64,000 nucleotides of DNA from a phage: sequence record PZ386955.1, one strand, 5' to 3'. Below the pieces are notes generated by a model. The model did no database searches, was not told where the DNA came from, and saw only the letters and a program-made list of their open reading frames with translations. Below are positions 1-64,000 of this stretch, piece after piece. Numbering within the stretch: the stretch's first letter is position 1; the number at the start of each line of letters is the position of its first letter. Made by a program: the position numbers and the translations under genes.

Positions 1-1
1 A

Positions 2-1906
2 AAGCGTAGAAGTTTTGCAAGTGGTTTTACCTTAAGAGATGCTCGTGAAGCATTGCTCTTTGAAACTGACGGTAACTACTATCAGTGGAAAGGTTCTCTA
101 CCTAAAGTTGTACCTGCTAACTCTACTCCTACATCTACTGGAGGGATTTCAGATACAGCTTGGAAAAATGTGGGTAATGCAGATGACATTGCTCAAATAG
201 AATCAGAATTAGATGCTATTGAAGCTGAAATTGAAGATCTTAGAGAATCCATCCCAGAAGCTGGTAAATCAGCTTACCAGATTGCCGTAGACAATGGTTT
301 CCAAGGTACTGAGACACAGTGGTTGGCTTCTTTAAAAGGTGATCCAGGTGCTCCATTAAAGCTACTAGGGACGCTATCTAATACCAACCAATTACCTACA
401 ACTGGAAACAATGCAGGGGATGCATGGATTGTAGGCGAGAATATGTATGCTTGGGATGGTACTGCTTGGAGAAAAGTAAACTCACAGGGGCCAGAAGGTA
501 AATCAGCTTATCAAGTTTGGCTTGCAGCAGGAAACCAAGGTACAGAACTAGACTATCTTGCTGCAATTAAAGGTGATAAAGGGGAGCCTGGCCCAGAGGG
601 GCCACAAGGTGTGCCAGGTAACAATGCTAATGGTTTTGATTACCAAGGTGCAGCTAATTCCGTTTCAGATCTTCCTTCTGCATCTCATGGAAACACATCT
701 CAAGCATGGAGTATTGGTACATATCTATACGTGTCAAACGGTGTAGAATGGATCAATATGGGTGCTATAGTGGGGCCAAAAGGAGATAAAGGCGACAAAG
801 GAGATAAGGGTAACACTGGTGATTCAGCTTATCAAGTCTGGTTAAACGCTGGTAACGTTGGTACTATTGACGAATATATTGCCTCTCTGAAAGGAGAAAA
901 AGGTGATAAGGGAGACAAGGGTGATCAAGGTGAACAGGGTATACAAGGCTTGACGGGGCCAACTGGTGCAGGGTTGACCATTATTGATATTCTGACTAAC
1001 ACTTCTGAACTACCACAAACTGGAGAAGATGGTGATGGTTATCTAATCAATAATGAACTTTGGGTCTGGTTGCAAGGAGCCACAGAGTGGACAAATGTTG
1101 GTCGTTTAGCTGGTACTCCAATCACTGCAAAAGGACACGTTGCGTCTGCAAGTGCGCTTCCTCCTACAGCCAATTACGGTGATGCTTATCTGACGGAAGA
1201 TACAGGTCATCTTTACATTTACACCTATAATGAACAAACTCAAACTGCTGAATATGTAGATATGGGTAGTTTGAAAGGTGATAAGGGTGAAAAAGGTGAC
1301 GCTGGTACTAACGGTACAGACGGTGCAACTTGGATTGTTAAAACAACAGATCCAATCTCTAGTGATGGTAAACAAGGGGATTATGCCTTTAATATCTCCA
1401 CTGGCGAGGTGTTCTTAAAAACATCTGCAACTGTCTGGACTTCTCAAGGTACACTACCTAGCATTACAGATGCACCTAGTGATGGTAAAATTTATGCTCG
1501 TAAAGATGGAGCATGGGAAGAACTAACTAGTTCTGTAGATGGTCAAGATATAGTTCCAACAAAAGTAACAACTAATTTTATAGAGGTTACAGCATATACC
1601 AACAACTCTGTTACAGGTGACTGGACACCTCCAGGAACACATAACATGAATGTGTTGAATCTTACTGGTAACTCTACTATAAAAGCATGGCCTGGTGTCG
1701 AAGATAGCACAAAACCTAAACCATTCTCTGCAATAGTTTATCTTATCCAAGATGCCACTGGAGGTCGTACTGTTACTTTAGATCCATCTTACAAAGTAAT
1801 TGGTTCTAGTGATATTAATACAGATCCTAACGGAGTAACAATACTACAACTAACATATTGTGGTGTTGGCGATTACGTGGATGCTATTGTTGCTAAACGC
1901 ACATAA
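2..1906 (+). CDS. tail fibre protein with collagen-like Gly-X-Y repeats (5' end lies upstream of window)
   Basis: Reading frame open from window edge (track start at 53 is TTG); GDKGDKGDKG and GEKGDKGDKGDQGEQGIQGLTGPTG triplet runs; hairpin terminator follows. Confidence 0.7.
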   Translation, partial: KRRSFASGFTLRDAREALLFETDGNYYQWKGSLPKVVPANSTPTSTGGISDTAWKNVGNADDIAQIESELDAIEAEIEDLRESIPEAGKSAYQIAVDNGFQGTETQWLASLKGDPGAPLKLLGTLSNTNQLPTTGNNAGDAWIVGENMYAWDGTAWRKVNSQGPEGKSAYQVWLAAGNQGTELDYLAAIKGDKGEPGPEGPQGVPGNNANGFDYQGAANSVSDLPSASHGNTSQAWSIGTYLYVSNGVEWINMGAIVGPKGDKGDKGDKGNTGDSAYQVWLNAGNVGTIDEYIASLKGEKGDKGDKGDQGEQGIQGLTGPTGAGLTIIDILTNTSELPQTGEDGDGYLINNELWVWLQGATEWTNVGRLAGTPITAKGHVASASALPPTANYGDAYLTEDTGHLYIYTYNEQTQTAEYVDMGSLKGDKGEKGDAGTNGTDGATWIVKTTDPISSDGKQGDYAFNISTGEVFLKTSATVWTSQGTLPSITDAPSDGKIYARKDGAWEELTSSVDGQDIVPTKVTTNFIEVTAYTNNSVTGDWTPPGTHNMNVLNLTGNSTIKAWPGVEDSTKPKPFSAIVYLIQDATGGRTVTLDPSYKVIGSSDINTDPNGVTILQLTYCGVGDYVDAIVAKRT

Positions 1907-1908
1907 TC

Positions 1909-1934
1909 AAAGCCCCTTCGGGGGCTTATTATTT
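1909..1934 (+). terminator. rho-independent terminator
   Basis: Hairpin AGCCCCTTCGGGGGCT followed by TATTATTT. Confidence 0.7.
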
Positions 1935-1945
1935 AAGGAGATTAA

Positions 1946-4765
1946 ATGTATCCTATTCCTTTATTTATGTCAACAACATCAGCTTCAGTAGTAACAGCTA
2001 CATCTATAACCACTTCCTCTATTGGTATTGCAATAGTTGGTAGTAAAAAGCAACTGACATACACAGTTTCACCGGAAGATGGTGCGTTATTTGATATAGC
2101 TTTTTCATCTTCAGATAATACCAAAATGGTTATAGATAATAGTGGTATGATGGAGTTTGTTGCCGAAGGTGGTTTTGATGCAATAATGACAGCTAAAAAT
2201 AATTTAGGTGCTGTCTTAACTGATCAATCTGGTGGTTATGCTTCAGAATTAAGCGTGTACACTGAAAGTCTATCAGCTATGGATGTAGGCACTACTCAAC
2301 AGTTGGTTGCTACAATCAGTCCAGAAGGTGCTAAAGATCTTCCAGACATGGTAATTACGTACACCACAACAGATCCAGAAGTAGCTACTGTAAGCCCTAC
2401 AGGATTAATAACTGCTCTTAAAGATGGTAATTGCCGTATAGGTTGTACTGCAACGTATCAAGGAACAGTGGTGGCCTCTGATAGTTCTTATTTAGGTGTT
2501 AATGCTATTCCTGTCATTTCTAATGTAACAGCCGTGGCAAACAGCTATGGAGACGTTCGTGTTGCTTGGGATGTAGCTGATCCGCTAGATGGTGATACTT
2601 ATACTGTAGAAGTATTAGATTTAAGTAATAATAGTGTCCAGTGGACTACAACAACCACGAATACTTACGCTTACTTTGATATCTCTGACTCTATTCCTCT
2701 TTATGGGTTTGCTCCAACATACCTTAAAATTAGCGTTAAGAGCACCAAAGCAGCAGCCGTTATCTTTAATAACTCAATAGCTACAGATGATTCATTCATT
2801 AAAGAAGTTATTGTCTTTGCTGGACAAGATAACGTAAATGCACACTTTACAGAATTATCTGGTGCAAATAAAGCAGCAATGAGTAGCACAACAGTCCGTA
2901 ATGCATATGCTACGCAACGTGGTTTAGCAAATGCTGAAGTTCTTCCGTTAAATACAGCTTCTGGATCATCAGCAGCAGATAAATATGCTGACGATAAAGC
3001 TGGAACAGGTACACCAGACAACTACTGGTATGATCTGGATAACACAGCAGATGGGCCATGCTTAACTAACTTTATCACTAAAGTCACACCTTATGCAAGT
3101 AAGGTTAAAGCAATTGTTTGGGGACAAGGTGAAAATGATGCTGTATCAGCATCTTCAACTGTTGCAGGTAGGTACAGTAACACTACACGTTACCATGATG
3201 CTACGATAGCTATCTTTGATAAGATGCGTACAATAGTTCCTGCTTCTCAAGCAAAAATTGTTTGGCAGATCCTAGGACGTTCTTATTTATATGGTGTAGA
3301 AGTTAATGGTGTGGATTGGCAGAAGTACAGAAATGTACAAAGAACCATCTCTACAGCACGTGATGATGTTATCATTGGTTCTTGGGTAGATGGTGCTGAA
3401 CGTTACAGTGGCTATGTTTATGAAGAAGGTATTGATGGTCGTATCCATTATGTTTCTTCTGTATACCAAACAGCAGCTACAAAACTTGCTAAATCGGCAG
3501 CAGACGGTACAGACTTAACATCAACGTCACCTGTTTGGGTTGATATGGCTGTTCCAACTGGAGCAACAGCTACTTCCCAATCTAATCAAGATACAATTTT
3601 AGCATGGGATGCTCAAGGCTATAGTAAACACTACTTCCGTAATATTAACGTCTTAACAGCATCTGTATTAACGGAACAAACGCTTAATACGAACAGCTAT
3701 ACGTTTACCTATGCAGATCAAGTAGCACAATATGGTTTTGCAGCAGGAACTACTATATTTGATGTTGCATATTATGACGAAGCAAATGATGTGTTATCTC
3801 CTTTAGTACGTTTTAATGTTAACGTTACAGCAGGAACCGAAGAAGATAAACCTGTCGTGATGGACTATGATTTGACGCAAGAAACTCTCCCATCAGATGT
3901 TAAGGTTAATGGTGGGAACTCTTTTGCTCGTGCTTCTGGAGATAAACTTGTAGCCACTAACACCTTGGTTGCTCCGTTGGAGTATGTTGGTACTACCCCT
4001 GTAGGTAGACGTGTAACAGCTAACACAGCTACACAAATTTTTGTCAACAACGCCTTAACAAGTGCAAGCCCGTGGGTAAAGACCAACTTAACTGTTGCAG
4101 CTTCATCTGATAACTCTCCGGCTGGAACTACTGCTAATGTATTCAAATTAACTCCGACTACAACCTCTAGTAGTCATATCTTAACTGCGACATATACTAA
4201 CGCGTACAACATATCTGCCGGACGTAACTGGTCTGCCTCTGTTTTCTTGAAAGCGAATGGGATTACTAAGGCCAAACTAAGATTAAAAGCAGGAACTGAA
4301 GTTAATGAGGGTACTTTTGATTTAGCAGCAGGTACATTCACAGGAAGTGAAGCTAATATTATATCTATGGGCAACGGTTGGTATCGTGCTATTCTGCATA
4401 AAACAGGGATAGCCAAACAGTCCTCCATAAGTTTTGAAATAATTGCCTTGGATGCAACTGGTGCGGAGATTTTCGCTGGAGATGGTACTAGTAACCTTGC
4501 AGTTTGGTTGCCACAGCTTGAAGGTGCTTCTACAGGAGAAACATCAAAAGCTGGATCGCCTTATGTCTGCACATATCCTGGAAATTTAGGAGGAGTATCC
4601 TTCACTATACCAAGGAACGGACATACTGGTGTGGATGTTTACTATTCCAACGGAGACGTTGTTCGTGACGTATTCTCTGGTACGGCATCTACTTGGACAA
4701 TAAACTACTCCAGCTTGTATGATTGGGGATCAGTCTTTATTACAGGTTTGAAATATTACGACTAA
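1946..4765 (+). CDS. tail fibre / receptor-binding protein with Ig-like (Big_2-type) domain and possible SGNH/SASA-like esterase segment
   Basis: 939 aa; segment VGTTQQLVATISPEG...VATVSPTGLITALKDGNCRIGCTATYQG resembles Big_2; FAGQDNVNAHF and IVWGQGENDA resemble sialate-O-acetylesterase blocks (nucleophile position uncertain). Confidence 0.55.
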   Translation: MYPIPLFMSTTSASVVTATSITTSSIGIAIVGSKKQLTYTVSPEDGALFDIAFSSSDNTKMVIDNSGMMEFVAEGGFDAIMTAKNNLGAVLTDQSGGYASELSVYTESLSAMDVGTTQQLVATISPEGAKDLPDMVITYTTTDPEVATVSPTGLITALKDGNCRIGCTATYQGTVVASDSSYLGVNAIPVISNVTAVANSYGDVRVAWDVADPLDGDTYTVEVLDLSNNSVQWTTTTTNTYAYFDISDSIPLYGFAPTYLKISVKSTKAAAVIFNNSIATDDSFIKEVIVFAGQDNVNAHFTELSGANKAAMSSTTVRNAYATQRGLANAEVLPLNTASGSSAADKYADDKAGTGTPDNYWYDLDNTADGPCLTNFITKVTPYASKVKAIVWGQGENDAVSASSTVAGRYSNTTRYHDATIAIFDKMRTIVPASQAKIVWQILGRSYLYGVEVNGVDWQKYRNVQRTISTARDDVIIGSWVDGAERYSGYVYEEGIDGRIHYVSSVYQTAATKLAKSAADGTDLTSTSPVWVDMAVPTGATATSQSNQDTILAWDAQGYSKHYFRNINVLTASVLTEQTLNTNSYTFTYADQVAQYGFAAGTTIFDVAYYDEANDVLSPLVRFNVNVTAGTEEDKPVVMDYDLTQETLPSDVKVNGGNSFARASGDKLVATNTLVAPLEYVGTTPVGRRVTANTATQIFVNNALTSASPWVKTNLTVAASSDNSPAGTTANVFKLTPTTTSSSHILTATYTNAYNISAGRNWSASVFLKANGITKAKLRLKAGTEVNEGTFDLAAGTFTGSEANIISMGNGWYRAILHKTGIAKQSSISFEIIALDATGAEIFAGDGTSNLAVWLPQLEGASTGETSKAGSPYVCTYPGNLGGVSFTIPRNGHTGVDVYYSNGDVVRDVFSGTASTWTINYSSLYDWGSVFITGLKYYD

Positions 4766-4770
4766 TAAAA

Positions 4771-4797
4771 AAGGAGCCATTAGGCTCCTTTTCTTTT
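4771..4797. terminator. bidirectional rho-independent terminator between convergent genes
   Basis: Hairpin AAGGAGCCATTAGGCTCCTT flanked by A-run upstream and TTCTTTT downstream. Confidence 0.7.
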
Positions 4798-4800
4798 ATC

Positions 4801-5232
4801 TTAATCAGTGAAAATTACACTTACATCTTCTTTAGAAAAGAGTTTATGATCTTCACCTTTTGTCTCAAGAGTTTCATACAGGTTAAGAAGTTCTGAAACA
4901 TCTTTCTCTACCAGTTTCTTCAATGTTGCAATTTTCTGTTTGCGACTCTTAATACGTTCAGCTACAACCTTACGTTGGTATCCAGCAGTACGATAACCTG
5001 AGAAAGTTACACCAGTGAGACTTGCAGTTACAGGATCGTAATGACGTTCAATCTGAAATTTATTAAAAGGTACAGCGTCATCACGAATAATCTTCCCACC
5101 ATTACTTACTTGACGAAGACCAGTAACTTGTTCTAGTCGTGCCATAGAAATCTTTGGAGACAGACCAGAGTCCAGGTTCATACCATTGTTAATCAGTGCT
5201 TTCAGGGTGATTTTGCTGTTCAGTGTACTCAT
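4801..5232 (-). CDS. hypothetical protein
   Basis: 143-aa ORF; GGAGGA SD upstream of ATG at 5232; 3' overlap with methyltransferase gene. Confidence 0.5.
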   Translation of the reverse strand: MSTLNSKITLKALINNGMNLDSGLSPKISMARLEQVTGLRQVSNGGKIIRDDAVPFNKFQIERHYDPVTASLTGVTFSGYRTAGYQRKVVAERIKSRKQKIATLKKLVEKDVSELLNLYETLETKGEDHKLFSKEDVSVIFTD

Positions 5233-5920
5233 TTAGTCGTTCCTCCGCTTGCTTAAAAATATTTACATCGGCTTCACAGCCTAAGTATTCTCTACCTGTT
5301 AAAAGTGCCGCAACTTGTGTTGTTGCACTTCCAGAGAAGAAGTCTAAGACTACATCTCCTTCGTTGGTGTGTATATTAATAAGGTCACAAAACAAAGTCA
5401 AGTGTTTTTGTGTTGGATGAAAACGATCTGCTCCTTGATAGATAGGATACTCAAACACACCCTTATGGTAGGAAGCATTGAAGGTTGGCTTAGAACCTTT
5501 AACACAAACAATAGCCATTTCTTTAGCGTTACTAAGGTAGTTAACACCACTGTTGATGGGTACAGGGTTTGTTTTAATCCATTCAATAGTACGGAACATA
5601 CGAAAACCAAGCGGTTCAAGGATTTCACGTAGCTCCTGGATCTTCCACATATCATACCAAACTATGCAAGTACCACCTTTTCTAAGCACCCTGTAGGCTT
5701 CTTTGAATACTTCTTTAAAGTAAGGAATATCTACAACATCCCAATCACCAAAGTTGTAAGATACACGGAATCTATCCGTATCTTTTCCAGTAGGCTCTCC
5801 AGACTGAAAATTTGTGTCACGAGAAATAGCATATGGTGGGTCAGTAAGAATCAAATCTACACTATTGCTTTCGAGGGTTTGCAGGTAGTTTAATGCAGTG
5901 TTGTTTACAAATTCGCTCAT
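5189..5920 (-). CDS. DNA N6-adenine (amino) methyltransferase, beta-class
   Basis: N-terminal DPPY motif (LILTDPPYAI) preceding FxGSGxT-type AdoMet motif (LDFFSGSATT); GAAGGAG SD. Confidence 0.85.
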   Translation of the reverse strand: MSEFVNNTALNYLQTLESNSVDLILTDPPYAISRDTNFQSGEPTGKDTDRFRVSYNFGDWDVVDIPYFKEVFKEAYRVLRKGGTCIVWYDMWKIQELREILEPLGFRMFRTIEWIKTNPVPINSGVNYLSNAKEMAIVCVKGSKPTFNASYHKGVFEYPIYQGADRFHPTQKHLTLFCDLINIHTNEGDVVLDFFSGSATTQVAALLTGREYLGCEADVNIFKQAEERLNEYTEQQNHPESTD

Positions 5921-5936
5921 TATATCTCCTTCAAAG

Positions 5937-5962
5937 AAAAGGAGCCGTTAGGCTCCTTATAT
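5937..5962 (-). terminator. rho-independent terminator
   Basis: Hairpin AAGGAGCC(TAAC)GGCTCCTT followed by TTTTCTTT on minus strand. Confidence 0.65.
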
Positions 5963-5980
5963 TCACACAATATTTAACTA

Positions 5981-6928
5981 TTAGAAACAGTGCAGGAAGT
6001 TTCGACCATACTGCAAACCAATAGGAGCAAATGGGATATCATCATCGAAATCTTGAACAACAGGTTCTGGTTCTTTCGGTGCTGGCTCTTTCTTCTCTAC
6101 TTTTTTAGTTTCTTTCTTAACTTCTTGTACTGGGGTAGACATTCCACGGATAGCAGCAGCTACTTTATCAGACAAAGCAAGAACTTCACGAGCAGCTTCA
6201 ATAATCTCTTCTGCCGTTACAGTTTTACCTGTATGATCACGACAAGCGTTAAGAATTGCGTGTCCAACTGAAGCACCAAGATCATAGTCAGTCACATCAA
6301 CGCCACGATCTTTAGCAATTTCAGCTTTCAGAGTAACAGTTGCAGATTGTACCACACCAGCCAAGTCGAAAGCATCACCTTTCACACCAGCACGTAGAAG
6401 CTCCAGAGCGCCGTTTACAGCGTGTCCTGTTTCAATCCCTACGGTATCACGTTTTTTGTAGTTAGGCTTGCTACCTTCGTTATTAGATGGCTTATTTCCA
6501 CCTTTTGAAGAAGATTGCGCTTGCTGAACACCTTCTGTTGAAAGAACAGTGATTTTACCTTTAGAGGAGTTGTAGTATGTTTTGCCATTCCATTCGGAAG
6601 GTTTAACATCCATAGTTAGTTCTACACCTTTTTCGATAGTAACCCACTTGTCACCATCTTTAACTTGCAGGTTTTCATGTTCTGGATGCAGTTTAACTTC
6701 ACCTAGGCTAACCCAAACACCTTTATCATCAGCACCAGCACCTTTCTCTTTAATAAGCAGAGATGCTTTGTGAGTTGATTCAATTTTCTTATCTGGCTGA
6801 CCTGCAACCTTAATATAAGAGACTTTCATTTCATCAAACTTATCCAGTTTGACATATTCAACGATACCTTCAGCCCAGAATGCTTCTTTTTTAGTACGAC
6901 GGTCGATTTCAGAATTAATTACTGGCAT
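5981..6928 (-). CDS. putative ssDNA-binding / replication accessory protein with SSB-like acidic DDDIPF motif
   Basis: 315 aa; Lys/Glu-rich linker then DFDDDIPF near C-terminus (SSB-tail hallmark, but 15 aa from the end). Confidence 0.35.
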   Translation of the reverse strand: MPVINSEIDRRTKKEAFWAEGIVEYVKLDKFDEMKVSYIKVAGQPDKKIESTHKASLLIKEKGAGADDKGVWVSLGEVKLHPEHENLQVKDGDKWVTIEKGVELTMDVKPSEWNGKTYYNSSKGKITVLSTEGVQQAQSSSKGGNKPSNNEGSKPNYKKRDTVGIETGHAVNGALELLRAGVKGDAFDLAGVVQSATVTLKAEIAKDRGVDVTDYDLGASVGHAILNACRDHTGKTVTAEEIIEAAREVLALSDKVAAAIRGMSTPVQEVKKETKKVEKKEPAPKEPEPVVQDFDDDIPFAPIGLQYGRNFLHCF

Positions 6929-6944
6929 AAATTCTCCTCTATAA

Positions 6945-7343
6945 TTACATTACTTTAACACAAAACTCTCGTAAAAGAGTAGCGTCAGTTTCTTCCAACA
7001 GGTATTTACCAAGACCAATACCAAATCCTATTTCACCACTTTCGAAATGGAGGATTTGTATCTTTTCTCCACCAAGGTTAATTACTTTTGCTTTTCCAGG
7101 ATTATCCAAAACATCTCGTATTGTATCCTGTAGTAGCATTAGTTCACGTTTTGTGATAGTGGTTTCAGATATCTCTTTGTTTTCTACTCTCACTGTTAAA
7201 CGATTGTATCCACCAAAGAGACATAGTATTTGAATAAAAAAGGTATTATCTTGAGGTTCAACATCTTTTTTAGTTAGCTCAAGACGATTAGTTTCTCTAC
7301 TATAGAACGTCTCGACTAAGATTTTAGAACGATTATCTGTCAT
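6945..7343 (-). CDS. hypothetical protein
   Basis: 132-aa ORF in co-directional gene block. Confidence 0.5.
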   Translation of the reverse strand: MTDNRSKILVETFYSRETNRLELTKKDVEPQDNTFFIQILCLFGGYNRLTVRVENKEISETTITKRELMLLQDTIRDVLDNPGKAKVINLGGEKIQILHFESGEIGFGIGLGKYLLEETDATLLREFCVKVM

Positions 7344-7386
7344 TCAAGTCCTCATAATAACACATAATTATAATGTTTGTCAACAC

Positions 7387-7980
7387 TTAAATTTTAAATT
7401 CTTCATTGTTAAATGAATCCAGTGTACGTACTTCTGGCTCTTTGGGAATGAAAACGTCTTTTACAAAGCGGAACATAGGGAAACGTTCTGCCATTTTACG
7501 GACGTGTGCTTCTTTACCTGTGTATCGGTGATTAATAGTACAAATATTAGTTTTCAGTGCAAATTCAAAATCTGGATGATATACATAATTTTGACCATCC
7601 CAGTAACACAAGCAAATAGCTACATCAAAGTTCCATACGATTTCACTGCGTACACCTTCTTCCATGATCATAAAGTTAAACTTAAGATCTTTATAGTATG
7701 CTTCAAATACCCATTTCAAATGTGGTAGTTCGGCATAAGTGTGTTCTGTTTGCTTAGTAAGTTGTTTAACATTACGTGCACCAACACCCAACATCAAAAA
7801 CTTCTCTACTAGCACGAGTGTATTGTGGTTAGGCATACGCAAGTAAATGTCAATGTCTTGTGCAGGTTTCTCTAATCGCCAATCACGTACAGCGCCGCCA
7901 GCTACAATTGCAAACGGATCTACCAGTTGGCACATACGTAATACTTCTAAAGCGCGTACTTTTTGATCTTCAATATTCAT
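7387..7980 (-). CDS. nucleotidyltransferase, pol-beta superfamily (CCA-adding / poly(A) polymerase head-domain type)
   Basis: GGAVRD...DIDI motif (hG[GS]-x12-DxD) at residues ~27-45; only 197 aa. Confidence 0.55.
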   Translation of the reverse strand: MNIEDQKVRALEVLRMCQLVDPFAIVAGGAVRDWRLEKPAQDIDIYLRMPNHNTLVLVEKFLMLGVGARNVKQLTKQTEHTYAELPHLKWVFEAYYKDLKFNFMIMEEGVRSEIVWNFDVAICLCYWDGQNYVYHPDFEFALKTNICTINHRYTGKEAHVRKMAERFPMFRFVKDVFIPKEPEVRTLDSFNNEEFKI

Positions 7981-8117
7981 ATTTTCTCCTATCTCTTATG
8001 GTCTTTGCGTTATTCTAGATGTTCAAACATCTAATTATGAAATGGTTTAAAAGTGTGGAACAACCTTGGCAATAACAGATTGTCCCACATAAAAACTCCT
8101 TTAAAATCAAATAGATA

Positions 8118-10697
8118 CTAGTGACAACTGGCCCATGAGTTACCAACATCGTAACCAGCAGTGAGAGGTACATTAAGATTGTAATACTCACCAGCTTTAT
8201 TAACAGCAATAGATGCTAATTCTCCAGCACGACTGTAGGCTGTAAACCAACCACCTTTCGGAGATTCATGTACGTTAGCCCAAATCTTGCCAGTACGTTT
8301 CTCTTCCTCTTCTTTCCAGGCATTAACTTTATCCAAACATTCTTTATCAATTTTCTTTTGTTCTTCTGGATCATCAACTTGAGTCCAACCTAAAGATTCT
8401 TTAGAGAACCATTTAAAATGCACCAGATCACGAGTTACTTCAAGCTGTGCTTCATCGTGGTATGCAATCATTTGTTGAACGAATGACTTATTTTTCCAGT
8501 CATCAACAAAAAAGTCAACAGCTAATCCTTCTTCTTCGATAAGATCGTCGTAGATAACCATTGCTCTTTTTGCACAAATAACACCACCACTCTGGAACAG
8601 AGAGTTAAGTATTGCGTGTGCAGATCGTGTAGGTACTTTTCTACCATCAATACCGAGAATGTATTTCTTACCTGTTTTAACCCAAAAATCATGCAGACGT
8701 TCTTTAAGAAGCGCAAGAGGTTTTGCAGCTTCCCAGAAAGCATCGTATACAAGCTGTCCTGTATACATATCACTACCAATAGTTTTTGCTACTTTTGCAG
8801 CTTGAGCACCATAAGTAATACCATACTTAACAGATTTAGCAGGGCTTCGTTCAAACTTACGACCAATAGTATCAGAAATACGTCGAGCCATCATTGTATG
8901 AACATCATTAGGTTTTTCCAACAATAGAGCATTACAATATTCGTGTGGTTCCTGCTCGTACCGCCAACAGTAGTGTGATTCTATTTTTGCCTCAAGAGAA
9001 TCAAAGTCATAACCAATTTGGAAGTATTTTGGAACTTCTACACCAAATAAGTTACGCATTTCATACCCGTACAAAGATGTTACACGTGGGATGTTTGCTA
9101 CTAACCTATGTTTCATACGAGACGTAGCTGCATCACACGTTGCAGCAGGAGTTGGTATACGACCATCAGCCCTTACTGCCGCCAGATACCCTTTATCATA
9201 ATCCTCTTCATCTTCTTCCCAATCAGCACCACCACCTAGAATAGAGTTTCTACGATGTTTATACGTAAGATACTGCACAATCTGCGTAGCATAAGGAAAC
9301 TTTTCACCTAGTGCTTCCAAGTTAGGACAAATATCCTTCTCTTGCCCTTTTGTAAAGGAAGGGTTAGTAAGCACTTTAACACCACGACCTTTAGCTTTAG
9401 CAATACGATCTCTTAGTTTCCATTCCAAAGTTTCTGGTGTGCACTCCAGATGATCACATCTATCCTGGCAGAAGTTAGATGCTAATGTTTGATCAACATA
9501 GTCACGAATAGCTTTCTCCATTTGTGCTTCATCTTTCTTAATCTTAGTGCCAGATTTAAGAGTGATATCTTTATCTTTATATTCAGATGGACTCCAACCT
9601 AAACCAACTAACCAATTTTTAATATGTGTAGTGTCATCTAAAGTAGCAGGTACTGTAGGATCACAAATAGGTTCTTCTGCTGGAATAGGTAGTTTAAACT
9701 CTTTACCTAATGCAAATAACCACCAACCATCTTCTTTTTGTACAAGTTCACCAGAATGTTTCTCTGCAAACTTTATCATGTTACTTGAAGGTTCACCATT
9801 CTTTTTAAACTGTAGTTTAGGTGGAATGAATGATTTCAAATAACCTTTAGTAGCAGGTTTAGGAGGTAGCACAGGTTCTGCCTCTAAACGACATGCTTCC
9901 ATTCGAGCATCCAGATCACGAATATTATCTTCTGCTTGTTTCATATTGAAAGCAAAGCCACGGTGCTCTTGACGTGTAATAATATCAGCTACACGTTGTT
10001 CTAAGTTAAATGGTTCAGACCACTTATTATAATCACCCCACTCTTCCATCAAATAACGGAACACTGCGGTGTTAGCTTTGTTATCGTAAATACAGTAATA
10101 CAGCATATCTGCTGCAAATGTTTTAAATCTTTCAGTTTCAGGAATGTTTTTTCTAAAATCAATTTTAACATCCCCTCCAGCTTTCTTAGATAACTCTGCC
10201 AGACTATGACCACCGAAGCGATCAGGGTTTAGTGTCTTACTTAAGATCATAGTATCACAAATTTCAATGTTACTATTACCCCAAGTATTGTACTTAATAC
10301 TGTAGTTGAGTTTAAAAAATAATTTAATTGCCAGTAAGTCGAAGTTAATGATGTTGTGTCCAACTACTTTGGTAATTTTATAGTTTGAATTACCTTTAAA
10401 TTTACCTGTTCCATTTACAAAATCAGGAAAATCTTTAAGAGGGAAATGGGTATATTCTAAATGCTCATATTCCTCCAGTCGGTATTCATACTTTCCGTCA
10501 GTCTCAATATACGGACGACCATCGAAAAGATATTTATCACCATCATGGAAAGCAATAATCTCTCCAGTATCATGACTTTCGCACACAATACAGTGCATTG
10601 CAAAACTATCTTTTAAACGATATGGACTTGCCAAGTAATCTACACTTTCGTCATTAAGCAAGTTGTTACTTTCAATGTCGAAAGTAAAAGCTCCCAT
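8118..10697 (-). CDS. DNA polymerase, family A, with 3'-5' exonuclease domain
   Basis: 859 aa; Exo I FDIES; motif A YDFDSLEAKI; motif B RSPAKSVKYGITYG; motif C YHDE. Confidence 0.9.
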   Translation of the reverse strand: MGAFTFDIESNNLLNDESVDYLASPYRLKDSFAMHCIVCESHDTGEIIAFHDGDKYLFDGRPYIETDGKYEYRLEEYEHLEYTHFPLKDFPDFVNGTGKFKGNSNYKITKVVGHNIINFDLLAIKLFFKLNYSIKYNTWGNSNIEICDTMILSKTLNPDRFGGHSLAELSKKAGGDVKIDFRKNIPETERFKTFAADMLYYCIYDNKANTAVFRYLMEEWGDYNKWSEPFNLEQRVADIITRQEHRGFAFNMKQAEDNIRDLDARMEACRLEAEPVLPPKPATKGYLKSFIPPKLQFKKNGEPSSNMIKFAEKHSGELVQKEDGWWLFALGKEFKLPIPAEEPICDPTVPATLDDTTHIKNWLVGLGWSPSEYKDKDITLKSGTKIKKDEAQMEKAIRDYVDQTLASNFCQDRCDHLECTPETLEWKLRDRIAKAKGRGVKVLTNPSFTKGQEKDICPNLEALGEKFPYATQIVQYLTYKHRRNSILGGGADWEEDEEDYDKGYLAAVRADGRIPTPAATCDAATSRMKHRLVANIPRVTSLYGYEMRNLFGVEVPKYFQIGYDFDSLEAKIESHYCWRYEQEPHEYCNALLLEKPNDVHTMMARRISDTIGRKFERSPAKSVKYGITYGAQAAKVAKTIGSDMYTGQLVYDAFWEAAKPLALLKERLHDFWVKTGKKYILGIDGRKVPTRSAHAILNSLFQSGGVICAKRAMVIYDDLIEEEGLAVDFFVDDWKNKSFVQQMIAYHDEAQLEVTRDLVHFKWFSKESLGWTQVDDPEEQKKIDKECLDKVNAWKEEEEKRTGKIWANVHESPKGGWFTAYSRAGELASIAVNKAGEYYNLNVPLTAGYDVGNSWASCH

Positions 10698-10787
10698 TCT
10701 CCCTCCTTAAAATATTTCTAAAGTCTTAATTTGTTAATACTGTACCATAAATTAATTGTTTTGTAAAGGGGCTTTCGCCCCTTCTTG

Positions 10788-11183
10788 TTATTTATTGTCA
10801 GCACTTAATTGTACTTTAATAAGGCAATTAGGGACACCATTGGTATTTCTCAAGCCTACACGTTCAATTTTAACTGTCCCTGTTAAGCCACTAAAAGTGG
10901 AAACAATGTTGTTAATGTTTTCATCCTTACTAGCGATATCAAGAACAACTTTATCACTAACATTTTTCAACATACGATCTACAAGCTCTCCCACAAAACC
11001 ACTGGTAGTTTGAATGAGAAGGTATAGGCAACCATCCTCAAACCACAAATGTTCACCATAAGCATAACCGTATGGTTCTAACTCCGATCCATCTTGAAAT
11101 TTAAACTTAGCAATAGTTTTCGTATAATCATACCCTAACGCATAAGGGGATACCCCATAGAGGATATTTTCGTTGTCTTTCAT
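10788..11183 (-). CDS. hypothetical protein
   Basis: Start reassigned to internal ATG at 11183 (AAGGAGAG SD) to remove overlap with primase-helicase. Confidence 0.5.
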   Translation of the reverse strand: MKDNENILYGVSPYALGYDYTKTIAKFKFQDGSELEPYGYAYGEHLWFEDGCLYLLIQTTSGFVGELVDRMLKNVSDKVVLDIASKDENINNIVSTFSGLTGTVKIERVGLRNTNGVPNCLIKVQLSADNK

Positions 11184-11193
11184 ATTTCTCTCC

Positions 11194-12966
11194 TTAATAA
11201 GAACCATCAGGAATATTCTCTGGGTTACTTGTGTATTGATCGTAATCGTGAAGTGTAGCTGTTTTAATCTCATAGAAGAAACTACCTGCTGCACCAGTCT
11301 CTGAGAACTCACGGTTCTTTAGAATGTAGCAATATGTGCGGTTACGTTCCATAGGATCTTCAGCTTGTTTATCACGCTCCAGCGCAATTGTGATACCAGC
11401 ACCTTTAGCAAGGAAGCTACTACCCATTGCATCATCTTCTACAATATGTTCATTACTATTGTTAGAAGACTTTTTAACGTGTGAAATTACAACAATGGTA
11501 ATTGCGTACTCTTTCATAATGCGTTTGAGCCACGTCGCAAGTTCCTCTTGTTGTGACACGTCCATACCAGAAAGCAAATCAGAATAAGGGTCGATAACAA
11601 GAATGGTTACTCCGAAATAAATAATCATTTCCAGAACCTTCTCTTTAATCACATCTACGTTAGCTCCACGATCATCACAAACATAGAAACGTGGTGTTCC
11701 ATCTTCCCGTTCGTAAAAATCACGAATCTTTTCTTCATTATCTTTTAAAATCTTTTCCTTCTCTTCTTTCGTTTTACGGTGAAGAGGGATATGCAAGAAT
11801 GAAGACAGTAAGTTACGAGAATACTTCTTATACGTTGCCTCCAAAGATAAAATACCAAGAGTATGTTCTGGGTGTGCAAGAATAATGTGCTTCGTAATCT
11901 CGTTAACCAACAGTGTTTTACCGATACTTGTTTTTGCAAGTATAACAGTAATTTCTTCTTCTACCAAGCCTCCACCTAACATATTAGAAGCAACACGCAT
12001 GAATGGAGGAAGGGTGATCATTTTAGCTTCCAGGCATTCCAAGGCTGCTTCATACAGTACGTTAGAAGCATAAACACCAGCAGGTGTGTACAGTTTAGCT
12101 TTGAAAAAGCGATCAAGAAAGTGATCAATTTTTCCTTCTACTAGTGCCTGGTTAGGATCTTTAACATCTGTTAGTTCCATCACGTAAACTTTATTACGTG
12201 GTAAGATTTTAACACATTTCTCAACTGCTGCACGTCCAGCTTCATCATTATCCATACATAGAACAATCTTTTTAAATTGATCTAAGAATTTATAACGATG
12301 TTGAAGCTGCTTATGCAGAGATGTTTCGCCACAAGTGCCAGATACTACAGCAGGAACAGGATATTTACCACCCTTGTTATAATCTTTTAGCATCTGTGTT
12401 GCAGCCAGCATATCGTGTTCACCACCAACGATTAGAATAGTACCGCTGTGGTTACGATATTTAAACTCCCCAAAAAGATCACAATCCTTTCCTGTTTCAC
12501 CGATAGGATGTGAGAAATCTTTTGGATCGATACGTTGTTTATACCCAGCAATATTGTAATCTTTAGTTGTAGGGTATAGTGTTGAAATTACTTCGCCAGT
12601 AGCTTCATCGTACATATAACGTACACCGAAAGGCTTAGAGATATCTTCACGAATACCGCGATAACCTTTTGGATTAGTTCCAGTGCTGGCTTTCAGTTTA
12701 TCATGTACTTCTGGATTAAACTCACTACCCAAGATATCCTCCTCTTCAATTTCTTCGCCGTGTGCATTTAACCATTTTTGATCAGGGATAGTAAAGCCAC
12801 AAGAAAAACAATGTGCGCCTCGATGGTCTTCATCGGCATCTAAGCCATATACCATCAAATTGTTTTGTGATCGATCACGCCCTCCTTTCATACAACGAGG
12901 ACACCCAGTATGTCCTTCTTGACTTAGATCAATATTATACCCATATTTATTTACAACATAAGACAC
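11194..12966 (-). CDS. DNA primase-helicase (T7 gp4-like: zinc ribbon, primase and DnaB-family helicase)
   Basis: N-terminal CPRC...CFSCG zinc ribbon; Walker A AKTSIGKT in C-terminal helicase half; 590 aa. Confidence 0.8.
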   Translation of the reverse strand: MSYVVNKYGYNIDLSQEGHTGCPRCMKGGRDRSQNNLMVYGLDADEDHRGAHCFSCGFTIPDQKWLNAHGEEIEEEDILGSEFNPEVHDKLKASTGTNPKGYRGIREDISKPFGVRYMYDEATGEVISTLYPTTKDYNIAGYKQRIDPKDFSHPIGETGKDCDLFGEFKYRNHSGTILIVGGEHDMLAATQMLKDYNKGGKYPVPAVVSGTCGETSLHKQLQHRYKFLDQFKKIVLCMDNDEAGRAAVEKCVKILPRNKVYVMELTDVKDPNQALVEGKIDHFLDRFFKAKLYTPAGVYASNVLYEAALECLEAKMITLPPFMRVASNMLGGGLVEEEITVILAKTSIGKTLLVNEITKHIILAHPEHTLGILSLEATYKKYSRNLLSSFLHIPLHRKTKEEKEKILKDNEEKIRDFYEREDGTPRFYVCDDRGANVDVIKEKVLEMIIYFGVTILVIDPYSDLLSGMDVSQQEELATWLKRIMKEYAITIVVISHVKKSSNNSNEHIVEDDAMGSSFLAKGAGITIALERDKQAEDPMERNRTYCYILKNREFSETGAAGSFFYEIKTATLHDYDQYTSNPENIPDGSY

Positions 12967-12978
12967 ATGATTCTCCTA

Positions 12979-13248
12979 CTAAAATGATTCGTTTGTCTCC
13001 ATAATATATTGCATTTCCAAATCTTCCATATGTTTCTTAAATTGGTAAACAATTTCCGATGGGGAAATATCTATATCAAAAAGTTCTTTTGTACCAGAAT
13101 AAAATCTAATACCATCAACAATAAGACCACCATAATAATCCCAATCACTTTCTCGTGAGAAAGGGTTAGGTTCTTCATAATAGTAATCTACTTCAACAAT
13201 AATAGGTTCTTTATTATCTTGTTTATACTCAAAATCAAAAGTGTTCAT
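12979..13248 (-). CDS. hypothetical protein
   Basis: 89-aa acidic ORF. Confidence 0.45.
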   Translation of the reverse strand: MNTFDFEYKQDNKEPIIVEVDYYYEEPNPFSRESDWDYYGGLIVDGIRFYSGTKELFDIDISPSEIVYQFKKHMEDLEMQYIMETNESF

Positions 13249-14192
13249 TATAAATCCTCGATAAGCAGTCTGCGGGTTTCATTTAAATCATCAATATTGT
13301 AGTTATCTCTTACATACTTAGCAAGAGCCAATCCTTTCTCAATACAAACATCAGGAGATTCGATTAAGTATTCTACAATATCTTTCCACTCTTTAACTGA
13401 ATCAGCAAAGAAGATTAGATCTTTAAACTCTTCAGTATAATAGTTCTCTCGTGGTGAACAAACGAGTGGCAAACCTTTAGCACCAGCTTCAAGAATTTTT
13501 AAATTACTTTTGGCATTATTAAAATGATTATTTACTAATGGAGCTATGGAGATTTGATGACCATCGTATGCTTCCATATAACACTCATAAGGACGAATAC
13601 CCTCATAAACACAATCTGGTTGAATATCTTCTTTAATTTGCAACCATTGAGCACTACTTAACTCTTCGTGATCTCTACGAAATCCACATAAAGTTAAATC
13701 TTTACCAAAACTAGGAAGAATAGCTAAATCATGTTTATGTGTTTCACTTCCCGCCCAAACCAGTGGACTTTTAGAATAACGATCTTTAGTAAGAACAAAC
13801 TGTCCTTCATCAAAAGGTAGTCCGTTAGGCACAATATGTACATTATCATTGTATTGGCTTAATTCAACCTTTAATGCTGGAGTTGTTGTAGTTACAAGAT
13901 CGCTTCTTTCAAGGAACCATTTTAGATCATCTCGGATTTGATTTTCAAATAATCCTTCAAGCATATGTCCTTCAGGAATAATTAAAGAATCATCCAGATC
14001 CATTACCAATTTAAACCCAAGTTGTTTAAGAGCCAGGAAACCTGGCTTTCCACGGGTTGGTACTCCATTGAACACAAAAATATTATGCTTAGGATTAATG
14101 GTCAGTTTGCGTTTATATGGCAAAATGATTCTATGAAAATCACATACACTATACTTTTCATTTTCGCGTGTGTCAAGAATAATGTTAGGCAT
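13248..14192 (-). CDS. putative glycosyltransferase (GT-B-like), paralogue 1
   Basis: C-terminal KILEAGAKGLPLVCSP resembles GT-B nucleotide-sugar motif; paralogous to 14204-15178. Confidence 0.4.
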   Translation of the reverse strand: MPNIILDTRENEKYSVCDFHRIILPYKRKLTINPKHNIFVFNGVPTRGKPGFLALKQLGFKLVMDLDDSLIIPEGHMLEGLFENQIRDDLKWFLERSDLVTTTTPALKVELSQYNDNVHIVPNGLPFDEGQFVLTKDRYSKSPLVWAGSETHKHDLAILPSFGKDLTLCGFRRDHEELSSAQWLQIKEDIQPDCVYEGIRPYECYMEAYDGHQISIAPLVNNHFNNAKSNLKILEAGAKGLPLVCSPRENYYTEEFKDLIFFADSVKEWKDIVEYLIESPDVCIEKGLALAKYVRDNYNIDDLNETRRLLIEDL

Positions 14193-14203
14193 ATCGCTCC
14201 TTA

Positions 14204-15178
14204 TTAAAGACTTTCAATAACTTGACGACGCAGTTCATTGGCATCTGCAAGATTATAATTAAGACGAACGTGTTCTGCAAGCATCATACCACGATCTTCT
14301 GTGTATCTAGGGTTCCTCATTAGCTTGACAACTTCATAATGCCAAGATGCTTTAGAGTCTGCATAAATAACAGCCTTTGCATCTACTGGATTGAAGTACG
14401 GCAGCACAGGAGAACAGATAATAGGAAGACCCTTTGCACCTGCTTCCAAAATCTTCAAATTGCTTTTACAGTTGTTGAAGTCATTATCTACCAGAGGAGC
14501 AATTGCAATACTGTGACCGTCATACACAGACATATACTCACCTAGATTTTTAATAGCTGGTTTATACTGTGCATTTGGAATTTTACGTTTTATTTTAACC
14601 CACTCCGCAGTAGTTAGATACTGACTATTATTTCCAACAGGTGCAGAAGGATACACTTCGTACCCTGCAATTGTCAATAGTGTATCATCAAATGTATTAG
14701 CTACAAGAGATAAATCAGGTTCATGGCTTGCTCCTCCAGCCCAAACAATAGGTGTGTCAGAATAACGGTCTTTTGTTAAAGTAAATTGACCTTCATCGTA
14801 AGGCAGTGCGTTTCTAATAACGACAACATTACGATTTAAATGACGAATTTTGTAAGCTAGGTATTCTGTTGTTACAGTAACCACATCTGCTAACTTAATC
14901 ATCTCTACAATAGTCTTTGAGTGATTAGTAAATACGCCAGCCATATAATGTTCAGGATTAAGCGAATAAAAATCATCTAAATCAACAATAATCTTAACAC
15001 CTTGTGCCTTCAGGCGTTTAACTTCGTCTGATCCACGAGAATACACTCTATTAAAAACTAAAACGTCTTTCTTAGGTTTAAACGTATTTCCAGCAAATGG
15101 CATTACAATACGATGGTAATCACAACCACTGCCTAACTTATTATCACACTTAAGTACAGGAGTATTAGGATTTACCAT
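14204..15178 (-). CDS. putative glycosyltransferase (GT-B-like), paralogue 2
   Basis: Shares VWAG...DGH(S/Q)I(A/S)IAPLV.N.FNN.KSNLKILEAGAKGLP blocks with 13248-14192; start at 15178 with AGGAGG SD. Confidence 0.4.
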   Translation of the reverse strand: MVNPNTPVLKCDNKLGSGCDYHRIVMPFAGNTFKPKKDVLVFNRVYSRGSDEVKRLKAQGVKIIVDLDDFYSLNPEHYMAGVFTNHSKTIVEMIKLADVVTVTTEYLAYKIRHLNRNVVVIRNALPYDEGQFTLTKDRYSDTPIVWAGGASHEPDLSLVANTFDDTLLTIAGYEVYPSAPVGNNSQYLTTAEWVKIKRKIPNAQYKPAIKNLGEYMSVYDGHSIAIAPLVDNDFNNCKSNLKILEAGAKGLPIICSPVLPYFNPVDAKAVIYADSKASWHYEVVKLMRNPRYTEDRGMMLAEHVRLNYNLADANELRRQVIESL

Positions 15179-15851
15179 ATTTTTGAGCCTCCTCATAAGA
15201 GATAAAAGTTTTACCATTGCGAAGATCCTCCAGTGATTGTTTATATTGTTCCCAGTTTACACCAATCCCCTGTTCTTTCTCTTCTTTTGACAGATTCGCA
15301 AAAGGTAAAGGATTGTCTCCAAACACATCGTCAGGATGGATAAACGCCATAATTCGAATAGGACATGGTACGCCGTGAATACCTCGGTTCAAACCTGCCA
15401 GTGGAACGCGCTGAATCCACTCTGCATCTTCATATCCATAACCGTGGGTGTATGAGCGGAAATAGCCAGCTTTCTCAATAACTGCACGGGAATACATACC
15501 AAACTGGCACATGCCTAGCTCCCAAATAACCACTTCTCCTTCAATACCTTTTACTTTATCTTTAAAGTATTCAGGCATACCAAAGAAATCCCAACCATTT
15601 TCCTTCGCCTGTTTTACAAAATATGTTTCCCAACCTGGAACAACAGGATAACAATCATCATCAAAAATAAACCAGTAGTCATACCCTTCATCATAAAACT
15701 TTTTCATCAGTTCATTACGGGCATATGCAACACCTTTTCGTTCACGATCATACTGTACAACAAAAGTAGCATTAGGATCAGTTACAAGATAATCTTTAAG
15801 AGGACGCTTACCTACAGTAATAACACCAACACCAATTTTTGTATTTTCCAA
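15165..15851 (-). CDS. putative glycosyltransferase (GT-A-like, DxD motif)
   Basis: YDYWFIFDDDCYP block typical of DxD nucleotide-sugar transferases. Confidence 0.45.
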   Translation of the reverse strand: MENTKIGVGVITVGKRPLKDYLVTDPNATFVVQYDRERKGVAYARNELMKKFYDEGYDYWFIFDDDCYPVVPGWETYFVKQAKENGWDFFGMPEYFKDKVKGIEGEVVIWELGMCQFGMYSRAVIEKAGYFRSYTHGYGYEDAEWIQRVPLAGLNRGIHGVPCPIRIMAFIHPDDVFGDNPLPFANLSKEEKEQGIGVNWEQYKQSLEDLRNGKTFISYEEAQKYGKS

Positions 15852-15860
15852 AATAACTCC

Positions 15861-16424
15861 TTAAATAATTTTATTCATGTCTTGACAATGTAAAAGGTGT
15901 GAAACAGCTTTTCTAGGATCATCATTACCTAAACGGTATGTGTGAAATAAATATAACCCACGTAGTAAACCTAGCCTTTTATTGTTAGCGTGCAATGCTT
16001 TAGAGAAAATTATATCAAACTGTATTGATCTTTCCTCAAAAGGAATTTCATTCCACAGACTCTTACGAAAGAGAAGAAAGAATCCTGCTAAGATAGCATC
16101 TGTAGGTACTTCCTCTATTGAGTTTCCCCATTCTAGATGTGCTCTTTTTGCAATCTCAATGTGGTGTAATATATTCGGATCTTCACTTCTTTCATTATTA
16201 AATAATTGATATGTTGATCCCAATCTGTTACAAGATGCACCAAGAACATCAAAATCAGGATTTGAACGGACAATTGATTCCAGCCAAGCAGGTTGTTCTG
16301 GAAGAAGAAACATTGTATCAATGTCTCTTAGGCAAATCCAACTATCTTCTGGTAAGACACTTATTGTGTCATTGATACCTTTTCCAATATCTCCAGAAAG
16401 ATAGGGAGTTATGTGAAATATCAT
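15861..16424 (-). CDS. hypothetical protein (possible nucleotide-sugar transferase)
   Basis: 187 aa, ICLRDIDTMF acidic motif; adjacent to glycosyltransferase genes. Confidence 0.35.
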   Translation of the reverse strand: MIFHITPYLSGDIGKGINDTISVLPEDSWICLRDIDTMFLLPEQPAWLESIVRSNPDFDVLGASCNRLGSTYQLFNNERSEDPNILHHIEIAKRAHLEWGNSIEEVPTDAILAGFFLLFRKSLWNEIPFEERSIQFDIIFSKALHANNKRLGLLRGLYLFHTYRLGNDDPRKAVSHLLHCQDMNKII

Positions 16425-16481
16425 ACTCCCTCCGTATTATTACTTTAGCATTTTTAGACTAAAAAGTCCAAATGGTTTTAC

Positions 16482-16676
16482 CTATTGATTACGTTTTGCG
16501 AGTTCCATTTGGATAGCTAAACTGTGATCTCGTGCTTCCATATACTCTTTATATGTTTCATTAAGATGATCACGACAAACATCACGCAGTTTAATCAGTT
16601 TATCTGTAGGGATACCACTAAGATCATCCCAAGATTTTACAACTTCACCAGTATCATTGATCCCAATGGTTTTCAT
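16482..16676 (-). CDS. hypothetical protein
   Basis: 64-aa ORF. Confidence 0.4.
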   Translation of the reverse strand: MKTIGINDTGEVVKSWDDLSGIPTDKLIKLRDVCRDHLNETYKEYMEARDHSLAIQMELAKRNQ

Positions 16677-16884
16677 CTACAACCTCCTTAATTGCTACAG
16701 CACAGTTTTTGCAGATACACTGCCCTTTACCTTTAGAAATCTGGATGTAAGGTTCATTTTCATTTTCGCCCTTACGTGAGTCATATATTACAGAATTGAA
16801 GCACACAACGCAAATATTTTTTAAGATTGTATACTTATCAACTTTCTTTTTTGTTTTAAAGTTAACTTCAATAACATCAGCCAT
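16654..16884 (-). CDS. Cys-rich zinc-ribbon protein
   Basis: CVVCF...CICKNC motifs; start set at ATG 16884 overlapping upstream stop. Confidence 0.4.
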   Translation of the reverse strand: MADVIEVNFKTKKKVDKYTILKNICVVCFNSVIYDSRKGENENEPYIQISKGKGQCICKNCAVAIKEVVDENHWDQ

Positions 16885-17162
16885 CAGTGTAACACTCCCA
16901 GTATGTTGCTTTGTGACATAACCATAGAACATTCAACATTATCGTGACTACGTGAAAAACGTTCCCAAACATCTTCATCGACTCGTAAAGCTATACAAGG
17001 ATAGACGTTATCATTGATCATTTCAATTGAATAAACATCCACATTGTCTTCGTCTTCGATGAACATCATTGCAAACTGTTCTAAATGTTTCCTAATGTAA
17101 TGTACATCCTCTTCTGTAAGACCAATAACAAGATAACTTGCAACGATAATGCCATCTTTCAT
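16884..17162 (-). CDS. hypothetical protein
   Basis: 92-aa ORF. Confidence 0.4.
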   Translation of the reverse strand: MKDGIIVASYLVIGLTEEDVHYIRKHLEQFAMMFIEDEDNVDVYSIEMINDNVYPCIALRVDEDVWERFSRSHDNVECSMVMSQSNILGVLH

Positions 17163-17172
17163 CTATATCTCC

Positions 17173-17682
17173 TTAGCGATAGAATTGATGTTCTTTGTAG
17201 CGGTACACTAGAACCATATCTTTTTCCCAGTGTGCTCTTATTGTAGATTTTTTAAAGTATAATGCTCCTTTTGTAATATCTAATGCAATTCGTAATTCTG
17301 GAAAATGCGTATCGAGATAAAGTAGACGTTCTGCTATAGCCTTAGCTTCCTTCCACTTATCACGTTCCATAACGTTGAATGTCTTTGTGTAAGAGAATTG
17401 TCCTTTTTGAAACAAAACTTCTTTTATAGTATCAGGGAAATATGAATCTCTAGCCCTATTCAATACTACATTACCAACAGCAGACATACCGCGCTTTCCT
17501 TGATTACGACTTTCTGCATAGATTGCACAAGCTAATAGATTTTCTTTACTATCACGCTTTGTACACTTGTGAACTACTTTAGCAGTTTTTACGTTTGCAG
17601 CTTCGGCTTGCGCCACAACAGGTGTAAATGTAAAAGCAGTTAAGGATAGTAACGCAATTGCGACAAAGGTTTTTATTGACAA
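17173..17682 (-). CDS. secreted cell-wall hydrolase, SleB/Hydrolase_2 family (candidate lysis enzyme)
   Basis: N-terminal signal peptide (LLSLTAFTFTPVVAQA); AIYAESRNQG...VGNVVLNRARDSYFPDTIKEVLFQKGQFS matches SleB-type block. Confidence 0.65.
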   Translation of the reverse strand: MSIKTFVAIALLSLTAFTFTPVVAQAEAANVKTAKVVHKCTKRDSKENLLACAIYAESRNQGKRGMSAVGNVVLNRARDSYFPDTIKEVLFQKGQFSYTKTFNVMERDKWKEAKAIAERLLYLDTHFPELRIALDITKGALYFKKSTIRAHWEKDMVLVYRYKEHQFYR

Positions 17683-17774
17683 ACTTGCCTCCTATTTTGT
17701 TAAACGAACTTTTATTGTAACACAGAAGAGGCTGTTTTGCAAGTGGAGGGGGATTATCCCCCTCTTACACTCTG

Positions 17775-18377
17775 TTAGATATTGTAAACCTTCGTATGAG
17801 TTACTACACCATCTTCTACAAAATCAATACGTTCTTGATCCGTAACTAGTGCAGACAACACTTTAAATTTAATTTTTACACGTTCAAAAGCTGGTTGACC
17901 ATCTTTAAGATAATTATGTTCGGTTGTCACTGTCTTGTTTACAAAATCAACTTTCGCTTTACCGTTTTCGCGTAGGTGGAATGTTTTTCCTGCTTTGTAC
18001 ACAATTTCAACATTACCTTCGAGAATAATTCCTTCAAAAAGTTCACCCTCTTCTTCATTTTCTTCACTTTTGAACAGACGACGAAACTCTTCCATATCAA
18101 GATAAACAACATCTTCAGAATAACTATCAGTAAGGTATGTCTTACCATCCATTAACCCGAAATATTGCCAGATCGCAGAATAAACATCACTAGTTGATCC
18201 AAGGGTTTCTCTGAGTTTAGTTCCACGGATTACTTCATAAACTTCAAAATTGAAACCAGACTGCAAAGCATCAAACAGTACATCACTAACTTCTACAGCA
18301 TAATCTTGATTGTTGTCAACATCCACAAGAAAATTGCCGCTACGAATAAGTTTTTGACCTTCTAAAGTAATACCCAT
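17775..18377 (-). CDS. hypothetical protein
   Basis: 200-aa ORF. Confidence 0.5.
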   Translation of the reverse strand: MGITLEGQKLIRSGNFLVDVDNNQDYAVEVSDVLFDALQSGFNFEVYEVIRGTKLRETLGSTSDVYSAIWQYFGLMDGKTYLTDSYSEDVVYLDMEEFRRLFKSEENEEEGELFEGIILEGNVEIVYKAGKTFHLRENGKAKVDFVNKTVTTEHNYLKDGQPAFERVKIKFKVLSALVTDQERIDFVEDGVVTHTKVYNI

Positions 18378-18400
18378 TGTTTTCTCCTCTTTTATTTAAA

Positions 18401-18425
18401 ATATGCGCCCCGAAGGGCGCTATGA
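18401..18425 (-). terminator. rho-independent terminator
   Basis: Hairpin GCGCCCCGAAGGGCGC immediately downstream of TerD-family gene. Confidence 0.6.
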
Positions 18426-18429
18426 TTTA

Positions 18430-19026
18430 TTACTCGAACCAATCGTCGCCAGCGCCAAACGCTTTAACTACATCGTAAATGTCAAGCCCAGCTTTACCCA
18501 CACCATACGCTTTCAGTTTCCATTCGCTATCTTCTCGCACCAGGGAGGCAACGTGGCAAATGGTGTTACCTGCAAGTTCTGGAGCCAAGAAGTCAAAGTC
18601 CAGCAGTTCAACATTACGTTCATCATCGAAGATTTTAAGGAAACCTTCGGTAGCGTGACCAAGGCGTTTCTTACCCGTTTCGTCATCAATAGTAATTACG
18701 AATGCAATTTCCTGTGCTTCAGCAGAGATATTATCCAGTGTAACATCAATCTGCTCCATCTGTCCTACACCATCACGAACATCTTCACCTGCAAAAGTAG
18801 AACGTTCAGGATCAAATTTCTGCGCGTAGCACACCAGGTGACGAGGAGACAACAGTTCCGGCAGACCAGATGCATTGTGTCGGCAAATCAGAGCACTAAC
18901 ATCCAGATCCAGTTTTTCGTTAGATTTCCAAGAGAATTCCAGACGAATGCGTTTCAGTGCTGGTGCAATCTTTTTCAGAGAAACTTTTTCGCTAGAACCT
19001 TTTTTCAGGGAAATTTTCTGAGTCAT
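18430..19026 (-). CDS. TerD-family protein
   Basis: Blocks ISLKKGSSEKVSLKK, LDLDVSALIC, AGEDVRDGVGQMEQIDVTL, IAFVITIDD, SEWKLKAYGVGKAGL align with E. coli TerD blocks. Confidence 0.85.
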   Translation of the reverse strand: MTQKISLKKGSSEKVSLKKIAPALKRIRLEFSWKSNEKLDLDVSALICRHNASGLPELLSPRHLVCYAQKFDPERSTFAGEDVRDGVGQMEQIDVTLDNISAEAQEIAFVITIDDETGKKRLGHATEGFLKIFDDERNVELLDFDFLAPELAGNTICHVASLVREDSEWKLKAYGVGKAGLDIYDVVKAFGAGDDWFE

Positions 19027-19098
19027 AATTTATTATCTCCTTTGTTGTTAATTTACGTTGTCTATTTTACTAATCTTTTCTACAAAGTCAAGCGTTTT

Positions 19099-19893
19099 TT
19101 ACGCTTTTGCTCCAAATTTTTTAACCCACTCACCAAACTCTTCGGATAGCAGTTTATCGTAAAGTTCTTCGTCAGACAAGGACAAATCTGCAATACCGAT
19201 AAAATCAACATTATCGTATTCTTTTGCCAAGTCTTTCAGGAATTTAAAGTTTGCATTACCTACACCAACCATAAACCAGTAAACAGGCGTATTGCGGTGT
19301 TTGTTCAGTAAGCTACGTACTGCTGAAGTATCCATGTTCTCCCCGTCAGTTTGGAAGAAAATCATTGCAGGAGTACGATCAACTTGTGCATCAGTATCTA
19401 CAACCTGTTCTACAACAGTACGTGTTACTTCTACAAGTTCTTTTTTACCAGTTAGTTTAGCAAGGAAACCTTTAGCCGGAACTTCTTCATACTCAACGAC
19501 TTCGCGTGTAATATTTTTCATAGGTACACTACCGAAGTATGTATCATAGATCTCTTGCATTACTGGAGCATAAGCAGTACCACCGTTGATGCAAACATTA
19601 GACATGCAAGAGCCGACATAATCATCATACACATCAGCCGTTGCAGGAGGCAGTTCAAAAGAAGAACTATTGAAAGCCCACATGTCAATCTGTGCATTAT
19701 CATCAAACTTCATACCAAACGGCAGCAGTTTACCTACAAAATCGCTAACAGTGCCATCACGATACAGCTCACACATACTACCCGAAATATCTAAGGCGCT
19801 ACCTACACGAAGAACAACATCGTTAATCTTTTTCTTACGCAGGGATACAGTAAGAGTTTCTTGACGTTTTTTAAGACTGATTTTATTGGACAT
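19099..19893 (-). CDS. von Willebrand factor A (vWA) domain protein, TerY-like
   Basis: MIDAS-type DISGSM motif. Confidence 0.5.
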   Translation of the reverse strand: MSNKISLKKRQETLTVSLRKKKINDVVLRVGSALDISGSMCELYRDGTVSDFVGKLLPFGMKFDDNAQIDMWAFNSSSFELPPATADVYDDYVGSCMSNVCINGGTAYAPVMQEIYDTYFGSVPMKNITREVVEYEEVPAKGFLAKLTGKKELVEVTRTVVEQVVDTDAQVDRTPAMIFFQTDGENMDTSAVRSLLNKHRNTPVYWFMVGVGNANFKFLKDLAKEYDNVDFIGIADLSLSDEELYDKLLSEEFGEWVKKFGAKA

Positions 19894-19894
19894 A

Positions 19895-20164
19895 TTATTT
19901 CTCCTTTCTGACTGTAATGTTAGTAACTTCTAAATCCACTTCTACCACTTCTGTATCATATAAAATACAGTTAAGTTGACCTCTTTGTGAACCGTTAAGA
20001 CACATTGCTTGGTTTGTATTAACCTTAATAAACACTAAGTTTCTGAACGTATCTAAACCAGCATCTTGATAGGCAACATAATATACGAATGTATCACCTG
20101 TGTCAAGTTCTCCAAAACATTTAGGTTCATCTGATTTGTCGTCTTTGATATTAAATTTAAGCAC
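19895..20164 (-). CDS. hypothetical protein
   Basis: 89-aa ORF. Confidence 0.45.
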   Translation of the reverse strand: MLKFNIKDDKSDEPKCFGELDTGDTFVYYVAYQDAGLDTFRNLVFIKVNTNQAMCLNGSQRGQLNCILYDTEVVEVDLEVTNITVRKEK

Positions 20165-20720
20165 TGTCTTCTCCTTTACCTGCTCTCAAGCCTAAATAGA
20201 AAGCCTCTCTAGTGATTTTTTGCAACTCGTTTAAAGAGATAGTTACAACTAAATCATCTTCAATTTCTAGCTTTGAGTCTTCTTCTGTCTCAATGCAAGT
20301 ATTATGCACTTTGTGGTAAGGATTGTCAACACGTTTAAATTTATTATTTTCAGTGCTGAAGAAGCAATCTGGATCTTCTTCTCCATCACCCCAACCCTGG
20401 TTAGGGTCTTCTTCAGATCTTTCTGTTGGGATCTCACCTGTAAAGTGTTCTTCTAATACCAGAGCAATCCCATCTCCAAGATCGGAAGAGAACATCAAAT
20501 TACAAACTTCTTCCCAAGGCATAGACCACTTGAATCTTTTACGATTGCCATGTTTATCTTCTTCGTTAGAGAAAACACTACCATAGCTATCATAATTCCC
20601 ATACATCTCTTCGACAACCTTACCACCTTTCAAAAGAAATAGGTAGCAAGGAGAGCCATCGAAAGAGGTAGAAAGAGCAGCATTACCAGACTCTTTGCAC
20701 AAGAAACTAAAACACCCCAT
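20157..20720 (-). CDS. hypothetical acidic protein
   Basis: 187-aa ORF. Confidence 0.45.
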   Translation of the reverse strand: MGCFSFLCKESGNAALSTSFDGSPCYLFLLKGGKVVEEMYGNYDSYGSVFSNEEDKHGNRKRFKWSMPWEEVCNLMFSSDLGDGIALVLEEHFTGEIPTERSEEDPNQGWGDGEEDPDCFFSTENNKFKRVDNPYHKVHNTCIETEEDSKLEIEDDLVVTISLNELQKITREAFYLGLRAGKGEDSA

Positions 20721-20920
20721 TATACACCAGCCTTAAGATCAATTAAAGCCAAAGTTGTTTCAGAGTGTGTTTGCTCGTCTACAGGTGCAGTCATATGATA
20801 ATACAAAAAATCTTCGGCATCATACCAATCTGATTCTTGACCTTGTTTCCAACCATCAATGAAAGCATCTTCCATAATGGTTTGCAATTCTTCACGAGTT
20901 AAGTGAATATCTTTACTCAT
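20720..20920 (-). CDS. hypothetical protein
   Basis: 66-aa ORF. Confidence 0.4.
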   Translation of the reverse strand: MSKDIHLTREELQTIMEDAFIDGWKQGQESDWYDAEDFLYYHMTAPVDEQTHSETTLALIDLKAGV

Positions 20921-21126
20921 TACACATTCTCCTCTTTTACCAATTCCATCGTTGAACTATCAAAACCATCTTTAGAAGAATAGGTATAGACAGAACGTAG
21001 TTCTCGCAGGACAGTGAATACATTGGGATCATCTAACCAAGCATCCTGGAGGAGAACATAACGATCTTCATTGTCGTACTGGACAGCAATCATAGAACCA
21101 GACAGTTTGTAAATTTTAATATTCAT
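20920..21126 (-). CDS. hypothetical protein
   Basis: Start set at ATG 21126 with AAGGAG SD. Confidence 0.4.
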   Translation of the reverse strand: MNIKIYKLSGSMIAVQYDNEDRYVLLQDAWLDDPNVFTVLRELRSVYTYSSKDGFDSSTMELVKEENV

Positions 21127-21139
21127 AATATATTTCTCC

Positions 21140-22243
21140 TTAAAGTAGACCACGTTTAACAGTTTGAATCATACCATCTTCAAGAGATTGCACTTCTTGA
21201 ATGTAATCAATACGCGCAGCACGGGCTTCAGTGTTGATTCGGTTAGTTTCTTCCAACATTTTAACTAAGTTTTCTTGATCGCGACGTAATGTTTCAATAT
21301 CCAATACTTGACGATTAGCAAGTTGTGTAGCTTCAATTTGGTTTTGTGCAGCCAGATCACTACCCATTGCAATAGCAGCATTAAATTCATTCAGCACATT
21401 GTTCTGTGTATCGGCTGCTTTCTTCTGGCGTAGACTTTCAATATACATAGAAAAGTTTGCAGAGTAAGCAGGGATAACATTATTCACAATATTACGGGCT
21501 GATCGCATCAAACTTGCAGATACTTTCTGCATACTTTGTACCCGTGGCCCCATCTGAACACACAGTAAACGCAAGGCTTTCAGGTCTGCAATACGAATTT
21601 CAAGCAGATCCATAGTATCACGAGTACGTTGACGCTCTTCTACTTCATTTTCAGGTAGTGTATTAAGGCGAACTTCTTCTTTTTCATAAGTAGCTGTTAG
21701 AAGCTCTATATCCCTGTTTAAGCTAAGAGCATATTTTGCAATAGCCTCTTCTAAACGTTGCAGATATCGTAAAGAATCTTCTTCTTTTTTCAAGTCTGTT
21801 TGTAGTGTCTTTACCAAACCTTCAATACGGTTATTGATGGTGTCAAATTCTCCAAACAAATCTTCTTTCATACCTAATACTTTCTTAACTAGTTTACCTA
21901 AGCCTTTAGATTGTTTAATAGAGTTAGGATCAAGTTGCTTTGCTTGCTTAATAAGTGCAGTTAAACGTTCACTCATTTCATCCCCCTGAGATGAACGCTG
22001 GTGTTTAAGCACTTCAGCATTAAGGTTACGAAGAGTAAGTCCTGCATCAGCACCAACTTGTTCAATCTCTTCACGAGACATTGGAGGCAGCATTTGTACA
22101 GGTCGTGCAACAGCAGGGGCATATACAGGGCTTGCATCCATAGCACTTGGAGCAAACAAAGACTTACTTTTTTCTGTTGTTGCCGTGAATACACTCATTT
22201 CAGACGGTTTGCTTTTTACGGCACTGATAAAAGGACTGGACAT
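21140..22243 (-). CDS. coiled-coil protein, possibly TelA-like (toxic anion resistance family)
   Basis: 367 aa, helical/coiled-coil composition, size and Ter-gene context; no diagnostic motif confirmed. Confidence 0.35.
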   Translation of the reverse strand: MSSPFISAVKSKPSEMSVFTATTEKSKSLFAPSAMDASPVYAPAVARPVQMLPPMSREEIEQVGADAGLTLRNLNAEVLKHQRSSQGDEMSERLTALIKQAKQLDPNSIKQSKGLGKLVKKVLGMKEDLFGEFDTINNRIEGLVKTLQTDLKKEEDSLRYLQRLEEAIAKYALSLNRDIELLTATYEKEEVRLNTLPENEVEERQRTRDTMDLLEIRIADLKALRLLCVQMGPRVQSMQKVSASLMRSARNIVNNVIPAYSANFSMYIESLRQKKAADTQNNVLNEFNAAIAMGSDLAAQNQIEATQLANRQVLDIETLRRDQENLVKMLEETNRINTEARAARIDYIQEVQSLEDGMIQTVKRGLL

Positions 22244-22311
22244 TCAATTTCCTCCATATTCTTTAGTAGATGGTGATACCTCTGTACCACCATCATAACA
22301 CAAATTAAGTA

Positions 22312-23163
22312 TTAAACAAACATATCTAAATAATTTGTAGTAATAAATGCTCCATCTGCTTCCAGATTAACATAACCAGTAGCATTAGTGGTTAAGAAAT
22401 CCAGATCGAAGGACTCTTTAACACCCCGTACCTCAACACGAGAGATATCGAATACAGGTAGTGTAACAGCCTCTTCGTGCAATACCGTACCTTTGTAGGT
22501 TGCCTTAATGATAAACTTGATATTACCCGTTCCAGCATCATACAAAACACTTTCAAACCCTTTGAGAGTATACTTATCACCAGAAGTGAAGTGCAAAGTT
22601 GCTTTGTTTACAGTACGTTTCTTACGAGGAGTTCCTTTCACACGTTTATGATCACTACGTTTTTTGTATTTAGGAATGAATACAAACGATACATTGTGAA
22701 GAAAGGTATCAACATCAAGGATTTTAATATCCTCTGTTGCAGCAAATTTTGAAGTTGTTGCATCAAAATGCTTTTCCCTGCGATCATACATAAAGATATC
22801 AAACCGATCTTCTAAATCAAACAAATTATGTATTTTAATTTCAGAATGCTTGCGCATTGCAGCAACCTTGAACTCTTCAAAACGTGGGTGTTCTACAAGT
22901 TCTTCAAGTTTTACACCAAAGACAGTATATTGCTTCGGAGTTTTTTCTGGTGTTGGCATTACAGAAGCATAATCCCCGATTGCGCTCTTAAAGCAAAATT
23001 GTTCTTGACCTGTATTTTTACCAACGAATTTACAGTATTCGTCATCGTGCATACTTTCCTGGGTAGTACCAACAAACTCAAAACCATCTTTATTCTTCTC
23101 AAGAATTTCTTGATTAAAGATCCAACCTTCCAGGCGATACACTTTACCAACTTCTAGTTTCAT
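22312..23163 (-). CDS. hypothetical protein
   Basis: 283-aa ORF. Confidence 0.5.
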   Translation of the reverse strand: MKLEVGKVYRLEGWIFNQEILEKNKDGFEFVGTTQESMHDDEYCKFVGKNTGQEQFCFKSAIGDYASVMPTPEKTPKQYTVFGVKLEELVEHPRFEEFKVAAMRKHSEIKIHNLFDLEDRFDIFMYDRREKHFDATTSKFAATEDIKILDVDTFLHNVSFVFIPKYKKRSDHKRVKGTPRKKRTVNKATLHFTSGDKYTLKGFESVLYDAGTGNIKFIIKATYKGTVLHEEAVTLPVFDISRVEVRGVKESFDLDFLTTNATGYVNLEADGAFITTNYLDMFV

Positions 23164-23198
23164 CTGTTTCTCCTTCTTATTTAATCTGTATTAAATTA

Positions 23199-23789
23199 TT
23201 AACGACGACGTGAGCTACTAAAACTACGTTTCGACGAAGAATAACTTTTCGAAGACTTACTATAAGAGCTAATAGGGCTTGAGTAAGACTTACGAGCAGA
23301 GTAATTACTATTCACTTTTGTTGTTGATGGGCGTGAATACGTTTGTACACTTTGCTGCTTAATTGTGTTTTGTTTAGTGGTTGTATATGTATTCCCTTGT
23401 TTATCATAAAAACTATGCTTTTGTGTTGTATATGCTTTACTGTTAGTTATAGGAGCAGCGTTGTTATTAATAATTGTTGTGCTGCTACCACCATCCCTAT
23501 AACCACCACCGCCACTATTACCACTCAACATATGACCAAGAAGCATACCTGTAGCGAACTCACCTACGCCAGAAGAACCACTGCCGCCTCCTTGAACAAC
23601 AACTGTTGAAGGTTGTGCAGGTGCTGCTTGAACAACTTGAGGTGCAGGTTGATTTACATATTGCTCATCTACCATCTGATTTGGTGTTTGTTGGTAACGT
23701 TGATTTTGTACATTTTCAGAATCATCACAACCTACCAGCAATACACTACCTAAAACAACTGCAACAATAAAAGATTTAATGTTTTTCAT
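23199..23789 (-). CDS. putative lipoprotein with Gly-rich and Ser/Tyr/Lys-rich regions
   Basis: Signal peptide ending LLVGC (lipobox-like); start at ATG 23789 with SD. Confidence 0.5.
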   Translation of the reverse strand: MKNIKSFIVAVVLGSVLLVGCDDSENVQNQRYQQTPNQMVDEQYVNQPAPQVVQAAPAQPSTVVVQGGGSGSSGVGEFATGMLLGHMLSGNSGGGGYRDGGSSTTIINNNAAPITNSKAYTTQKHSFYDKQGNTYTTTKQNTIKQQSVQTYSRPSTTKVNSNYSARKSYSSPISSYSKSSKSYSSSKRSFSSSRRR

Positions 23790-23995
23790 TTGTAACCCTC
23801 TCATTTAAAGTCTCAACACAATTTTTAAAATCCCTAGAGAAACAATACATCTGTTCTCCGTTCCTGTTGATAGTAATTGTATGGTTATCAATATATGTTG
23901 TCAAGATAAAAATCAAACAAAACAACCCTAGAGCAAAACAAATATTTTCAAACAGAATCCAAAGAACACGTAAAACCACCATCAGATCACCTCAA

Positions 23996-24018
23996 CAAAG
24001 CCCCCGAAGGGGCTTAAT
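23996..24018 (-). terminator. rho-independent terminator
   Basis: Hairpin AAGCCCCTTCGGGGGCTT followed by TTTGTT on minus strand, downstream of TerC-family gene. Confidence 0.6.
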
Positions 24019-24021
24019 GAA

Positions 24022-24999
24022 TTAAGCAACAGTCTGGTCTTCTTTTTCAGGGAAGATTAAACTTGCAATAACACCCAACCCAAGAGTACCTAACACGATA
24101 TACATACTGATCGTCGGGTCAATGTGTGCTGGCAGGAAACTCATTTTTGCGTGCAGAGTTTCTGCAAACGGATGATACATCAGTTTTACACCCACAAACA
24201 CCAAGACTACGATAACTGCTTTCTCCAGATGAACCAAATACTTCAGTGCAACACTAAGAACAAAGAACAGAGCACGTAAACCTAAGATTGCACAGAGCAT
24301 CGAAGAGAACACCAGCAGAGGTTCTTGTGTCACTGCAATTACTGCTGGAACAGAGTCTACTGCAAAGATTACGTCAACCATTTCCATTACAAACACACAA
24401 ACCAGAGCCGGAGTTGCTACACGAACACCATTTTTGATTGTGAAGAACTTCTCACCATCCATCTGATCAGATACAGGGAACAGCTTACGAACAATGCGAG
24501 TAGCCCAGTGTTTAGAGTAATCAACTTCTGCATCATTATCTCCAGCGAATACCATTTTAGCCGCACAGAAAAGGATGACAGCACCGAAGAAGATATTAAC
24601 ATACCAGCCCAAACTCAACAAGTAAGTGCCTACTGCTACAAACACACCTCGGAAGACAATCGCACCTGCAATACCCCAAAGTAGAATCTTGTGTTGTAAG
24701 TGTGTGCTTTTAATACCAAAACTTGCGAATACTGCCACAAATACTACTAAGTTATCTACAGAAAGAGATTTCTCCAACACATACCCACTCAAGAACAAGC
24801 TCGCAAAATCAGCACCGTGTTGGAAGTATACAAAACCATAGTAGGCTAATGATACTCCAATCCAGAAAATTGACCAGCCAATTGCAGATTTAAATGAAAT
24901 TTCTTTGTTTTCTCTGTGTCCAAAGAAGTCAATACAAATCGACAAGACTAAAATACCCACTAAAACAACCACATCAATAATTGGGAAACCCAGTTGCAT
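24022..24999 (-). CDS. TerC-family integral membrane protein
   Basis: Multi-pass hydrophobic; YVLEKSLSVDNLVVF matches TerC signature. Confidence 0.75.
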   Translation of the reverse strand: MQLGFPIIDVVVLVGILVLSICIDFFGHRENKEISFKSAIGWSIFWIGVSLAYYGFVYFQHGADFASLFLSGYVLEKSLSVDNLVVFVAVFASFGIKSTHLQHKILLWGIAGAIVFRGVFVAVGTYLLSLGWYVNIFFGAVILFCAAKMVFAGDNDAEVDYSKHWATRIVRKLFPVSDQMDGEKFFTIKNGVRVATPALVCVFVMEMVDVIFAVDSVPAVIAVTQEPLLVFSSMLCAILGLRALFFVLSVALKYLVHLEKAVIVVLVFVGVKLMYHPFAETLHAKMSFLPAHIDPTISMYIVLGTLGLGVIASLIFPEKEDQTVA

Positions 25000-25076
25000 T
25001 CTTTTCTCCTCTTTAATGCGGAGGACAATCCTCCGCTCTATGTCTTATACTATAAACTGTTTTTAAAGAAAGTCAA

Positions 25077-25325
25077 CTAGTTCAGTTCTGTAATTTTAAG
25101 TTTATCTTCTTTGTTAATGATAGGGAAAGCTACAGCATCACCTACATCATCAATAAAGCAAATAGCAAGACCACCTTCCACTTTGCTAACCTGACCATTA
25201 AAGGCATGATACGGGGCAGGAACTTCATCTCCATCTTCAATGAGAATAGCCTCGTAAACCTTGCCGATAGTACAATCACGGGTGTTTATAAATTTTTCAA
25301 GCACTTCAACATTTACTTTACGCAT
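25077..25325 (-). CDS. hypothetical protein
   Basis: 82-aa ORF. Confidence 0.45.
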   Translation of the reverse strand: MRKVNVEVLEKFINTRDCTIGKVYEAILIEDGDEVPAPYHAFNGQVSKVEGGLAICFIDDVGDAVAFPIINKEDKLKITELN

Positions 25326-25339
25326 ATAAAGATCCTCTC

Positions 25340-25546
25340 TTATTTGTTAGATTGAAAGATACCACGGAGTACCGCAAGAATGAACGTCACACAGACTACA
25401 CTCCAAAACGTTACAGGAACATGATGCCAGTCTAAGCCGATAATGTCAATCATATAATTGTATGCTAAAAGCAGTAGCCAACTAGGGATTAACACAATCA
25501 AGAACACAACAATAAAACAACCTAATACTGCTAAAACACCTGCCAT
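25340..25546 (-). CDS. small membrane protein
   Basis: 68 aa, two hydrophobic segments. Confidence 0.4.
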   Translation of the reverse strand: MAGVLAVLGCFIVVFLIVLIPSWLLLLAYNYMIDIIGLDWHHVPVTFWSVVCVTFILAVLRGIFQSNK

Positions 25547-25555
25547 ACTTTCTCC

Positions 25556-26272
25556 TTATTTCAGTTTGTAAACAATTACATTTAAACCTTTGTTTACTAG
25601 AGTTTCTTCGATCATAAGTTTTACAATATTCCAAGAACCTCCAGCCAAACCACAACCAAGCATTGGTAAACCTACAATTTTACCGCCTGAAGATACAACA
25701 TCGTCTCCCATACTATCTAGCGCATTGTAGATAGCTTCATAATTCAGGTCACGCTTACCTTCCTCACGACGACTATAACCATATTGTCCATATAAATTAT
25801 AAATTGTCAAATTGTTTTCTGTATATTTGGTAAACGTACCTAATTTTTTATAATCACCACGTTTAGTGGCACAATCTGCTTTAAACGCACCAGGCCACTT
25901 GCTTTTAATTTTTGGTGCAATACCACTACCCATAGTGCAAAAACAGTTACAGCAGTGTGCTATAGCGTCTATATCGCCTCTCTCGGCTGCTGCTAAAAGA
26001 TCACCGTATACCTCAATGATACCTGCTGGATAACTTGTTACAATTTCATCTTCCCAGTACATTTTCTCTACACCACCGATCAGTGCAAAGTTTTGTGTAA
26101 TGCGATCATCAATATAGTTAAGACCTGAAACATACACAGCGTATTCATCCTGTGCTGTAATACCTTGCACACGAATTCTTAAGACACCATCTTTATCTGT
26201 TGCTACACGCCCAAAATCTTTTTCTGTAATATTGGTGATAGGATCTCCGAAAGTCATTACTTTATTAGACAT
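25556..26272 (-). CDS. macro-domain protein (ADP-ribose binding/processing)
   Basis: DIDAIAHCCNCFCTMGSGIAPKI and IVGLPMLGCGLAGGSW resemble macro blocks; start at ATG 26272 with SD. Confidence 0.55.
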   Translation of the reverse strand: MSNKVMTFGDPITNITEKDFGRVATDKDGVLRIRVQGITAQDEYAVYVSGLNYIDDRITQNFALIGGVEKMYWEDEIVTSYPAGIIEVYGDLLAAAERGDIDAIAHCCNCFCTMGSGIAPKIKSKWPGAFKADCATKRGDYKKLGTFTKYTENNLTIYNLYGQYGYSRREEGKRDLNYEAIYNALDSMGDDVVSSGGKIVGLPMLGCGLAGGSWNIVKLMIEETLVNKGLNVIVYKLK

Positions 26273-27122
26273 AATAATCCCCTTTAACATTAGATTTGTT
26301 GATAATGTTGCTTTCAAAAAATTGACGTAGGAAATCAAAGTTCTCTTTGTATTTTTCAATGTTATTGTAACCTTCTGCAAGGCAACCAAAGAACAGTTGT
26401 TCTACATAATACAAAGGAAGTTGTGAAAGTGCAATTTTAAAATCAACTTCGCTTTGACTCATTAGATACTTAATAGGACGAACCAAACATTTAGCATCAG
26501 TTTCTTGCTTAATCATTTTAATAAAAGCTGCCAGATTATTGATATAGTTGAAGTTAAGTGCAGCTTCGGTATTGGCTTCTGTACCTTCATACTTTGCAAA
26601 GTACAGGAAAAACGTATCGTTTTCAACACCTTCTTTGTCTAAAATTTCAATAAGTTTTTCTTCGTGCGTTCCTGTAATATTAACATCATCAATGAAAATC
26701 AGAGTTTTATTACCCCAGAAATCACGATTGATAGAGAAAGTGTCACCATCGATCAAAGCCTTACGATCTTCTTTGCTAAGAAATCCATAATCATTGATAT
26801 AGCTCACTTTACGATGAACGATATCCCACTCCACTGGTTTACCACCTTTGATAGAGATTAGGTAGTTGAGGTGATCTACAAAATGTTCAGATAACACTGT
26901 AGCTGCATTTTTCACATAGTTATATGGAGATGGAATAACAACAAAACTTTCATTTACCAGTCGTTCTTCATACTTAGAAAAGAAACTTTCAGCCAGAATG
27001 CGCCCCATTCTTTTTGCTGCCTGGTTACTACCAAACTTTAGCTTGGAATAATCTGCAATGTTAAATTTTGCTTCCTTCAGGTTAGTAAAAGTATTAGCAA
27101 AATGTTGAATTTGATTACGCAT
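26265..27122 (-). CDS. phosphoribosyltransferase-like protein
   Basis: KTLIFIDDVNITGT resembles type I PRTase PRPP-binding motif. Confidence 0.4.
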   Translation of the reverse strand: MRNQIQHFANTFTNLKEAKFNIADYSKLKFGSNQAAKRMGRILAESFFSKYEERLVNESFVVIPSPYNYVKNAATVLSEHFVDHLNYLISIKGGKPVEWDIVHRKVSYINDYGFLSKEDRKALIDGDTFSINRDFWGNKTLIFIDDVNITGTHEEKLIEILDKEGVENDTFFLYFAKYEGTEANTEAALNFNYINNLAAFIKMIKQETDAKCLVRPIKYLMSQSEVDFKIALSQLPLYYVEQLFFGCLAEGYNNIEKYKENFDFLRQFFESNIINKSNVKGDYYV

Positions 27123-27771
27123 TAATAAGTTCCTCTTTTTTAAGTTTAGCCAACAAGTCTTCTGGATTAATAATATGACAGAACTTCATCCCTATGTCAA
27201 CAGCTTTTCCATCATAAATCAAACTATCTCCAACGTGTAAAATCTCCTCTGGTGCAAGATCAAACGTCACCATTTCATCAAAAGAGAGTTTAAAAAACCT
27301 AGGATCTGGTTTACACAAGCAAAACTCGTCAGAAAAATGCATAAAGTCGAATGGTAATTTTGTTAAACCAGAATATACAGCTAAGAAACTACCTGGTACA
27401 AAATTAGTATTGCTCTTAATACTCAAAGAATAGGTTGAACTTAGCTCTTCCAACTTCTTGCAAAGTTCAGGATTCAATGTTGGAGGATGTTTTATAAACA
27501 TTGCTAAACAGTCTCTTTTTAACCCATCCACTTTATCAAGATCAATGTTCAAACGAGTAGAAAGTGTAACCCAAGCATCCTTAGACGTTCCACAAATGCC
27601 TTTTTCTGCTTTTAAATCCAAGAGGGTTTTTACCTCTTTATATACGGTAGCTGCTTCTACCTCAGAACAAGAGGCATACTCGGCAATGACCTTGTTGCGC
27701 TCTTCTGCATACAAAGGGTTAGCAGTAATAAGAGTATTCCATACATCAAAAGAAATATGCTTAACAGTCAT
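27115..27771 (-). CDS. HAD-superfamily hydrolase
   Basis: FDVWNTLI (motif I-like), CKPDPRFF (motif III), HVGDSLIYDG (motif IV); GGAGGA SD before ATG 27771. Confidence 0.5.
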   Translation of the reverse strand: MTVKHISFDVWNTLITANPLYAEERNKVIAEYASCSEVEAATVYKEVKTLLDLKAEKGICGTSKDAWVTLSTRLNIDLDKVDGLKRDCLAMFIKHPPTLNPELCKKLEELSSTYSLSIKSNTNFVPGSFLAVYSGLTKLPFDFMHFSDEFCLCKPDPRFFKLSFDEMVTFDLAPEEILHVGDSLIYDGKAVDIGMKFCHIINPEDLLAKLKKEELINA

Positions 27772-27940
27772 TTTTAATCCTCCGTCCAAAAGAATATCAT
27801 CTGCTTAATTTTATTGATCTCTTGATGTAGTAACTTTCCAGCATGTGATTGATCTTTAATATTGACAGCAAGAATTTCAAGTTCCGTTAGTTTTTCTTGG
27901 ATAGCTTTATATTCATCATCTGTAAGCATTTTCTTCCCCT

Positions 27941-28144
27941 TTAGAATGGTAATCTTTGTATGTCACTTATACCCACACCAAGAAGTCTAGCAATATCCTT
28001 ATCTAAAAGCAACTCTTTTTGTTCTAAAATGTTAATCAGATCTCCTAATACTTCTTTAATGTCACGATCATTTTTAGCAACGTGACCACCTGCCGTATCA
28101 ACTTTATCTTTAAAAACAAAGTAATGATCCATAATACCCTCCAT
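27941..28144 (-). CDS. hypothetical protein
   Basis: 67-aa ORF. Confidence 0.4.
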   Translation of the reverse strand: MEGIMDHYFVFKDKVDTAGGHVAKNDRDIKEVLGDLINILEQKELLLDKDIARLLGVGISDIQRLPF

Positions 28145-28149
28145 ATAAA

Positions 28150-28175
28150 TAAAGGAGGCTTTCGCCTCCTTTTAT
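28150..28175 (-). terminator. rho-independent terminator
   Basis: Hairpin AAAGGAGGC(TTTC)GCCTCCTTT. Confidence 0.6.
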
Positions 28176-28178
28176 CAC

Positions 28179-29339
28179 TTAGTAAGAACGACCACCAAAC
28201 ACATACTCTGTGTAGTTTTTACGTTCTTTGTTTTTAATAACAACTTCAATGTTGTTGCCTTTATCATCGGTGAACACAAAGTGATAACCGTCACCACCCA
28301 TTGTACGGATGTGTTTTTCATCATACGTCAGCAAGATACGGTCTACACCCCAGTAGTAGTCACCTTCTTCATCTTTATCTTCTACGGTAACGACTCCTTC
28401 CATTTCAGGAAGATGCTCTTCTCCTAGCTTATGGTCTACAGCTACAACATAACGATTACCGCTAAACAAACCCTGTGCTGTCATACCGTCAATATCGGTA
28501 TCTGCCGAAACATCTCCTGTACGGTCTACACCGTTGACTTTCAGAAGTTTAACTTCTTTTGCAGCATAGCGGTGTTCAGTAATACTGATACCCATTAATG
28601 CAAGTGCATCAGAGAATTTGTCATTAGGGTAACGGTTAAGTTCTTCTACTAAGGACTGAACAATATCAAAGTTCAAATCCACGGAAAGATTATAAAGCGT
28701 TTCAAAATCTGGTAAAAAGGCTTTGTTCTCCAGATTTTTAGCCAGATAGTCATCCATAGTAGCTTTAGGTAGTTTCTTATAGCTAAAGCTGTAGAAAATA
28801 CGGCTAGGACGATTACGCAAAAATTCTGATACATAACCATCATTTTTAGTCAATACAAACAGCTTGTCATAGCCACCAACACCATCCAGCAGGGTAAGCA
28901 AACCATCCTGTGCATCTTTTTCAGCATACAGTTTATCAAATTCATCGATCATAATCATCACAGGTTGTGTGATTTTAGACATAAAATTGATAAAGCCTTC
29001 ACCATTAAAAGCACTACCGATAGAAATAGTAGGAATACCCATTTCACGAAGAGCAGAAGACAGCATTTTAGCTTGCAAAGTTTTACCGCTACCCTTCGTA
29101 CCCTCAAGGAGAACACCTGTGTTTTTACCTTTGCGGCTAAGGAACGTCTTGATAATACGTTCTGATTTATCATCAGTATCACCGTATGTTACTGAAGGGA
29201 CTTCCATATCGTTTTTAGGATACAGGAAGAACTCACCACTTTGAGTAACACCTACACCAAAAGTTCCTGCTGGAATTTCTTCGATATCTGTACCAGACTT
29301 CTGACGCAGGAAGATTTGATTGCCGAATACTGTAAACAT
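28179..29339 (-). CDS. AAA+ ATPase, paralogue A
   Basis: Walker A GTKGSGKT, Walker B IMIDEFDK, LLTLLDG; N-terminal 250 aa paralogous to 43581-45191. Confidence 0.6.
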   Translation of the reverse strand: MFTVFGNQIFLRQKSGTDIEEIPAGTFGVGVTQSGEFFLYPKNDMEVPSVTYGDTDDKSERIIKTFLSRKGKNTGVLLEGTKGSGKTLQAKMLSSALREMGIPTISIGSAFNGEGFINFMSKITQPVMIMIDEFDKLYAEKDAQDGLLTLLDGVGGYDKLFVLTKNDGYVSEFLRNRPSRIFYSFSYKKLPKATMDDYLAKNLENKAFLPDFETLYNLSVDLNFDIVQSLVEELNRYPNDKFSDALALMGISITEHRYAAKEVKLLKVNGVDRTGDVSADTDIDGMTAQGLFSGNRYVVAVDHKLGEEHLPEMEGVVTVEDKDEEGDYYWGVDRILLTYDEKHIRTMGGDGYHFVFTDDKGNNIEVVIKNKERKNYTEYVFGGRSY

Positions 29340-29359
29340 AGTTTTCTCCTCTATTTAAT

Positions 29360-29830
29360 TTAGTCAGATTCCCAAATGTTGTCTTTCTTAATCCACATTC
29401 GTTGATTATCTGAACCTCTATAACGTTTCGTTGTTGGTTGATTCATATCATACTTACCATCTATCACTATGTCAACCAGTTTTTTAATTTTTTCTGGAAT
29501 TTCCTCAAAAAGATATCCTGTATATAAGACAATATCTTTTTTGTTTCCAAAACAATCTCTTACCTTCTCAAGAACATACTCTACAGTGTCAATGTTCTCT
29601 TTGTCAAGAGGTTCACCACCTAAAACTGTTAATCCTTTAATGAAAGGTCGAGATAAATCTTTCAAGATAAGACCTAATGTTTCAGTAGTGAACTCTTGTC
29701 CGTAGTTATACGACCAGGCTTTCTGGTTAAAGCAGCCACGGCAACCGTGGCTACAACCGCTCACCCACAAAGAGCATCTTACACCGTCACCGTTGAGCAT
29801 GTCAACAGGTTCATATCCGGCGTAATTCAA
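29360..29830 (-). CDS. nrdG: anaerobic ribonucleotide reductase activating protein (radical SAM)
   Basis: CSHGCRGC cluster near N-terminus; 156 aa; immediately downstream of nrdD. Confidence 0.85.
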   Translation of the reverse strand: MNYAGYEPVDMLNGDGVRCSLWVSGCSHGCRGCFNQKAWSYNYGQEFTTETLGLILKDLSRPFIKGLTVLGGEPLDKENIDTVEYVLEKVRDCFGNKKDIVLYTGYLFEEIPEKIKKLVDIVIDGKYDMNQPTTKRYRGSDNQRMWIKKDNIWESD

Positions 29831-31626
29831 AAATGTTTCTCCCTTTCTAGTACCTCTTGCATTTTACCTTTATTATAAGGGCGAGAGTTAGGGGCAGACA
29901 GGTATCCTGACACTCTTCTGATTACAGATATAGATTCTTCCTCATGATTGCCACAACTTGGACACTCGAAGCCTTTAGCTGTTGCCTTAAATTCACCATG
30001 AAAACCACATTTGAAACACTGATCTACAGGTTGGTTCACGCCAAAATAAGGAATTTTGTTGTAGGCATAATCTACAAGGGTTTCCAGTGCTTGCAAGTTA
30101 TTTTTAAGGTTTGGTGTTTCTACATAACCTATGTTCCCACCATTACTGATTTGTGCAAAACCTTCCTCATAATCCCACTTTTGGAACGGGGTAGTGTGCA
30201 TCCATACAGGTTGATGGAAAGAGTTTGTCAAGTAGTCACGATCAATAGAACCAGGATAGCGATCATTTAATGCTTTGGCAAATTTATAGCACAAGGATTC
30301 TGCTGGTGTTCCATACAAACTAAAAGCTAAACCAGAACGTTCTTTAAATGTGCCACAGATATCCTTCATATATTGAAGGATGTTTTTACCCATTGCTTTT
30401 GGATTGGTGTTACCTGGGTATAAAATCTCCATAGCTTCTGCTAAACCTACATAACCGATACTAATAGAGGCATAACCACCTTCGAATAGTTTACCAATCT
30501 CTTCATTAGCTTCTAGTCGAGCTAAAGCCCCTTCCATAAACAATGTAGGGTTTTGAGATGCTTTGGTATGTCTAATACGGTTAACACGTAGCATATGTGC
30601 CTTATACGCCATCTCCATATGTTGTTCCAACAGTTCAGTAAATAAGATGCCCTTTTCACGGGACTCTGCTGCAATGATAGGTAAGTTTAAAGAAACTACG
30701 CCTAAGTTGAAACGACCATCATATTTTTCACCCTGCTCTGTTGCATAGTATGACAAGAAGCTACGGCAACCCATGCTTGTGACGCGACCATCTGAAGATC
30801 CTGTAACTTCTTTGTTTAAAGGTACAGAGATAAAATCAGGATAAATGCGTTCAGCACAACACTCCATTGCCAGTTGCTTCAAATCATAATTTGGATCGCC
30901 AGCTTTCATGTTAACACCATCTTCCAAGAAGAAGATAACTTTAGGAAACACAGGAGTTACCCTATCTTTTCCCAACCCTTGTTTGTGCACCATTAGGTAG
31001 TTTTTAGTGATCATTCTACCAAAAGCAGAGGTATCCAAACCTAAACTAATTGTTATAAAAGGTGACTGACCATTTACACTCATTAGAGTGTTCACCTGGT
31101 AGATTAAAGTTTGCATTGCATCATAGACCTGTTTATCTACCATACGCATAGCAATATCATAATCGCCAACATCGGCATATATTTTATTAAAACTTGCTTT
31201 AACGTATTGACTAAGCCCAGTATCAACATGTGCACAAGTTTGTCCACCATATTGGCTAGAAGCTACTGCTTGAATAATTTGAGTTAGGACAGTAGTCGCT
31301 ACACCGATAGATTTTGGTTTTTCAATATGTGCATTACCAATACGGAAACCGTTCTCAAGCATATCTTGGTAATTTACCAGGCAACAATTAGTTAAAGGTG
31401 AGAGTAAATAATCTAAATCGTGAATGTGACCATACCCACTTTTATGCCATTCTGCCAGATCTTCCGGTAAAATATGGGTCATTGCCATGTGCTTGCTTAG
31501 GATACCTGCTAGTAAGTCTCGGTGAGTATTAACAATCATTGCAGGTTTGTTTGCATTTTCACGAGTAAATTCTTCGGATGTTTGTTCGAGGAATCCGATT
31601 ACATCCTCATATAGTTTTTGGGTCAT
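29827..31626 (-). CDS. nrdD: anaerobic ribonucleoside-triphosphate reductase
   Basis: C-terminal glycyl-radical motif RRVSGYL and CxxC...CxxC zinc site; start reassigned to ATG 31626 (GGAGGA SD). Confidence 0.9.
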   Translation of the reverse strand: MTQKLYEDVIGFLEQTSEEFTRENANKPAMIVNTHRDLLAGILSKHMAMTHILPEDLAEWHKSGYGHIHDLDYLLSPLTNCCLVNYQDMLENGFRIGNAHIEKPKSIGVATTVLTQIIQAVASSQYGGQTCAHVDTGLSQYVKASFNKIYADVGDYDIAMRMVDKQVYDAMQTLIYQVNTLMSVNGQSPFITISLGLDTSAFGRMITKNYLMVHKQGLGKDRVTPVFPKVIFFLEDGVNMKAGDPNYDLKQLAMECCAERIYPDFISVPLNKEVTGSSDGRVTSMGCRSFLSYYATEQGEKYDGRFNLGVVSLNLPIIAAESREKGILFTELLEQHMEMAYKAHMLRVNRIRHTKASQNPTLFMEGALARLEANEEIGKLFEGGYASISIGYVGLAEAMEILYPGNTNPKAMGKNILQYMKDICGTFKERSGLAFSLYGTPAESLCYKFAKALNDRYPGSIDRDYLTNSFHQPVWMHTTPFQKWDYEEGFAQISNGGNIGYVETPNLKNNLQALETLVDYAYNKIPYFGVNQPVDQCFKCGFHGEFKATAKGFECPSCGNHEEESISVIRRVSGYLSAPNSRPYNKGKMQEVLEREKHF

Positions 31627-31642
31627 TAATCCTCCGTGGAAA

Positions 31643-31670
31643 ATAAAAGCCAGCATTAAGCTGGCTTTAG
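31643..31670 (-). terminator. rho-independent terminator / attenuator upstream of nrdD
   Basis: Hairpin AAAGCCAGC(ATTA)GCTGGCTTT. Confidence 0.5.
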
Positions 31671-31715
31671 GGTGGATCTTTATTTTAAATCTTTTTCGTA
31701 AGATTGTCCTTGATC

Positions 31716-32666
31716 TTAGTCAAGGTTTTTGGTAATACGTGTACAACCATCAGAAGTCAAACCGTCAACTTGAGTTTCCCAAGTGCCATGAATATTTCGG
31801 AACAATGTTGTTACACCTTTTGGTTCATTAATAATGATTGCCATAACAAGTTTAGGATCGATAACAGACATAATCTTTTCCTCAATACCCTCTGTAATAA
31901 CATTATTACGCACAATATTAATTACATCTTCTTGTACAGAAAGGGTACTTACGTTCTTAAGAGTATATACCTGCTGCGTAGTGTAAATGATACGAACATA
32001 ACTTACAGAACGAGTAGGCACAGGTTTACGCGGTCGGCGAAAACGTGGTTTTGGTGAAGATTCAGTCTTACTTTCATTTTTTGAATAATACTCCTCAAAC
32101 AGTTTAGTAAATGTTTTTACATCAACTACAAACCGATCTTTCCTATATGGAGAATTCTTATGTGCACCATTAATACCACTGTTTTCATCGAAGAAAGTAA
32201 TGTTTTCTTCAGTTGAATACATTAGATAATGATCTGCATTTTTCCAATGTGGTTGTGGACAACGAGGATTACAAACGGAAAGCAGATAATTAATATTTTC
32301 TTCCGTAGCCTCAGTATCCAGGAAACACGTATTATGCACAGTCAGTTGTACTTTTTCAGTCATATCTTTTTCTTTATCCTCTTTAGCAAGATATTCAGTA
32401 CGAATAATCTCCAGAAAACCTTCAGGTGTTACTTCCATAAATTTATATTCAGGATGAAGCTCCATATATTCAAATCCACAACCATCTAATTGCTGTAGGA
32501 AGTTAGGGTAGAAGAACAAATCATTAACACTGTGAATCAGATCATTGATTTCTGCTTCAGTTGTGTAACCAAAACTCTTGTGAATTGCTTCGTTAAGAAT
32601 ATGCAGGATACCCATCTCTTCTGCTGCTTTTTTAACTTCCAGTTTATTAGCGTAAAATGCAATCAT
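31716..32666 (-). CDS. hypothetical protein
   Basis: 316-aa ORF. Confidence 0.5.
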   Translation of the reverse strand: MIAFYANKLEVKKAAEEMGILHILNEAIHKSFGYTTEAEINDLIHSVNDLFFYPNFLQQLDGCGFEYMELHPEYKFMEVTPEGFLEIIRTEYLAKEDKEKDMTEKVQLTVHNTCFLDTEATEENINYLLSVCNPRCPQPHWKNADHYLMYSTEENITFFDENSGINGAHKNSPYRKDRFVVDVKTFTKLFEEYYSKNESKTESSPKPRFRRPRKPVPTRSVSYVRIIYTTQQVYTLKNVSTLSVQEDVINIVRNNVITEGIEEKIMSVIDPKLVMAIIINEPKGVTTLFRNIHGTWETQVDGLTSDGCTRITKNLD

Positions 32667-32683
32667 TATGTTCTCCTTCTAAA

Positions 32684-33118
32684 TTAGTTTAAAATTTCTT
32701 TTGCAATGGTAGAAGCAAGTTTTCCATCATATTGATTCGGATACTCTGCTTTAAGGTGTTTCATCATATCTGGCATTTTCTTGCCTGTCAAGGCAAATTC
32801 TTCAGCAATAGCTCGAAGATCATCTTCAGATAGCATTTCTGGCAAATATTTTTCCAGAGTGGTGATATCACGCATAGCTCGCTCACACTTGCTAATGGAG
32901 GCATTAACTTTCTTAAGCGAGTCTAGTTCCTCTTTAGCGTGTGCAATACCAATCTTAACAATGTTAATCATAATATCGTCTTCTGATTTATTCAGATTTG
33001 CCTTTTGAGTACGAGCAAGGTCAAACTCACCAATAATATTAGTTAACAAAGCAAAAGCACCCTTATCGGTTGTACGTGCTAAGATACGATCTGCTTTCAT
33101 TTGTGTCACAATAGACAT
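32684..33118 (-). CDS. GatB/YqeY-domain protein
   Basis: EKYLPEMLSEDDLRAIAEE and YDGKLASTIAKEIL resemble YqeY blocks. Confidence 0.45.
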   Translation of the reverse strand: MSIVTQMKADRILARTTDKGAFALLTNIIGEFDLARTQKANLNKSEDDIMINIVKIGIAHAKEELDSLKKVNASISKCERAMRDITTLEKYLPEMLSEDDLRAIAEEFALTGKKMPDMMKHLKAEYPNQYDGKLASTIAKEILN

Positions 33119-33130
33119 TCTATTCTCCTC

Positions 33131-33703
33131 TTATTTGCTAATGCTTTGAATCTTATTTACAACACGGTTTATTGCCAGTGAAGCCCTAGGTTCCGCAATA
33201 CCTGTTGCATAGATATAAGGATGACCTTTTGGAGACTCCCTCATACCGAATGAACCTAATTCTAAACCATATTCATCCTCTACGTCAACCCCAATATTAG
33301 TGGGTACTAAATATGTTTTAACTCCATAATAAGTAGAGAAGAAACAGCGCATAGAGTTAGCATACTCTTCAATTGTAGCATCAGGGTAGAACTCAATCAA
33401 CTCCAATTTCAAGAAAATATTAAAATGGGTATCATCTAAATTTTCTTCTGTGCGGTAACATGGTGTTAGTGCCATATACGGATTACCTACTGCAAATTCA
33501 AAACCATCCTTCTCCATTTGCAGGAAAGATTGTTCTGCACTAGCTACATAGTATTTACCGTTAGGATGCCCTAATGGGCGATCCTCTTTATTTTCTGGTA
33601 GTGTGTACGCCAGTATATCAGCATCCACGAGATATGGAACTTCCAACATTTGTGCAAACCGACCATAGTAATCAATAGCTTGAGCTATTACTGCAACATT
33701 CAT
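33131..33703 (-). CDS. hypothetical protein
   Basis: 190-aa ORF; weak resemblance to class II aaRS-like core (CYRTEE, GIAEPRASLAINR) not verifiable here. Confidence 0.5.
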   Translation of the reverse strand: MNVAVIAQAIDYYGRFAQMLEVPYLVDADILAYTLPENKEDRPLGHPNGKYYVASAEQSFLQMEKDGFEFAVGNPYMALTPCYRTEENLDDTHFNIFLKLELIEFYPDATIEEYANSMRCFFSTYYGVKTYLVPTNIGVDVEDEYGLELGSFGMRESPKGHPYIYATGIAEPRASLAINRVVNKIQSISK

Positions 33704-33951
33704 GATCGACCTCCATTGCGGAATGCACGTTTAGTAATGTTTGACATAGTGATCAAATCTTGAAGCGTCATACCAGGAAAATGCTGTTCAAGAACACCTT
33801 CAACAGCGCCTACAATATCTGATAACTCAATAAGTTGCATCAGCTTGCAATCTTGATCAATAGCATCTTGAAGTTCATAAAGCTCTTCTTGAATCTTAGC
33901 AACAGAACCATATTCCTCTTTGCTAATCTCCTTCAAATGATACCCTGCCAC
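33700..33951 (-). CDS. small helical protein, possibly MazG-like nucleotide pyrophosphohydrolase
   Basis: EELYELQDAI...ELSDIVGAVEGVL pattern. Confidence 0.35.
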   Translation of the reverse strand: MAGYHLKEISKEEYGSVAKIQEELYELQDAIDQDCKLMQLIELSDIVGAVEGVLEQHFPGMTLQDLITMSNITKRAFRNGGRS

Positions 33952-33961
33952 TTTAACCCCC

Positions 33962-35698
33962 TTAGTTTACCAGTTTATTTATATCTGGTAAAAGATTTAT
34001 TTCACCTAAAAAATCACCTTCACCTTCCTCTAACCAACTCTCATATGCTTGTGCATGATTATAGTTACCATCAAAAGAATCTGCAACAAATTTTTCTACA
34101 GCTTTTCGAGATGTGCCAGCGCCAAATACACCAAGTTTAATACCATTGATCGGTAAAGTGGTACTTGTGGGTACTTTCTCTGTTGCAACACGGTTGATAT
34201 CTATAATCTCCTGTACGGTTGTGTTCCATTGTAAGCATTTAACACAACGGGTATGCGCTACATACAGTAGGTTTCGCTCTGCCTCTTCCAGTCCTACCCA
34301 TTCACCAGTCTTTTTATCATAGTTGGAAGGAAAATCATTAGCAACAATAACCTGATCCCACTCCAAACCTTTAGACTTGTGTGCTGTAGTAAGTGTGACT
34401 TTTGCTGTAGGAGAATTTCTGTGCGTTCTAAGTGTATGTGCTATGGTGTTCGCCTTACCAGAAACTACGATGTTTAACAAGCGTTTAGCATCTGGATCAG
34501 CCTCTGCACACTCAACAAATTCATCCCAGTCTGCGTAAGGTAATACAGTTTCATGTTTTACTTTCTCAATATCTCCTCTACGAAGAGCATTAACACTATC
34601 TACCATAGAGATAAAATCCCTGGTATCTACGTTAATAATAATTTCTTCCCCATCTGCAATACGATCCATTGCCTCCATAAGCAAGGTTAAATTCTTGCGA
34701 AAGATGATAGTGTAAGGTTTTGTATAGTCTACAACATCTGATTTGTAGCTACCTACTACAGTATCAAAGCCTTTACCAACCAAAGGGTGACGCAAAGGTT
34801 CTTTATCGCTTAAAATCATATTGGCAATGTTTGCCACTTTTGGGCCAAAACGGAAGCAAGCAGTTAATGGAAGCTCTGCCCCATATGTAGATGTTTCCTT
34901 CATCATATTTTGGCTTCCACGGAACTGGTAGATGCTCTGATATTCGTCACCCACCACTACTACTTGTTTTGCAGATTTAGCATTTCGCAGAATAGACAAG
35001 AATGCAGGGTTAACATCCTGGAATTCATCACCAAAAATAATATCATAACCAAGATCAGCACCAGACAATTCAAACAATTTTACATAGGTGTCATGCGTCA
35101 TCAAAGTATCTGTGTTAGGATCGATGCGCTCTCGCCACAATTGTTTTGCATACTTAACTACTTCTGTAATTAGTTTGTGTTCGTTAATACCTTTTCTTTT
35201 AATATCTGCAAGATGTACACTAGGAAAATGTTTACGGCTGATAAAAGGATCATCCGAAAATTCAAACTTACCTACGGTTTGTTTGATCATTAAACCAATC
35301 ATAGCACGAGTTAAAAGTGTTTTCCCTCGTTTATCAATAAGATTATTAATCTTAAATTTCTTTGCTATTTCGCTACCTGTACCTGCAACGTTAACATACT
35401 GTCCTTCTGGTCGTGACAGTTTTGCACGTAAACGATGATCCAGGAATTGATAGCAAATAGAATGCAATGTACGGCATTCTACATTTAGTGGCATCTTACG
35501 TCGTGCTTCTTCTGCCATGCTTTTATTGAAAGCTAAGTAAAGAATGCGATCTTCTGTACTGTTAGCCAGCAAATAAAGTGTTGACGTTTTGCCTGATCCA
35601 GATTTAGCTTGGATAGTTAAAAAGCGATGGTCTGGAAAAGCCTCCTTAATAGCTGTTTGCTCTTCTGTTGGAGTGAAGCTCAACTCTTTCTTAGCCAT
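33962..35698 (-). CDS. superfamily 1 DNA helicase (UvrD/Rep-like)
   Basis: Motif I AKSGSGKT, motif II GDEFQDVN, motif III VVVGDEYQSIYQFRGS; start at ATG 35698. Confidence 0.8.
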   Translation of the reverse strand: MAKKELSFTPTEEQTAIKEAFPDHRFLTIQAKSGSGKTSTLYLLANSTEDRILYLAFNKSMAEEARRKMPLNVECRTLHSICYQFLDHRLRAKLSRPEGQYVNVAGTGSEIAKKFKINNLIDKRGKTLLTRAMIGLMIKQTVGKFEFSDDPFISRKHFPSVHLADIKRKGINEHKLITEVVKYAKQLWRERIDPNTDTLMTHDTYVKLFELSGADLGYDIIFGDEFQDVNPAFLSILRNAKSAKQVVVVGDEYQSIYQFRGSQNMMKETSTYGAELPLTACFRFGPKVANIANMILSDKEPLRHPLVGKGFDTVVGSYKSDVVDYTKPYTIIFRKNLTLLMEAMDRIADGEEIIINVDTRDFISMVDSVNALRRGDIEKVKHETVLPYADWDEFVECAEADPDAKRLLNIVVSGKANTIAHTLRTHRNSPTAKVTLTTAHKSKGLEWDQVIVANDFPSNYDKKTGEWVGLEEAERNLLYVAHTRCVKCLQWNTTVQEIIDINRVATEKVPTSTTLPINGIKLGVFGAGTSRKAVEKFVADSFDGNYNHAQAYESWLEEGEGDFLGEINLLPDINKLVN

Positions 35699-35699
35699 T

Positions 35700-36176
35700 T
35701 CAACCTCTCTTAATTTGTTTAACAAGCATAGGAACAAAATCTCGTTTTAAAATTTGTTCAATAATATGATCAGGTAGCTGTTGGAAATTATAATTAAAAG
35801 CTACTGTCTCACCTTTAGGTGTTTCTACCCGCACATATAACATGTTACGAAGTTTATCCACTTGTGCTGTATATTCTAAACCATGTAATTGATGCATTGC
35901 AAACATCAAATCATCAGTTTCAGTTTGGAATCTATCATTTGCTTGCATTAAAGACAAGGTAAAAGGTAGATTTTCCCTAAGAGCCACCTTCTTAGGAACT
36001 AGTGAAGGAAAATACTCACCAATAACTTCCTGTGTAAGCTGGATACACTCTTTTTCAAGTTGGTTTTGTTCCTTAAGTTCACAAACACTTTTTTGTAAAG
36101 TGTTAACCTCTTTTTGCAAAGCTGCTAGTTGAGCACTTAACTTTCTTTTTTGATTACGACCAAAACGTTTAGACAT
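35700..36176 (-). CDS. hypothetical coiled-coil protein
   Basis: 158-aa ORF. Confidence 0.5.
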   Translation of the reverse strand: MSKRFGRNQKRKLSAQLAALQKEVNTLQKSVCELKEQNQLEKECIQLTQEVIGEYFPSLVPKKVALRENLPFTLSLMQANDRFQTETDDLMFAMHQLHGLEYTAQVDKLRNMLYVRVETPKGETVAFNYNFQQLPDHIIEQILKRDFVPMLVKQIKRG

Positions 36177-36184
36177 ATTTCCCC

Positions 36185-36700
36185 CTAGTAAAACCCTTTA
36201 ACAATCTGTATTAACTCGGCACAACGGTTGACCAACTTTTCCTCATACAATACACGTTGTGGCATATGTTGTATAATATACTCCATTTGCTCATGCCATG
36301 TCCACTTTTCTTTTTTGTCCGGGATAACATCACTAGCACGAGAATTATCTTTTAATGTTTGTATAATCCAATTGCTTGGAAAGTGCTCTCCACCTTTCTT
36401 AAATGGTTTATAGTGGCCTAGAGTGAATTGAGAATCCCCTGTTAGAGCACCCAATTTATTTAGATGGATAATCAAACTACGAAACACATAGTATTCATAG
36501 ATGTTATCCACCGTATAGCAAGCATAATATTTCAAGATGCCCTTATCTCGCGGATACTTACCAACATCCAGATTGCACCAGTTGACATTTTCTGGATCAT
36601 AGTGGTGTTCCTTAAGCCATATTTCTCTTTCATCAAAGTCTGGATATATTACCGCTCTGCTTACAGAGTCAACAAGTGGAGATTGAGCATCAAAAAACAT
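36185..36700 (-). CDS. hypothetical protein
   Basis: 171-aa ORF. Confidence 0.5.
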   Translation of the reverse strand: MFFDAQSPLVDSVSRAVIYPDFDEREIWLKEHHYDPENVNWCNLDVGKYPRDKGILKYYACYTVDNIYEYYVFRSLIIHLNKLGALTGDSQFTLGHYKPFKKGGEHFPSNWIIQTLKDNSRASDVIPDKKEKWTWHEQMEYIIQHMPQRVLYEEKLVNRCAELIQIVKGFY

Positions 36701-36721
36701 TATATTTTCCTTATTGGTTTG

Positions 36722-37087
36722 TTAAACGTTTTCTAAATCTTTTAAGGCATTACCCAACGTTAGAACAATAACATCGTTTGCTGCCTCTTCCCCATTGATA
36801 TTGGTGAAATTTGGTGTTACAAAAGTAACCATATAAAACTCGTCCACCTGGAAGATAGCAATAACACCATCCATCTTAACATCTTGACGAAAGGAAAAAC
36901 CAATCATCTTCTCTTGCAAAGGCATATCCCCTTCCTTCATTACCGCTAGGGAGTTTTCAGGAATGTTATATTTATCTGCTCCAATGTAGATGTACGTAAT
37001 GTTATCTTTATCGTGATGATACAGGGTTGCTTTTTCCATATCTAAACCTGACAGATCAAATACGTTAATTTCTTGTGTAGTCTTCAT
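36722..37087 (-). CDS. hypothetical protein
   Basis: Start at ATG 37087 with GGGAGGA SD. Confidence 0.45.
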   Translation of the reverse strand: MKTTQEINVFDLSGLDMEKATLYHHDKDNITYIYIGADKYNIPENSLAVMKEGDMPLQEKMIGFSFRQDVKMDGVIAIFQVDEFYMVTFVTPNFTNINGEEAANDVIVLTLGNALKDLENV

Positions 37088-37451
37088 AAATATCCTCCCA
37101 AATCCAATAATCATCTGTGTAAGTAGGATGCCTTTTATCCCACTCTGTTCTAGCCCAAGCAACCGCTGCTACCAACACATCACCATGACAAGGTTGAGGT
37201 GAGCAGAAGCAAACTAAGTCTTTCCCTTCTAATTCTAACAAATCCTCAAGAGTGATTTTACCACAACGAATTTGTTCCCACAACCACTCTTTATATCTTT
37301 GTATAGTTGACCCTCGTGGTTCATCATCCTTTAACTTAAAAGGATTTGCAAACTTTGAGGCTTTTAACCCCATATGAGGCATAGCTCTGCCAATGTAAAC
37401 TGCACCTTCAGGTATTACTTTACCTAAGTGGTAGAAATTCAATACTCTCAT
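37065..37451 (-). CDS. hypothetical protein with C-x-C...CHGD motif
   Basis: YIGR...NPF and CFCSPQPCHGDVL blocks; start at ATG 37451. Confidence 0.45.
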   Translation of the reverse strand: MRVLNFYHLGKVIPEGAVYIGRAMPHMGLKASKFANPFKLKDDEPRGSTIQRYKEWLWEQIRCGKITLEDLLELEGKDLVCFCSPQPCHGDVLVAAVAWARTEWDKRHPTYTDDYWIWEDIYEDYTRN

Positions 37452-37452
37452 A

Positions 37453-37803
37453 TTAACCCAAACACATTTGTGCAATCAAGCCCTGTATAAATTTATTAGC
37501 TTCTTTACTGTCGTAGTCAGTTTCTTCTGGATATCCATCTTCATCGTACACAACTGTACCTTCAATATACCCTGCCTCAATTAAGGCGCGGATCATATCA
37601 AATTGCCAGCATGAGTTACCAAATGGACGTTTACCATTAAAACACTCTTCTTCTCTCCATAACGTAGAGAGTAGTTGTCGGAAATATTCCCGTACAGTGA
37701 CAGTACCAAGATCTGAATCCTCAAACATAACATCCAGGGCATCAGGATTGCTTTTCTCTACATAAGGGATATATTTAACACCATTAATAGTTACATCAAG
37801 CAC
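37453..37803 (-). CDS. hypothetical protein
   Basis: 116-aa ORF. Confidence 0.45.
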   Translation of the reverse strand: MLDVTINGVKYIPYVEKSNPDALDVMFEDSDLGTVTVREYFRQLLSTLWREEECFNGKRPFGNSCWQFDMIRALIEAGYIEGTVVYDEDGYPEETDYDSKEANKFIQGLIAQMCLG

Positions 37804-38166
37804 TTATTTCTCCTTATCATCATATTCTAGGAACATATCTGCACGATATGCTTTACGCTCTTCAAACTTAGCAGGATCTACAACAATAAGCAATACAAGG
37901 TTAACATCTAAATACTTCTTAACAAATAGAAATAAATCTTTTCCACAGTTAAAACCTATACCAGTATAGGCATCCCCATATTGATCTACTGATTTGATCT
38001 TCTTACTAACCGTACACTCTATGCTATTCTTTTCTTCTTGGTATAAGGCTTTCCCACCCCAATATGTAAAGAATTTAGTACCGTCAGCACCAAGTTTAAA
38101 ACCCTCTGTTGCATGTCCCGCAAATGAAAGTAAGCATAACCAAGTGATCATCAGGTACTTTAGCAT
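37804..38166 (-). CDS. putative secreted protein
   Basis: Signal peptide MLKYLMITWLCLLSFAGHA. Confidence 0.45.
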   Translation of the reverse strand: MLKYLMITWLCLLSFAGHATEGFKLGADGTKFFTYWGGKALYQEEKNSIECTVSKKIKSVDQYGDAYTGIGFNCGKDLFLFVKKYLDVNLVLLIVVDPAKFEERKAYRADMFLEYDDKEK

Positions 38167-38167
38167 T

Positions 38168-38650
38168 TTAACCACCCAATTGCAAATGTTTAGAAAGAAC
38201 AATATCCCACTGATCACCACAACCGTTATCTATGCGGAACATAATGTACGTATCATCTTCTTCTACGACATATAATACTTCATAGGAATTACAACAGCCT
38301 TCCCAATTTTTAACAGCCTCTGGTGTATCATGTGTAAAAATTTCATTACCATCATATGACCAAAACAAAGGGGTAAGGTTTTCGAAGGTCAGTGAAGTAG
38401 GGTTTACTTCATCTTTAACTGCTTCCTCATATTCTTTATGCGTTTGTACTGCTTTAGTTAGTGTACTCATGTCTATCTCCTTTTCTCCTTCTTGACTATG
38501 GAGGATAGCAAACTCTCTAAACTCCACTTCACGCCACGTTTTTAGGTAGTGCTTTATAATTTTATCAACATCTGCCTGTTCAACATTACTTTTCAAGCAA
38601 TAGTAATCATGGTCTTCGCCCATTCTACCCCATATGCTATACATTGTCAT
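38168..38650 (-). CDS. hypothetical protein
   Basis: 160-aa ORF. Confidence 0.45.
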   Translation of the reverse strand: MTMYSIWGRMGEDHDYYCLKSNVEQADVDKIIKHYLKTWREVEFREFAILHSQEGEKEIDMSTLTKAVQTHKEYEEAVKDEVNPTSLTFENLTPLFWSYDGNEIFTHDTPEAVKNWEGCCNSYEVLYVVEEDDTYIMFRIDNGCGDQWDIVLSKHLQLGG

Positions 38651-38918
38651 CTGATTGATCCTTTACATTGTTCTTGGCATACACAGGAATAACATCATTA
38701 TGATCTTTATTACTTTCATCTGTTAAAGCCCAAAACAACTTACCTGCTGGATGTTTAAAGATGTAAGCAATAGGTTCCTCTTCCTGGGCTTCTTTGCTAC
38801 GGATACCATCCCGCCAGGCAAGCCAAGTGTAGATCATCACTTCTTGACGTTCTTCTTCGTTAGGCCACATATGTGATGGAAAGTTTTTATCAAACCATTG
38901 CTTAAATTCTTCAGTCAT
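38637..38918 (-). CDS. hypothetical protein
   Basis: 93-aa ORF. Confidence 0.45.
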   Translation of the reverse strand: MTEEFKQWFDKNFPSHMWPNEEERQEVMIYTWLAWRDGIRSKEAQEEEPIAYIFKHPAGKLFWALTDESNKDHNDVIPVYAKNNVKDQSDDNV

Positions 38919-39153
38919 AGTCTACTCCTTAGCGTACAAAGTTAACTTCTGCTTCTTTCAGCTTTGACACTTCTACATAACCACCATGATCATCTTTAAT
39001 CCATTCTTTTCCTTTACGGATGATAACAGGATATGTAGAGTGAGTAAGTTTAGGTACAGATCTTTTTGTTTTAGTGATAGAAATGTTTTGCATAGTAGTC
39101 TCCTTAGTAAATTTTACATAGAGTCTAGATTATTTAGTAGATAGAGTCAATAA

Positions 39154-39420
39154 CTAATTACTGTTAGATCTGTATTCTGTCTTCCATTCACAATGGTAAA
39201 CTTCAACAGGTTCTAACTTCCAATGTTCAGGAACTAATTCAGGGCAATATCTACAAAAGAGAAATAGATAGATAACTAAGACAGGTATTAAATAGTAAAA
39301 TGGTATACGATCATAACCATACTTACGAGATAACATGTAGACATATAGATAGGGTATAACAATTAATCCTATAACTATAAGTAAGAAGAGAAGTATAAAC
39401 CTTAGTGTAGTAACATCCAT
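39154..39420 (-). CDS. small membrane protein
   Basis: Two hydrophobic helices. Confidence 0.45.
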   Translation of the reverse strand: MDVTTLRFILLFLLIVIGLIVIPYLYVYMLSRKYGYDRIPFYYLIPVLVIYLFLFCRYCPELVPEHWKLEPVEVYHCEWKTEYRSNSN

Positions 39421-39583
39421 AGTATTCTCCTATACAGTAATATACTCTGTTCCTGCCCCTCCATGAGTGACAGGAACAATATCTATAGAGAATACTAACT
39501 CGCTTCGCTCGTCACCTTTCAGGTTTAGGGTAGCATGTTTTTCTGAAAAAGTCAATACTCTCCACAAAACTTTACAAAATACT

Positions 39584-39856
39584 TTACATAGGTACAACAG
39601 AGTCTGTTTTGAAGTCGTACATATGATTTACACCTGTGATTTTTGACATAGAGATTGCACGTTTAGCACCTGCAATTACCTGGTCTGTCTTCTTAATCTC
39701 TTCACGGAACTTACGTACAGTTAAAGAGAAGAAACGATGATCCATCCATTGACGATTCACACGATCACGCTTGAAGTGACGGAAATCTTCAATCTGTTTA
39801 TTGCGCAATCGGCGCAGTACATGCAATAGTTGATAGTAAGGGTGTTTATTTTTCAT
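39584..39856 (-). CDS. hypothetical basic protein
   Basis: 90-aa ORF. Confidence 0.45.
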   Translation of the reverse strand: MKNKHPYYQLLHVLRRLRNKQIEDFRHFKRDRVNRQWMDHRFFSLTVRKFREEIKKTDQVIAGAKRAISMSKITGVNHMYDFKTDSVVPM

Positions 39857-39859
39857 AAT

Positions 39860-40288
39860 TTATTCTCCAAATCGAAAATCGTCAATATCATCAAACCATA
39901 CACAATGGCGAGTCCTTTCTTTTTCTGTTGCAGACATTGTTTCAACAGCTTTAGGACTAAGCACAACAGGAATGTAACGAACAGGTCGTTCATAATAGTA
40001 GCCATACTTTTCTGTATTAGCTGCCTCAAAGACTTTACGGCGTTCTTCAAGATCTTCTATGGTGAATCCTACCATATAACCATCATGTTTGCTACCCCAT
40101 CCTTCCTCACTTTCAACAATCGGGATATAAAAGCCGTTACGCGTCCCTGACGCTGGTTTTTCTTGAGCCTGAAGGCAAGCCTCCCATCCTGCTTTAAAGA
40201 CGTTATAGAGCGATTTACGCACGTTATGAGTGCCGCTTTCGCTTGCTGGATAGAGTTCATTAAATTTGTCTTGAATTTGTTGTGTCAT
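39860..40288 (-). CDS. hypothetical protein
   Basis: 142-aa ORF. Confidence 0.45.
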   Translation of the reverse strand: MTQQIQDKFNELYPASESGTHNVRKSLYNVFKAGWEACLQAQEKPASGTRNGFYIPIVESEEGWGSKHDGYMVGFTIEDLEERRKVFEAANTEKYGYYYERPVRYIPVVLSPKAVETMSATEKERTRHCVWFDDIDDFRFGE

Positions 40289-40431
40289 ACTCGCCCCTTA
40301 GTGATTATTTGACCAACTAAACAAATAGCTTGTAGTACAATAAAGAAGTAGCCTAATTTTACACTACCCAATACCCAGAATGCAATGTTTGCAAACAAAC
40401 AAAAAGCAATATTAAGTCTAAAGAATAACAT

Positions 40432-40632
40432 TTAATCCCCTTCATATTTAGGTAAAGGCATATATGCCACAATAGGAGGGTAATCAAAGTGAAAATGATG
40501 GTTCACCACAATAATCTTACCAGACATACTTTTATGCACTTCACAATACCCTTTTTCACCATCTTCCATTACCACCACATACTCACCTAGTGGGATATCG
40601 TATGGATCTTCTACTTTTACCCATTCTGTCAT
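40432..40632 (-). CDS. hypothetical protein
   Basis: 66-aa ORF. Confidence 0.4.
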   Translation of the reverse strand: MTEWVKVEDPYDIPLGEYVVVMEDGEKGYCEVHKSMSGKIIVVNHHFHFDYPPIVAYMPLPKYEGD

Positions 40633-40898
40633 TTTGGAAACACCTCTTGTCCATCTTCATGCATTTGTAGTAAAGTTTCACAGATTTCATACACATCTTG
40701 GTATGTTACAACTGAGAGATCAGAGTCTTGATCTTCGACAAGCATAGCACAAAGAGCTTTAATATCAATACCTTTACAATGTTCCGTAGCTATACGGTAC
40801 ATTTCACCATCCTCCCAAACAATTGGTTGCGGAAGCAAAACGTCTGTACCATCTTCACAAGTTACAATGTAATCTGCAATATTATCACGAATTTTCAT
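40629..40898 (-). CDS. hypothetical protein
   Basis: 89-aa ORF, overlapping stop/start with neighbours. Confidence 0.4.
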   Translation of the reverse strand: MKIRDNIADYIVTCEDGTDVLLPQPIVWEDGEMYRIATEHCKGIDIKALCAMLVEDQDSDLSVVTYQDVYEICETLLQMHEDGQEVFPK

Positions 40899-41152
40899 TG
40901 TACTACCCCCTTAAATCCAGATGTGCTGCCAGTTTTAACTTTTGCTTTAAGATGTTCCAACTCTACCATAGGTGTTGCTACTTGTATAGGATTTTCCTCA
41001 ACCTGATGAATATAATATTCATAATAAGCATACTTACCAATAGAGTGCAGATACTTAATTGCATGTTCAGGCGAATCTGCTTCGACATACCCTAAATCTT
41101 TTGTGGTACGACCTTCGCAATCACCTTCGGTAGTTACATGATAAAGTGTCAT
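40895..41152 (-). CDS. hypothetical protein
   Basis: 85-aa ORF. Confidence 0.4.
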   Translation of the reverse strand: MTLYHVTTEGDCEGRTTKDLGYVEADSPEHAIKYLHSIGKYAYYEYYIHQVEENPIQVATPMVELEHLKAKVKTGSTSGFKGVVQ

Positions 41153-41281
41153 AAAACCTCCTCATAGTAGGGTAAAGCCTTAATCAGTTGTTCTGAAGTG
41201 CCATTTTGCACCCACGTAACACCATTGTCAACAGAAACATACCCTTTTTTGTCAATAAATTTACGCAGACAGCCAGTGAAC

Positions 41282-41461
41282 TTATTTTTGTAGATCATTT
41301 CTTCTTTCCTTTTTGATTACAGCCCCATCACTCCCTTGCCAAACTTCCGATCTGAATTCCATCTCAAACCACTCACCACCGCAAAAACGGTTATGTTCAA
41401 CACGTCTATCTTCCTTCATTGCTTCTTTAGCTTCGATAGAAGTTAGTTCGATGTTTTGCAT
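41282..41461 (-). CDS. hypothetical protein (first gene of leftward block)
   Basis: Start reassigned to ATG 41461 with GGAGAAAAACAAA SD. Confidence 0.35.
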   Translation of the reverse strand: MQNIELTSIEAKEAMKEDRRVEHNRFCGGEWFEMEFRSEVWQGSDGAVIKKERRNDLQK

Positions 41462-41579
41462 TTGTTTTTCTCCTTTCATTTGGTATGCGCTAATCTTAAC
41501 AAAATAAAAATGTATGTCAATACTTGATTTGAAATTAGTTTCTGGTACTCTGTGGGTATCGTAACAAAAGAGGTTAGAT

Positions 41580-41870
41580 ATGAACATCACACTAGCAACT
41601 AAGAATATTACAGAAACTTTTGATGGTTTTGGCATTATTATTGCTGTTCATGGGCATAACGAAAAATGGTTAGCCTCTTTTGAAGAGGACAAAGAACGCA
41701 ATGTACGTTTGAATGCACCAATCAAAGTTTTACACCAGGTAGGTGAGAATAAGAAACAATGGAGATCATACAAAGAGTGGAACATTACGAACGAGTTAAT
41801 ACACAAACTTGACAAAGTGATAAACATGTTCGACAATGCACCAAGCAGTGCAAAACGTGTTTTACTATAA
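41580..41870 (+). CDS. hypothetical protein
   Basis: AAAGAGG SD. Confidence 0.45.
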   Translation: MNITLATKNITETFDGFGIIIAVHGHNEKWLASFEEDKERNVRLNAPIKVLHQVGENKKQWRSYKEWNITNELIHKLDKVINMFDNAPSSAKRVLL

Positions 41871-41881
41871 AGGAGAGTGAT

Positions 41882-42235
41882 ATGAAAATTGTACACGATG
41901 AAATTCAATTTGAAGAGAGTGATCTTCTTGATCTGGATGTGACACTAAGTAAACTGATCTACAACGCACTTTCTGCATATCGTGCAAAAGTGATAGCCAC
42001 AAACAATGTTAAAATTCCTAGTGGGTTACTTCGTCGGATGTACCCACACGCTAAAGGTGACTATCTACCTTATATGGAAGAACGAGCAGCAGAACACTGG
42101 TTAGAAATTCTTGAAAAAATGGAGTCCTCTTTTAAAGATTCAACTCCACCTGAAGAAGTTAATGAAAAACAACGGCAAGAGCGTTTAGAAGGTCGTATTT
42201 TGTTTGCTAAGTATTTCCATAATTTGTGGAGCTAA
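41882..42235 (+). CDS. hypothetical protein
   Basis: AAAGGAGAG SD. Confidence 0.45.
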   Translation: MKIVHDEIQFEESDLLDLDVTLSKLIYNALSAYRAKVIATNNVKIPSGLLRRMYPHAKGDYLPYMEERAAEHWLEILEKMESSFKDSTPPEEVNEKQRQERLEGRILFAKYFHNLWS

Positions 42236-42333
42236 ACATATCTGGTAAAATCACTTATATGTTCTTAGTATACTTGTGTAAAGAAGTTATCTAACAGGTG
42301 TTGAGTGGACTATTAAATTAGGAGGGCTTTAAT

Positions 42334-42672
42334 ATGTTTAGTAAAGAAATGAGAGAAGTAATTGCCACTTTGGTAGTTGATCATGGTGTTGAAGTTGAGC
42401 GTCACGTTTGGAACGATGAACCTCCTTTCTTCGATTTGGCATCACGAGCTAAAAGTCATATGCACCTGCTGGAAGACGGTAATGAGTTTGTTCTCCGTAT
42501 GCGTTATGATCGAGAGTTTCGAATTCCGCTTGACACTGAACCAGATGGTGTAGTAATGTGGTTGGCAGAACATTTCGCATACGATGCACTACATGGAAGA
42601 AGTTTTGGTAATGAGCGTTGGGATGCCATTTGTCGTAAGCATAATATTGAACCAGAGTACGGGAGTATGTAA
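42334..42672 (+). CDS. hypothetical protein
   Basis: AGGAGGG SD. Confidence 0.45.
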   Translation: MFSKEMREVIATLVVDHGVEVERHVWNDEPPFFDLASRAKSHMHLLEDGNEFVLRMRYDREFRIPLDTEPDGVVMWLAEHFAYDALHGRSFGNERWDAICRKHNIEPEYGSM

Positions 42673-42923
42673 TGTTAAGTATCAAACCTAAAATGATAAC
42701 AGAAGACGAAGCAGACTTTATTTTCAAATGTGGACGTGTATGGAGAGAATTCACAAAAGGAAATGAAGTGGTGGTTGTTGTTGAACACAAGATATCTATC
42801 CAGGATCTGTTTGGACAATATATTGATGTTATTAAATTAGGTATTGACAAGGGTTTAGTTGAGGTGTTAACATTAGATCAAGTTGAAGCAGAGCACCTCG
42901 ATAAAGTGGTGGTTGAATTTTAA
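42672..42923 (+). CDS. hypothetical protein
   Basis: GGGAG SD; start overlaps upstream stop. Confidence 0.45.
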   Translation: MLSIKPKMITEDEADFIFKCGRVWREFTKGNEVVVVVEHKISIQDLFGQYIDVIKLGIDKGLVEVLTLDQVEAEHLDKVVVEF

Positions 42924-42943
42924 AATACAGACGGGAGAAAGGT

Positions 42944-43117
42944 ATGAGTTTCTTTGTTACAGTATTTATGGCTATCTGGATTGTAGTCTCACTCGTTCTT
43001 TTCCTGGTGGGTTGTCTGGAAGAGATTAAGAAAGCGGTTATTTGCGGTTTCTTTGGCTTTATTATCTCTCCTGCCTGGATGTGGTTCTTCATTATGATTG
43101 GTTTCCTTAAAAGGTAA
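42944..43117 (+). CDS. small membrane protein
   Basis: 57 aa, two hydrophobic segments, GGGAGAAAGG SD; below ORF-track size cut-off. Confidence 0.35.
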   Translation: MSFFVTVFMAIWIVVSLVLFLVGCLEEIKKAVICGFFGFIISPAWMWFFIMIGFLKR

Positions 43118-43131
43118 GTGAGGAATAAAGA

Positions 43132-43569
43132 ATGAGTAAAACAAACGTAATCGCAGATAAAGCAACGGATGTACTTCTGAACATGGTTAACGTCACTATT
43201 CAAACAATGAGTGATGTTGTAGAGTTTGGAAAACAACAAATTCCAGAAGTAATCCATCAATTATTAGTGTGGAAAGCAGTATCCGCAGGTTTATGGCAAC
43301 TTTTTAGTATTTGCTTTATGTTTATTACTTTTATTGCTGTGCGGAACCTCGTAAAAGCAATTAAAGATAAAGAATGCCTGTGGTCACGAGATCGCTATGG
43401 TGAAGTATCTGCTTTACCTATTGTTGGTCTTGTTGTCTGTGCTTTCTTTTTCTTTTTAGGATTTGTTATTTTCTTTTCGAATTTTGATTGGCTAAAAATC
43501 ATTATTGCACCAAAAGTGTATCTGATTGAATTTGCTGCTGATTTAATTCGTTCATCTCAACAAAAATAA
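43132..43569 (+). CDS. membrane protein
   Basis: 145 aa, multiple hydrophobic segments. Confidence 0.45.
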   Translation: MSKTNVIADKATDVLLNMVNVTIQTMSDVVEFGKQQIPEVIHQLLVWKAVSAGLWQLFSICFMFITFIAVRNLVKAIKDKECLWSRDRYGEVSALPIVGLVVCAFFFFLGFVIFFSNFDWLKIIIAPKVYLIEFAADLIRSSQQK

Positions 43570-43580
43570 AAGGGGTTAAA

Positions 43581-45191
43581 ATGAAATACACGATTTATGG
43601 TGATATTGTAAGTGTAAATAAAGATATGGGCGTGGAATCTAACTATCTTCCACCTGGATTCTATACTGTTAGTCGTGATCCCCTTGGCAATTATTTTTTA
43701 AGCCGTGGTAATCTAACAGGTGTACCGGATGTTCTGTATGGTGAAACAGAAAAACGAGCAAATCACGTTATCCGTACATTCCATCGCCGGAGTGCACAAG
43801 GTAAAAATACAGGCTTGCTTCTGACAGGAACTAAGGGTAGTGGTAAAACTATGTTAGCCAAACTCATTAGTCGTGATCTTGTAGAAGAAGGTATTCCAAC
43901 TATTATGGTTACTCAAGCCTACAGTGATGCTAATTTCATTGAACTTATTAGCAAGATCACCGACAAAGCAGTGATTATTTTTGACGAGTTTGATAAAGTA
44001 TATGAGAAGAAACAAGATCAAGAAGCACTTCTCACTTTGTTAGATGGTACTGGCAGTGGTAATAAACTGTTTATTCTAACTAAAAACAGTGGCTTTATCT
44101 CTGAATTCTTTCTAAATCGTCCTAGTCGTGTGTTTTATAATTTTAATTATGATAAAATCTCACTAGAAACTATGATTGACTATTTAGATAAAAACCTGGA
44201 TAACAAAGCACACTTTGATAATTTCCAAAGACTTTGGGATGTAAGTTTAGAGTTGTCCTTTGATGTGATCCAAGGTATAGTAGAAGAACTTAATTTCTAC
44301 CCTGATTTATCCTTTAAAGAATGCATCTCTATGATGGGCGTTTCTTTGGGTGGTGGTAATAAATGGGATACTACAAGTATTAACAATTTTAAACGTGGTA
44401 GCGGTTGTCCACAATGTAAGAGGGAGAGACAAACAATGTCCGACGATCAACATATTGCAGATTTCTTTTCTACAGGGGAATTTAAGGAAGGCACTATCTT
44501 CACCAATACAGGGAAACGTAACAAGCGTGATGCAGTATGGATGGTTGAGTGTCCTGTTTGCTCCCATGATGAATATGTTCAAGCAGGTGTTTGTGATGGT
44601 AAATTTTACTCTGCAGGACATAACCTTAAACAAGGGTATATTCCGTGTCGTTGTGGGAACTATCAGTATACAGAAGACCAGATCACCTATAGGGTAAAAA
44701 AGGAAGTAGAAGGGAAAGGGTATGTCTGGGTAGATTGGATTACCAAACCCTCTTCTATAGGTAAGTTTAAATATCTTTGTCTTGTGCATGGTGAGCAGAT
44801 AGGGAGTGCTCGTAATTTATTAAGCCTCGGTCAAGGTTGTCCACAGTGTGCTGGTCATAATCAACAGCAATTATATATTAATATTGTTAAAGATAATGAT
44901 ATTATAGTTGCTCTTAAGTTTGGTATATCTAAAGATAGCGATAGACGATTAAACGGTCAAAATAGCCGTAATCTGTTTTTTATGGAGCGTATTTGTTTAT
45001 ATGATTTTAGCACAGTGAAACAATGTAGGGCTGCTGAAAGAGCTATAAAGAAAAAATTAAAAACTGGTATTTTAACGGCAAGAGAGTTGAAAGATGGTTA
45101 TACAGAAACAGTAAGTGTTTCTGATTTGGAAAATCTTCAAAAAATTATTACACAATATGGTGGCAAATTAGTATACAGTAAGGAGATGTAA
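43581..45191 (+). CDS. AAA+ ATPase fused to zinc-ribbon repeats and a C-terminal GIY-YIG/T5orf172-like domain, paralogue B
   Basis: Walker A GTKGSGKT, Walker B IIFDEFDK, LLTLLDG; then GCPQC, CPVCSHDE, CRCG, GCPQCAGH; C-terminus IVALKFGISKDSDRRL. Confidence 0.6.
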   Translation: MKYTIYGDIVSVNKDMGVESNYLPPGFYTVSRDPLGNYFLSRGNLTGVPDVLYGETEKRANHVIRTFHRRSAQGKNTGLLLTGTKGSGKTMLAKLISRDLVEEGIPTIMVTQAYSDANFIELISKITDKAVIIFDEFDKVYEKKQDQEALLTLLDGTGSGNKLFILTKNSGFISEFFLNRPSRVFYNFNYDKISLETMIDYLDKNLDNKAHFDNFQRLWDVSLELSFDVIQGIVEELNFYPDLSFKECISMMGVSLGGGNKWDTTSINNFKRGSGCPQCKRERQTMSDDQHIADFFSTGEFKEGTIFTNTGKRNKRDAVWMVECPVCSHDEYVQAGVCDGKFYSAGHNLKQGYIPCRCGNYQYTEDQITYRVKKEVEGKGYVWVDWITKPSSIGKFKYLCLVHGEQIGSARNLLSLGQGCPQCAGHNQQQLYINIVKDNDIIVALKFGISKDSDRRLNGQNSRNLFFMERICLYDFSTVKQCRAAERAIKKKLKTGILTARELKDGYTETVSVSDLENLQKIITQYGGKLVYSKEM

Positions 45192-45743
45192 ATGCGGATT
45201 ACTGATAAGTATGTGTTCTTCTTCTCGGCAAAAGATGAATTTAGCAACTGGTATCTATCATCTTTTATTGAACCTTTAGCTCCCAAGTATAATAATTCTA
45301 TTACAAGTTCTGTTGAATTTACTTGTGTGGAACAATATATGATGTGGAGAAAAGCATGTTTGTTTTATGATTACAACATTGCATCTTCTATTTTAACCGG
45401 AGATCTAAGATATACAGGAGAAAAAGAACAGGCATATTATAAGCGACTAGGCAGATTAGTTAAAGATTATGATGAAGATACCTGGGCTTCTTTACGGGAG
45501 AAGATTGTCAAGCGTGGTTTGTATCTTAAATACACACAAAATGAAGATCTCAAAAATAAACTTATAGCTTACGCAGATAAGGAGTTTGTAGAGGCAAGTC
45601 CTTATGATTCTATTTATGGTATCAAAATGGGGATGTGGGATCGGGACGTGGAAAATAAGGATTGTTGGAAAGGACAAAATCTTTTAGGAAAATGGCATAC
45701 AGACCTTGCTGTTTATCTAAAATCACAATCTGATATTTCCTGA
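45192..45743 (+). CDS. NADAR-family protein (YbiA-like ADP-ribose N-glycosidase fold)
   Basis: Blocks FFFSAKDEFSNW, FTCVEQYMMWRKACLFYD, EASPYDSIYGIKMG match E. coli YbiA/NADAR blocks; start overlaps stop of upstream ATPase gene. Confidence 0.8.
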   Translation: MRITDKYVFFFSAKDEFSNWYLSSFIEPLAPKYNNSITSSVEFTCVEQYMMWRKACLFYDYNIASSILTGDLRYTGEKEQAYYKRLGRLVKDYDEDTWASLREKIVKRGLYLKYTQNEDLKNKLIAYADKEFVEASPYDSIYGIKMGMWDRDVENKDCWKGQNLLGKWHTDLAVYLKSQSDIS

Positions 45744-45960
45744 TATTTTGAAAATTTTTACTTTTATAAAAAGGGGTGTGGGTTTCATGTACGGAAATCC
45801 ACCCTCTGAATAATATATCCAGAGTAAATATTATTCTGTACTCTGTTAATAAAGTATTTAATTTGTTTGTTGGACTATGGTATCTGATCTTTAAAAGGCA
45901 TACTATCTCTTAACTACTATTTATAACAGAACAGTAAAATCATTTTTATAAAAAGGACAA

Positions 45961-46160
45961 AATTATTTAAAGTTTTTACAGATTTTTGGATACAAATTTT
46001 GAAAATGAAAAGTTCAAGTTTGGTCAAAATTATTTAAAGTTTTTGTACGTATTTCTATCCAGATTTTGAAAATGAAAACTTCAATTTTTTAAAAATTCCC
46101 CAGTTTATTTAAAGTTTTTTTGCCTTTTTCCGTAGAAAAATCAAAAATGAAAAGTTCAAT
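45961..46160. repeat. three tandem ~65-75-bp direct repeats
   Basis: Each unit has ATTATTTAAAGTTTTT then TTTGAAAATGAAAAGTTCAA (internal TTGAA/TTCAA inverted repeat). Confidence 0.7.
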
Positions 46161-46183
46161 TTCGTGTTTTTATAGGTGTGTGT

Positions 46184-46198
46184 ATGATAATCATTCTC
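46184..46198. promoter_or_regulatory. Fur-box-like palindrome within palindromic cluster
   Basis: ATGATAATCATTCTC vs Fur consensus ATGATAATCATTATC; followed by TCATTCTCAGTAAGAGAATGA and GAGAATTTTTCTC palindromes to 46250. Confidence 0.4.
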
Positions 46199-46477
46199 AG
46201 TAAGAGAATGAGAATCGTTAGCAAATGAGAATTTTTCTCATTTAGAGAATAACGCGCAGGGGTGGTGTTTGTCTCGCGCTCCCGTGTCCCCTCGCCATAC
46301 AATAAGAATAGCATAACCAACAACAAAAGCAAGCGATTATTTCTATCTTTACATTTCTTTACAAATTTATTTTAGACGAGCTACCGGCGATCAACCTTCC
46401 AACCAGTAGTGCCCTGGTATGTTAGCCCCGCCTTTACGCCGTGGGGGTGGCGCTTCCTCTTCTGTATGTAAAACAGT

Positions 46478-46500
46478 ATAAGCCCGATCCCTGGGCTTGT
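46478..46500 (-). terminator. possible rho-independent terminator
   Basis: Hairpin AAGCCCAGGGATCGGGCTT downstream of minus-strand ORF. Confidence 0.4.
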
Positions 46501-46505
46501 CAAGA

Positions 46506-46772
46506 TTATTTTTTGTTTTCTTGCCAGGATAGGACACCTAACCAAAAATACATGTCGCCCCGCGCCCCTGGCGGGATCTTGCTTTCCCCGCCGCCACTGC
46601 AAGCCCATAGATAACCATTTGCGAACGTATCAAAATGATCTATCTCTTCCACCTTATGATCGCCCAGGTTGAGAACGGTTTCAACCTTTAAGCCCGTTGC
46701 GCTTGCTACCTGGTGCACCGTGCCGCCTTGCCAGCCCAATGAGTGCATAAGGTGTAAAGTAGTATTTGTCAT
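46506..46772 (-). CDS. hypothetical protein encoded in GC-rich island
   Basis: 88-aa ORF with AAGGG SD, own promoter and terminator; GC-rich codon usage. Confidence 0.4.
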   Translation of the reverse strand: MTNTTLHLMHSLGWQGGTVHQVASATGLKVETVLNLGDHKVEEIDHFDTFANGYLWACSGGGESKIPPGARGDMYFWLGVLSWQENKK

Positions 46773-46819
46773 GGTATCGCCCTTTCTTTGATGTGCGCCC
46801 TGGTTGGCGCGGTAGAAAG

Positions 46820-46848
46820 ATAATAGCCCTTTCCTTTATAGATAGCAA
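46820..46848 (-). promoter_or_regulatory. sigma70-type promoter (leftward)
   Basis: TTGCTA-N17-TATTAT on minus strand. Confidence 0.5.
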
Positions 46849-46883
46849 GCAAAAAAGAAATGAAAAAAGATTAAAAAAGGGGG

Positions 46884-46912
46884 TTGACGTTCCTCACCTG
46901 GTAGCGTATTAT
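46884..46912 (+). promoter_or_regulatory. sigma70-type promoter (rightward), divergent from previous
   Basis: TTGACG-N17-TATTAT; leader contains start-stop minicistron AAGGAGGGCGCA-ATG-TAG. Confidence 0.55.
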
Positions 46913-47039
46913 TCATCTTGTCGAGGGGGGCGAGGCACAACGACAATAAACAAAAGGAGGGCGCAATGTAGGACGGGCAAAGGTGAGGATCTCCATAATC
47001 CACCGTCACAATAACATTACTTATAAAAGGTTGATAACG

Positions 47040-47135
47040 ATGATCAAGAAAGAAAACAGCTTGACGGTTGGAACGATTAACGCTATCATTCTAGCCGTTC
47101 CATTTTGGATTGTAGTAGCGGTTATTATCTTTTAA
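47040..47135 (+). CDS. 31-aa hydrophobic peptide (type I toxin-like / small membrane protein)
   Basis: MIKKENSLTVGTINAIILAVPFWIVVAVIIF; SD AAAAGG; downstream of long leader. Confidence 0.3.
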   Translation: MIKKENSLTVGTINAIILAVPFWIVVAVIIF

Positions 47136-47143
47136 AAATATTC

Positions 47144-47201
47144 TTGACAACGTTTTTTAATCTGATAAGATGTATCACATAGGGCGGCAATAGTGCCGCT
47201 C
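47144..47201 (+). promoter_or_regulatory. early promoter + GC hairpin cassette
   Basis: TTGACA-N16-TAAGAT then GGGCGGCAATAGTGCCGC hairpin, ~25 nt before ATG. Confidence 0.6.
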
Positions 47202-47223
47202 ATAACAGAAGAGAGAAATAATC

Positions 47224-47496
47224 ATGGCATCATATAGCGCATCAATGATCGTAGCTGGCATCACTGGTAAACCTATGCGCGGTGGCGGATCTTTCGCTAA
47301 TATTAATATTGATGGGCGTTTATCCCTGGACGCAGCGATCACCGTGGCACGGGAAACATTTAAAAAAGAATGTAATTTCAATAAACAAGATTATCTCGGC
47401 TTCGTTATTGAAAAAACCGCGCGCTTTGTTGATTATAAAAGCCCGAAAATGGTTGATACTACACTAAAAGCGCAAGATGTAGCATTTTTGCTTTAA
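47224..47496 (+). CDS. hypothetical early protein
   Basis: AGAGAGAAA SD; follows cassette. Confidence 0.5.
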   Translation: MASYSASMIVAGITGKPMRGGGSFANINIDGRLSLDAAITVARETFKKECNFNKQDYLGFVIEKTARFVDYKSPKMVDTTLKAQDVAFLL

Positions 47497-47499
47497 GGC

Positions 47500-47559
47500 T
47501 TGACACTGAAAAATAATTTGGTAATATCTACTACATAGGGCGGGAAATGGTTTCCCGCC
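47500..47559 (+). promoter_or_regulatory. early promoter + GC hairpin cassette
   Basis: TTGACA-N16-TAATAT; hairpin GGGCGGGAAATGGTTTCCCGCC. Confidence 0.65.
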
Positions 47560-47581
47560 AAATCAAAGAAAGGGTAACACA

Positions 47582-47944
47582 ATGAGCAAGCAAATCAATA
47601 CTATCATGTTAAACCTGGTATCTTTCCGCGATGACGTGAAAAATCTTTCGCGTGATGCAGTAGATGCACGGATCGAAAGCTATCGCTCACAGATCGCAAC
47701 ATTACCGCTAAAACGTGATCAACATGCCGCTAATATGATGCTTAATGCTATGCTTAAAAAGATGATTCAATGTGATCTTACCCTGGCTTATGAATATGCT
47801 GGCGATCTCTTTGTAACATACAATAAGCCCGTTCCAGGTATGAGCACAACCAAAGAATTGCATGCCTTAAATCTGCGACAAGATGCATGGGATAATATGC
47901 GCCGCGTTATGGTATGGGTAGAAAGCGGCAAAATTTACGCATAA
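47582..47944 (+). CDS. hypothetical early protein
   Basis: AAAGAAAGGG SD; follows cassette. Confidence 0.5.
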   Translation: MSKQINTIMLNLVSFRDDVKNLSRDAVDARIESYRSQIATLPLKRDQHAANMMLNAMLKKMIQCDLTLAYEYAGDLFVTYNKPVPGMSTTKELHALNLRQDAWDNMRRVMVWVESGKIYA

Positions 47945-47948
47945 AGGC

Positions 47949-48004
47949 TTTACATTACACGAAAACCTGATAAGCTATCTTAAAGCGGGAATAGTTCCCG
48001 CTTT
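47949..48004 (+). promoter_or_regulatory. early promoter + GC hairpin cassette
   Basis: TTTACA-N16-TAAGCT; hairpin AAAGCGGGAATAGTTCCCGCTTT. Confidence 0.55.
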
Positions 48005-48020
48005 CATAGGATAAAACTTT

Positions 48021-48167
48021 ATGAAACAATATGTAATGAGTATTCACACCAAAAACGGCGCTACTGTTACGACTCCGGCACGGTTTGCACTTGTAAACCG
48101 TTGCAAGAGACTAAAACGAGAGTTAAAAAATAACCGTGCAACGGGCTTTAAACGCTGGGGAGGATAA
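48021..48167 (+). CDS. hypothetical small basic protein
   Basis: 48 aa; below ORF-track cut-off; follows cassette. Confidence 0.35.
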   Translation: MKQYVMSIHTKNGATVTTPARFALVNRCKRLKRELKNNRATGFKRWGG

Positions 48168-48169
48168 TC

Positions 48170-48442
48170 TTGTTTTTTCTAAAAGTTTTTGATAATGTGA
48201 TCGCTTTTGAACATGCTACAACGTTCAACCTGGCGAGATACGCTATCAGGTTTAAAGATAATGTTTATCCCCGTGCTGGAGGCGGTTACACTATTTTTAA
48301 TCATCGTAACGCTCAATTAACGGATATAACGAATCCAGATCCTGGAGTGTATCGCATAGGCTGGCTACCGTCAAAAGACGCGGCAAGCATGTTTAAGGTG
48401 TGTAAACTACTAACAGAAGAGGCGAACGAACATGGGGCGTGA
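48170..48442 (+). CDS. hypothetical early protein (TTG start)
   Basis: GGGGAGGA SD 6 nt before TTG. Confidence 0.45.
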   Translation: MFFLKVFDNVIAFEHATTFNLARYAIRFKDNVYPRAGGGYTIFNHRNAQLTDITNPDPGVYRIGWLPSKDAASMFKVCKLLTEEANEHGA

Positions 48443-48986
48443 ATATGTGATCCAGTCCTGGGTAAAGCATGATGCTGATGATCCGCGCATAATACCAGAT
48501 GACATGATCGATCACATGGTAGGGTATAGCGGGGAGCAGATAGGAAATCGAGCGGCAAAGAGCAACGGTCACACAAAAACGCGATCCGTTCGCCCTGGTT
48601 GGCTGGCAAATGGTAACGCTGACATTGCAAGCGCCGCAGATCCAAGCGATGACGCTAAAAATAATCCCTTATACAGCATTGATCCGGCTTTTAAGGTGTT
48701 AGAAGAGTATCCCGCTAAATTAGCCGCACTAGATAAGGCATACGAAGAAAAGCGCATGGCATGGACGGTATACAACACCGCTAAGATGGTGCTAGATGCA
48801 AAATTGATTAAAGCCCAGGAGAAGATCAATAAACTTGTTACCATAGCGCAAGAGGAAGACCAGGACGACCAGGAGGAAGAGGAAGAAATCATGCCTACCC
48901 TGGAAGAGGAAGAGATCCAGCCATACATGCCGACGGAAGAGGAAAAAAGACAAGCTCTAAAAAATTATGAAAATTGTGTTGTGTAA
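48432..48986 (+). CDS. hypothetical protein with poly-acidic C-terminus
   Basis: C-terminal QEEDQDDQEEEEEIMPTLEEEEIQPYMPTEEE. Confidence 0.5.
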   Translation: MGREYVIQSWVKHDADDPRIIPDDMIDHMVGYSGEQIGNRAAKSNGHTKTRSVRPGWLANGNADIASAADPSDDAKNNPLYSIDPAFKVLEEYPAKLAALDKAYEEKRMAWTVYNTAKMVLDAKLIKAQEKINKLVTIAQEEDQDDQEEEEEIMPTLEEEEIQPYMPTEEEKRQALKNYENCVV

Positions 48987-48989
48987 GGC

Positions 48990-49047
48990 TTGACATATAC
49001 AAACAAGCCCCGTAATATGTACCACATAAAGCGGGGCAACGCCCCAT
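48990..49047 (+). promoter_or_regulatory. early promoter + GC hairpin cassette
   Basis: TTGACA-N17-TAATAT; hairpin GCGGGGCAACGCCCC. Confidence 0.6.
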
Positions 49048-49067
49048 AAGGTGAAATAAAAAATCAC

Positions 49068-49095
49068 TTGACACCTGAAATCAGTAAGCTATAAT
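49068..49095 (+). promoter_or_regulatory. sigma70 consensus promoter
   Basis: TTGACA-N16-TATAAT. Confidence 0.65.
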
Positions 49096-49132
49096 GCTTA
49101 TATAGATTGAAACATTACTAAGGAATAAAAGC

Positions 49133-49312
49133 ATGGCTATTATTGCAAAGACTGAGATCGTAGGTTTAGATTCTATCATCCTGGCATATGAGGAAGCTAT
49201 AGAAATGTATGTGGTTTCCTATGGTGATTATATCCGTGAATATAAATCTATTGATCTAGCTTTTGAATGCTATATTCGCCAGGTCAATAAAGCCTATGAT
49301 GATTATCGTTAA
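49133..49312 (+). CDS. hypothetical small protein
   Basis: 59 aa, AAGGAA SD; below ORF-track cut-off. Confidence 0.4.
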   Translation: MAIIAKTEIVGLDSIILAYEEAIEMYVVSYGDYIREYKSIDLAFECYIRQVNKAYDDYR

Positions 49313-49407
49313 AAGTTTTAGTCTTGTGCTATTGACAACGAACGATAGTACAAGCATAATAACTTTTATCGGGAATACTCCTAACTAATCAAAAGAGATC
49401 AAAGACT

Positions 49408-49773
49408 ATGGCTAAAAATATCAATGTTTCTGCTTATGCTACCCTGGCTAACACTGCTAAAATTGAACTATCCAGCATTGAAGCGGTACATATTAGCGCC
49501 CGTCGCTGGTTTCAAAAGTCTTATGGTAACACTTATTTCTCTTTGATGGTTGACGTTGAGATCGGCGGTAAACTGATTGAAGTCGTTAACGTTCCGTTTC
49601 ACTATGGCTACGGGGATCATTTTGATACCGTCGCCCTGGAAGAATTTAGCAAGGTTATCAACCTGGAAGGTAAAGACTTTTCAAATTATGCTTACCTTTC
49701 CCGTTTTTGCCGTGATAATGGGATCGCTGTATACAGTCATGCAAGCGATGTTAAACGTAAAAAAGATTTATAA
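49408..49773 (+). CDS. hypothetical early protein
   Basis: AAAGAGA SD. Confidence 0.5.
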   Translation: MAKNINVSAYATLANTAKIELSSIEAVHISARRWFQKSYGNTYFSLMVDVEIGGKLIEVVNVPFHYGYGDHFDTVALEEFSKVINLEGKDFSNYAYLSRFCRDNGIAVYSHASDVKRKKDL

Positions 49774-49779
49774 AAAGCA

Positions 49780-49840
49780 TTGACAGCACGAATAAAAAGC
49801 ATATAATACTTATATCGAGAGCGGGAATAGTTCCCGCCTC
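49780..49840 (+). promoter_or_regulatory. early promoter + GC hairpin cassette
   Basis: TTGACA-N16-TATAAT; hairpin GAGCGGGAATAGTTCCCGCCTC. Confidence 0.7.
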
Positions 49841-49862
49841 ACTGAAAAAAGAGATTAACATC

Positions 49863-50102
49863 ATGGCTAAATCTAAAATGTTCTTAGGTCACAAAAACAA
49901 AACTCATTGGAATGTAAGCCTTTGGATCAACAACGATGAAGGTTTTTATAATCTTGCGCGTGAATTTATCGCAGCTAACACCAATAAGAATGACGCAGCG
50001 CGTGATATGATGTTATTTCTTGAAAGTATGGATCAAGATAAAACGCCAGACGGTTACAAGTTCAGTAAAACTGCGATCCGCGCCGCGATGGTTGGAATGT
50101 AA
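49863..50102 (+). CDS. hypothetical early protein
   Basis: AAAAGAGA SD; follows cassette. Confidence 0.5.
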   Translation: MAKSKMFLGHKNKTHWNVSLWINNDEGFYNLAREFIAANTNKNDAARDMMLFLESMDQDKTPDGYKFSKTAIRAAMVGM

Positions 50103-50197
50103 AGGAGACATAAAAATGAAACATCGTTCGACCTATCTCACAAAACGTTTTAGCTTAGATCATAAATTGGGCTATTACGGAAGAAATAGAAAATAAT

Positions 50198-50256
50198 TTG
50201 ACACTGTTTAAAATTCTGGTATAGTTTATCACATAGGGCGGGAAATGGTTTCCCGC
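50198..50256 (+). promoter_or_regulatory. early promoter + GC hairpin cassette
   Basis: TTGACA-N16-TATAGT; hairpin GGGCGGGAAATGGTTTCCCGCC. Confidence 0.7.
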
Positions 50257-50279
50257 CAAATGAAAGAAAGGTTATCATT

Positions 50280-50507
50280 ATGGCTATCGTTATTGTTCGT
50301 GTATCCGGCACGGTTGGAATCTCCCAGGTAGTAGCAGTTATCACCGAGAAGAAAGGGGATGATCTTCACTCTTCCTTGAATAGCTGGGCGGTCGCTAACT
50401 TCGGGCAATGGTCGAGCGTTGAGTACATCGAATCCTACCAGGTGCCAACGATTAGCCTAACCGATCTAAATGTTGATCGCTTGTTGTGCCTGGATGGATT
50501 AAACTAA
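50280..50507 (+). CDS. hypothetical early protein
   Basis: GAAAGAAAGG SD; follows cassette. Confidence 0.5.
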   Translation: MAIVIVRVSGTVGISQVVAVITEKKGDDLHSSLNSWAVANFGQWSSVEYIESYQVPTISLTDLNVDRLLCLDGLN

Positions 50508-50515
50508 AAATAATC

Positions 50516-50573
50516 TTGACAAGATAACTAAAATCAGTAAAATGTAATGCATCGGGCGGCAATAGTGCCGCTC
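50516..50573 (+). promoter_or_regulatory. early promoter + GC hairpin cassette
   Basis: TTGACA-N16-TAAAAT; hairpin GGGCGGCAATAGTGCCGC. Confidence 0.65.
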
Positions 50574-50594
50574 ATAGTAAGAGAGATTATCAAG

Positions 50595-50810
50595 ATGGCT
50601 AATATCCGCACACTGTTAAAAAATGCAAGTCAAGTTTTATTTTCAGATGACGAGTATTTCAACAAAGACATTACAGGCGTGAAAAATTTAAAAGACGTGA
50701 AGGATGTTATCGGTATCCGTGGATCTTTACGTAAAGGTGACATATACGGTAACAAGGTGCAATATAAACTGTCAAAAGATTATGATTTTACTTTGACAAT
50801 TATCAACTAA
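50595..50810 (+). CDS. hypothetical early protein
   Basis: Start moved to ATG 50595 (AGAGAGA SD); track start lies inside the hairpin. Confidence 0.5.
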   Translation: MANIRTLLKNASQVLFSDDEYFNKDITGVKNLKDVKDVIGIRGSLRKGDIYGNKVQYKLSKDYDFTLTIIN

Positions 50811-50821
50811 GGGATCACAAA

Positions 50822-50980
50822 ATGAAAACTTGCCAATGTGGTAAAAAGTCTATCTCTGGTTTAAAACGTGGCGTTGCTCTTTGTCAATATCACTATAACG
50901 CTCAAACGTGGGGTAAGCAGTGGGCGGATCAGGTGGAAGAGGCAAAGAAAGAAAATATAAAAGTAGTTGCAAAGAAATAA
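50822..50980 (+). CDS. small Cys-containing protein
   Basis: 52 aa with CQCG...C motif; below ORF-track cut-off. Confidence 0.4.
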   Translation: MKTCQCGKKSISGLKRGVALCQYHYNAQTWGKQWADQVEEAKKENIKVVAKK

Positions 50981-51005
50981 AAATAGAGTAAACTGTATTC
51001 ATCAA

Positions 51006-51027
51006 GGCGGTGGAATAGCCAACCGCC
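51006..51027 (+). promoter_or_regulatory. GC hairpin (cassette variant)
   Basis: GGCGGTGGAATAGCCAACCGCC imperfect hairpin ~25 nt before ATG; weak TTGCAA/TAAACT upstream. Confidence 0.4.
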
Positions 51028-51051
51028 TAACAAAGAGAAGAGGAAAACACC

Positions 51052-51222
51052 ATGATCACTTTCGCCACCCGTGAAGCCGCTCGCAACGTTGCACGTAAAG
51101 TTAATGCCGCCAACCTGGGCGCTACGCTTAAAGCCCCGGTAAAAGATGAATCAGGAAAATGGATCTTCCCTGGTCTGCGTCACGCTGATAAGCTGGGAAC
51201 ATTAACGTTAAAAAATAAATAA
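51052..51222 (+). CDS. hypothetical small protein
   Basis: 56 aa; GAGAAGAGGAAA SD. Confidence 0.4.
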   Translation: MITFATREAARNVARKVNAANLGATLKAPVKDESGKWIFPGLRHADKLGTLTLKNK

Positions 51223-51229
51223 TATCCGC

Positions 51230-51288
51230 TTGACAGTAGCATGATTTATAAGTAAAGTAACAACAACGGCGGGAAATGGTTTCCCGCC
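51230..51288 (+). promoter_or_regulatory. early promoter + GC hairpin cassette
   Basis: TTGACA-N17-TAAAGT; hairpin CGGCGGGAAATGGTTTCCCGCC. Confidence 0.65.
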
Positions 51289-51308
51289 AACAATAAAGAG
51301 ATAAGATT

Positions 51309-51668
51309 ATGAAATCAGTAAAAGCAATCAAAACTTACATTGTATCGGCTATTTCTTTTGAAGGTACTACAACCGAAAAAGAAAAAATCACCGAACTGAT
51401 GCGCCGTTTTAATTCTGAATACTGGTATCCCGATAATCAAAAACGTTACAATTATAACGTGATCAAGGCGATAGCCTCATGGTTACAAGGTTTACCGTCA
51501 GACATTAACATCGCCTTTGATTATAACGAGATTGATCATTTATTAATTGAATGGAAGTACATAAAAGAAACAAGCAAAGAAACAACCGTTACCCGTGAGC
51601 GGGAAAATTATTGGTTATATATTGCAAGCATGATCGTAATCCTGGCAAAACAGCATAACGTGGCGTAA
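51309..51668 (+). CDS. hypothetical early protein
   Basis: AAAGAGA SD; follows cassette. Confidence 0.5.
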   Translation: MKSVKAIKTYIVSAISFEGTTTEKEKITELMRRFNSEYWYPDNQKRYNYNVIKAIASWLQGLPSDINIAFDYNEIDHLLIEWKYIKETSKETTVTRERENYWLYIASMIVILAKQHNVA

Positions 51669-51683
51669 TTAAGAGGAAGAAAC

Positions 51684-51821
51684 ATGAACGCATCACAGCA
51701 GATCGAAAAATTCAACCGCAGCAAGGCGCGTAAAGATTGGAACGAAGAGATCACCAAAAAAGGCGACAAGCGGAACAAAACAAAGAGAGATCGCAGCACA
51801 AAAAGATACTGGAACGAATAA
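51684..51821 (+). CDS. small basic protein
   Basis: 45 aa, Lys/Arg-rich; AAGAGGAAG SD. Confidence 0.35.
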   Translation: MNASQQIEKFNRSKARKDWNEEITKKGDKRNKTKRDRSTKRYWNE

Positions 51822-51825
51822 CAAA

Positions 51826-51852
51826 AAAGGGCGCAATAAGCGCCCTTTTAGC
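51826..51852 (+). terminator. rho-independent terminator
   Basis: Hairpin AAGGGCGC(AATA)AGCGCCCTT + TTTAG. Confidence 0.7.
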
Positions 51853-51939
51853 TTATATAGAGGCTTGTTACCCATAGGCAATGGTAACGCCAGGATAAGC
51901 CTATAAACCACGTTAGACAGCTTTACAGGAGCTTTAAAA

Positions 51940-52122
51940 ATGAAATTAGACGAAATAAGCAAGGCACTAGCCCAGGGGCAAAGGTTATGCGCCCGATATC
52001 GTGATCAATATGGCTTCATAACTAGCGGCGTGATCCTGGGGATTGAAGGCAATAAGATTTTTATTGACACGTTGAAAAACGTTGTATATAGTGACAATAT
52101 AATCTCAATAAAACATATATGA
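51940..52122 (+). CDS. hypothetical protein
   Basis: AGGAG SD. Confidence 0.4.
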   Translation: MKLDEISKALAQGQRLCARYRDQYGFITSGVILGIEGNKIFIDTLKNVVYSDNIISIKHI

Positions 52123-52130
52123 GGCAAGAA

Positions 52131-52532
52131 ATGAAAAAATTATTGATCGCTGGTTTAATCTCTTTTGGCATGGTTGGAACATCTAGCGCGGCGATATCCT
52201 CCACAGTAGCAGAATTAAGCGCCGTTGATGCAATGGAAAACGTCATGCTTATTAATAATGCGATCCCCGATGAAATCATGGAGGATTCACACATGATCGC
52301 TTATGGTGCTGTTACACAACTAACGGCAAAAATAGATAAATCTATTGTTAATGGCTTAAATGAAGATGTACCATGTGAAATTATTACCAGTGTGCTGACT
52401 ACTCAAAATTTTACGCCGTGGTTAAAAAGTATTCAAAAAGTACACAGTACAGCCGCAGATCGTAGCAATGAAAAACTAGTGTCAGCCCTTGCAACGTATA
52501 CCCTAGCAAAATGCACCGAGATAAAAGATTGA
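52131..52532 (+). CDS. putative secreted/periplasmic protein
   Basis: Signal peptide MKKLLIAGLISFGMVGTSSAA; start at ATG 52131. Confidence 0.5.
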   Translation: MKKLLIAGLISFGMVGTSSAAISSTVAELSAVDAMENVMLINNAIPDEIMEDSHMIAYGAVTQLTAKIDKSIVNGLNEDVPCEIITSVLTTQNFTPWLKSIQKVHSTAADRSNEKLVSALATYTLAKCTEIKD

Positions 52533-52579
52533 CAACATAGAAAGCACGTTATAAGATACACACAACAAAGGAGAACTAC

Positions 52580-52882
52580 ATGAACGGCATAGCTAAAACG
52601 TTTTTTCTTTTTTCTGGTGTAAATGATCCATCAATAAAAGTCGATAGTGTAAAAGAAAACAATACTATCACCGCTAAATTGTTTCAAGATGAAACAAATA
52701 ACGTGCTAATCATTAATCTTAAAGAAATAACGAAAGGTTATTATACTATTGCTTACCATGCGATTTATCATGCTGGTACTAGTGAGGAAGTGCAAACAAG
52801 CAACAACGAAAGCGCGGCGCTACCTGGTGATCTGGTACTGGGCGTTATCAGTTTAATTGTCAATGATTTTTTTAAGGAGTAA
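52580..52882 (+). CDS. hypothetical protein
   Basis: AAAGGAGAA SD. Confidence 0.45.
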   Translation: MNGIAKTFFLFSGVNDPSIKVDSVKENNTITAKLFQDETNNVLIINLKEITKGYYTIAYHAIYHAGTSEEVQTSNNESAALPGDLVLGVISLIVNDFFKE

Positions 52883-53140
52883 AACCATGCCCTATTTACA
52901 TTTATTTTTCGGTATCTTATTGACGGGATCTTTTTTCTTCTGTATGCTTGTTTCTATTGTAAACCACGTTTTAAGACATTAAGGAAACAGCATGAAAATT
53001 ATTCCCGTACAATATAGCGTAATAAATCCAGCATACGAGGAAGGAAGGAAAACAAGCATGGCTTTATGTTGTATTGCTACTATAGCCATGTTGTTATACA
53101 TTGTGTTTTAATAGGTTTTATAGTTGTACGCTTTAAAGGC

Positions 53141-53168
53141 TTGACAATTTTTTGTTATGCTTTAAACT
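53141..53168 (+). promoter_or_regulatory. sigma70-type promoter
   Basis: TTGACA-N16-TAAACT. Confidence 0.45.
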
Positions 53169-53211
53169 ATATCTTGAAAACGGCAAAGGCCGCAAACAAA
53201 AGGGTAAAATT

Positions 53212-53535
53212 ATGAAATCTGTGATCGGTGTTTATTTGGATAACTCTGATTTTTTCTATCATCGCGCTCGTTTCCTTGATGCTATTGATATGATAGAATC
53301 AGGCTTTAAAGAGTATCGCCTTGCACATGATGACCTGGAAGCATTACAGGGCAATAGTGTTTTTACATTGCAAGCTAAAGCACTATGCAAAAGCCGGATC
53401 GACATTGCGAGCAAAAAGATAGAACGCGGCATGTCCTGGTTGCGCACCGCAGAAATCAACATGGGGCAATGGTACGGCGAAAACTTAGAAAATAAACATA
53501 CTTTTGTCAATGTAGAAAATATTGAAGATTATTGA
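53212..53535 (+). CDS. hypothetical early protein
   Basis: Start at ATG 53212 (AAAAGGG SD). Confidence 0.5.
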   Translation: MKSVIGVYLDNSDFFYHRARFLDAIDMIESGFKEYRLAHDDLEALQGNSVFTLQAKALCKSRIDIASKKIERGMSWLRTAEINMGQWYGENLENKHTFVNVENIEDY

Positions 53536-53598
53536 TTGACAGCACACCTAACAGATAGTATATTGTATCTCATAGAGCGGGGAAATGGTTTCCCCGCC
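53536..53598 (+). promoter_or_regulatory. early promoter + GC hairpin cassette
   Basis: TTGACA-N17-TATATT; hairpin GAGCGGGGAAATGGTTTCCCCGCC. Confidence 0.7.
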
Positions 53599-53617
53599 TT
53601 AACAGAAGAGATAAGAT

Positions 53618-53902
53618 ATGAAGATCACAAAAGCACTTTCCAACTATGCAGCACGTCGCGGATTATGTTTAACCGTTGAAAATTTAGGGAAAGAAGATTT
53701 TTTGTGCTTTTGGGAGCTTGAGAATGATAATGAGTGGATCTTCTCTTATTCTATCTGCGAAGATCAAAACGGTTGTTTATTAACCTGGCGCGGTAATATC
53801 TATTTACCGGAAGAAATCAAGGAAGAATTACCAGGCACGATCATGACTGAGAAACAGCTTAAGGAAGTGATTAATTTTGTAGGGCAAAACATTAAAAAAT
53901 AA
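53618..53902 (+). CDS. hypothetical early protein
   Basis: AGAAGAGA SD; follows cassette. Confidence 0.5.
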   Translation: MKITKALSNYAARRGLCLTVENLGKEDFLCFWELENDNEWIFSYSICEDQNGCLLTWRGNIYLPEEIKEELPGTIMTEKQLKEVINFVGQNIKK

Positions 53903-53903
53903 T

Positions 53904-53964
53904 TTGACACCAGGCAAACAACGTAGTAAAGTTTATCACATAGGGCGGGAAATGGTTTCCCGCT
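53904..53964 (+). promoter_or_regulatory. early promoter + GC hairpin cassette
   Basis: TTGACA-N17-TAAAGT; hairpin GGGCGGGAAATGGTTTCCCGC. Confidence 0.65.
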
Positions 53965-53985
53965 CACAACAAAAGAGAACAAATC

Positions 53986-54156
53986 ATGATCCCGACTATG
54001 TTTTACGTATCGCGCAAAGGTCACAATATTTTTTGGTCTGAAGATTTAAATGAAGCCATGACGTTTGCCCGTGATCGTGTTGCTATCGGTGGCGTTAACA
54101 TTACTGTAACCGATGAAAACGGCATTGAATACTATAACGGCGACGATGAAGAGTAA
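53986..54156 (+). CDS. hypothetical small protein
   Basis: 56 aa; AAAGAGAA SD; below ORF-track cut-off. Confidence 0.4.
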   Translation: MIPTMFYVSRKGHNIFWSEDLNEAMTFARDRVAIGGVNITVTDENGIEYYNGDDEE

Positions 54157-54161
54157 TTAAT

Positions 54162-54184
54162 GAGGCGGGGGAGTATTCCCCGCC
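54162..54184 (+). promoter_or_regulatory. GC hairpin (cassette variant without obvious promoter)
   Basis: GAGGCGGGGGAGTATTCCCCGCC. Confidence 0.45.
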
Positions 54185-54203
54185 GTCAATAAAGAGGTAA
54201 ATC

Positions 54204-54473
54204 ATGAAAATATCATTGGACGTTGCAATCAAGGCCATCGAATCCGGTTACACCCTGGTAAAAGATGATAAGGCTAAAATAGTGCATCATGTTAACAAGG
54301 AAACAGGCGAAAGCATGATCACATATAAAGCCGCCTACTTTCTCCAATCAGTAGCAGATCCGCGCGTACAGCGCCAGGTCACGGCGGCTATTGCTAAAAA
54401 ATTATGTGCTTTACAGGGCACAAGTTTTAACGAGATCCCGCCGTGTTTTGACTGGTCGAGCTTGAAAAAATAG
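54204..54473 (+). CDS. hypothetical early protein
   Basis: AAAGAGG SD. Confidence 0.5.
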   Translation: MKISLDVAIKAIESGYTLVKDDKAKIVHHVNKETGESMITYKAAYFLQSVADPRVQRQVTAAIAKKLCALQGTSFNEIPPCFDWSSLKK

Positions 54474-54474
54474 T

Positions 54475-54532
54475 TTGACAAAAATTATAAATCGGGTAGA
54501 ATGTATTTCGTAGGGCGGCAATAGTGCCGCTC
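54475..54532 (+). promoter_or_regulatory. early promoter + GC hairpin cassette
   Basis: TTGACA-N16-TAGAAT; hairpin GGGCGGCAATAGTGCCGC. Confidence 0.65.
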
Positions 54533-54553
54533 GCAACTAAAAGAGAAATCATC

Positions 54554-54748
54554 ATGGCGCTTAAAAAACTAACAAGCAATACTCGTTGGGATGAAATCGA
54601 CGGGGAAGTATACATTTTCGCCCGTAAACCAGGTGATCAAAAATGGTCAAAGGCTTTTACTTGTCACCCTGCAACAATAGATCTAATAAAAAGTAAAGGT
54701 TTACGTGAAGCAGTAGCGAGAAGTTTACTGATTCCTTGTAAAAAATAG
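54554..54748 (+). CDS. hypothetical early protein
   Basis: Start at ATG 54554 (AAAGAGAAA SD). Confidence 0.45.
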   Translation: MALKKLTSNTRWDEIDGEVYIFARKPGDQKWSKAFTCHPATIDLIKSKGLREAVARSLLIPCKK

Positions 54749-54810
54749 TTTGACAATATGCGGTTATCTGGTAAAGTGTACCACGTAGGGCGGGGCAATA
54801 AGGCAACGCC
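54749..54810 (+). promoter_or_regulatory. early promoter + GC hairpin cassette (variant hairpin)
   Basis: TTGACA-N17-TAAAGT; GGGCGGGGCAATAAGGCAACGCCC. Confidence 0.55.
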
Positions 54811-54829
54811 CACTAATGAGGGTAAAATC

Positions 54830-54934
54830 ATGTTAGAGAAAATTTTCACGGTTGTAATAGTGGGCCTGGCGTTATCGGTTGGAGTGATTGCAACTATGGC
54901 TAACATGATCCTATCTTCCCACGGTATTGGATAA
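54830..54934 (+). CDS. 34-aa hydrophobic peptide
   Basis: MLEKIFTVVIVGLALSVGVIATMANMILSSHGIG; GAGGG SD. Confidence 0.3.
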   Translation: MLEKIFTVVIVGLALSVGVIATMANMILSSHGIG

Positions 54935-54944
54935 GGTGAATCAA

Positions 54945-55160
54945 ATGATCACGAATAAGACAGGTAAAACGGAATTTTTACGCGGCTTGCAAATAGGTAA
55001 ACCTGAGATCTGGCATTGCACTAAAAGACCACGTGACGAAATGAAAGATTTCACCGCTACTTTACAACGTGTTAAAATATCTATCACACAGAAAAAAGCC
55101 TTGTTAGTAGTAGAAAATGAGATACCGCAAACCATTATTATTGTCGAGCGTACAGCATGA
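54945..55160 (+). CDS. hypothetical protein
   Basis: Start at ATG 54945. Confidence 0.45.
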   Translation: MITNKTGKTEFLRGLQIGKPEIWHCTKRPRDEMKDFTATLQRVKISITQKKALLVVENEIPQTIIIVERTA

Positions 55161-55543
55161 AAACTGAAATCATTATTGAAATCATCAACGGTTATAAAGA
55201 AGCCTTTATTTTTGCTGAATCAGCCAGGGATCATGAAGGCTATTTTATTGATAACTTAGACGATTATGATTTTTCAGATCAAGCCCATCAGAGGATCATT
55301 CATGACGTAGCGGCTTATTGTGATGCCAATGATGCTGCTATCTCTGAGGCAATGAGCGACGGCGCTACAGCAAACCAGATCGGGAATGATTTACATTTTA
55401 CCCGTAACGGTCACGGCGTAGGCTTTTGGGATCGCCCTGAAATATACACTACTAACACCGCCAACCGCCTAACAAATGCAGCTAAATTAATGCCATCGGT
55501 GCATGCTTACATTGGTGAAGATAATTTGATTTATATTGAATAA
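55157..55543 (+). CDS. hypothetical acidic protein
   Basis: Start overlaps upstream stop (ATGA). Confidence 0.5.
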   Translation: MKTEIIIEIINGYKEAFIFAESARDHEGYFIDNLDDYDFSDQAHQRIIHDVAAYCDANDAAISEAMSDGATANQIGNDLHFTRNGHGVGFWDRPEIYTTNTANRLTNAAKLMPSVHAYIGEDNLIYIE

Positions 55544-55549
55544 AAAGTA

Positions 55550-55608
55550 TTGACACCGATCCCCAGTATGTTATTATTTACCACGTAGGCGGGAAATGGT
55601 TTCCCGCC
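55550..55608 (+). promoter_or_regulatory. early promoter + GC hairpin cassette
   Basis: TTGACA-N16-TATTAT; hairpin GGCGGGAAATGGTTTCCCGCC. Confidence 0.7.
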
Positions 55609-55631
55609 AGGTAATCAAAAAGGTAAATACT

Positions 55632-56021
55632 ATGCGCAACCTGGTTTCTGTTTCTAACGTTGAAAAATTCCAATCCTTGCAGGGTATCGTTAACAACGTA
55701 GCGCCTTTTTTAGTCAATGGCTTGATTGCAAAGATGAAAAATAAACATCATGCGGCATGGTCTGCTTACTGCTTTGATAATGATGAAAAAGCGGCTGAAA
55801 TGATGTTAAATATGCTGTTAGACAGTGTAGAATCATCTTTACCGGAAAACATCGCAGAAGAGATCACCTATCGTTATAATATGGCGATCACTTACCAGGA
55901 AGTGGCGCAGTTTAACATGATGGATGAAGATGACCAACAGGATCAGGAAATGTTTTGGGAGTATGCAGATCGTCAATCGGCTTTTGATGAAAAGTTAGCG
56001 ATGTATTATAACGAATATTAA
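55632..56021 (+). CDS. hypothetical early protein
   Basis: Start at ATG 55632 (AAAAAGG SD). Confidence 0.5.
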   Translation: MRNLVSVSNVEKFQSLQGIVNNVAPFLVNGLIAKMKNKHHAAWSAYCFDNDEKAAEMMLNMLLDSVESSLPENIAEEITYRYNMAITYQEVAQFNMMDEDDQQDQEMFWEYADRQSAFDEKLAMYYNEY

Positions 56022-56035
56022 TACACGGCAAAAGA

Positions 56036-56062
56036 AAGGGGCGCACTAAGCGCCCTTTTTTG
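56036..56062 (+). terminator. rho-independent terminator
   Basis: Hairpin AAAGGGGCGC(ACTA)AGCGCCCTTTTTT. Confidence 0.75.
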
Positions 56063-56406
56063 TATTCTTTTTTCACAATGGAAGCGACACGTAAAGAATA
56101 GGCGTAAAGGTGGCGTAAAACCATCTAAAACCGACTGTAACCGCTTAAACAAGGTAGGAATGATTAATCACCTTACCAGGATGAAAAAGCTGTTATAAAG
56201 CTATCTAGAGCGTTTAAAGCACATAGGAAATAATTTGCTTTTTATCTTGCCTTTTGTCCTACTTTTGATTATTATTATGGAACGGGCGGCACCTGGGAGC
56301 AGGGGAAGATAATCACCGGAAGATCCCGCTATATATTGATAGCTAATATCTATTAAACAACAAAACATCAAAGGAATAAACTATCAAATCTTTACAATCT
56401 TATCTA

Positions 56407-56435
56407 TTGACCAATAAATCACAATAGTTTAATAT
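56407..56435 (+). promoter_or_regulatory. sigma70-type promoter
   Basis: TTGACC-N17-TAATAT. Confidence 0.45.
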
Positions 56436-56483
56436 TGTTTTTAGAGGGTAGAATATTCCCCGAACGAAAACAGGAAAAAGAAA

Positions 56484-56720
56484 ATGAAAGAAGTCATGAT
56501 CCTCAAAAAATCACCTATTTTACGTGGCGGTTTTATCGCTTACTCTGATGATCTGTTAATTGCAACAGTTGCAAAAATACTAAAATCAGAAGATGACAGT
56601 AAAAACGGCGTTTATCGTATCTGTTTCACCCGTGGAAAATTACAAGGCAAGATCGCTTATGCCTTTGATTTACAAGATGTAAACGATAAAATATGCGCTG
56701 TTATTGATTATGCAAAATAA
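56484..56720 (+). CDS. hypothetical protein
   Basis: AGGAAAAAG SD. Confidence 0.45.
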   Translation: MKEVMILKKSPILRGGFIAYSDDLLIATVAKILKSEDDSKNGVYRICFTRGKLQGKIAYAFDLQDVNDKICAVIDYAK

Positions 56721-56732
56721 TTAATTTTCTTA

Positions 56733-56761
56733 TTGACACCGGATCACGCTTACATTATTAT
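56733..56761 (+). promoter_or_regulatory. sigma70-type promoter (cassette with degenerate hairpin)
   Basis: TTGACA-N17-TATTAT. Confidence 0.5.
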
Positions 56762-56807
56762 TTATCACGTAGGGCAAATCATTTTAAACGGTAAACGAGG
56801 AATCACC

Positions 56808-57191
56808 ATGAGCAATATCATCAACCTGGCGGCTACTGTAAACGGTAAAGATTTTAACGGCGCTGTAGATCGTGATCCTATGTGGTGCTTATCAGTGTTT
56901 AAAGGCGATCTGGTTGAAGTTAGAACAACCGAAGGTTATAGCGACGATTATAAATGCGAGATTCATTTACACAACTGGTACACGGGTAAAACTTATGCGC
57001 TGAATCATGCGTTTATCGGGAAAATTGAATATCGCGAGATGATCGACGAGGAAACCGGGCAAGATTTTAGCGAAAACGTTTATATTCGTTCCGAGACATT
57101 AGCCGAACGTTTGATCGAGAAGATGAAAGCAAAAAATAAAATTAATTTAGCTCATTGGATTGATATAACAAACGATCCAGCTTATCAATAA
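56808..57191 (+). CDS. hypothetical protein
   Basis: Start at ATG 56808 (ACGAGGAA SD). Confidence 0.5.
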   Translation: MSNIINLAATVNGKDFNGAVDRDPMWCLSVFKGDLVEVRTTEGYSDDYKCEIHLHNWYTGKTYALNHAFIGKIEYREMIDEETGQDFSENVYIRSETLAERLIEKMKAKNKINLAHWIDITNDPAYQ

Positions 57192-57206
57192 ATAACATTT
57201 CACACC

Positions 57207-57232
57207 AGGGCGCACAAAGCGCCCTTTCTTTT
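57207..57232 (+). terminator. rho-independent terminator
   Basis: Hairpin AGGGCGC(ACAA)AGCGCCCT + TTCTTTT. Confidence 0.7.
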
Positions 57233-57440
57233 ACCTCAATAAAGATGATAGCTTTTACCTATCAAAAACGTTCACCGAAAAAAGTGAATAGATCGCGGTA
57301 TCGAGCTAATCAAGGAGCAGATGAACAACCATACCATGAAGATCATAAGGCGCTTACAACGCGTTTTAGACCGCTTGTTTTTAATTTCTCCATGTAACTA
57401 TCTGGCAAAAACAGCCTTTTTCTTGTCTTTCCTCTTAAAT

Positions 57441-57456
57441 AATAATCATTCTCATT
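57441..57456. promoter_or_regulatory. Fur-box-like half-palindrome
   Basis: AATAATCATTCTCATT. Confidence 0.35.
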
Positions 57457-57492
57457 TGTAGCTGATTATTTATGCAATAAACTGAATAATGC

Positions 57493-57510
57493 AATAATGA
57501 TAATCATTCT
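57493..57510. promoter_or_regulatory. Fur-box-like palindrome
   Basis: AATAATGATAATCATTCT (16/19 to GATAATGATAATCATTATC). Confidence 0.45.
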
Positions 57511-58362
57511 TAACTTAAGACCATCTAACCTATAAAATAATAAGCTATCTAACTAAATTAAAGCTAATTATCTCACCTTTATTTATAACTTACTGTTACT
57601 ATCTCATTGATAACCTTATATTAAACAACAATAACTAATATAAATCATTACCAAGCTAAAGATAAGCTATCTAACCTTTAAAACTATAACTATAATCTAT
57701 CGAATTGTTGCACAAAGTAACTATTAAATTGTTAGTAACATTACTAAATAATTAATATCCTATCTATTTATGATCTAATCTTTACCTTCCTATCTATTAC
57801 CTAAATAATCATTTCATACAATAACTATAACAAGAAATATAATTCGCAAGCGTATCATTAGCAGCCTATGCCGGACACATAGGCGGCTAATAATAACGCA
57901 ACTACACACCCCACATAATAACCATCACCGATAGTTATTATTTGTGCTTATGTAGCTTGCAACAATTGCAAGCGCAACAATATACATGGTATATTGTATC
58001 CCTTACATTGTTGCGGTGCGTTATTATTAGCTAATGTTTAGAACATTGGCTATAATATAAGCTATCCAATAATAATAAGCTATACAATAATAAACATAGT
58101 GAATAATGACCCCCGATGATCATAATGCGCCACCTTCCAGGGGGCGCTATGTGAACACAAAGAAACCTTTCTTGTCAAGAAAAATATTGCCACTATTGCG
58201 CAAAATTATTTATATCTGAATAGATGATTTTTCATACTATTGCCCCCAATACTATCCCTATTTGTTGCCCTAACTATTGTCATTTGTTGAGCCTACTTTC
58301 TTAAAAGCGCAATAAATCAGAATTATCTTGATTTTTAGGGCGTTTTATAGTATAGAAAATAT

Positions 58363-58381
58363 GCAAATGATAATCATTATC
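58363..58381. promoter_or_regulatory. Fur-box-like palindrome
   Basis: GCAAATGATAATCATTATC: 16 contiguous identities to Fur consensus; just downstream of TTGATT...TATAGA promoter-like site. Confidence 0.5.
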
Positions 58382-58548
58382 AGCTATCTTCCACGGGTGG
58401 CACTATTTCACGCAGGATCATTTCATTTGGCAAGGTGTATATAGATGTTTAGACTTGCCAAGCCATTGATTTACTTAGAATTTATCTGTTTTGTTGTGAG
58501 TAGTACCTTTCTTGCTCAGAAAATAATCAAAAGTCTTATAAGTCATTG

Positions 58549-58579
58549 AATGATAATGCAAATGATAATTATTCTCATT
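58549..58579. promoter_or_regulatory. tandem Fur-box-like palindromes
   Basis: GAATGATAATGCAAATGATAATTATTCTCATT. Confidence 0.45.
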
Positions 58580-58950
58580 GATATTTGAGGGGGACGGTCG
58601 GCAGAAATCGGGGGGCGCTGAAAATCGCGTTAAGCACCTCTCGCAAGCGAGCAGTATTTTGCGGCAAGTTATTGATATTATTGACTTTACGCTTATGAAA
58701 AGGGGGTGTGTCGAAATAAATCGGGTATACCGGAAAAATTTTGTGGCATAGATATTTATTTGTCTATATTATGTACAAAGGGGTGTGTTAAAAATAATAG
58801 GTATATATAGAATAATTGATAGGGAATACCTATACTAATTCCTATACTAAATCCTTCATTAATGATGTTTCTATGGTGCTGTTCTTGTAATAGATGAAAA
58901 GACGCTGTATGATGTGTGGCATGAAACGTAAATTTATAAAGGAGTCTGAT

Positions 58951-59310
58951 ATGTGTGTTCCTATTAGCAGTCCACTGCTGTTAGAATTTTACAAAGCATG
59001 GATGGAAGATCATTCCTCAATGCATCGTGAGAATGTTGGTTTGTGTATTTGCCTTATGGATTATCTGGCAACCACTATGTCAAAGAAAAAACCTACGCAA
59101 GAAGATATAGAACATTTCAAGATGGTTCGCAGTAAAACGCTAGAAGAGATGAAATTGCAATTCACGTGTGCTGGGCTATCATCATTCCTGCCCTTTAATG
59201 ATGACCTTCTGTGTTATGAAGATGAAGGTAAGAAACATTCTTGCCATACTAACCCAGGGAGATTGCAGTGGGTGAAAGATCGTATTGCCGATTCATGTAA
59301 GGGTGTGTAG
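58951..59310 (+). CDS. Cys/His-rich small protein, paralogue family member 1
   Basis: Start at ATG 58951 (AAGGAG SD); blocks LL.FYKAW, GLC.CL.DY, QFTCAGL, PFN.D, CHTN, RLQWVKDRI shared with three other ORFs. Confidence 0.5.
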   Translation: MCVPISSPLLLEFYKAWMEDHSSMHRENVGLCICLMDYLATTMSKKKPTQEDIEHFKMVRSKTLEEMKLQFTCAGLSSFLPFNDDLLCYEDEGKKHSCHTNPGRLQWVKDRIADSCKGV

Positions 59311-59311
59311 A

Positions 59312-59467
59312 ATGTGGGAATTGGTTGGAATAGTTTGGTTAATGATAAAAGCAGGTTTTGTCGGTTTCGGACTTCTTATAATTTTGTGTATGTTCCTTAG
59401 TGCAATACAGGCATTCTTTTATCTGCTAGGTAGAATACTTAAGTTAGGAGGTGATCATGAAAAGTAA
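59312..59467 (+). CDS. small membrane protein
   Basis: 51 aa hydrophobic. Confidence 0.35.
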   Translation: MWELVGIVWLMIKAGFVGFGLLIILCMFLSAIQAFFYLLGRILKLGGDHEK

Positions 59468-59825
59468 TATTCCGTTGAGTAGTGCAGCTTTAATACGATT
59501 CTATAAAGCATGGATTGCCAACCATCCGGCAATGAATCGCACAACGAGTGGCTTGTGTGGTTGTCTGGTAGATTATGTAGATGATTTTGTTGGTGAGGTA
59601 ACTAGAGAAGAAGATAAAAGATGGCGTGATCGTTTGTTGGATAGTTTGAAATACGAAATGAGGAAACAATTTACATGTGCAGGACTGGACTACAATCTTC
59701 CGTTCAATGCAGATTGCATGGATTACCTTTCAGAGTGTATAGACTTGGCGTGTCATACCAACACGTTACGTCTTCAATGGGTGAAAGACAGAATCGAAGA
59801 TGCAAATAATGCTTGCATTGAATAG
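59457..59825 (+). CDS. Cys/His-rich small protein, paralogue family member 2
   Basis: AGGAGG SD 5 nt before ATG 59457; LIRFYKAW...GLCGCLVDY...QFTCAGL...CHTNTLRLQWVKDRIED. Confidence 0.5.
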   Translation: MKSNIPLSSAALIRFYKAWIANHPAMNRTTSGLCGCLVDYVDDFVGEVTREEDKRWRDRLLDSLKYEMRKQFTCAGLDYNLPFNADCMDYLSECIDLACHTNTLRLQWVKDRIEDANNACIE

Positions 59826-59895
59826 AAATGTCTGTACACTGTGTTCCATAAGATATGCAATATCGCGCATAACAAACTACTAATGAGAGGTGTAA

Positions 59896-60354
59896 ATGAA
59901 AACTGTATCTTTGTATCTTGCTAACACGGAGCGTGTACATAATCTTGTAAAAGAATGCGGTGTGAGTGTTCAATTTAACATAGGAAAGCCTTCCGTGGTG
60001 ACAGGCAGTGAGATGTGTGTTATTGATTTCCTCAATGAATATTTTCGTGGAAAACCTATTGCTCGTCACTTCATTCAAGAAATGCGAGATGTACTACAGG
60101 CTTATGAATTCTACCCAGAAATTTGTGAACGCTATGAAACTATTCTTAGTTCTGTAGAAGATCCAGATACTAGTGAAACAGGTGTTTCCCACTTACTGTG
60201 GATGTTGAATGAAATTCAGGATGGGTGTAATGGTATGTCTGAAACCAAACGCCATCGTTGGCTAGGCTATATTCAGGGTGTTATGGTTATGAAAAACCTT
60301 ATTACCGTTGATGATGAACGTAATGCTACACGCCCCGTCTTTAATGGAGCATAA
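59896..60354 (+). CDS. hypothetical protein
   Basis: GAGAGGTG SD. Confidence 0.5.
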   Translation: MKTVSLYLANTERVHNLVKECGVSVQFNIGKPSVVTGSEMCVIDFLNEYFRGKPIARHFIQEMRDVLQAYEFYPEICERYETILSSVEDPDTSETGVSHLLWMLNEIQDGCNGMSETKRHRWLGYIQGVMVMKNLITVDDERNATRPVFNGA

Positions 60355-60355
60355 C

Positions 60356-60571
60356 ATGAAAAGCATTCAGGTGTGTATTGAAAATAATTGTGGTTATCTG
60401 GGGTTGACACATGTTGCTTTCCCTCTTATGTTAGATGCTGATATCGCTTACAGCGGAGTTGCTTATGTGTCATTCAAGACAATGAGCCAAGTACCTGGCT
60501 GGAAGTGGGAAGTAGTTGATGTTGTTGAAGGAGAAGATTATGTTTTCCTTCCACACGAATATACTGTTTAA
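60356..60571 (+). CDS. hypothetical protein
   Basis: Start at ATG 60356 (GGAG SD). Confidence 0.45.
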   Translation: MKSIQVCIENNCGYLGLTHVAFPLMLDADIAYSGVAYVSFKTMSQVPGWKWEVVDVVEGEDYVFLPHEYTV

Positions 60572-60586
60572 AGAGAGGAAAAGAAG

Positions 60587-60763
60587 ATGGATAAACAAAC
60601 TACTGTGTACTTAGTAACAAAGAATACCCCAGGCTGGAGCCAATGCAGCACTGTACCTTACAAGATCTGTGCAACATTAGAACTAGCACAACGCGCAGAA
60701 GCAGAAGTGGATGCCATGCAATACAGCTATGGTGAAATCATTCCTTTTACTCTTGAACAATAA
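60587..60763 (+). CDS. hypothetical small protein
   Basis: 58 aa; AGAGAGGAAAAG SD; below ORF-track cut-off. Confidence 0.4.
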   Translation: MDKQTTVYLVTKNTPGWSQCSTVPYKICATLELAQRAEAEVDAMQYSYGEIIPFTLEQ

Positions 60764-60774
60764 GGATTTGTGTA

Positions 60775-61227
60775 ATGTTTGAAATTGGTAAAGTGTATCG
60801 TTTTAAAAACCCATCTTATATCCGTAAGTTTGCTAACATGTCTGAGTGCAATAGCAGGATTGCTTCTTTTTTAGGTGATTCCTATTTTCGTGTATTAGAT
60901 GTGGATGATTGGTATGGTGTCACTGCTTTGCAATCCTTAGCAGGAGAACAAGAAATTATCGCTCAAAATGAAGGAGACTTTCTTCAGTGTTACACGTTGC
61001 TTGCAAAAAGTGAGTTTGAGTATTTTGTAGAAGTCTTAGAGGAAGCACCAAAAAGTAAACACGAAGAGAAATACCTGCTTGTAGTGGATGGAGTTCCGAT
61101 CATGGAAACCATCTCCCGTGAGGAAGTTGAAAAAGAGGCGAAACGTTACAAGCTGGATCGTACACAGAGTGTAGTTGAAGTCTATTCTCTTGTTGGTGTT
61201 GCAGATATTAGTGTGAACATCGTATAA
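60775..61227 (+). CDS. hypothetical protein
   Basis: AAGGA SD. Confidence 0.5.
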   Translation: MFEIGKVYRFKNPSYIRKFANMSECNSRIASFLGDSYFRVLDVDDWYGVTALQSLAGEQEIIAQNEGDFLQCYTLLAKSEFEYFVEVLEEAPKSKHEEKYLLVVDGVPIMETISREEVEKEAKRYKLDRTQSVVEVYSLVGVADISVNIV

Positions 61228-61230
61228 TAT

Positions 61231-61443
61231 ATGTGTAATGACAGATACATTCTTCGTGTATCTGATAAGTCTCCTATGTTTGACTGGCGGGGCTGGTGGC
61301 TACTAGCTCCGATGCAAGGTCTGACAGACGTGGAAAAGGAGGCTTATGTGTATACAAAAGAAGAGATAGAAGATAGCCTTTATTTGACAGATAACATTAA
61401 GAATGGTATCTTTGAGTGTAAATTGAAAGGAGAGGAAGAATGA
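61231..61443 (+). CDS. hypothetical protein
   Basis: 70-aa ORF, weak SD. Confidence 0.4.
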   Translation: MCNDRYILRVSDKSPMFDWRGWWLLAPMQGLTDVEKEAYVYTKEEIEDSLYLTDNIKNGIFECKLKGEEE

Positions 61444-61739
61444 CTATTACAGAAAAACTGCGCTGTATTGCAAAGCAAAGTGGAGAAGGTTTATGGTTTC
61501 CTATTGAGGAAATTATTCAGGACTGTTATGATCAGGCTAAGACTGGCAAATACTCCAAAGCATTTAAACCATCTGTTTTCGGTTTGGATGACTATCCAAA
61601 AAATGAACAAGCAAAGAAACGACAAGTTGATTTGATTGATCTTGCTATGGAAGCACTACGAGAGCATGGGCTTAGTAAGGTGTATGCTTTAAACACCAAA
61701 GAGGGCTTTGTAGATTCAGTGATCGTAGACTGGTATTAA
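61440..61739 (+). CDS. hypothetical protein
   Basis: AAAGGAGAGGAAGA SD; start overlaps upstream stop. Confidence 0.5.
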   Translation: MTITEKLRCIAKQSGEGLWFPIEEIIQDCYDQAKTGKYSKAFKPSVFGLDDYPKNEQAKKRQVDLIDLAMEALREHGLSKVYALNTKEGFVDSVIVDWY

Positions 61740-61748
61740 GGAGAAGTC

Positions 61749-62117
61749 ATGCAAGAGAATAATAAAGTGTGTAACATGAAAAGCAGCCCCTATTTGCTAC
61801 AATTTTATGAATGGTGGTTAGAACAAGAAGATACAAACTTTAGCAAAAAGCACTATGGTCTTTGCACGTGTCTTGTAGACTTCTTATACAATATTGCTTG
61901 GATAAAAGATGTTGAGAATCTAGCAAACCTTCAGTCCTCTGTACGAGAGGAAATGAAGGAACAATTTAAGAAAGCGGGTTTGAACCATTTACATCCGTTT
62001 AATACGGATTTCTCGCACTACTTTACGGAAACAGAGCTAGGCATTGCACACCTTAACAAAGAACGTGTACAATGGGTGATTGATCGTATTCGTGATATGG
62101 AGGAATATAATGGTTAA
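61749..62117 (+). CDS. Cys/His-rich small protein, paralogue family member 3
   Basis: LLQFYEWW...GLCTCLVDF...QFKKAGL...HPFNTD...RVQWVIDRIRD. Confidence 0.5.
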   Translation: MQENNKVCNMKSSPYLLQFYEWWLEQEDTNFSKKHYGLCTCLVDFLYNIAWIKDVENLANLQSSVREEMKEQFKKAGLNHLHPFNTDFSHYFTETELGIAHLNKERVQWVIDRIRDMEEYNG

Positions 62118-62319
62118 GTTTAAAACTTTCTGTGCAATCTCTGTTTGTCTTATTCTTGCATACGTGTTATTCTCTGGTATCATTCGTTTAGGTGAGTATA
62201 TGGCAAGAGAAGCTCGTGAAAGTGAAGCTAAAAAAGAACAGTGCATCGTGTTAAAGCACCAAAGGGATGCTGAAAAATTTCTTGAACAGGATTGTGGGCG
62301 CTATGTGAATTATAATTAG
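62110..62319 (+). CDS. small membrane protein
   Basis: GGAGGA SD; N-terminal hydrophobic helix. Confidence 0.4.
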   Translation: MVKFKTFCAISVCLILAYVLFSGIIRLGEYMAREARESEAKKEQCIVLKHQRDAEKFLEQDCGRYVNYN

Positions 62320-62328
62320 GAGGGAAGT

Positions 62329-62577
62329 ATGTTAGATATTTTTACCTTTGATCGTGTTGGTACACCGATTACCGAAGAAGAACGTACCAAAATTGAACAA
62401 GAATTGGATGCTTTACGTGCGTCTCTTACAGACACAGTCTCACTACAACGTGAAGCTGCACATCTCACAGAGATCACTGGTATTCAGTGGAGCACGGAGT
62501 GGGTTGTAATTACAATTGAAGCGGATATTTGGGGACATGAAGAGACGCTACGTACCGGAGTAGTAACGGTTTGGTGA
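62329..62577 (+). CDS. hypothetical protein
   Basis: AGGAGGGAAG SD. Confidence 0.45.
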   Translation: MLDIFTFDRVGTPITEEERTKIEQELDALRASLTDTVSLQREAAHLTEITGIQWSTEWVVITIEADIWGHEETLRTGVVTVW

Positions 62578-62623
62578 TAGATGTTATTCTTTTGTGTTTC
62601 TTGATATATAAATAGGAGGGTTT

Positions 62624-62848
62624 ATGGTAAAACGTCTGGAATGGGATGCGTGTACTGCTCACGCTTGTCACTGTGATATTGTTGAAGATCCTAATGGAGA
62701 GATGGTGTATTATGAGGATTACGAAGCATTGCACAATGCTGTGATTGCTTTACTGGATGATATTAGCTCACGCTATCCAGGACAACAATTCACGTGTCCA
62801 CATATCCAACTATTAGCCGAACTTACGGAGTATCCAAGTGTTCCATAA
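62624..62848 (+). CDS. hypothetical protein
   Basis: AGGAGGG SD. Confidence 0.45.
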   Translation: MVKRLEWDACTAHACHCDIVEDPNGEMVYYEDYEALHNAVIALLDDISSRYPGQQFTCPHIQLLAELTEYPSVP

Positions 62849-62849
62849 T

Positions 62850-63017
62850 ATGGGTGTCCCTGAACAACTGCTCTTTATTGTAGGATTAGTAGGCTTATTG
62901 GCGGCTGGCGCTAAAGCCGCTTCTCACACGCATCACATAATGTTAAGATTTCTATTCCTACTCCCTTCTATCCTCGTACTATTAGTCATACTGATCGATA
63001 ACATTTTTCACAATTAA
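62850..63017 (+). CDS. small membrane protein
   Basis: 55 aa, two hydrophobic segments; below ORF-track cut-off. Confidence 0.35.
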   Translation: MGVPEQLLFIVGLVGLLAAGAKAASHTHHIMLRFLFLLPSILVLLVILIDNIFHN

Positions 63018-63026
63018 GGAGAGGTT

Positions 63027-63611
63027 ATGAGTAAAATTATACCAAGCAGTTATGAATTATTACAGTTTTATGTATATTATATAGACTGGGTTAGTAGATT
63101 GAATGTTAAAGACAATGCGATGTTTAGTAAAAACATCTGTTTAACAGAAAGTATCTTCCGTTACTGGCACACAGGTAGAAAGTGTACACACAGTGAAGCT
63201 ATGCGCATTGTAGGAGAATATCTGGAGCAATTGCAAAAAGCAGAACTTCCTGTCCTTCACCCATTCAACGAATCTAAAGAAGAATTAGAACAAGAATGTA
63301 GGGAAGGTAAGTGCCATTTGAATGAAAAACGTATCGAATGGGTGAGGCAACGTTTAGCCGATGCAGGGAATCCTCCTAGTGACTCTGACTATACGTGGTA
63401 TGATGTAGAGGGTTTAGTTCAAGGTTTTGAGGCTTGTGCTATAGGTAATACCAACTTTGCCAAAGTTTTATGCGAGGTTTATGATCTGGCAGATAAAATC
63501 CGAAATCACGGATGGAAACAAGAGCATAAAGAATCATATGAACGCCTTGACAAGATTTTCAAACAGATCTATTCTAACCACAAAGAGATGTTCCAAATGG
63601 AGGATGTGTAA
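63027..63611 (+). CDS. Cys/His-rich protein, paralogue family member 4 (extended C-terminus)
   Basis: LLQFYVYY...ICLTE...LPVLHPFNES...CHLNEKRIEWVRQRLAD; AAGGAGAGG SD. Confidence 0.5.
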   Translation: MSKIIPSSYELLQFYVYYIDWVSRLNVKDNAMFSKNICLTESIFRYWHTGRKCTHSEAMRIVGEYLEQLQKAELPVLHPFNESKEELEQECREGKCHLNEKRIEWVRQRLADAGNPPSDSDYTWYDVEGLVQGFEACAIGNTNFAKVLCEVYDLADKIRNHGWKQEHKESYERLDKIFKQIYSNHKEMFQMEDV

Positions 63612-64000
63612 TGAAAGAGATTATGTTTGAAGGGCATCGTTACGAAGTTCCAGACAATGCAAATTTCATGGCTCGTGATATCACTGGAGATGTGTTCTGG
63701 TTTGAAGATGAACCTGTGTTTTCTTCGAACAAACACTGGTTTTCACAACAATCTTCCTCGGAAAATATGACTTTTGGCTACGTAGAGCCTAAAGTGCGCT
63801 GCAAAGCAGCTTCTTCTTTGGTAAAAATTTCCCAAGATGATCAAGAAAATACTCCAGATGTTGTTAGTGCACTACTGAAGTACATTGCAGAACTTGAGAA
63901 GAAAATTAAAGAAGCAGAAACTAAGGTGAAAGCACGATCAGCCATCATTGAAGCTATGTCTGAACGTATCTTAGAGCTAGAAGATTTGTGTGGAGAGGCT
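63610..64000 (+). CDS. hypothetical protein (3' end beyond window)
   Basis: ATG overlaps upstream stop; frame open to window end. Confidence 0.4.

Follow-up and report, generated by a model that had tools for sequence, protein, structure and literature searches.

The question raised by this locus is what a stand-alone nucleotidyltransferase of 197 residues, encoded next to a DNA polymerase gene, does for a phage: whether it tails or repairs RNA ends, acts on DNA ends, makes a nucleotide product or counteracts a host defence. The window, meaning the whole stretch of phage DNA that was analysed (64,000 nucleotides of record PZ386955.1), carries the gene on its minus strand. The 7-kb stretch around the ORF had 98-99% nucleotide identity with coliphages of the phi92 type (Justusliebigvirus, Stephanstirmvirinae), and the encoded protein was 100% identical to Phi92_gp158, the name used below, and to orthologues in more than 20 other records. 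The protein was 98.5-100% conserved over 56 phi92-type genomes. The gene is not new to the databases, because identical proteins are already annotated in public records, under labels varying from 'hypothetical protein' to 'nucleotidyltransferase' (also the RefSeq label for Phi92_gp158) and 'putative tRNA nucleotidyl transferase/poly(A) polymerase'. The family already has its own Pfam entry, and gp158 is better classed with the nucleotidyltransferases of the Gad2 / PHROG 1614 family, as a short member that stands alone. The gene and its sequence features are as follows.

7387..7980, minus strand: nucleotidyltransferase ORF, identical to Phi92_gp158; stand-alone nucleotidyltransferase of the Gad2 family (PF26128) / PHROG 1614
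7986..7990, minus strand: Shine-Dalgarno sequence AGGAG, 5 nt before the ATG; the same ribosome-binding site is annotated in phi92
7846..7899, minus strand: motif A, G28-G29-A-V-R32-D33, 8 residues, then D42-I-D44-I; predicted NTP- and metal-binding loop with two catalytic aspartates
7702..7704, minus strand: E93, candidate third metal-binding carboxylate, in a predicted strand (residues 88-96); acidic in 83 of 99 homologues
7612..7632, minus strand: N117-F-D119-V-A-I-C123, aligning with 'RRD[FL]TIN' (motif B of class II), of which the Asp is retained and the two Arg are gone, and with 'FDFTVC' of Gad2
7477..7497, minus strand: K162-M-A-E-R166-F167-P168, conserved C-terminal helix, aligning with 'KY..KGY' of Gad2 and, loosely, with 'R..RF' of class II after motif D

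The ORF listing and a reading of the codons bore out the 197-aa ORF proposed at 7387-7980 in the initial annotation, with an ATG start and AGGAG upstream. Codon-by-codon reading and a regular-expression search placed GGAVRD at residues 28-33 (7882-7899) and DIDI at residues 42-45 (7846-7857). The signature had been described as GGAVRD-x9-DIDI; the two motifs were found as described, but the spacer is of eight residues (WRLEKPAQ) and not nine. By rough arithmetic, about 3e-4 chance matches to GGAVRD...DxD would be expected in a six-frame translation of 64 kb, and all 99 aligned homologues had G28, G29, R32, D42 and D44 (as well as D21, A27 and W34); for these two reasons the active-site motif is judged not to be due to chance. 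In the same alignment the C-terminal helix was conserved at K162 (97%), R/K166 (87%) and F/Y167 (99%). Q102, F118 and W126 also belong to the residues that the family conserves. The G+C content of the gene was 37.2%, compared with 37.8% for the window. Scans for promoters and terminators around the gene gave counts not above those for shuffled sequence.

The short form of the protein is widespread. An exhaustive profile search gave 2,891 representatives at 50% identity when the threshold was E<=1e-3, and 1,126 of them also passed E<=1e-10; nearly all of the top 150 family representatives were 170-250 aa long (alignment median 210 aa). Among PHROGs, gp158 was placed in phrog_1614 / 10174, with a full-length match to the PHROG 1614 'nucleotidyltransferase' profile (E 2e-34, residues 7-193). 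Many structural twins of 167-230 aa were found in BFVD, from Autographiviridae and other phages, under the names 'Poly A polymerase head domain protein' or 'nucleotidyltransferase'; phage ICP1 has a truncated form of 139 aa. No family of the PADLOC defence-system models matched gp158 at E<=10, and the NCBIfam search returned just CCA matches of about 15 bits, which were judged meaningless. No significant match among PDB sequences came from gp158, from the profiles of its family and of Gad2, or from a short homologue of Gad2. In the literature, biochemical assays of short family members were looked for and none was found.

The structure of gp158 was predicted with AlphaFold2 from the 99-sequence alignment (mean pLDDT 90, pTM 0.83), and the model was compared with the PDB using Foldseek. 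Thirty-seven matches with E<=1e-3 were obtained (best E 5.5e-6, query TM approximately 0.5), and every one of the 37 was a class II CCA-, CC- or A-adding enzyme or E. coli poly(A) polymerase I. On the evidence of this model, gp158 is predicted to have the class II head-domain fold. The initial annotation had assigned the protein to the class II tRNA nucleotidyltransferase / poly(A) polymerase heads; the fold comparison supports that assignment, but the sequence does not support it beyond motif A. The Pfam PolyA_pol profile, a comparison which the initial annotation had proposed, matched residues 26-81 only, at 19.1 bits (E 0.0017) against a gathering score of 23, and relatives of gp158 likewise fell below that score. 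The family profile reached CCA-adding enzymes among PDB sequences at E 0.25 only, over 40 residues. In hhalign comparisons the family aligned with E. coli Cca over 42 N-terminal columns (12.5% probability) and with PcnB over 53 N-terminal columns (34% probability). As judged from these alignments, the sequence likeness to class II ends after motif A, at about 50 residues. The head domain is known as a separate protein elsewhere: PDB 2la3 (S. pneumoniae NP_344798.1) is a bacterial, stand-alone 'CCA-adding enzyme head domain' of 191 aa, which is 9% identical to gp158 and was not picked up by sequence with the gp158 or the Gad2 profile.

Beyond motif A, the elements that define the class II enzymes were compared one by one (reference set: Pfam PF01743; PDB 3aql, 4wby, 3h37 and 1miv). 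In class II enzymes the RRD of motif B recognises the ribose 2'-OH and the triphosphate, the EDxxR of motif D is the amino-acid template that selects CTP or ATP, and the neck, body and tail hold the tRNA. The motif A loop of E. coli Cca (GGAVRD-ALLGLPVK-DRD) has the same x8 spacing as that of gp158. The regular-expression search found no RRD in gp158; in the combined gp158/Gad2/class II alignment, which joins very divergent sequences and is indicative only, W116-N117-F118-D119 takes this place and the Asp alone corresponds. A conserved Arg pair at motif B was sought in the 99 homologues and none was found. There is also no ED..R in gp158, and 'EDPLR' aligns with the poorly conserved R152-Y-T-G-K156. 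The absence of the usual body domain had already been pointed out in the initial annotation and was confirmed: gp158 has 197 aa, compared with about 400 aa for class II enzymes, and is half the size of the class II neck-body-tail architecture (about 350-450 aa), of which it has no counterpart and no further Pfam domain. As gp158 has neither the Arg-Arg sensor nor the EDxxR template nor the tRNA-anchoring body and tail, it is unable to synthesise CCA in the class II manner. The loss of Arg-Arg and EDxxR further implies that ribose and base selection must differ from those of CCA-adding enzymes, and dNTPs may be accepted.

A closer relationship was found with Gad2 (Gabija anti-defence 2), from Bacillus phage SPbetaL7 (Yirmiya et al., bioRxiv 10.1101/2023.05.01.538930). 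Knock-out of Gad2 rendered SPbetaL7 sensitive to Gabija, a 394-aa homologue from a Brevibacillus laterosporus prophage abolished Gabija defence, and a nucleotidyltransferase domain was predicted in Gad2 by AlphaFold; these two proteins, SPbetaL7 Gad2 and the B. laterosporus homologue, account for the anti-Gabija tests, which were made in Bacillus only (bioRxiv 10.1101/2023.05.01.538930). The mechanism of Gad2 was listed as unsolved in a review of February 2026. For the comparison, Gad2 homologue sequences were taken from the discoverers' Supplementary Table 10, and their list includes short members, namely one from S. suis (214 aa), one from Schlesneria (228 aa, with GGSLRD) and one from Rhizobium (278 aa) (bioRxiv 10.1101/2023.05.01.538930). 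The assignment of gp158 to PF26128 'Gad2' comes from precomputed Pfam matches together with separate profile comparisons. PF26128 was present on the 99%-identical cluster representative of gp158 (precomputed, E<=1e-5) and on 56 of the 120 relatives of gp158 listed. All 120 proteins most closely related to the published Gad2 set carried it as well, and some of these are 90-94% identical to the B. laterosporus protein that was tested.

In the profile comparisons, hhalign aligned the gp158 family with eight Gad2 homologues over 124 columns (probability 97.1%, E 4.9e-11; residues 12-152 of gp158 with 17-143 of Gad2), and with the verified B. laterosporus protein alone over 123 columns (probability 89.6%, E 1.9e-6). 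BLASTP of gp158 against the latter gave E 1e-5, with 24% identity over 117 residues. An HMM of the gp158 family matched 118 of 120 Gad2-type proteins at up to 25.9 bits, while among the E. coli proteins PcnB scored 8.3 bits and Cca had no match. The reciprocal HMM, built from eight Gad2 sequences, matched 240 of 252 short-family proteins (gp158 at 21 bits) and left E. coli PcnB and Cca unmatched. Because of these comparisons, with Gad2 on the one hand and with Cca and PcnB on the other, the gp158 family is placed closer to Gad2 than to tRNA nucleotidyltransferases. The sequence relationships indicate that it is a sister subfamily of verified Gad2 and not the same subfamily.

What Gad2 and gp158, both phage-encoded, have in common is an N-terminal nucleotidyltransferase core of about 125-150 residues, with the motifs AGG-x12-DxD, FDxx[VI]C and [HE]DF and, on the strand preceding the loop, Q-x-[MI]. 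The alignment stops at about residue 143 of Gad2 and the remainder of Gad2 has no counterpart; the verified proteins are of 394-400 aa, and gp158, at 197 aa, is without the C-terminal ~230 residues. The verified Gad2 has GGTITS where gp158 retains the Arg-Asp of GGAVRD. Verified Gad2 belongs to phrog_18122 and matches phrog_1614 weakly (2.3e-6), whereas gp158 belongs to phrog_1614. The genomic settings also differ, SPbetaL7 Gad2 lying in the SPbeta anti-Gabija locus and gp158 in a replication module. The neighbours of the gp158 gene in the window are listed below.

8118..10697, minus strand: family-A DNA polymerase gene, same strand, immediately upstream (Pfam DNA_pol_A, E 3e-13)
6945..7343, minus strand: conserved 132-aa protein (phrog_16560), always downstream of the nucleotidyltransferase in Stephanstirmvirinae-type phages
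5981..6928, minus strand: conserved 315-aa protein (phrog_4477); some related records have a 'single-stranded DNA-binding protein' among their features here

The position next to the DNA polymerase gene, which had been noted from the start, proved correct, with the family-A polymerase upstream on the same strand and the gp158 gene on its downstream side after a gap of 137 nt. Phages FKP3, PsgM04F and phAPEC8 have the DNA polymerase gene followed by one to three small ORFs, the nucleotidyltransferase gene and then genes for proteins of ~132 aa and ~300 aa; the small ORFs are missing from the window and from phi92, where the order is otherwise unchanged. Gp22 of Klebsiella phage fHe-Kpn01 directly follows the DNA polymerase gene, and in Bordetella phage BB8 the homologue lies between the primase/helicase gene and the polymerase gene. 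Metagenomic homologues were found with DnaB and Thy1, with a 5'-3' exonuclease together with RusA, NrdD, MazG and a dNMP kinase, with DNA ligase and a methylase, and in some further cases among small early genes without assigned function. Approximately 10 of the 14 contexts inspected were modules of DNA replication, recombination or nucleotide metabolism. A universal adjacency to DNA polymerase was ruled out by eight metagenomic contexts, and holds true in several lineages only; the neighbourhood with the polymerase is common, not universal.

Expression of some of these proteins is harmful to the cell. SPbetaL7 Gad2 was toxic on expression (bioRxiv 10.1101/2023.05.01.538930). Gp22 of fHe-Kpn01 (182 aa) is toxic in E. 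coli; it falls into phrog_1614 (E 1e-39) and has the PHROG, the size, the position after the polymerase and the sub-threshold PolyA_pol match in common with gp158, but an identity of just ~18%. The gp22 'nucleotidyltransferase' of Pseudomonas phage Emajogi was cytotoxic at high induction, and its relatives are annotated as Gad2 family. Toxicity on overexpression is therefore a feature that Gad2 of SPbetaL7 has in common with two short relatives of gp158.

The reading preferred here, tentatively and at somewhat less than an even chance, is that gp158 may be an active counter-defence enzyme of the Gad2 type, as its sequence relationships suggest. The predicted fold, the invariant active-site residues, the toxicity of short relatives and the frequent location in modules of DNA or nucleotide metabolism were also counted in its favour. 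In this proposal gp158 would be a single-domain, catalytically competent nucleotidyltransferase, made up of a class-II-like pol-beta 'head' and a short helical/beta extension. The GG loop and D42/D44, probably with E93, would bind an NTP or dNTP with Mg2+, and a nucleoside monophosphate would be passed to an acceptor hydroxyl by two-metal nucleotidyl transfer; candidate acceptors are the 3' end of DNA or of RNA, another nucleotide and a protein. The enzyme would be early or middle, expressed with the replication genes, and nucleotidyl transfer would blunt a host defence of the Gabija type that monitors DNA ends or nucleotide pools. A more specific version is considered doubtful, in which gp158 is the minimal Gad2 catalytic core and Gabija or other nucleases that sense ends or nucleotides are blinded, either by nucleotidylation of a DNA end or by a nucleotide that gp158 makes.

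Several points were counted against the Gad2-type reading. The ~230 C-terminal Gad2 residues that gp158 does not have may hold the anti-Gabija specificity. Membership of a different PHROG from verified Gad2 and the 24% identity were both included, as was the location of the gene in a conserved syntenic replication module and not in a variable anti-defence island. The evidence for anti-Gabija activity covers the long Gad2 proteins tested in Bacillus, not the short subfamily, and this too was weighed on the negative side.

A role in tailing or repairing RNA or tRNA 3' ends without a template, either by repair of nuclease-trimmed tRNA or in the manner of a poly(A) polymerase, is unlikely and is a weaker rival than Gad2-type counter-defence. 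It agrees with the closest solved structures, all class II RNA 3'-end polymerases, and with the motif A spacing seen in E. coli Cca; defences that cleave tRNA tails are known (Cas12a3), and uncontrolled tailing of RNA or tRNA would fit the toxicity of the relatives. These points are set against the missing RRD, EDxxR, body and tail, the sub-threshold PolyA_pol score and a class II likeness that stops after ~50 residues. The tRNA repair proposed in the initial annotation is weakly supported: the head fold speaks for it, but the class II elements just named are absent and CCA is already encoded in the tRNA genes of a sister phage, VEcB (16 of 16). It follows from this count that the phage tRNAs need no de novo CCA synthesis, and the E. 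coli host carries its own Cca. A role in phage tRNA maturation was rejected, as there are no tRNA genes in the window and all those of VEcB encode their 3' CCA. One metagenomic phage has its nucleotidyltransferase homologue 3-4 kb from genes for a T4-type RNA ligase 1 and a PNK/HD protein, so that a repair role may be possible for the family as a whole; a crude tblastn search with one query each found no Rnl1 or PNK/HD partner gene in the window or in the VEcB genome, which counts against such a role in a phi92-type phage. Many carriers are phages of ~40-47 kb (Autographiviridae, Zobellviridae), which was also counted against RNA tailing, as a point about phage length alone.

If the substrate were DNA, gp158 might be a replication accessory, a terminal transferase adding (d)NMPs to the 3' ends or primers of a linear, terminally redundant genome beside a T7-type polymerase. 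The gene order is in keeping with such a role, which is nevertheless rated as rather improbable: in Stephanstirmvirinae and Autographiviridae the gene is directly downstream of, or a few genes from, a family-A polymerase, a Zobellviridae homologue lies within ~3 kb of a putative polymerase (annotated only as 'ribonuclease H-like domain protein'), and the contexts with DnaB, 5'-3' exonuclease, RusA and ligase point the same way. Phi92 has terminal repeats, and loss of the Arg-Arg sensor of the ribose 2'-OH would permit the use of dNTPs, as expected from the established biochemistry of class II enzymes. This role overlaps with the Gad2-type reading if Gabija-type defences read DNA ends. Synthesis of a cyclic or linear dinucleotide or a polyphosphate, which would jam or mimic an immune signal or a nucleotide-sensing nuclease, is very unlikely. 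It has a precedent in small phage MNT-like pol-beta nucleotidyltransferases, whose products are 3'3'-cGAMP and c-di-AMP and which act as inhibitors of TIR-STING (Ho et al., bioRxiv 10.1101/2022.06.09.495361), and GajA of Gabija is described in the title of a paper as a nucleotide-sensing endonuclease. The MNT-like enzymes resemble gp158 in being small, phage-encoded pol-beta proteins with a counter-defence function but belong to a different clade. Assignment of gp158 to the MNT-like type was rejected, the regular-expression search having found neither the GS-x-AY[GAN]T-x4-SDxD site nor a GS/SS dipeptide or an SDxD. It is highly improbable that gp158 is a non-catalytic or decayed domain, retained for binding only or without function. 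E93 and D119 vary in the wider family and the ICP1 form is truncated, but the invariance of the five loop residues in all 99 homologues, the ~2,900 clusters at 50% identity and the near-complete conservation among phi92-type genomes argue against decay.

Few anti-defence proteins are believed to be enzymes, Gad2 among them, and the ORF described here shows that the Gad2 catalytic domain also occurs as a free-standing protein of ~200 residues. This short form is very common and belongs to the core of the replication modules in phages of the phi92 type and others. If it counters Gabija or related systems, it would be a tractable model for the mechanism of Gad2, with relevance when therapeutic coliphages are chosen or engineered; otherwise, the databases over-extend the 'Gad2 family' label. 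Should gp158 prove to be the minimal Gad2 core, this would open a route to the mechanism of Gad2 and a new class of enzymatic counter-defence, and would explain why the gene is conserved next to replication genes in thousands of virulent phages.

A near-consensus promoter of the sigma-70 type was found at window positions 7354-7383 (minus strand), directly after the stop codon of the nucleotidyltransferase gene and ahead of the 132-aa ORF. This promoter-like site combines TTGACA and TATTAT across an 18-nt spacer (11 of 12 consensus positions matched), with a TG preceding the -10 element. Across the region as a whole, the total of promoter-like sites was not above that of shuffled sequence.

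The family-A DNA polymerase was 859 aa long in the window (8118-10697, minus strand) and 1,104 aa long in phi92 (L001:8549-11863). The phi92 protein carries a 244-aa in-frame insertion (residues 578-821) which the window polymerase lacks, and the two sequences were 99% identical on both sides of the insertion point. The insertion has the appearance of a mobile element, such as an intein, that is present in phi92 but not in the window. A length difference was also seen for the UvrD-like helicase ORF, which has 591 aa in the window, compared with 924 aa for the annotated 'DNA helicase' at the equivalent place in phi92; the window positions concerned are 33962-35737 and 35700-36176 (both minus strand). 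Another insertion in phi92 may account for the difference, or else the window gene may be split.

Four predicted glycosyltransferase genes stand in a row in phi92 (gp163-166; L001:2822-5998), within a few kb of the replication genes; in the window, the corresponding genes would be expected upstream of the one for the primase/helicase. An 83-aa ORF (window 33700-33951, minus strand) matched phi92 gp197, annotated as having a MazG-like fold, in length and syntenic position; a Pfam scan of this ORF returned no matches. Atd1, a MazG-like anti-TIR factor, has been described from Justusliebigvirus in the literature. The phi92-type genome of the sister phage VEcB harbours a cluster of 16 tRNA genes (L010:43823-47020), all of which encode the 3' CCA, and no member of this cluster was present within window positions 1-64000.

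Relatives of the nucleotidyltransferase were present in other phages, in different genomic contexts. ORF223 of Vibrio phage ICP1 (L002:4959-5378; phrog_10174) is a truncated homologue of 139 aa, which retains the GG...DxD site and stops short of the C-terminal third; its neighbours are DNA ligase and methyltransferase genes, with no polymerase gene nearby. On a metagenomic phage contig (L017:189-2215 and 5001-5561), a 186-aa family member was located 3-4 kb downstream of genes for a T4-type RNA ligase 1 and a kinase/HD (PNK-like) protein. Among the family contexts inspected, this was the only one that hints at RNA repair.

Follow-up and report, generated by a model that had tools for sequence, protein, structure and literature searches.

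A four-gene glycosyltransferase cassette in a phage replication module, with a probable non-DNA acceptor

The minus strand between positions 13248 and 16424 of the window, a 64,000-nucleotide stretch of phage DNA (PZ386955.1), consists of exactly four consecutive ORFs lying back to back, denoted P1 to P4. Their folds, families and motifs fit two GT-B and two GT-A enzymes, confirming the four-gene glycosyltransferase cluster proposed in an earlier note from the DNA alone. It is likely that the cassette acts on an acceptor other than DNA. The note had put forward DNA hypermodification against restriction, with glycosylation of phage or host structures as its fallback, and the fallback is the better reading. 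As an explanation of the whole locus, we offer, at somewhat less than even confidence, a rhamnose-fed cassette that assembles an oligosaccharide on a non-DNA acceptor, perhaps a virion protein. The genes themselves are ordinary, being already known at annotation level from phi92, the BASEL phages and RefSeq; nothing is new at that level, and it has already been pointed out in print that a 'glycosylation machinery' does not fit with restriction sensitivity.

P1 (13248..14192, 314 aa) and P2 (14204..15178, probably 324 aa) are GT4-like GT-B glycosyltransferases, P3 (15165..15851, 228 aa) is a GT2/GT7-like GT-A enzyme with a DxD motif, and P4 (15861..16424, 187 aa) is a minimal GT-A DxD glycosyltransferase. 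The ORF listed for P2 is longer (14204-15217, 337 aa). Considering that the ATG at 15178 has a GGAGG Shine-Dalgarno sequence 9 nt upstream and that the lengths of homologues agree with it, this codon is probably the P2 start, and the start annotated in relatives is probably 13 codons too early. P3 starts with a TTG codon preceded by AAGGAG as its Shine-Dalgarno sequence. The orthologues in Phapecoctavirus ESCO5 lie in the same order with amino-acid identities of 66-76%, and dN/dS against ESCO5 is about 0.1 or less with synonymous sites saturated, which indicates strong purifying selection on all four genes; therefore, P1-P4 are real genes and not chance ORFs. The scan for sigma-70 promoters returned 37 sites against 31 expected, which is not above chance. 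None of the four proteins contains a hydrophobic segment (maximum 19-residue Kyte-Doolittle mean of 1.2 or less), and all are predicted from sequence to be soluble and cytoplasmic.

P1 and P2 are 41% identical (E 9e-84), so the tandem paralogue pair recognized earlier was borne out. Both carry KILEAGAKGLP, in which the Glu (E235) is invariant across 27 family members and corresponds to the first Glu of the EX7E motif, while the residue eight positions further on is not Glu in either protein. Both also matched PHROG 7162 (E 4e-145 for P1 and 3e-149 for P2). P1 scored 26.8 bits on Pfam Glyco_trans_1_2, above the cut-off of 25, and P2 scored 14.3 and 18.1 bits on Glyco_trans_1-type families, both below the cut-offs. 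When the AlphaFold model of P1 (pLDDT 93.8) was searched with Foldseek, the top PDB matches were BshA, MshA, GlgM, GtfC, PglA and TreT at E of about 1e-9, and nearly all of the top 50 PDB matches (E about 1e-9 to 1e-6) were GT-B sugar-transferring enzymes, chiefly of GT4 type. The predicted GT-B fold is superposable on GT4 enzymes, for P1 by its model and for P2 through its identity to P1. BshA, MshA, GlgM, PglA, GtfC/Gtf3 and TreT share with P1 the two-domain fold and the conserved Glu of ...LEAGAxGxP..., but they are only 12-16% identical to it in sequence, are longer (330-440 aa against 314-324 aa for P1/P2) and have the second Glu of EX7E that P1 and P2 lack. Profile searches of the P1-P3 families against PDB sequences gave marginal GT4 matches or none, and an NCBIfam search gave no match. 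The 'disaccharide synthase' label of the BASEL record was not reproduced, as lipid-A disaccharide synthase was absent from the top 50 structural matches of P1. Klebsiella phage phi1_175008 has one GT-B alone, which shares 66% identity with P2 and only 38% with P1. Single-copy relatives are closer to P2 than to P1; P2 is thus the ancestral-type copy and P1 the diverged one.

Both remaining proteins showed the GT-A fold, and their acidic motifs, D64-D65-D66 in P3 and D34-x-D36 in P4, are invariant among relatives. As such, the DxD-motif ORF (P3, GT2/GT7-like) and the further acidic-motif ORF (P4) both hold up as glycosyltransferases, and the HMM and structural annotation suggested in the earlier note placed all four proteins in glycosyltransferase families and folds. 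Sequence comparison revealed no relationship between P3 and P4. P3 matched PHROG 2456 (E 3e-79), and among its 83 relatives Glycos_transf_2 was found in 43, Glyco_transf_7C in 37 and TAGT, weakly, in only 12, with best E-values of 2e-17 for GT2 and 1.6e-5 for TAGT. P3 itself scored 23.3 bits on TAGT (PF20691), under the gathering threshold of 27.5, and the alignment covers profile positions 37-96 only (60 of 205 positions). With a partial match below threshold and a wider family that is GT2/GT7-like, membership of P3 in TAGT was rejected.

The phage is a phi92-like coliphage, and the window is 98-99% identical in nucleotide sequence to Justusliebigvirus phages (phi92, Paula, BASEL Bas60-62). 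The counterparts of P1-P4 are gp163-166 in phi92, annotated as glycosyltransferases, bas62_0046-0049 in JohannJBalmer and gp211-214 in ESCO5; the P1 orthologue is bas62_0046 and one of phi92 gp163-166. Genes, order and neighbours are alike and nothing substantive differs; labels across the Justusliebigvirus and Phapecoctavirus orthologues read (putative) glycosyltransferase or 'disaccharide synthase'. By sequence comparison the cassette appears conserved in Stephanstirmvirinae, with the order P4-P3-P2-P1 in both genera. Its composition varies further out: phi1_175008 carries P4 and a P2-type GT-B only, and a 135-kb metagenomic phage carries P4, an NDP-sugar epimerase/dehydratase, P3 and a GT-B. 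P4 and the P2-type GT-B are the conserved core, and such variable composition is as expected for stepwise elaboration of a glycan. The literature yielded no demonstrated function for the cassette genes and no case of coliphage virion glycosylation.

The placement of the cassette within the replication module was correctly recognized before: the primase-helicase gene (11194-12966) is directly downstream and the DNA polymerase gene (8118-10697) follows further on, and the cassette is probably cotranscribed with the replication genes. The primase-helicase side of the earlier description stands, while the 'lysis-type' gene on the other side (17173-17682) encodes a SleB-type cell-wall hydrolase (Pfam Hydrolase_2) with a signal peptide, and not the endolysin annotated in relatives. 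An acidic ORF of 89 aa (12979-13248) shares a single base with the stop of P1. It was rejected as an acceptor or partner, as its homologues occur in the replication region of Vequintavirinae (for example PVP-SE1), where an inspected stretch of 8 kb has no annotated glycosyltransferase gene; Vequintavirinae were also absent among the matches listed for the P1 search, which counts against a partnership.

A position adjoining primase and polymerase recalls the T-even DNA glucosyltransferases (T4 alpha-/beta-GT and the T2/T6 TAGT type), which are likewise phage-encoded among replication and nucleotide-metabolism genes. P3 has the N-terminal nucleotide-binding/DxD region in common with TAGT, 13 of 14 close relatives give the same weak TAGT match as P3, and P3 also weakly matches the PHROG to which the second glucosyltransferase of T2/T6 belongs. 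By this account P1-P4 would glycosylate a modified base in the phage DNA and thereby evade restriction, and Olsen et al. speculated on rhamnosylated hydroxymethyl bases (PMC7552041). We consider it highly improbable. Besides the sub-threshold TAGT score and the GT2/GT7-like family of P3, Pfam returned neither of the T4 glucosyltransferase families (alpha or beta) for P1 and P2 at E up to 1, and the top 50 Foldseek matches in PDB and in BFVD included nothing described as a DNA glucosyltransferase, so that P1-P4 stand outside the T-even and TET-associated families. The statement that no hydroxymethylase is visible in the window held among its larger ORFs. Base-modifying enzymes were also to be sought in the rest of the genome: a 98.5%-identical phage, taken over its complete genome, has no annotated hydroxymethylase (ThyA-type) or TET/JBP enzyme, and its sole thymidylate-synthase-like gene is ThyX. 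The relatives' 'thymidylate synthase' was therefore rejected as a hidden hydroxymethylase, being of the ThyX family.

The argument for unmodified DNA draws on phenotypes from the literature. Justusliebigvirus phages of the BASEL collection were found 'exceptionally susceptible' to restriction-modification despite 'a putative dTDP glycosylation machinery' (PMC8594841). Plating of phiPau and phiPATM drops by seven orders of magnitude on a BREX host, and both belong to the BREX-sensitive class, outside the class hit by BrxU, an enzyme that cuts 5mC, 5hmC and glc-5hmC DNA (PMC8565348). In addition, Druantia III as well as ARMADA II target Bas61 and Bas62, whereas hypermodified T-even phages are spared (PMC13463889). 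These phages carry the cluster at 98.5-99% nucleotide identity and behave as DNA-unmodified, in contradiction to anti-restriction hypermodification; the full restriction sensitivity that the earlier note named as refuting it is essentially observed in vivo for close relatives. Judged on these phenotypes, the DNA-acceptor reading is largely refuted.

Close relatives carry a complete dTDP-L-rhamnose pathway (rmlBACD) about 70 kb from the cassette, outside the present window, and RmlA-D were confirmed by Pfam in JohannJBalmer (98.5% identical). RmlC and GT-B occur in nearly the same numbers of phage records, 55 and 54 at 95% identity or above and 77 and 74 at 60-80%, and phi1_175008 retains RmlC. 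In the divergent relative FBKp34, whole-genome tblastn found neither RmlA-D nor P3 or P4 and only a C-terminal remnant of the GT-B; nothing occupies its rml site, which lies between RNR-beta and glutaredoxin. Thus rml and the cassette co-occur in the genomes of relatives, and FBKp34 is without both rml and an intact cassette. On balance, we favor a functional coupling of the cassette to the phage rml pathway. The joint loss was seen in one divergent lineage, FBKp34. The co-distribution is otherwise such as shared ancestry alone could produce. GT4-type enzymes are mostly retaining and use UDP-, GDP- or ADP-sugars, with rhamnosyltransferases a minority; because of this, and because the fold does not discriminate donors, the GT4 fold is no pointer to rhamnose.

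Taken all together, we propose that the two GT-A enzymes and the GT4-like GT-B pair would form a soluble, cytoplasmic oligosaccharide-assembly cassette, with dTDP-rhamnose from phage rmlBACD and host UDP-sugars as presumed donors. Each enzyme may catalyze one transfer, and the product would be a short glycan with about four sugars at most. P4 and the P2-type GT-B would make up the core, to which P3 and P1 would have been added later. The acceptor would be non-DNA, and our best guess is a phage (virion) protein, an assignment we hold tentatively. If so, these broad-host-range coliphages, which are therapeutic candidates, spend eight genes (four transferases and four rml) on a glycan whose target is apparently not DNA.

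The absence of membrane segments in P1-P4 bears on a different acceptor, the host envelope. Soluble enzymes at the inner membrane face could use dTDP-rhamnose on undecaprenyl-phosphate-linked intermediates or the LPS core, altering or blocking surface glycans so as to stop superinfection, keep progeny off debris or sequester the lipid carrier. This seems unlikely, since the neighbourhood lacks a flippase, a polymerase, a ligase and any membrane protein of Gtr type, P1-P4 themselves have no membrane segment, and elsewhere among phages the homologues are found near packaging and head genes, not near host-interaction genes; older surface glycan would presumably also outlast a short lytic cycle. 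Gtr-type seroconversion systems rely on membrane-embedded GtrA/GtrB/GtrC-like proteins, whereas P1-P4 have no hydrophobic segment and no match to a Gtr family.

The solubility of all four enzymes would equally suit another soluble acceptor: a host protein, with takeover through glycosylation as practised by bacterial toxins, a small molecule, or RNA such as queuosine tRNA. A module of Ter, PRTase_3, HAD and Macro genes, predicted to make a nucleoside-like product that could be such a small molecule, lies 2-11 kb upstream of the cassette on the same strand, and relatives carry many tRNA genes. Glycosylation of queuosine in eukaryotes relies on a GT4-type and a GT2-type enzyme. However, FBKp34 retains the Ter/PRTase module and the tRNAs without the cassette and rml, so module and cassette are separable; homologous cassettes occur in phages without Ter genes, and four transferases with a sugar pathway suggest an oligosaccharide over a single regulatory sugar. 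We regard such acceptors as rather improbable.

The lean toward a virion protein comes from remote members of the GT-B family, which has at least 551 IMG/VR loci. Among the best 80 of these, a GT2-like GT-A is adjacent in 38, 24 have a large terminase gene some 3 kb downstream in the same orientation, and in 10 the GT-B starts a median of 41 nt past an XkdF-type prohead protease gene; in 34 of the 80, terminase or prohead protease is encoded on the same strand no more than 7 kb away. One 36-kb phage has a P3-like GT-A and GT-B pair directly upstream of the small terminase. Genes accompanying remote cassettes encode a hexapeptide acyltransferase, UDP-galactopyranose mutase, polysaccharide deacetylase, class-I methyltransferases and a DegT aminotransferase, which are enzymes of complex glycans and not of DNA bases. 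In small phages the region upstream of terminase also holds DNA methylases, so the terminase context there is also compatible with a DNA-related role. Where the GT-B follows a prohead protease gene, the two genes that flank it (326 aa and 623 aa) were examined as capsid and portal candidates, with no identification, and no feature of structural proteins was found to track the presence of the cassette. The present cassette itself lies in the replication module and not among structural genes, which speaks against a virion protein. The collagen-like lateral tail fibre (53-1906) was considered as glycan acceptor on the analogy of BclA, which is rhamnosylated, and of the glycosylated collagen of Mimivirus. 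It was rejected because phi1_175008 has neither that fibre nor the Big_2 fibre and still carries P4, P2 and rml.

Mycobacteriophage virion-glycosylation cassettes, reportedly described by Freeman et al. in 2023, are small sets of soluble glycosyltransferases, sometimes with methyltransferases, like the present cassette, and those of actinophages lie beside terminase, portal or prohead-protease genes as do the remote relatives of P1/P2 and P4. The cassette here sits instead in the replication module, and the likeness is drawn from gene content and context rather than enzyme homology. To our knowledge, glycosylation of a virion protein is not known from any coliphage. The minimal viral GT-A STIV A197 and the glycan machineries of giant viruses, which have rhamnose pathways of their own, resemble the cassette at fold level only, and their hosts and virion types are unrelated to those of the present phage.

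It is possible, though doubtful, that a virulent enterobacterial myovirus decorates its own virion proteins, or another non-DNA macromolecule, with a rhamnose-containing oligosaccharide, using self-made dTDP-rhamnose and a four-enzyme cassette, and that the IMG/VR cassettes mark widespread virion glycosylation. If true, the GT-B/GT-A cassette, often found in head and packaging modules among its loci, would represent a widespread, unrecognised glycosylation of virions in phages of Gram-negative and environmental bacteria, and a virion target would have consequences for the immunogenicity, stability and host range of the phages. Bas60-62 and phi92, with E. coli K-12 as host, are tractable for such work. 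As a single case, one Burkholderia homologue adjoins an inverse-autotransporter adhesin.

The region at 13248-16424 contains exactly four minus-strand ORFs, and the four-gene glycosyltransferase cluster proposed in the earlier note holds for all of them: P1 (13248-14192) and P2 (14204-15217 as listed) are GT-B enzymes, while P3 (15165-15851) and P4 (15861-16424) are GT-A enzymes. All four products of this cassette were assigned by PHROGs to 'glycosyltransferase' families, with E values from 1e-79 to 1e-149. The proposed tandem paralogue pair was borne out by the alignment of P1 with P2 (41% identity, E 9e-84), and the KILEAGAKGLP motif reported for the pair is present in both, including a Glu that is invariant across the family. 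Likewise, the ORF described as GT-A-like with a DxD motif and the further acidic-motif ORF correspond to P3 and P4, in which DDD and DxD, respectively, are invariant; comparison of these two sequences revealed no relationship between them. Support from Pfam was weak, as P1 lies narrowly above the Glyco_trans_1_2 cut-off, P3 matches TAGT only partially and below threshold, and P4 has no Pfam match; NCBIfam gave no match for the cassette proteins. The extended P3 family comprises 1493 cluster representatives (E 1e-3 or better) and is GT2/GT7-like, with Glycos_transf_2 matched by 43 and Glyco_transf_7C by 37 of the 83 relatives sampled. P1-P4 are bona fide glycosyltransferases, and their soluble products show strong purifying selection in comparison with the Phapecoctavirus orthologues. 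The TTG start of P3 is backed by a Shine-Dalgarno sequence. For P2, which GenBank relatives annotate as 337 aa (start region 15178-15217), a GGAGG Shine-Dalgarno sequence and the homologue length of 320-324 aa point to the ATG at 15178 as the true start, giving a predicted 324 aa.

With 95-99% nucleotide identity, 56 phage records align to the sequence at 12900-16700, and in 53 the alignment spans 80% or more of it. Among the 56 are the BASEL phages JohannJBalmer, PaulScherrer and EmilieFrey, as well as phi92, Paula and vB_Eco_PATM, and the records inspected belong to the genus Justusliebigvirus of the subfamily Stephanstirmvirinae. The four ORFs are labeled there as glycosyltransferases (genes 163-166 in phi92) or, alternatively, as two copies each of 'putative disaccharide synthase' and 'putative glycosyltransferase'. 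The glycosyltransferase identity of the cluster is thus already public annotation and not new, while no function has been reported for the cassette genes in the literature searched.

One reading suggested in the earlier note was that the cassette modifies phage DNA against restriction. Such cassette-driven hypermodification is not supported, since the published phenotypes of same-cluster phages are in effect those of unmodified, restriction-sensitive DNA. Maffei et al. (PMC8594841) described the phi92-like members of the BASEL collection as 'exceptionally susceptible' to restriction-modification 'despite ... a putative dTDP glycosylation machinery'. Similarly, phiPau and phiPATM belong to the BREX-sensitive class, with an effect of seven logs, and are excluded from the class restricted by BrxU, whose substrates are 5mC, 5hmC and glucosyl-5hmC DNA (Picton et al., PMC8565348); going by their names, we took these two phages to be those of records LR865361 and OX090893, and the BME3 paper ties Paula to these studies. 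In a later chemical survey, the Durham phages with modified DNA were Straboviridae only (PMC13390438). Druantia III and ARMADA II, which are ineffective against hypermodified T-even phages, restrict both Bas61 and Bas62 (PMC13463889). Furthermore, no hydroxymethylase or TET enzyme is annotated in the complete JohannJBalmer genome, and its 'thymidylate synthase' is of the ThyX type, not ThyA-like. Considering these points together with the partial, sub-threshold character of the TAGT match in P3, glycosylation of phage DNA by the cassette is very improbable.

In our best current model, the cassette would instead assemble an oligosaccharide stepwise, fed with rhamnose, on a non-DNA acceptor. A complete dTDP-rhamnose pathway has been described in phi92-like and phAPEC8-like phages (Olsen et al., PMC7552041). 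The rmlB, A, C and D genes of JohannJBalmer occupy 114-117 kb, a distance of about 70 kb from the cassette that places them outside the window, and all four products were strongly confirmed by Pfam. The distributions of RmlC and the GT-B across the phage collection are nearly identical. Klebsiella phage FBKp34 (MW394390), a divergent member of the Stephanstirmvirinae, is an informative exception: local tblastn of the whole genome detected none of RmlA-D, P3 and P4, and of the GT-B it found just a remnant, the C-terminal half; the syntenic rml site, which falls between RNR-beta and glutaredoxin, is empty. Klebsiella phage phi1_175008 retains RmlC with a reduced cassette of P4 and a P2-type GT-B, and a 135-kb metagenomic relative carries an NDP-sugar epimerase/dehydratase between P4 and P3. 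Based on these patterns, we infer that P4 and a P2-type GT-B form the core of the cassette, and that P3 and the duplicate P1 are probably later additions. The same patterns suggest a functional link between the cassette and the supply of nucleotide sugars, in the simplest case dTDP-L-rhamnose, with the co-loss seen in one lineage only. FBKp34 is also devoid of any phi92-type lateral tail fibres, and encodes a PARP-like protein and an IS200/IS605-type element.

The GT-B family is found at 551 or more IMG/VR loci, and the neighbors in the best 80 were clustered without bias, with Pfam run on cluster representatives. Among these 80, a GT2-like GT-A adjoins the GT-B in 38 and a hexapeptide acyltransferase in 10. 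In 24 (23 of the 53 with enough downstream flank), a T4-type large terminase is encoded by the same strand some 3 kb further downstream, and in 10 an XkdF-type prohead protease precedes the GT-B with a median gap of 41 nt. In a 36-kb phage, a P3-like GT-A (hhalign probability 98%) and a GT-B immediately precede the genes for the small terminase, the large terminase, the portal and the capsid, and in Streptomyces phage KimJongPhill an NDP-sugar enzyme, a methyltransferase and a GT-B lie upstream of the terminase. Another phage has two P4 paralogues between terminase and portal, along with a UDP-galactopyranose mutase, a GT2, a deacetylase and two methyltransferases; a further one has a GT-B and GT2, a second GT-B-like gene, an epimerase, a radical-SAM enzyme and a DegT aminotransferase beside its replication genes. 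Such chemistry, with acetylated, methylated, amino and furanose sugars, is indicative of a complex glycan and not of base modification. The repeated placement in head and packaging modules leans toward a virion protein as the acceptor, but is only suggestive, because DNA methylases likewise occur upstream of terminases (Pfam on neighbor clusters), the cassette here lies outside the structural block, and the presumed capsid gene beside the GT-B in the prohead-protease context was sought and not identified. A virion protein is the leading candidate only tentatively, and envelope glycoconjugates, which come second, seem an unlikely acceptor. The loci with the GT-B directly after the XkdF-type protease gene (L085, L086, L092 and seven others) are from uncultured phages, and there the genes after the GT-B encode a 209-aa protein rich in Ala, Glu and Pro and then a 326-aa protein, the latter with no match in the PDB or the phage collection. 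As a cassette correlate, the collagen-like tail fiber was rejected, since phi1_175008 lacks the fiber yet keeps cassette and rml. In the present phage this fiber is a lateral tail-fiber protein (53-1906, +), in which short runs of collagen-like G-D-K/G-E-K triplets occur several times and the C-terminal segment is fibritin-like.

Relative to its own transcription, the cassette has an 89-aa acidic ORF, the primase-helicase and the DNA polymerase downstream, and a secreted cell-wall hydrolase of the SleB type together with small ORFs upstream. As no terminator-like site interrupts the stretch from the hydrolase through the four transferases to the primase, the cassette is likely transcribed together with the replication genes. 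The hydrolase (17173-17682, -; Pfam Hydrolase_2, E 6.5e-20) has an N-terminal signal-peptide-like sequence and is distinct from the endolysin annotated elsewhere in relatives. The 89-aa ORF (12979-13248, -) is very acidic (pI 4.1), its start shares one base with the P1 stop, and Stephanstirmvirinae keep it beside the primase, as do Vequintavirinae in a more distant form. It was rejected as a cassette partner, as the Vequintavirinae copy lies in a replication region with no glycosyltransferase annotated in the stretch examined. Genes run on the minus strand from about 4.8 to 42 kb and on the plus strand to either side, and the sign changes of GC skew at about 4000-6000 and 42000 coincide with both switches of transcription direction.

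A strong, perfect GC-rich hairpin (GCGCCC-TTCG-GGGCGC, 18405-18420), terminator-like on both strands, separates TerD from the transcription unit containing the glycosyltransferases. Beyond it lies a Ter-like module (18430-27789, -) with TerD (18430-19026), vWA-TerF (19099-19893), TelA (21140-22243), TerC (24022-24999), Macro (25556-26389), a ComF-like PRTase_3 (26265-27122) and a HAD hydrolase (27115-27789), all on the minus strand. Bioinformatic work has connected this type of gene set with a predicted nucleoside-like metabolite. The module is retained even by FBKp34, despite its loss of the glycosyltransferase cassette.

Two further loci were compared with JohannJBalmer. The UvrD/Rep-type helicase ORF (33962-35737, -) encodes 591 aa and appears to be an intein-free allele; that of JohannJBalmer is annotated as a 924-aa precursor with a 347-aa intein. 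At 43581-45743 (+), a 536-aa protein combining an AAA/STAND-like NTPase, a CapR-homology domain and a weak T5orf172 domain is encoded ahead of a NADAR (YbiA-like) protein gene. At the same position in JohannJBalmer, the NADAR/YbiA-like gene is preceded by genes for a 375-aa 'FtsH-like protease' and a hypothetical protein of 390 aa, so that the locus differs between the two phages.

Follow-up and report, generated by a model that had tools for sequence, protein, structure and literature searches.

Gene Content and Organization of the Locus

The genes described here are located in a 64,000-nt stretch of phage DNA (record PZ386955.1; hereafter the window) that shows 98–99% identity to phi92-like phages; by this sequence comparison, the source phage is a phi92-like Justusliebigvirus. 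Three consecutive overlapping genes are found on the minus strand, as had been claimed in an earlier note made from the sequence alone. These genes encode a HAD hydrolase (27115..27771, 218 aa), a PRTase_3 protein (26265..27122, 285 aa), and a macrodomain protein (25556..26272, 238 aa from its ATG), which are homologues of phi92 gp187, gp186, and gp185, respectively, and are referred to by these names below. A longer ORF with a TTG start at 26389 was considered for the macrodomain gene and rejected, as it differs from the gene annotated in phi92. By direct sequence reading, the HAD stop and the PRTase start overlap by 8 nt (27115..27122, minus strand; ATGCGTAA), and so do the PRTase stop and the macrodomain start (26265..26272, minus strand; ATGTCTAA); the first of these overlaps suggests translational coupling between the HAD and PRTase genes. 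The three genes were already present and annotated in public phage genomes, and the feature is therefore already known; records of the BASEL phages carry the names phosphoribosyltransferase, macrodomain, and HAD-like for them.

The three-gene run is flanked by an AAA ATPase/NrdDG block on one side and by genes encoding TerC, TelA, vWA-TerF, and TerD proteins on the other. Packed with the three genes on the upstream side are two small ORFs (27774..28132, minus strand), homologues of gp189 (~63 aa) and gp188 (51 aa); homologues of gp189 were found only in Stephanstirmvirinae-like loci. A terminator-like hairpin on the minus strand (28151..28172; AAAGGAGGCGAAAGCCTCCTTT followed by a T-rich tail), which is located 3′ of the AAA ATPase gene, represents the probable upstream boundary of the gene unit; the annotation of phage Paula has a terminator at the corresponding position. 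Two further small ORFs, homologues of gp184 (68 aa, hydrophobic) and gp183 (82 aa), lie downstream (25077..25546, minus strand). The Ter neighbours proposed previously are real; all four are encoded on the minus strand and include a TerC-family membrane protein of the Alx subfamily (24022..24999; PF03741, 1e-38; TIGR03718, 322.8 bits with a cutoff of 246.4), a TelA-family protein (21140..22243; PF05816, 5e-34), a vWA-TerF-like protein (19099..19893; PF10138, 1.2e-38), and a TerD-domain protein (18430..19026; PF02342, 5e-28). A promoter scan was uninformative (53 sites vs. 43 ± 7 expected).

The PRTase_3 Protein

The gp186 protein matched the Pfam family PRTase_3 (PF15610, "PRTase ComF-like") with 143 bits (cutoff 28.7) over residues 16–265. 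Its PRPP loop (LIFIDDVNITGT, residues 141–152), which had been quoted earlier and is present as quoted, comprises a hydrophobic strand, two acidic residues, and T-G-T; D145, D146, T150, and G151, as well as many other polar residues beyond this loop, are invariant in 22 homologues with 44–81% identity to the window protein. A PDB profile search yielded just marginal HGPRT matches (E ~0.2), and fold comparison was therefore needed to place this protein. The structure model presents a type I PRT core fold with a PPi loop, a flexible loop, and a hood, and is closest to ComFC; according to its profile match and modelled fold, gp186 is a ComF-like type I phosphoribosyltransferase.

Sequence identity to Helicobacter pylori ComFC (PDB 7p0h) is just 12%, and several features set the two proteins apart. 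ComFC has an N-terminal zinc finger with four Cys residues (PMC9005727), while PRTase_3 has no N-terminal zinc finger; gp186 contains no Cys in its N-terminal region, with Cys residues found only in the C-terminal third (AKCLVRP and GCLAEG), and in the models it has a C-terminal helical domain of ~100 residues instead of the zinc finger. The competence context of ComFC is likewise absent from PRTase_3 loci. No transferase activity has been demonstrated for ComFC, which may act as a ligand-binding or regulatory domain (PMC9005727). None of the NCBIfam models matched the PRTase, and no PADLOC model matched the PRTase, the HAD protein, or any of the Ter proteins; a literature search for PF15610/PRTase_3 found nothing, including biochemical data on any member of this family.

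The HAD Hydrolase

The gp187 protein fell just short of the cutoff of the Pfam HAD family (PF00702; 26.2 bits with a cutoff of 26.4) and matched several NCBIfam HAD-IA models as well as phrog_14393 (7e-119); its homologues clear the Pfam cutoffs (e.g., a Dysgonomonas protein with 61.6 bits for HAD_2). All four HAD motifs could be located, including motif I (FD9-V-W11-N-T13), motif II (S120-N), motif III (K154), and motif IV (G-D182…D187); KPDP (residues 154–157) and GDSLIYD (residues 181–187), which had also been quoted in the earlier note, belong to the latter two. In an alignment of 43 sequences, the motif I nucleophile D9 is present in all 41 intact homologues and S120 in 43/43 sequences, and T13, K154-P155, and G-D182…D187 are conserved as well. 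Motif I lacks its second Asp (D+2), which serves as the general acid/base in phosphatases and mutases, and has W11 at this site; position 11 is Trp in 40 of the 41 intact homologues, Tyr in one, and Asp in none.

Removal of phosphate from an alcohol ester, as in a 5′-nucleotide, normally requires the D+2 general acid. The proposal that a PRTase and a HAD phosphatase may together convert a base and PRPP into a nucleoside is plausible, but the phosphatase step from nucleotide to nucleoside would be non-canonical, because Trp replaces the general-acid Asp. The best solved relative of gp187 is Pyrococcus horikoshii PH0253 (PDB 2om6; 5e-8 over the full length), a member of HAD subfamily IA with an identical motif I (FDVWNTL). 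This protein was deposited as a "probable phosphoserine phosphatase".

The Macrodomain Protein

The gp185 protein matched Pfam Macro (31.3 bits, cutoff 22; 2e-7), phrog_335 (7e-65), and the PADLOC DarG model (1e-13). Its best PDB matches were SCO6735 and BT1257 (3e-15 to 5e-15; 5e3b with 3e-15, and 2fg1), with TARG1 and DarG also matched. A Foldseek comparison with the structure model gave a TM score of 0.90 to TARG1, placed BT1257, DarG, and SCO6735 within the top 13, and also included Poa1p among the fold matches. By these sequence and model comparisons, residues 83–238 make up a macro domain that belongs to the ALC1-like class and is of the SCO6735/BT1257 type. Residues 1–82 represent a lineage-specific extension found only in Justusliebigvirus and carried by just two sequences, for which structure prediction was of low confidence (pLDDT 28–62).

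In direct alignment, the SCO6735 active-site residues Gln85 (which is essential), His24, and Asn27 correspond to Q163, H106, and N109 of gp185. Q163 and N109 show no variation among 34 homologues and H106 almost none, and the GxGLAGG loop is conserved between gp185 and its SCO6735-type relatives. The TARG1 dyad (Lys84/Asp125) and the DarG Lys80 are absent, with Gln163 and Ala210 at these positions; the roles of the catalytic residues in TARG1, DarG, and SCO6735 have been described previously, and SCO6735 has been reported to remove thymidine-linked ADP-ribose from DNA (PMC9411070). The NCBIfam antitoxin_DarG model gave 48.9 bits, well below its cutoff of 250, and aligned to gp185 with model positions 4–147 of 338 alone. 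While DarG of the type II toxin–antitoxin system DarTG2 has a C-terminal DarT-binding domain and an adjacent DarT, gp185 has neither; its gene is flanked by the PRTase gene and small ORFs.

The macro family is represented by 2,909 phage records, including T4 tk.4 (tblastn, 1e-9). T4 Tk.4 and PHROG 335 belong to the same macro family as gp185; the T4-type proteins differ in being ~150 aa, single-domain, and without a PRTase or HAD neighbour. PHROG 335 carries the label "phosphatase", which is an annotation only. A literature search for phi92 and macrodomain found nothing, and a search for Stephanstirmvirinae or Phapecoctavirus with macrodomain, PRTase, and tellurium returned no title or abstract on the three genes. 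For the macrodomain, PRTase, and HAD proteins alike, profile searches and structure comparison bore out the domain calls made previously, and catalytic or ligand-binding residues are conserved in all three, save for the second motif I Asp of the HAD hydrolase.

Distribution of the HAD–PRTase_3 Pair and Association with Ter Genes

The HAD gene directly adjoins PRTase_3 on its upstream side in 40 of 41 loci from phages, Rhizobium, Bacteroidales, and Actinobacteria, and the HAD stop overlaps the PRTase start in 31 of these 40 loci. Several metagenomic proteins represent single-chain fusions of a HAD domain with DxW and PRTase_3, and one protein with the order PRTase_3–HAD–PRTase_3 was found. These patterns suggest an ancient, tightly coupled enzyme cassette that occurs with Ter systems and also alone. 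In the phage database, PRTase_3 is represented by 157 records and TerD by 148, largely from the same lineages. PRTase_3 plasmids in PLSDB were found only in Rhizobium, Sinorhizobium, and Hymenobacter, with no PRTase_3 on the enterobacterial ter plasmids of this database; acquisition of the pair from host ter islands was considered and rejected because of this plasmid distribution.

Within 7 kb of the pair, TerD was found in 12 loci, vWA-TerF in nine, and TerC and TelA in seven each. A Pedococcus locus contains the same gene set as the phage, namely TelA, TerD, TerC, vWA-TerF, HAD, and PRTase_3. Some loci with the pair, e.g., on Rhizobium replicons and in CcrColossus, have no detectable Ter genes nearby, and the link to Ter genes is therefore not obligatory; Rhizobium and Brevundimonas phages were also missing from the organism groups listed in the TerD search. 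The idea of a Ter-associated pathway put forward in the earlier note thus holds for the PRTase and HAD genes, given their adjacency, their fusions, and the recurring Ter genes, but does not extend to the macrodomain as a third step.

Only in Stephanstirmvirinae-like loci is the macrodomain gene found next to the pair, and it lies apart from it in ~33 other loci; no fusion of a macrodomain to the pair was found among the representatives whose domains were examined, and the macro family is ~18 times more widespread in phages than PRTase. Since the macrodomain gene is separate from the pair outside one viral subfamily, shared descent can account for its adjacency. Phapecoctavirus, with a PRTase of 65% identity, keeps the gene order HAD–PRTase–macrodomain, and contigs of related Klebsiella phages keep it with an insertion. 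As the macrodomain start appears to be coupled to the PRTase gene and the gene is kept downstream across Justusliebigvirus, Phapecoctavirus, and Klebsiella phages, there may be a lineage-specific functional link.

Proposed Functions and Alternative Explanations

From the domain identities, residue conservation, gene order, fusions, and distribution described above, we infer that the locus contains two functional units that are probably co-transcribed, a HAD→PRTase_3 enzyme cassette and an independent macrodomain protein (gp185), a reading to which we assign a probability of roughly 60%. In the first unit, gp186 would transfer 5-phosphoribose from PRPP to some nitrogenous nucleophile, and gp187, as a Mg-dependent HAD enzyme that retains the Asp nucleophile and the acidic motif for metal binding and has Trp at the general-acid site, would then take the phosphate off this product; the end product would be a riboside or the "nucleoside-like" metabolite long predicted for Ter loci. 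In the second unit, gp185 would most likely remove ADP-ribose from DNA (i.e., thymidine-linked, DarT2-type adducts) or from proteins, with a role in anti-defence or repair that would be independent of the first unit.

An alternative explanation is that all three enzymes form one small-molecule pathway, in which the HAD hydrolase dephosphorylates a ribotide made by the PRTase and the macrodomain then binds or processes an ADP-ribose-like derivative, as a signal or for salvage. The overlaps at both junctions, the packing of the genes into one unit downstream of the terminator-like hairpin, and the gene order kept in Phapecoctavirus and the Klebsiella-phage contigs are all consistent with such a pathway; some macro domains also have small-molecule substrates (e.g., O-acetyl-ADP-ribose and ADP-ribose-1″-phosphate), and Poa1p is among the fold matches of gp185. 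However, this explanation is unlikely, given the separation of the macrodomain from the pair elsewhere, its much wider occurrence in phages, and the presence of fusions that join HAD and PRTase_3 but not the macrodomain; moreover, the nearest characterized relatives of gp185 act on DNA- or protein-linked ADP-ribose.

It is somewhat less likely still that PRTase_3, like ComFC or like PurR and PyrR, serves as a PRPP- or nucleotide-binding sensor, or that it acts on a macromolecule such as ssDNA, RNA, or protein; the HAD protein would then be its partner phosphatase or would provide input to a TerD/vWA/TerC complex in the way of a phospho-relay. The invariance of the full catalytic PRPP loop and of many polar residues in the 22 homologues argues against this explanation, as do the absence of the ComFC zinc finger and the tight pairing and fusion with a hydrolase, which are typical of consecutive metabolic steps.

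A further and quite doubtful idea is that, in Stephanstirmvirinae, the three coupled enzymes carry out a cycle of ribosylation that depends on PRPP and not on NAD. In this scheme, a base, whether free or part of a nucleic acid, would be phosphoribosylated by the PRTase, and the 5′-phosphate would be removed by the Trp-type HAD. The DarG/SCO6735-like macrodomain, as a protein that recognizes glycosidic adducts of ribose and base, would be the reader or eraser of this mark, and a TerD/vWA/TerC complex might control it.

Finally, it is highly improbable that the genes serve a NARP-like counter-defence by restoring NAD+ or salvaging ADP-ribose in infected cells, salvage being a possibility that the earlier note had also raised. 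A macrodomain and a PRPP-using enzyme do lie side by side, and in Rhizobium phage RHph_Y65 the pair is located two genes away from a gene for an NMN adenylyltransferase/NUDIX protein. However, Macro, PRTase_3, and HAD are the only families matched by the three proteins, which include no defining NARP enzyme; the PRTases that act on nicotinamide and nicotinate are of another structural class (NadV is a TIM barrel), and an NMN phosphatase would oppose NAD+ synthesis. The reported routes of NAD+ reconstitution are Adps with Namat, Nampt with NMNAT, or PnuC with NadR (PMC13464706, PMC9503650); NARP3, considered as a match for the three genes, consists of PnuC and NadR and was rejected.

Comparison with Known Anti-DarT and Ter Systems

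Under the reading with two functional units, gp185 can be compared to phage proteins that counter DarT toxins. AdfM, a macrodomain protein of a chimallivirus, counters DarTG2 (PMC13309987), and the NADAR protein AdfN of Bas60, a phage of the same genus as the one analysed here, counters DarTG1 (PMC11825919). A NADAR gene is also present in the window (45192–45740), and an AdfN-type NADAR is found in Bas61 (i.e., EmilieFrey), another member of the genus. AdfM, AdfN, and gp185 are all phage-carried, orphan antitoxin-like ADP-ribosylglycohydrolases, with the activity of gp185 being predicted; in AdfM, a DarG-type protein, the catalytic residue is a Lys (K78), while gp185 belongs to the SCO6735 type and has Gln. 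The gp185 protein is a plausible candidate for an anti-DarTG2 factor in these phages, a group that has been used for therapy studies, and it would then complement the anti-DarTG1 NADAR factor shown for the genus.

Ter loci are widespread in pathogens and have for decades been tied to resistance against tellurite, colicins, and phages. In enterobacteria, the large ter locus reportedly also includes ATP-grasp and HpcH/CitE-like enzymes, neither of which was found in the scan of ORFs from 17.7 to 33.7 kb of the window (a set that did not include every small ORF). With no further biosynthetic enzyme among the flanking ORFs scanned, the phage version of the Ter-associated biosynthetic module is minimal; a lytic coliphage carries a stripped-down set of TerD, vWA-TerF, TelA, an Alx-type TerC, and the HAD–PRTase_3 pair, and, as a more modest version of the doubtful cycle described above, this six-gene Ter set could be the smallest natural maker of the predicted Ter metabolite. 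Because only two enzymes would have to be expressed, phages of the group are culturable (BASEL collection), and natural fusions exist, these phages may be a convenient place to find this metabolite; the HAD–PRTase_3 fusions offer single-chain versions for biochemistry. A Ter-linked "nucleoside-like metabolite" was predicted in 2012 (Anantharaman, Iyer & Aravind, Mol Biosyst 8:3142), as relayed by two later papers (PMC8115787, PMC4633105), and the position of the HAD–PRTase_3 pair beside Ter genes supports, at the level of sequence, a match to this published prediction. In the Ter-associated module as described in these accounts, a PRTase and a HAD gene adjoin genes for TerD, TerC, TelA, and vWA proteins, and the same combination is found in the window.

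Gene Layout and Prior Annotation

Three overlapping genes on the minus strand encode a HAD hydrolase (27771..27115; 218 aa), a phosphoribosyltransferase (PRTase; 27122..26265; 285 aa), and a macro domain protein (26272..25556; 238 aa); both junctions are 8-nt overlaps, ATGCGTAA and ATGTCTAA. Two small ORFs lie ahead of the HAD gene and two between the macro gene and TerC, and a terminator-like hairpin (28172-28151, minus strand) follows the upstream AAA ATPase gene. Pfam matches were clear for the macro protein (Macro, 31.3 bits; cutoff 22) and the PRTase (PRTase_3, “PRTase ComF-like”, 143 bits; cutoff 28.7); the borderline HAD call (26.2 bits; cutoff 26.4) is secured by matches to PDB 2om6 (5e-8) and several NCBIfam HAD-IA models. 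The nearby TerC, TelA, vWA-TerF-like, and TerD genes matched their profiles with E-values of 5e-28 to 1e-38. The earlier note’s account of overlapping macro, PRTase, and HAD genes near Ter-like genes is thus borne out, all the motifs it quoted are found in the proteins, and its three domain identities, supported by Pfam, PDB, and NCBIfam, are correct.

These identities were known before. Over positions 24000-29400, sequence identity is 99.4% with Escherichia phage Antha and 98.3% with phage phi92, and approximately 70 further Justusliebigvirus (Stephanstirmvirinae) records match at ≥95%. The phi92 counterparts are annotated as gp185 “phosphatase” (Tk.4-like), gp186 “putative orotate phosphoribosyltransferase”, and gp187 “hydrolase”, and those of BASEL phage EmilieFrey (Bas61) as “putative macrodomain protein”, “putative phosphoribosyltransferase”, and “putative HAD-like superfamily protein”; the domain identities, like the genes and their predicted Ter link, were therefore already public. 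“Campylobacter phage” records A150, A145, C3, and B15 (MG065639, MG065645, and others; host C. jejuni) share 98% identity with E. coli Justusliebigvirus or Phapecoctavirus genomes and are probably mislabelled or contaminant phages. In the region 29827-31656 / 33962-35737 (minus strand), NrdD is a single unbroken 609-aa ORF that is annotated as split or spliced in phi92, and a UvrD-like helicase ORF spans 1,776 nt as compared to 2,775 nt in phi92, suggesting that phi92 has mobile insertions (intron or intein) absent here. GC skew turns from negative to positive at approximately 42000, consistent with a change of the predominant coding strand.

The HAD and PRTase_3 Genes as a Conserved Unit

Loci with PRTase_3 relatives were drawn from viral contigs, a species-level genome collection, and metagenome assemblies, and their six-frame ORFs were searched with the window proteins. 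In 40 of 41 loci, PRTase_3 is directly preceded by a HAD homologue; these loci come from phages (Phapecoctavirus, Klebsiella phages, jumbo Xanthomonas phage XaC1, and Caulobacter, Brevundimonas, and Rhizobium phages) and bacteria (Rhizobium and Ensifer chromosomes and plasmids, Bacteroidales MAGs, a Peribacteria MAG, and the actinobacterium Pedococcus). In 31 of 40 loci, the start of the PRTase gene overlaps the stop codon of HAD. An exhaustive profile search of 1.84 billion proteins yielded only 839 cluster representatives of the PRTase_3 family, among which HAD is also found fused N-terminally to PRTase_3 in single polypeptides of ~490–545 aa. Pfam detected both domains in P0309, P0328, P0383, P0411, and P0424, P0305 has a PRTase_3-HAD-PRTase_3 architecture, and HAD motifs are visible by eye in four further proteins. 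Conserved order, start/stop overlap, and fusion combined represent strong evidence that the HAD and PRTase_3 proteins function jointly.

The PRTase_3 family also appears to tend toward duplication: three tandem PRTase_3 domains occur in the metagenomic proteins P0365 (927 aa), P0391 (952 aa), and P0435 (1153 aa), the last ending C-terminally in a DxD-type HAD-like region, and Pedococcus carries two paralogues side by side.

HAD Active Site and Proposed Chemistry

The HAD protein keeps the nucleophile D9, T13, S120, K154, and the metal-binding D182/D187. Phosphatases carry a general acid/base Asp at D+2; here, 40 of 41 homologues have Trp at this position and one has Tyr, and the FDVWNTL motif also occurs in P. 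horikoshii PH0253 (2om6). Burroughs et al. in 2006 reportedly described non-Asp D+2 residues in P-type ATPases, phosphonatases, and dehalogenases. The acidic pair in motif IV argues for Mg-dependent phosphoryl transfer over dehalogenation. The lack of a general acid points to either a good leaving group on the substrate or a phospho-enzyme with a long lifetime. We infer, as the most economical mechanism and with this one non-canonical feature, that the PRTase would convert PRPP and a base to a ribotide, which the HAD protein would convert to a riboside.

Genomic Settings of the HAD-PRTase_3 Pair

TerD was found within 7 kb of the pair in 12 loci, vWA-TerF in nine, TerC in seven, and TelA in seven. 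Pedococcus (TelA, TerD, one other gene, TerD, TerC/DUF475, vWA-TerF, TerD, TerD, HAD, PRTase_3, PRTase_3) has the same gene set as the window phage. In the phage database, PRTase_3 occurs in 157 records and TerD in 148, and the two sets break down by organism in nearly the same way; even XaC1 and CcrPW, which carry the pair without adjacent Ter genes, have TerD elsewhere in the genome. The Ter association is not absolute: Rhizobium and Brevundimonas phages are absent among the organism groups listed for TerD. With adjacency in 40 of 41 loci, fusions, and nearby Ter genes, the Ter-PRTase-HAD link drawn in the earlier note is right but known.

Other settings were also observed. A ClpP-like peptidase gene lies within ~3 kb of the pair in seven loci (L036, 10908-11591, and L013, L014, L030, L031, L034, and L037), none with Ter genes near the pair; it adjoins the pair in Rhizobium and Ensifer loci, being 3′ of PRTase_3 in Sinorhizobium/Ensifer, and, in two viral contigs, precedes the pair by ~2.9 kb. 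XaC1-like jumbo phages, where Ter genes are not adjacent, have the pair followed by a DUF2828/DUF7788 protein of ~530 aa (8941-10527 in L003; 8967-10562 in L004) in what by its predicted gene content is an RNA-repair-like setting (RNA ligase, CCA-adding enzyme, 2H-like phosphoesterase, NUDIX, YqeY, and ribosome hibernation factor). In a Dysgonomonas MAG (L042, 4585-8307), a PP2C phosphatase, a Ser/Thr kinase, and a SUKH-family protein are encoded upstream of the pair, in a setting that resembles the TerY-P kinase/phosphatase context more than the TerD/TerC one.

A plain copy of a host ter island is ruled out as the origin of the phage pair, since no PRTase_3 was found on enterobacterial plasmids. 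The phage “TerC” (24022-24999, minus strand) exceeds the curated cutoff of the Alx-subfamily model TIGR03718, “TerC/Alx family metal homeostasis membrane protein” (322.8 bits; cutoff 246.4), and thus may transport Mn2+ or another metal instead of tellurite.

The Macro Domain Protein

Among solved proteins, the closest by sequence are SCO6735 (3e-15), BT1257, and TARG1, and the closest by predicted fold are TARG1 (TM 0.90), BT1257, DarG, and SCO6735; matches to the DarG models of PADLOC and NCBIfam are confined to the macro part and fall far under the equivalog cutoff. The Lys84/Asp125 dyad of TARG1 and the Lys of DarG are replaced by Gln163 and Ala210, while the essential Gln85 and active-site His and Asn of SCO6735 are conserved as Q163, H106, and N109. 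ADP-ribose linked to thymidine in DarT-modified DNA is efficiently removed by SCO6735, which is also active on protein ADP-ribosylated at Glu/Asp (PMC9411070). Among phages, the chimallivirus macrodomain AdfM counters DarTG2 (PMC13309987), and NADAR proteins, including that of Bas60, Bas61, and Bas62, the BASEL group of the close relative EmilieFrey, counter DarTG1 (PMC11825919). A 182-aa NADAR protein (45192-45740, plus strand; PF08719, 2.5e-36) is probably a homologue of AdfN(Bas60), the anti-DarTG1 factor of these phages; the phage may thus carry two predicted ADP-ribose erasers. With its SCO6735-type relatives and active site and these precedents, gp185 is most likely an ADP-ribosylglycohydrolase on DNA or protein, and plausibly a thymine-specific complement of the NADAR protein.

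A functional macro-PRTase link specific to the Stephanstirmvirinae-like lineage, where the macro gene is translationally coupled to PRTase, is conceivable but improbable. The macro gene follows PRTase only in such loci (Justusliebigvirus, Phapecoctavirus, Klebsiella-phage-like contigs, and one MAG contig) and 7–8 kb from the pair in two jumbo-phage loci; no macro gene was found within 10 kb of the pair in any other locus collected. Of the 2,909 phage records with a macro homologue, nearly all lack PRTase_3; they include T4 tk.4, Felixounavirus, rV5-like, Pakpunavirus, and many others. Given this distribution, the suggestion that the three genes form one pathway is unsupported for the macro step; NAD/ADP-ribose salvage by the cluster also finds no support.

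Among phage records, only ~70, all Justusliebigvirus, encode a macro protein with the 82-residue N-terminal extension. Outside this genus, residues 1-82 (26026-26272, minus strand) matched only one metagenomic protein (53% identical); they are predicted to be beta-rich at low confidence (pLDDT 28–62).

Relation to Known Systems

By the literature searched, four points may be new in detail: the near-universal HAD-to-PRTase_3 order with start/stop overlap, the HAD-PRTase_3 fusion proteins, the invariant Trp at HAD D+2, and the SCO6735-type (Gln) active site in the phage macro family. They make testable hypotheses sharper and do not represent a new kind of system. The pair-Ter association is the one reportedly proposed in 2012 by Anantharaman, Iyer and Aravind, who coupled Ter loci to synthesis of a “nucleoside-like metabolite”.

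Follow-up and report, generated by a model that had tools for sequence, protein, structure and literature searches.

Endonucleases of the CapR/T5orf172 class are found in ICP1 and in many other phages, where they are known for Zn-finger repeats, repeat-mediated in-frame deletions and the shuffling of domains (PMC10448857). Here we describe a phage open reading frame (ORF-B) whose C-terminal 273 residues carry CapR repeats and a T5orf172 domain, and in this respect resemble the gp174-type proteins of ICP1 (Barth et al. 2023, PMC10448857). As elsewhere in this class, the number of repeat units varies among sister phages, the gene occupies a fixed slot in some of them and is missing there in others, and genome identity drops across it. 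In the cases described for the class, however, recombination occurred between the endonuclease's own repeats, whereas at this locus one of the two recombining repeats sits in the adjoining ATPase gene, which is a new aspect.

The adjoining gene encodes an ATPase of PHROG 2376, a family that includes gp190 of phi92, gp214 of PHB05, members in GAP32, Atu_ph07 and Salmonella phage 7-11, and an 'AAA superfamily ATPase' of Herelleviridae. When compared with the classic-clade AAA proteins (Cdc48/p97/VAT, NVL/Rix7, spastin/Vps4/Msp1, the ATPase module of FtsH, Bcs1 and bacterial Trip13/Pch2), only the motor of ~200 residues aligns. Unlike these proteins, the phage ATPase is a single AAA module with its own N-terminal beta-domain and its own C-terminal beta-domain of ~120 residues; unlike FtsH and Bcs1, it has no protease domain, HExxH motif, transmembrane segment or Bcs1_N domain. 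BCS1-like AAA+ chaperones have been mentioned in jumbo phages by Iyer et al. (PMC7824862), and our literature search found no paper characterising the PHROG 2376 family.

The window, by which we mean the whole 64,000-nucleotide stretch of phage DNA analysed (PZ386955.1), contains two members of the family: ORF-A (28179..29339, minus strand, 386 aa), which is full-length, and ORF-B (43581..45191, plus strand, 536 aa), whose membership is limited to the first ~300 residues. Alone among PHROG 2376 members, ORF-B lacks the C-domain and carries 273 foreign residues instead. Both regions of the window share 98-99% identity with phi92-like coliphages (Justusliebigvirus, Stephanstirmvirinae), among which phage Antha matches best, at 99.4%. 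A tRNA scan of the window found none.

Two AAA+ ATPases on opposite strands

An earlier note on this DNA had reported two frames on opposite strands that are paralogous over residues ~50-250. Both frames are there, and the paralogy is real and slightly wider, starting at the N-terminus: BLASTP aligned residues 2-253 of ORF-A with residues 3-256 of ORF-B (119/254 identities, or 47%; 70% positives; E 2e-80). With such an E value over 254 residues and a common assignment to PHROG 2376, the similarity extends far beyond generic P-loop motifs. The PHROG 2376 'ATPase' profile matched residues 1-376 of ORF-A on profile positions 2-359 of 363 (E 3.6e-104), and only residues 1-302 of ORF-B on positions 1-304 of 363 (E 1.5e-104), which implies that the C-domain of the family is missing from ORF-B. 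Beyond residue ~256, BLASTP of the two frames gave no alignment, the best extra segment having an E value of 9.7.

Members of the family normally start with a small beta-domain, continue with an AAA+ core that has the second region of homology and with a lid of four helices, and end in a C-terminal beta-domain of ~120 residues. In ORF-A, for which the AlphaFold model has a mean pLDDT of 85.9, these correspond to residues 1-50 (29190-29339), 51-188 (the alpha/beta core), 189-253 and 254-386 (28182-28580), respectively, all on the minus strand. A length of 350-420 residues is shared by 116 of the 120 best homologues, and full-length structural matches were obtained from BFVD in Erwinia, Salmonella, Agrobacterium, Proteus and Lactobacillus phages. 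Furthermore, tblastn identified the family in 380 phage records, Herelleviridae included.

Both ORF-A and ORF-B score above the cut-off for PF00004, and the residues expected of an ATP-driven motor are conserved across 68 homologues. The Walker A motif of ORF-A (GTKGSGKT, residues 80-87; 29079..29102, minus strand) includes the invariant positions G79, K81, G82, G84 and K85 of the family, with T86 nearly so; ORF-B has GTKGSGKT as well. The Walker B motif reads IMIDEFD in ORF-A (28935-28955, minus strand) and IIFDEFD in ORF-B, and D131 and E132 are invariant (68/68). Likewise invariant in 68/68 homologues are the sensor-1 residues T163-x-N165 (LTKN in ORF-A, 28842-28853, minus strand) and the arginine pair R176-P177-x-R179 (within NRPSR, 28800-28814, minus strand); this T-x-N plus R-x-x-R pattern we take, from established knowledge of p97 and FtsH, to be the second region of homology of the classic clade. 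The LLTLLDG helix is also conserved, with L147, D151 and G152 invariant. Position 110 of pore loop 1 is aromatic in 66/68 homologues (Tyr in 35, Phe in 31). The glycine that follows this aromatic residue is present in ORF-A (AFNGEG), and is replaced by Asp or Ser in clade B, the branch to which ORF-B belongs (AYSDAN); since this glycine is not conserved in clade B, substrate threading is uncertain. By these motifs, the motor common to ORF-A and ORF-B can be placed in the AAA+ superfamily, and within it in the classic clade.

A profile search of PDB sequences retrieved Cdc48/p97/VAT, Rix7, AFG2 and PEX1 at 1e-8 to 1e-5, with alignments confined to the core; the N- and C-terminal beta-domains matched no solved structure. 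Several GenBank records label members of the family as 'FtsH-like protease' or 'Zn metalloprotease', labels that we reject: there is no Peptidase_M41 hit, no HExxH motif and no transmembrane segment, the maximum 19-residue hydropathy being ~1.0 in ORF-A, ORF-B and the intact ATPase-B of sister phages. Orthology to BCS1 was rejected as well, as the AAA domain alone matches and the Bcs1-specific N-domain and membrane anchor are absent, and no named NCBIfam or PADLOC family came near its cut-off for the ATPase. The ATPase pair belongs to a known and annotated phage family, and the pair of paralogues is in itself ordinary.

Divergence between ORF-A and intact ATPase-B is unevenly distributed, with identities of 26% in the N-domain, 56% in the alpha/beta core, 45% in the lid and 16% in the C-domain. 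A conserved motor flanked by strongly diverged terminal domains is the pattern that would fit two copies with different partners. In a neighbour-joining tree, clades A and B form neighbouring branches from phages of ~150 kb, apart from a clade of jumbo phages. Both copies occur in Justusliebigvirus and in the Klebsiella relative phi1_175008, and Phapecoctavirus is shown with clade B only. ORF-A and ATPase-B thus stem from a genuine, ancient duplication of the AAA+ motor.

Origin of ORF-B

In sister phages, the plus-strand locus consists of two separate genes, ATPase-B followed by a CapR/T5orf172 endonuclease. The PHB05 locus (L001) encodes a 375-residue ATPase (2582-3709) and, after a gap of 74 bp, a 390-residue endonuclease (3784-4956); the same two-gene layout is found in Antha, ALITA and phAPEC8, with endonucleases of 329, 468 and 394 residues, respectively. 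BLASTN matched window positions 42500-44370 to 1501-3371 of the PHB05 locus at 99.3% identity, and window positions 44353-46500 to 4118-6316 at 96.3%. These two matches overlap by 18 bp, the sequence GTGGTAATAAATGGGATA, which is present twice in PHB05, at 3354-3371 within the ATPase and at 4118-4135 within the endonuclease, and once in the window, at 44353..44370 on the plus strand. Missing from the window are the 764 bp between the PHB05 repeat copies. As ATPase-B and the endonuclease lie in different reading frames, a deletion of 764 bp joins them into a single frame.

The protein sequences resolve the junction to the same point. Residues 1-263 of ORF-B are identical to PHB05 gp214 (263/263) and residues 259-536 are nearly so to residues 113-390 of the PHB05 endonuclease gp215 (276/278), the shared peptide GNKWD (residues 259-263, encoded by the lone repeat copy) being common to both parents. 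The ATPase-B-derived part (43581..44370, plus strand) comprises the N-terminal beta-domain, the AAA+ core and the lid, and breaks off within the opening strand of the C-domain that was lost; the endonuclease-derived part occupies 44371..45191 on the same strand. Each parent lost 112 residues: ATPase-B its entire C-domain, and the endonuclease its start together with one CapR unit and, from the unit that follows, the CHC ligands. An 18-bp repeat is longer than any word shared between the two genes in 2000 codon shuffles (maximum 16), and KWDISS is native to clade-B ATPases. The repeat may have arisen through chance resemblance of GNKWD motifs or as a conversion patch.

We also examined the endonuclease-derived half by domain searches. 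CapR (PF21817) matched the C-terminal half of ORF-B in two stretches (E 1.4e-18), T5orf172 (PF10544) scored 18.9 bits, just below the 20-bit cut-off, and residues 258-535 matched phrog_681 ('endonuclease') at E 8.5e-62. In the parental PHB05 endonuclease, CapR matched in three stretches (E 3e-43) and T5orf172 scored 20.9 bits. The remaining part in ORF-B comprises half a CapR unit without CHC ligands, further CapR Zn-finger units and a T5orf172 domain with its KFGIS core at residue 446. Judged by these domains it belongs to the CapR/T5orf172 homing-endonuclease class, homing being predicted. Homologues of the endonuclease are 325 to 477 residues long and differ in the number of CapR units (two in Antha, three in PHB05, four in ALITA). 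The gene is free-standing at a fixed slot in PHB05, Antha, ALITA and phAPEC8, and is absent from Klebsiella phage phi1_175008; in the window it is not free-standing, since the region upstream of it and the opening 112 codons are gone.

Identity to the left and right of the junction was 99.3% and 96.3% against PHB05, and 99.5% and 93.1% against Antha. This step at the endonuclease gene (window 42500-44370 versus 44371-46500) is a mosaic boundary typical of the nuclease class. Further downstream, in the intergenic region 3' of the NADAR-domain gene, an AT-rich unit of 67 bp occurs twice in tandem (82% match; window 45958-46088), and related copies in PHB05 give rise to extra BLAST pieces.

Distribution of the fusion

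The junction was not found as one contiguous match in any of 56 related phage records, each match breaking at the repeat. A junction-specific 26-mer had no match in IMG/VR or among JGI metagenome contigs, with IMG/VR a weak control that holds few such phages: the native right-hand context of the repeat was present in only two of its contigs, and the native left-hand context in none. None of 153 billion gene positions on record has exactly the ORF-B protein. When 5.8 billion proteins were searched for homologues with ORF-B as query, the best matches were two separate proteins, an endonuclease of 390 residues with 97% identity at 52% coverage and an ATPase of 375 residues with 99% identity at 50% coverage. 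No hit covers more than 59% of ORF-B or is longer than 477 residues. Conversely, tblastn with intact ATPase-B identified 55 phage records at 99% identity or more, and in a spread sample 6/6 cover the query end-to-end. As no other record has the junction and the parents are intact elsewhere, the database evidence indicates that the chimera is a private, recent and genome-specific allele.

Gene neighbourhoods

As the earlier note had it, ORF-A lies between nrdG and the genes for a HAD hydrolase, a PRTase_3 protein and a Macro-domain protein. Upstream of ORF-A are nrdG (29360-29830) and, beyond it, nrdD (29827-31656), both on the minus strand. Compared with positions 27000-31000 of the window, phi92 (FR775895, 115970-120249) and several 'Campylobacter' records have ~279 extra bp; in these records nrdD is annotated in two parts (gp192/gp192A), while that of the window is one uninterrupted frame of 609 residues. 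The records in question, MG065639, MG065656 and MG065645, are deposited as 'Campylobacter phage' A150, C3 and A145 (hits H10, H11 and H15, respectively); being 98.7% identical to phi92-like coliphages over the region, they bear a host label that looks doubtful.

Leftward, ORF-A heads a minus-strand block comprising first a 67-residue ORF and then genes for the HAD hydrolase (27115-27789), a ComF-like PRTase_3 protein (26265-27122), the Macro-domain protein (25556-26389), TerC (24022-24999), TelA (21140-22243) and a vWA-TerF-like protein (19099-19893). This block matches the parts list of phage-borne Ter systems (PMC7824862), such that window positions 19099-27789 on the minus strand constitute a fairly complete phage-borne Ter-type module.

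On the plus strand, ORF-B was said to be fused to Zn ribbons and coupled to NADAR. The Zn-binding CapR units are there, and a NADAR-domain gene directly abuts ORF-B on its 3' side (45192-45743, plus strand); a coupling of NADAR to the ATPase does not follow. In related phages NADAR comes after the endonuclease gene and not after the ATPase, phi1_175008 lacks both endonuclease and NADAR at this locus, and two extra genes intervene in phAPEC8. The apparent coupling is therefore one of adjacency to the endonuclease slot.

Extending the comparison to the whole family, we surveyed the neighbours of 80 diverse IMG/VR loci together with four earlier loci, clustering ORFs de novo and dereplicating the ATPases at 70% identity (n=33 groups). 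Family-wide linkage to nrdDG, Ter or NADAR was rejected, being confined to close relatives, and a TerC/TerD neighbourhood in Aeromonas phage BUCT695, which had looked promising, did not generalise. The commonest true neighbour is a Macro-like protein, present in 9/33 ATPase groups, always on the same strand and within 3.9 kb; in the closest cases it overlaps the ATPase by 13 or 31 bp, or lies 122 or 252 bp away. It was never found at 4-10 kb from the ATPase, though ~10 kb were available in most loci. NAMPT (PF04095 with PF18127) occurs in 5/33 groups, 78-93 bp upstream of the ATPase in three of them. The arrangement Macro-NAMPT-ATPase or Macro-ATPase was observed in diverse environmental phages, at IMG/VR loci L027, L030, L032, L034, L040, L042, L057, L061, L080 and others. 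Together, the Macro, NAMPT and NADAR neighbours suggest a recurring NAD/ADP-ribose theme, to which inherited synteny in a few lineages may contribute. In jumbo Xanthomonas phage XbC2 (L007, 1-1181), genes for a NadR-like protein (CTP_transf_like with AAA_28) and a PnuC-like protein (NMN_transporter) lie ~7 kb upstream of the ATPase homologue; NadR-like proteins and PnuC are parts of NARP3 (PMC13464706).

Discussion

The observations above are very probably explained by an evolutionary history in which the window carries two ancient paralogues, one of which, ORF-B, became a chimera through a repeat-mediated deletion. In the parent state, a gene for a 375-residue ATPase-B would have been separated by a spacer of 74 bp from that of a free-standing CapR/T5orf172 homing endonuclease. 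Through recombination or slippage across the two 18-bp direct repeats, 764 bp would then have been lost, and with them the final 112 codons of ATPase-B, the spacer and the opening 112 codons of the endonuclease, so that the two frames were joined. How the proteins work is a more tentative matter, for which we propose only a possible scheme. Members of PHROG 2376 may be ATP-driven, ring-forming remodelling machines, although the models available are of monomers, and the fast-evolving N- and C-terminal beta-domains, which matched no known fold, may choose the target or partner. If these domains do choose the target, the two paralogues could serve different targets, and the recurrent Macro, NAMPT and NADAR neighbours suggest a possible connection to NAD/ADP-ribose metabolism. 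Copy B in the window would have kept its motor and lost its specificity domain, while the endonuclease would have lost its start, half a Zn finger and a whole DNA-binding unit. In view of these losses on both sides, the chimera is most likely an allele in which both parents have lost their function and which the phage tolerates, and not a new machine.

The earlier note had proposed one shared engine with two effector modules, in which ORF-B would couple a Zn-ribbon half to NADAR and ORF-A would act through an unrelated C-domain. The duplicated AAA+ motor of that proposal stands; there is indeed no relationship between the C-terminal halves of the window's two proteins, ORF-B is uninterrupted with its motor motifs and T5orf172 core intact, and the NADAR gene follows directly 3'. 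The second effector, however, is the 3' 273 codons of the neighbouring endonuclease gene: the Zn-ribbon half is identical at 276 of 278 positions to the free-standing homing endonuclease of sister phages, the fusion is seen nowhere else and bears the signature of a repeat-mediated deletion, and the linkage of NADAR to the ATPase is not conserved, which together make two effector modules highly improbable. One might instead regard the fusion itself as a functional novelty, either a nuclease that is driven by ATP or oligomeric or an AAA+ protein that binds DNA, which the phage would now direct, for example, against satellites or co-infecting phages. Shuffling of DNA-binding modules and co-option are both known for T5orf172 endonucleases, examples being CapR and Odn of the ICP1/PLE system (PMC10448857, PMC8096241), and would accord with this idea, as would a junction that is in frame (one chance in three), intact motor motifs and the retention of two CapR stretches and the nuclease core. 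Yet the fusion occurs once, has not diverged from its parents since the event (263/263 and 276/278 identities), begins its nuclease part with half a Zn finger devoid of CHC ligands, and has no comparable architecture among 5.8 billion proteins, so that we consider a new function improbable. It is also hardly likely that the deletion is an assembly or consensus artefact, or belongs to a defective minority sub-population and not to the biological genome. No other genome has the deletion, and deletions between short repeats also arise in library preparation or PCR; but an 18-bp repeat is shorter than the k-mers and reads that usually cause collapse. Moreover, both flanks are clean and collinear with relatives, and in-frame deletions between repeats are documented for this endonuclease class (PMC10448857).

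A related question concerns the C-domains that the two paralogues had before the deletion, which the claim of unrelated C-terminal halves, correct by BLASTP for the two window sequences, would have as independently acquired modules. BLASTP of the ORF-A C-terminus against that of intact ATPase-B indeed gave no similarity, identity in the aligned C-region is as low as 16%, and hhalign returned a probability of 24% with the strict A-clade profile (24-86% across comparisons). On the other hand, the family alignment contains patterns common to both C-domains, and hhalign gave P 8e-4 with clade A strict and P 4.7e-6 when the bridging P0041 subclade, intermediate between both clades, was included, over 95-103 columns and thus nearly the whole domain; reversed-sequence controls gave P ~0.5. 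The AlphaFold models of ORF-A and of intact ATPase-B (P0079; pLDDT 85.7) have the same four-part architecture, with C-domains alike in length and in the order of strands and helices. Furthermore, PHROG 2376 covers ORF-A up to profile position 359 of 363, and structural matches across many phages are full-length. An independent acquisition of unrelated C-domains therefore appears quite unlikely. From the shared alignment patterns, the profile P values and the matching order of elements in the models, the two C-domains are probably divergent homologues, with profile statistics that are moderate.

With regard to function, the same-strand recurrence of Macro, NAMPT and, for paralogue B, NADAR raises the idea that PHROG 2376 is an accessory of phage NAD+/ADP-ribose counter-defence, remodelling or disassembling a host immune complex that consumes NAD or ADP-ribosylates. 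We regard this role as unlikely on present evidence; under it, the paralogues could be specialised via their divergent N- and C-terminal beta-domains. A newborn functional chimera is a weaker possibility still.

Returning to the preferred account of a deletion between paralogue B and its neighbour, what appears as a motor with a new effector is a deletion scar at a homing-endonuclease slot, and domain fusions that are found in a single genome beside mobile nuclease genes should be compared with sister genomes. The locus provides a natural case, resolved to the base, in which a homing-endonuclease gene would have been decapitated and fused to its neighbour via 18 bp of microhomology. It also implies that ATPase-B can do without its C-domain, at least as far as the propagation of this isolate is concerned. 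Finally, these findings draw attention to a phage AAA+ family that is large and conserved and has neighbours suggestive of NAD/ADP-ribose biology, a field of active study in phage-host conflict.
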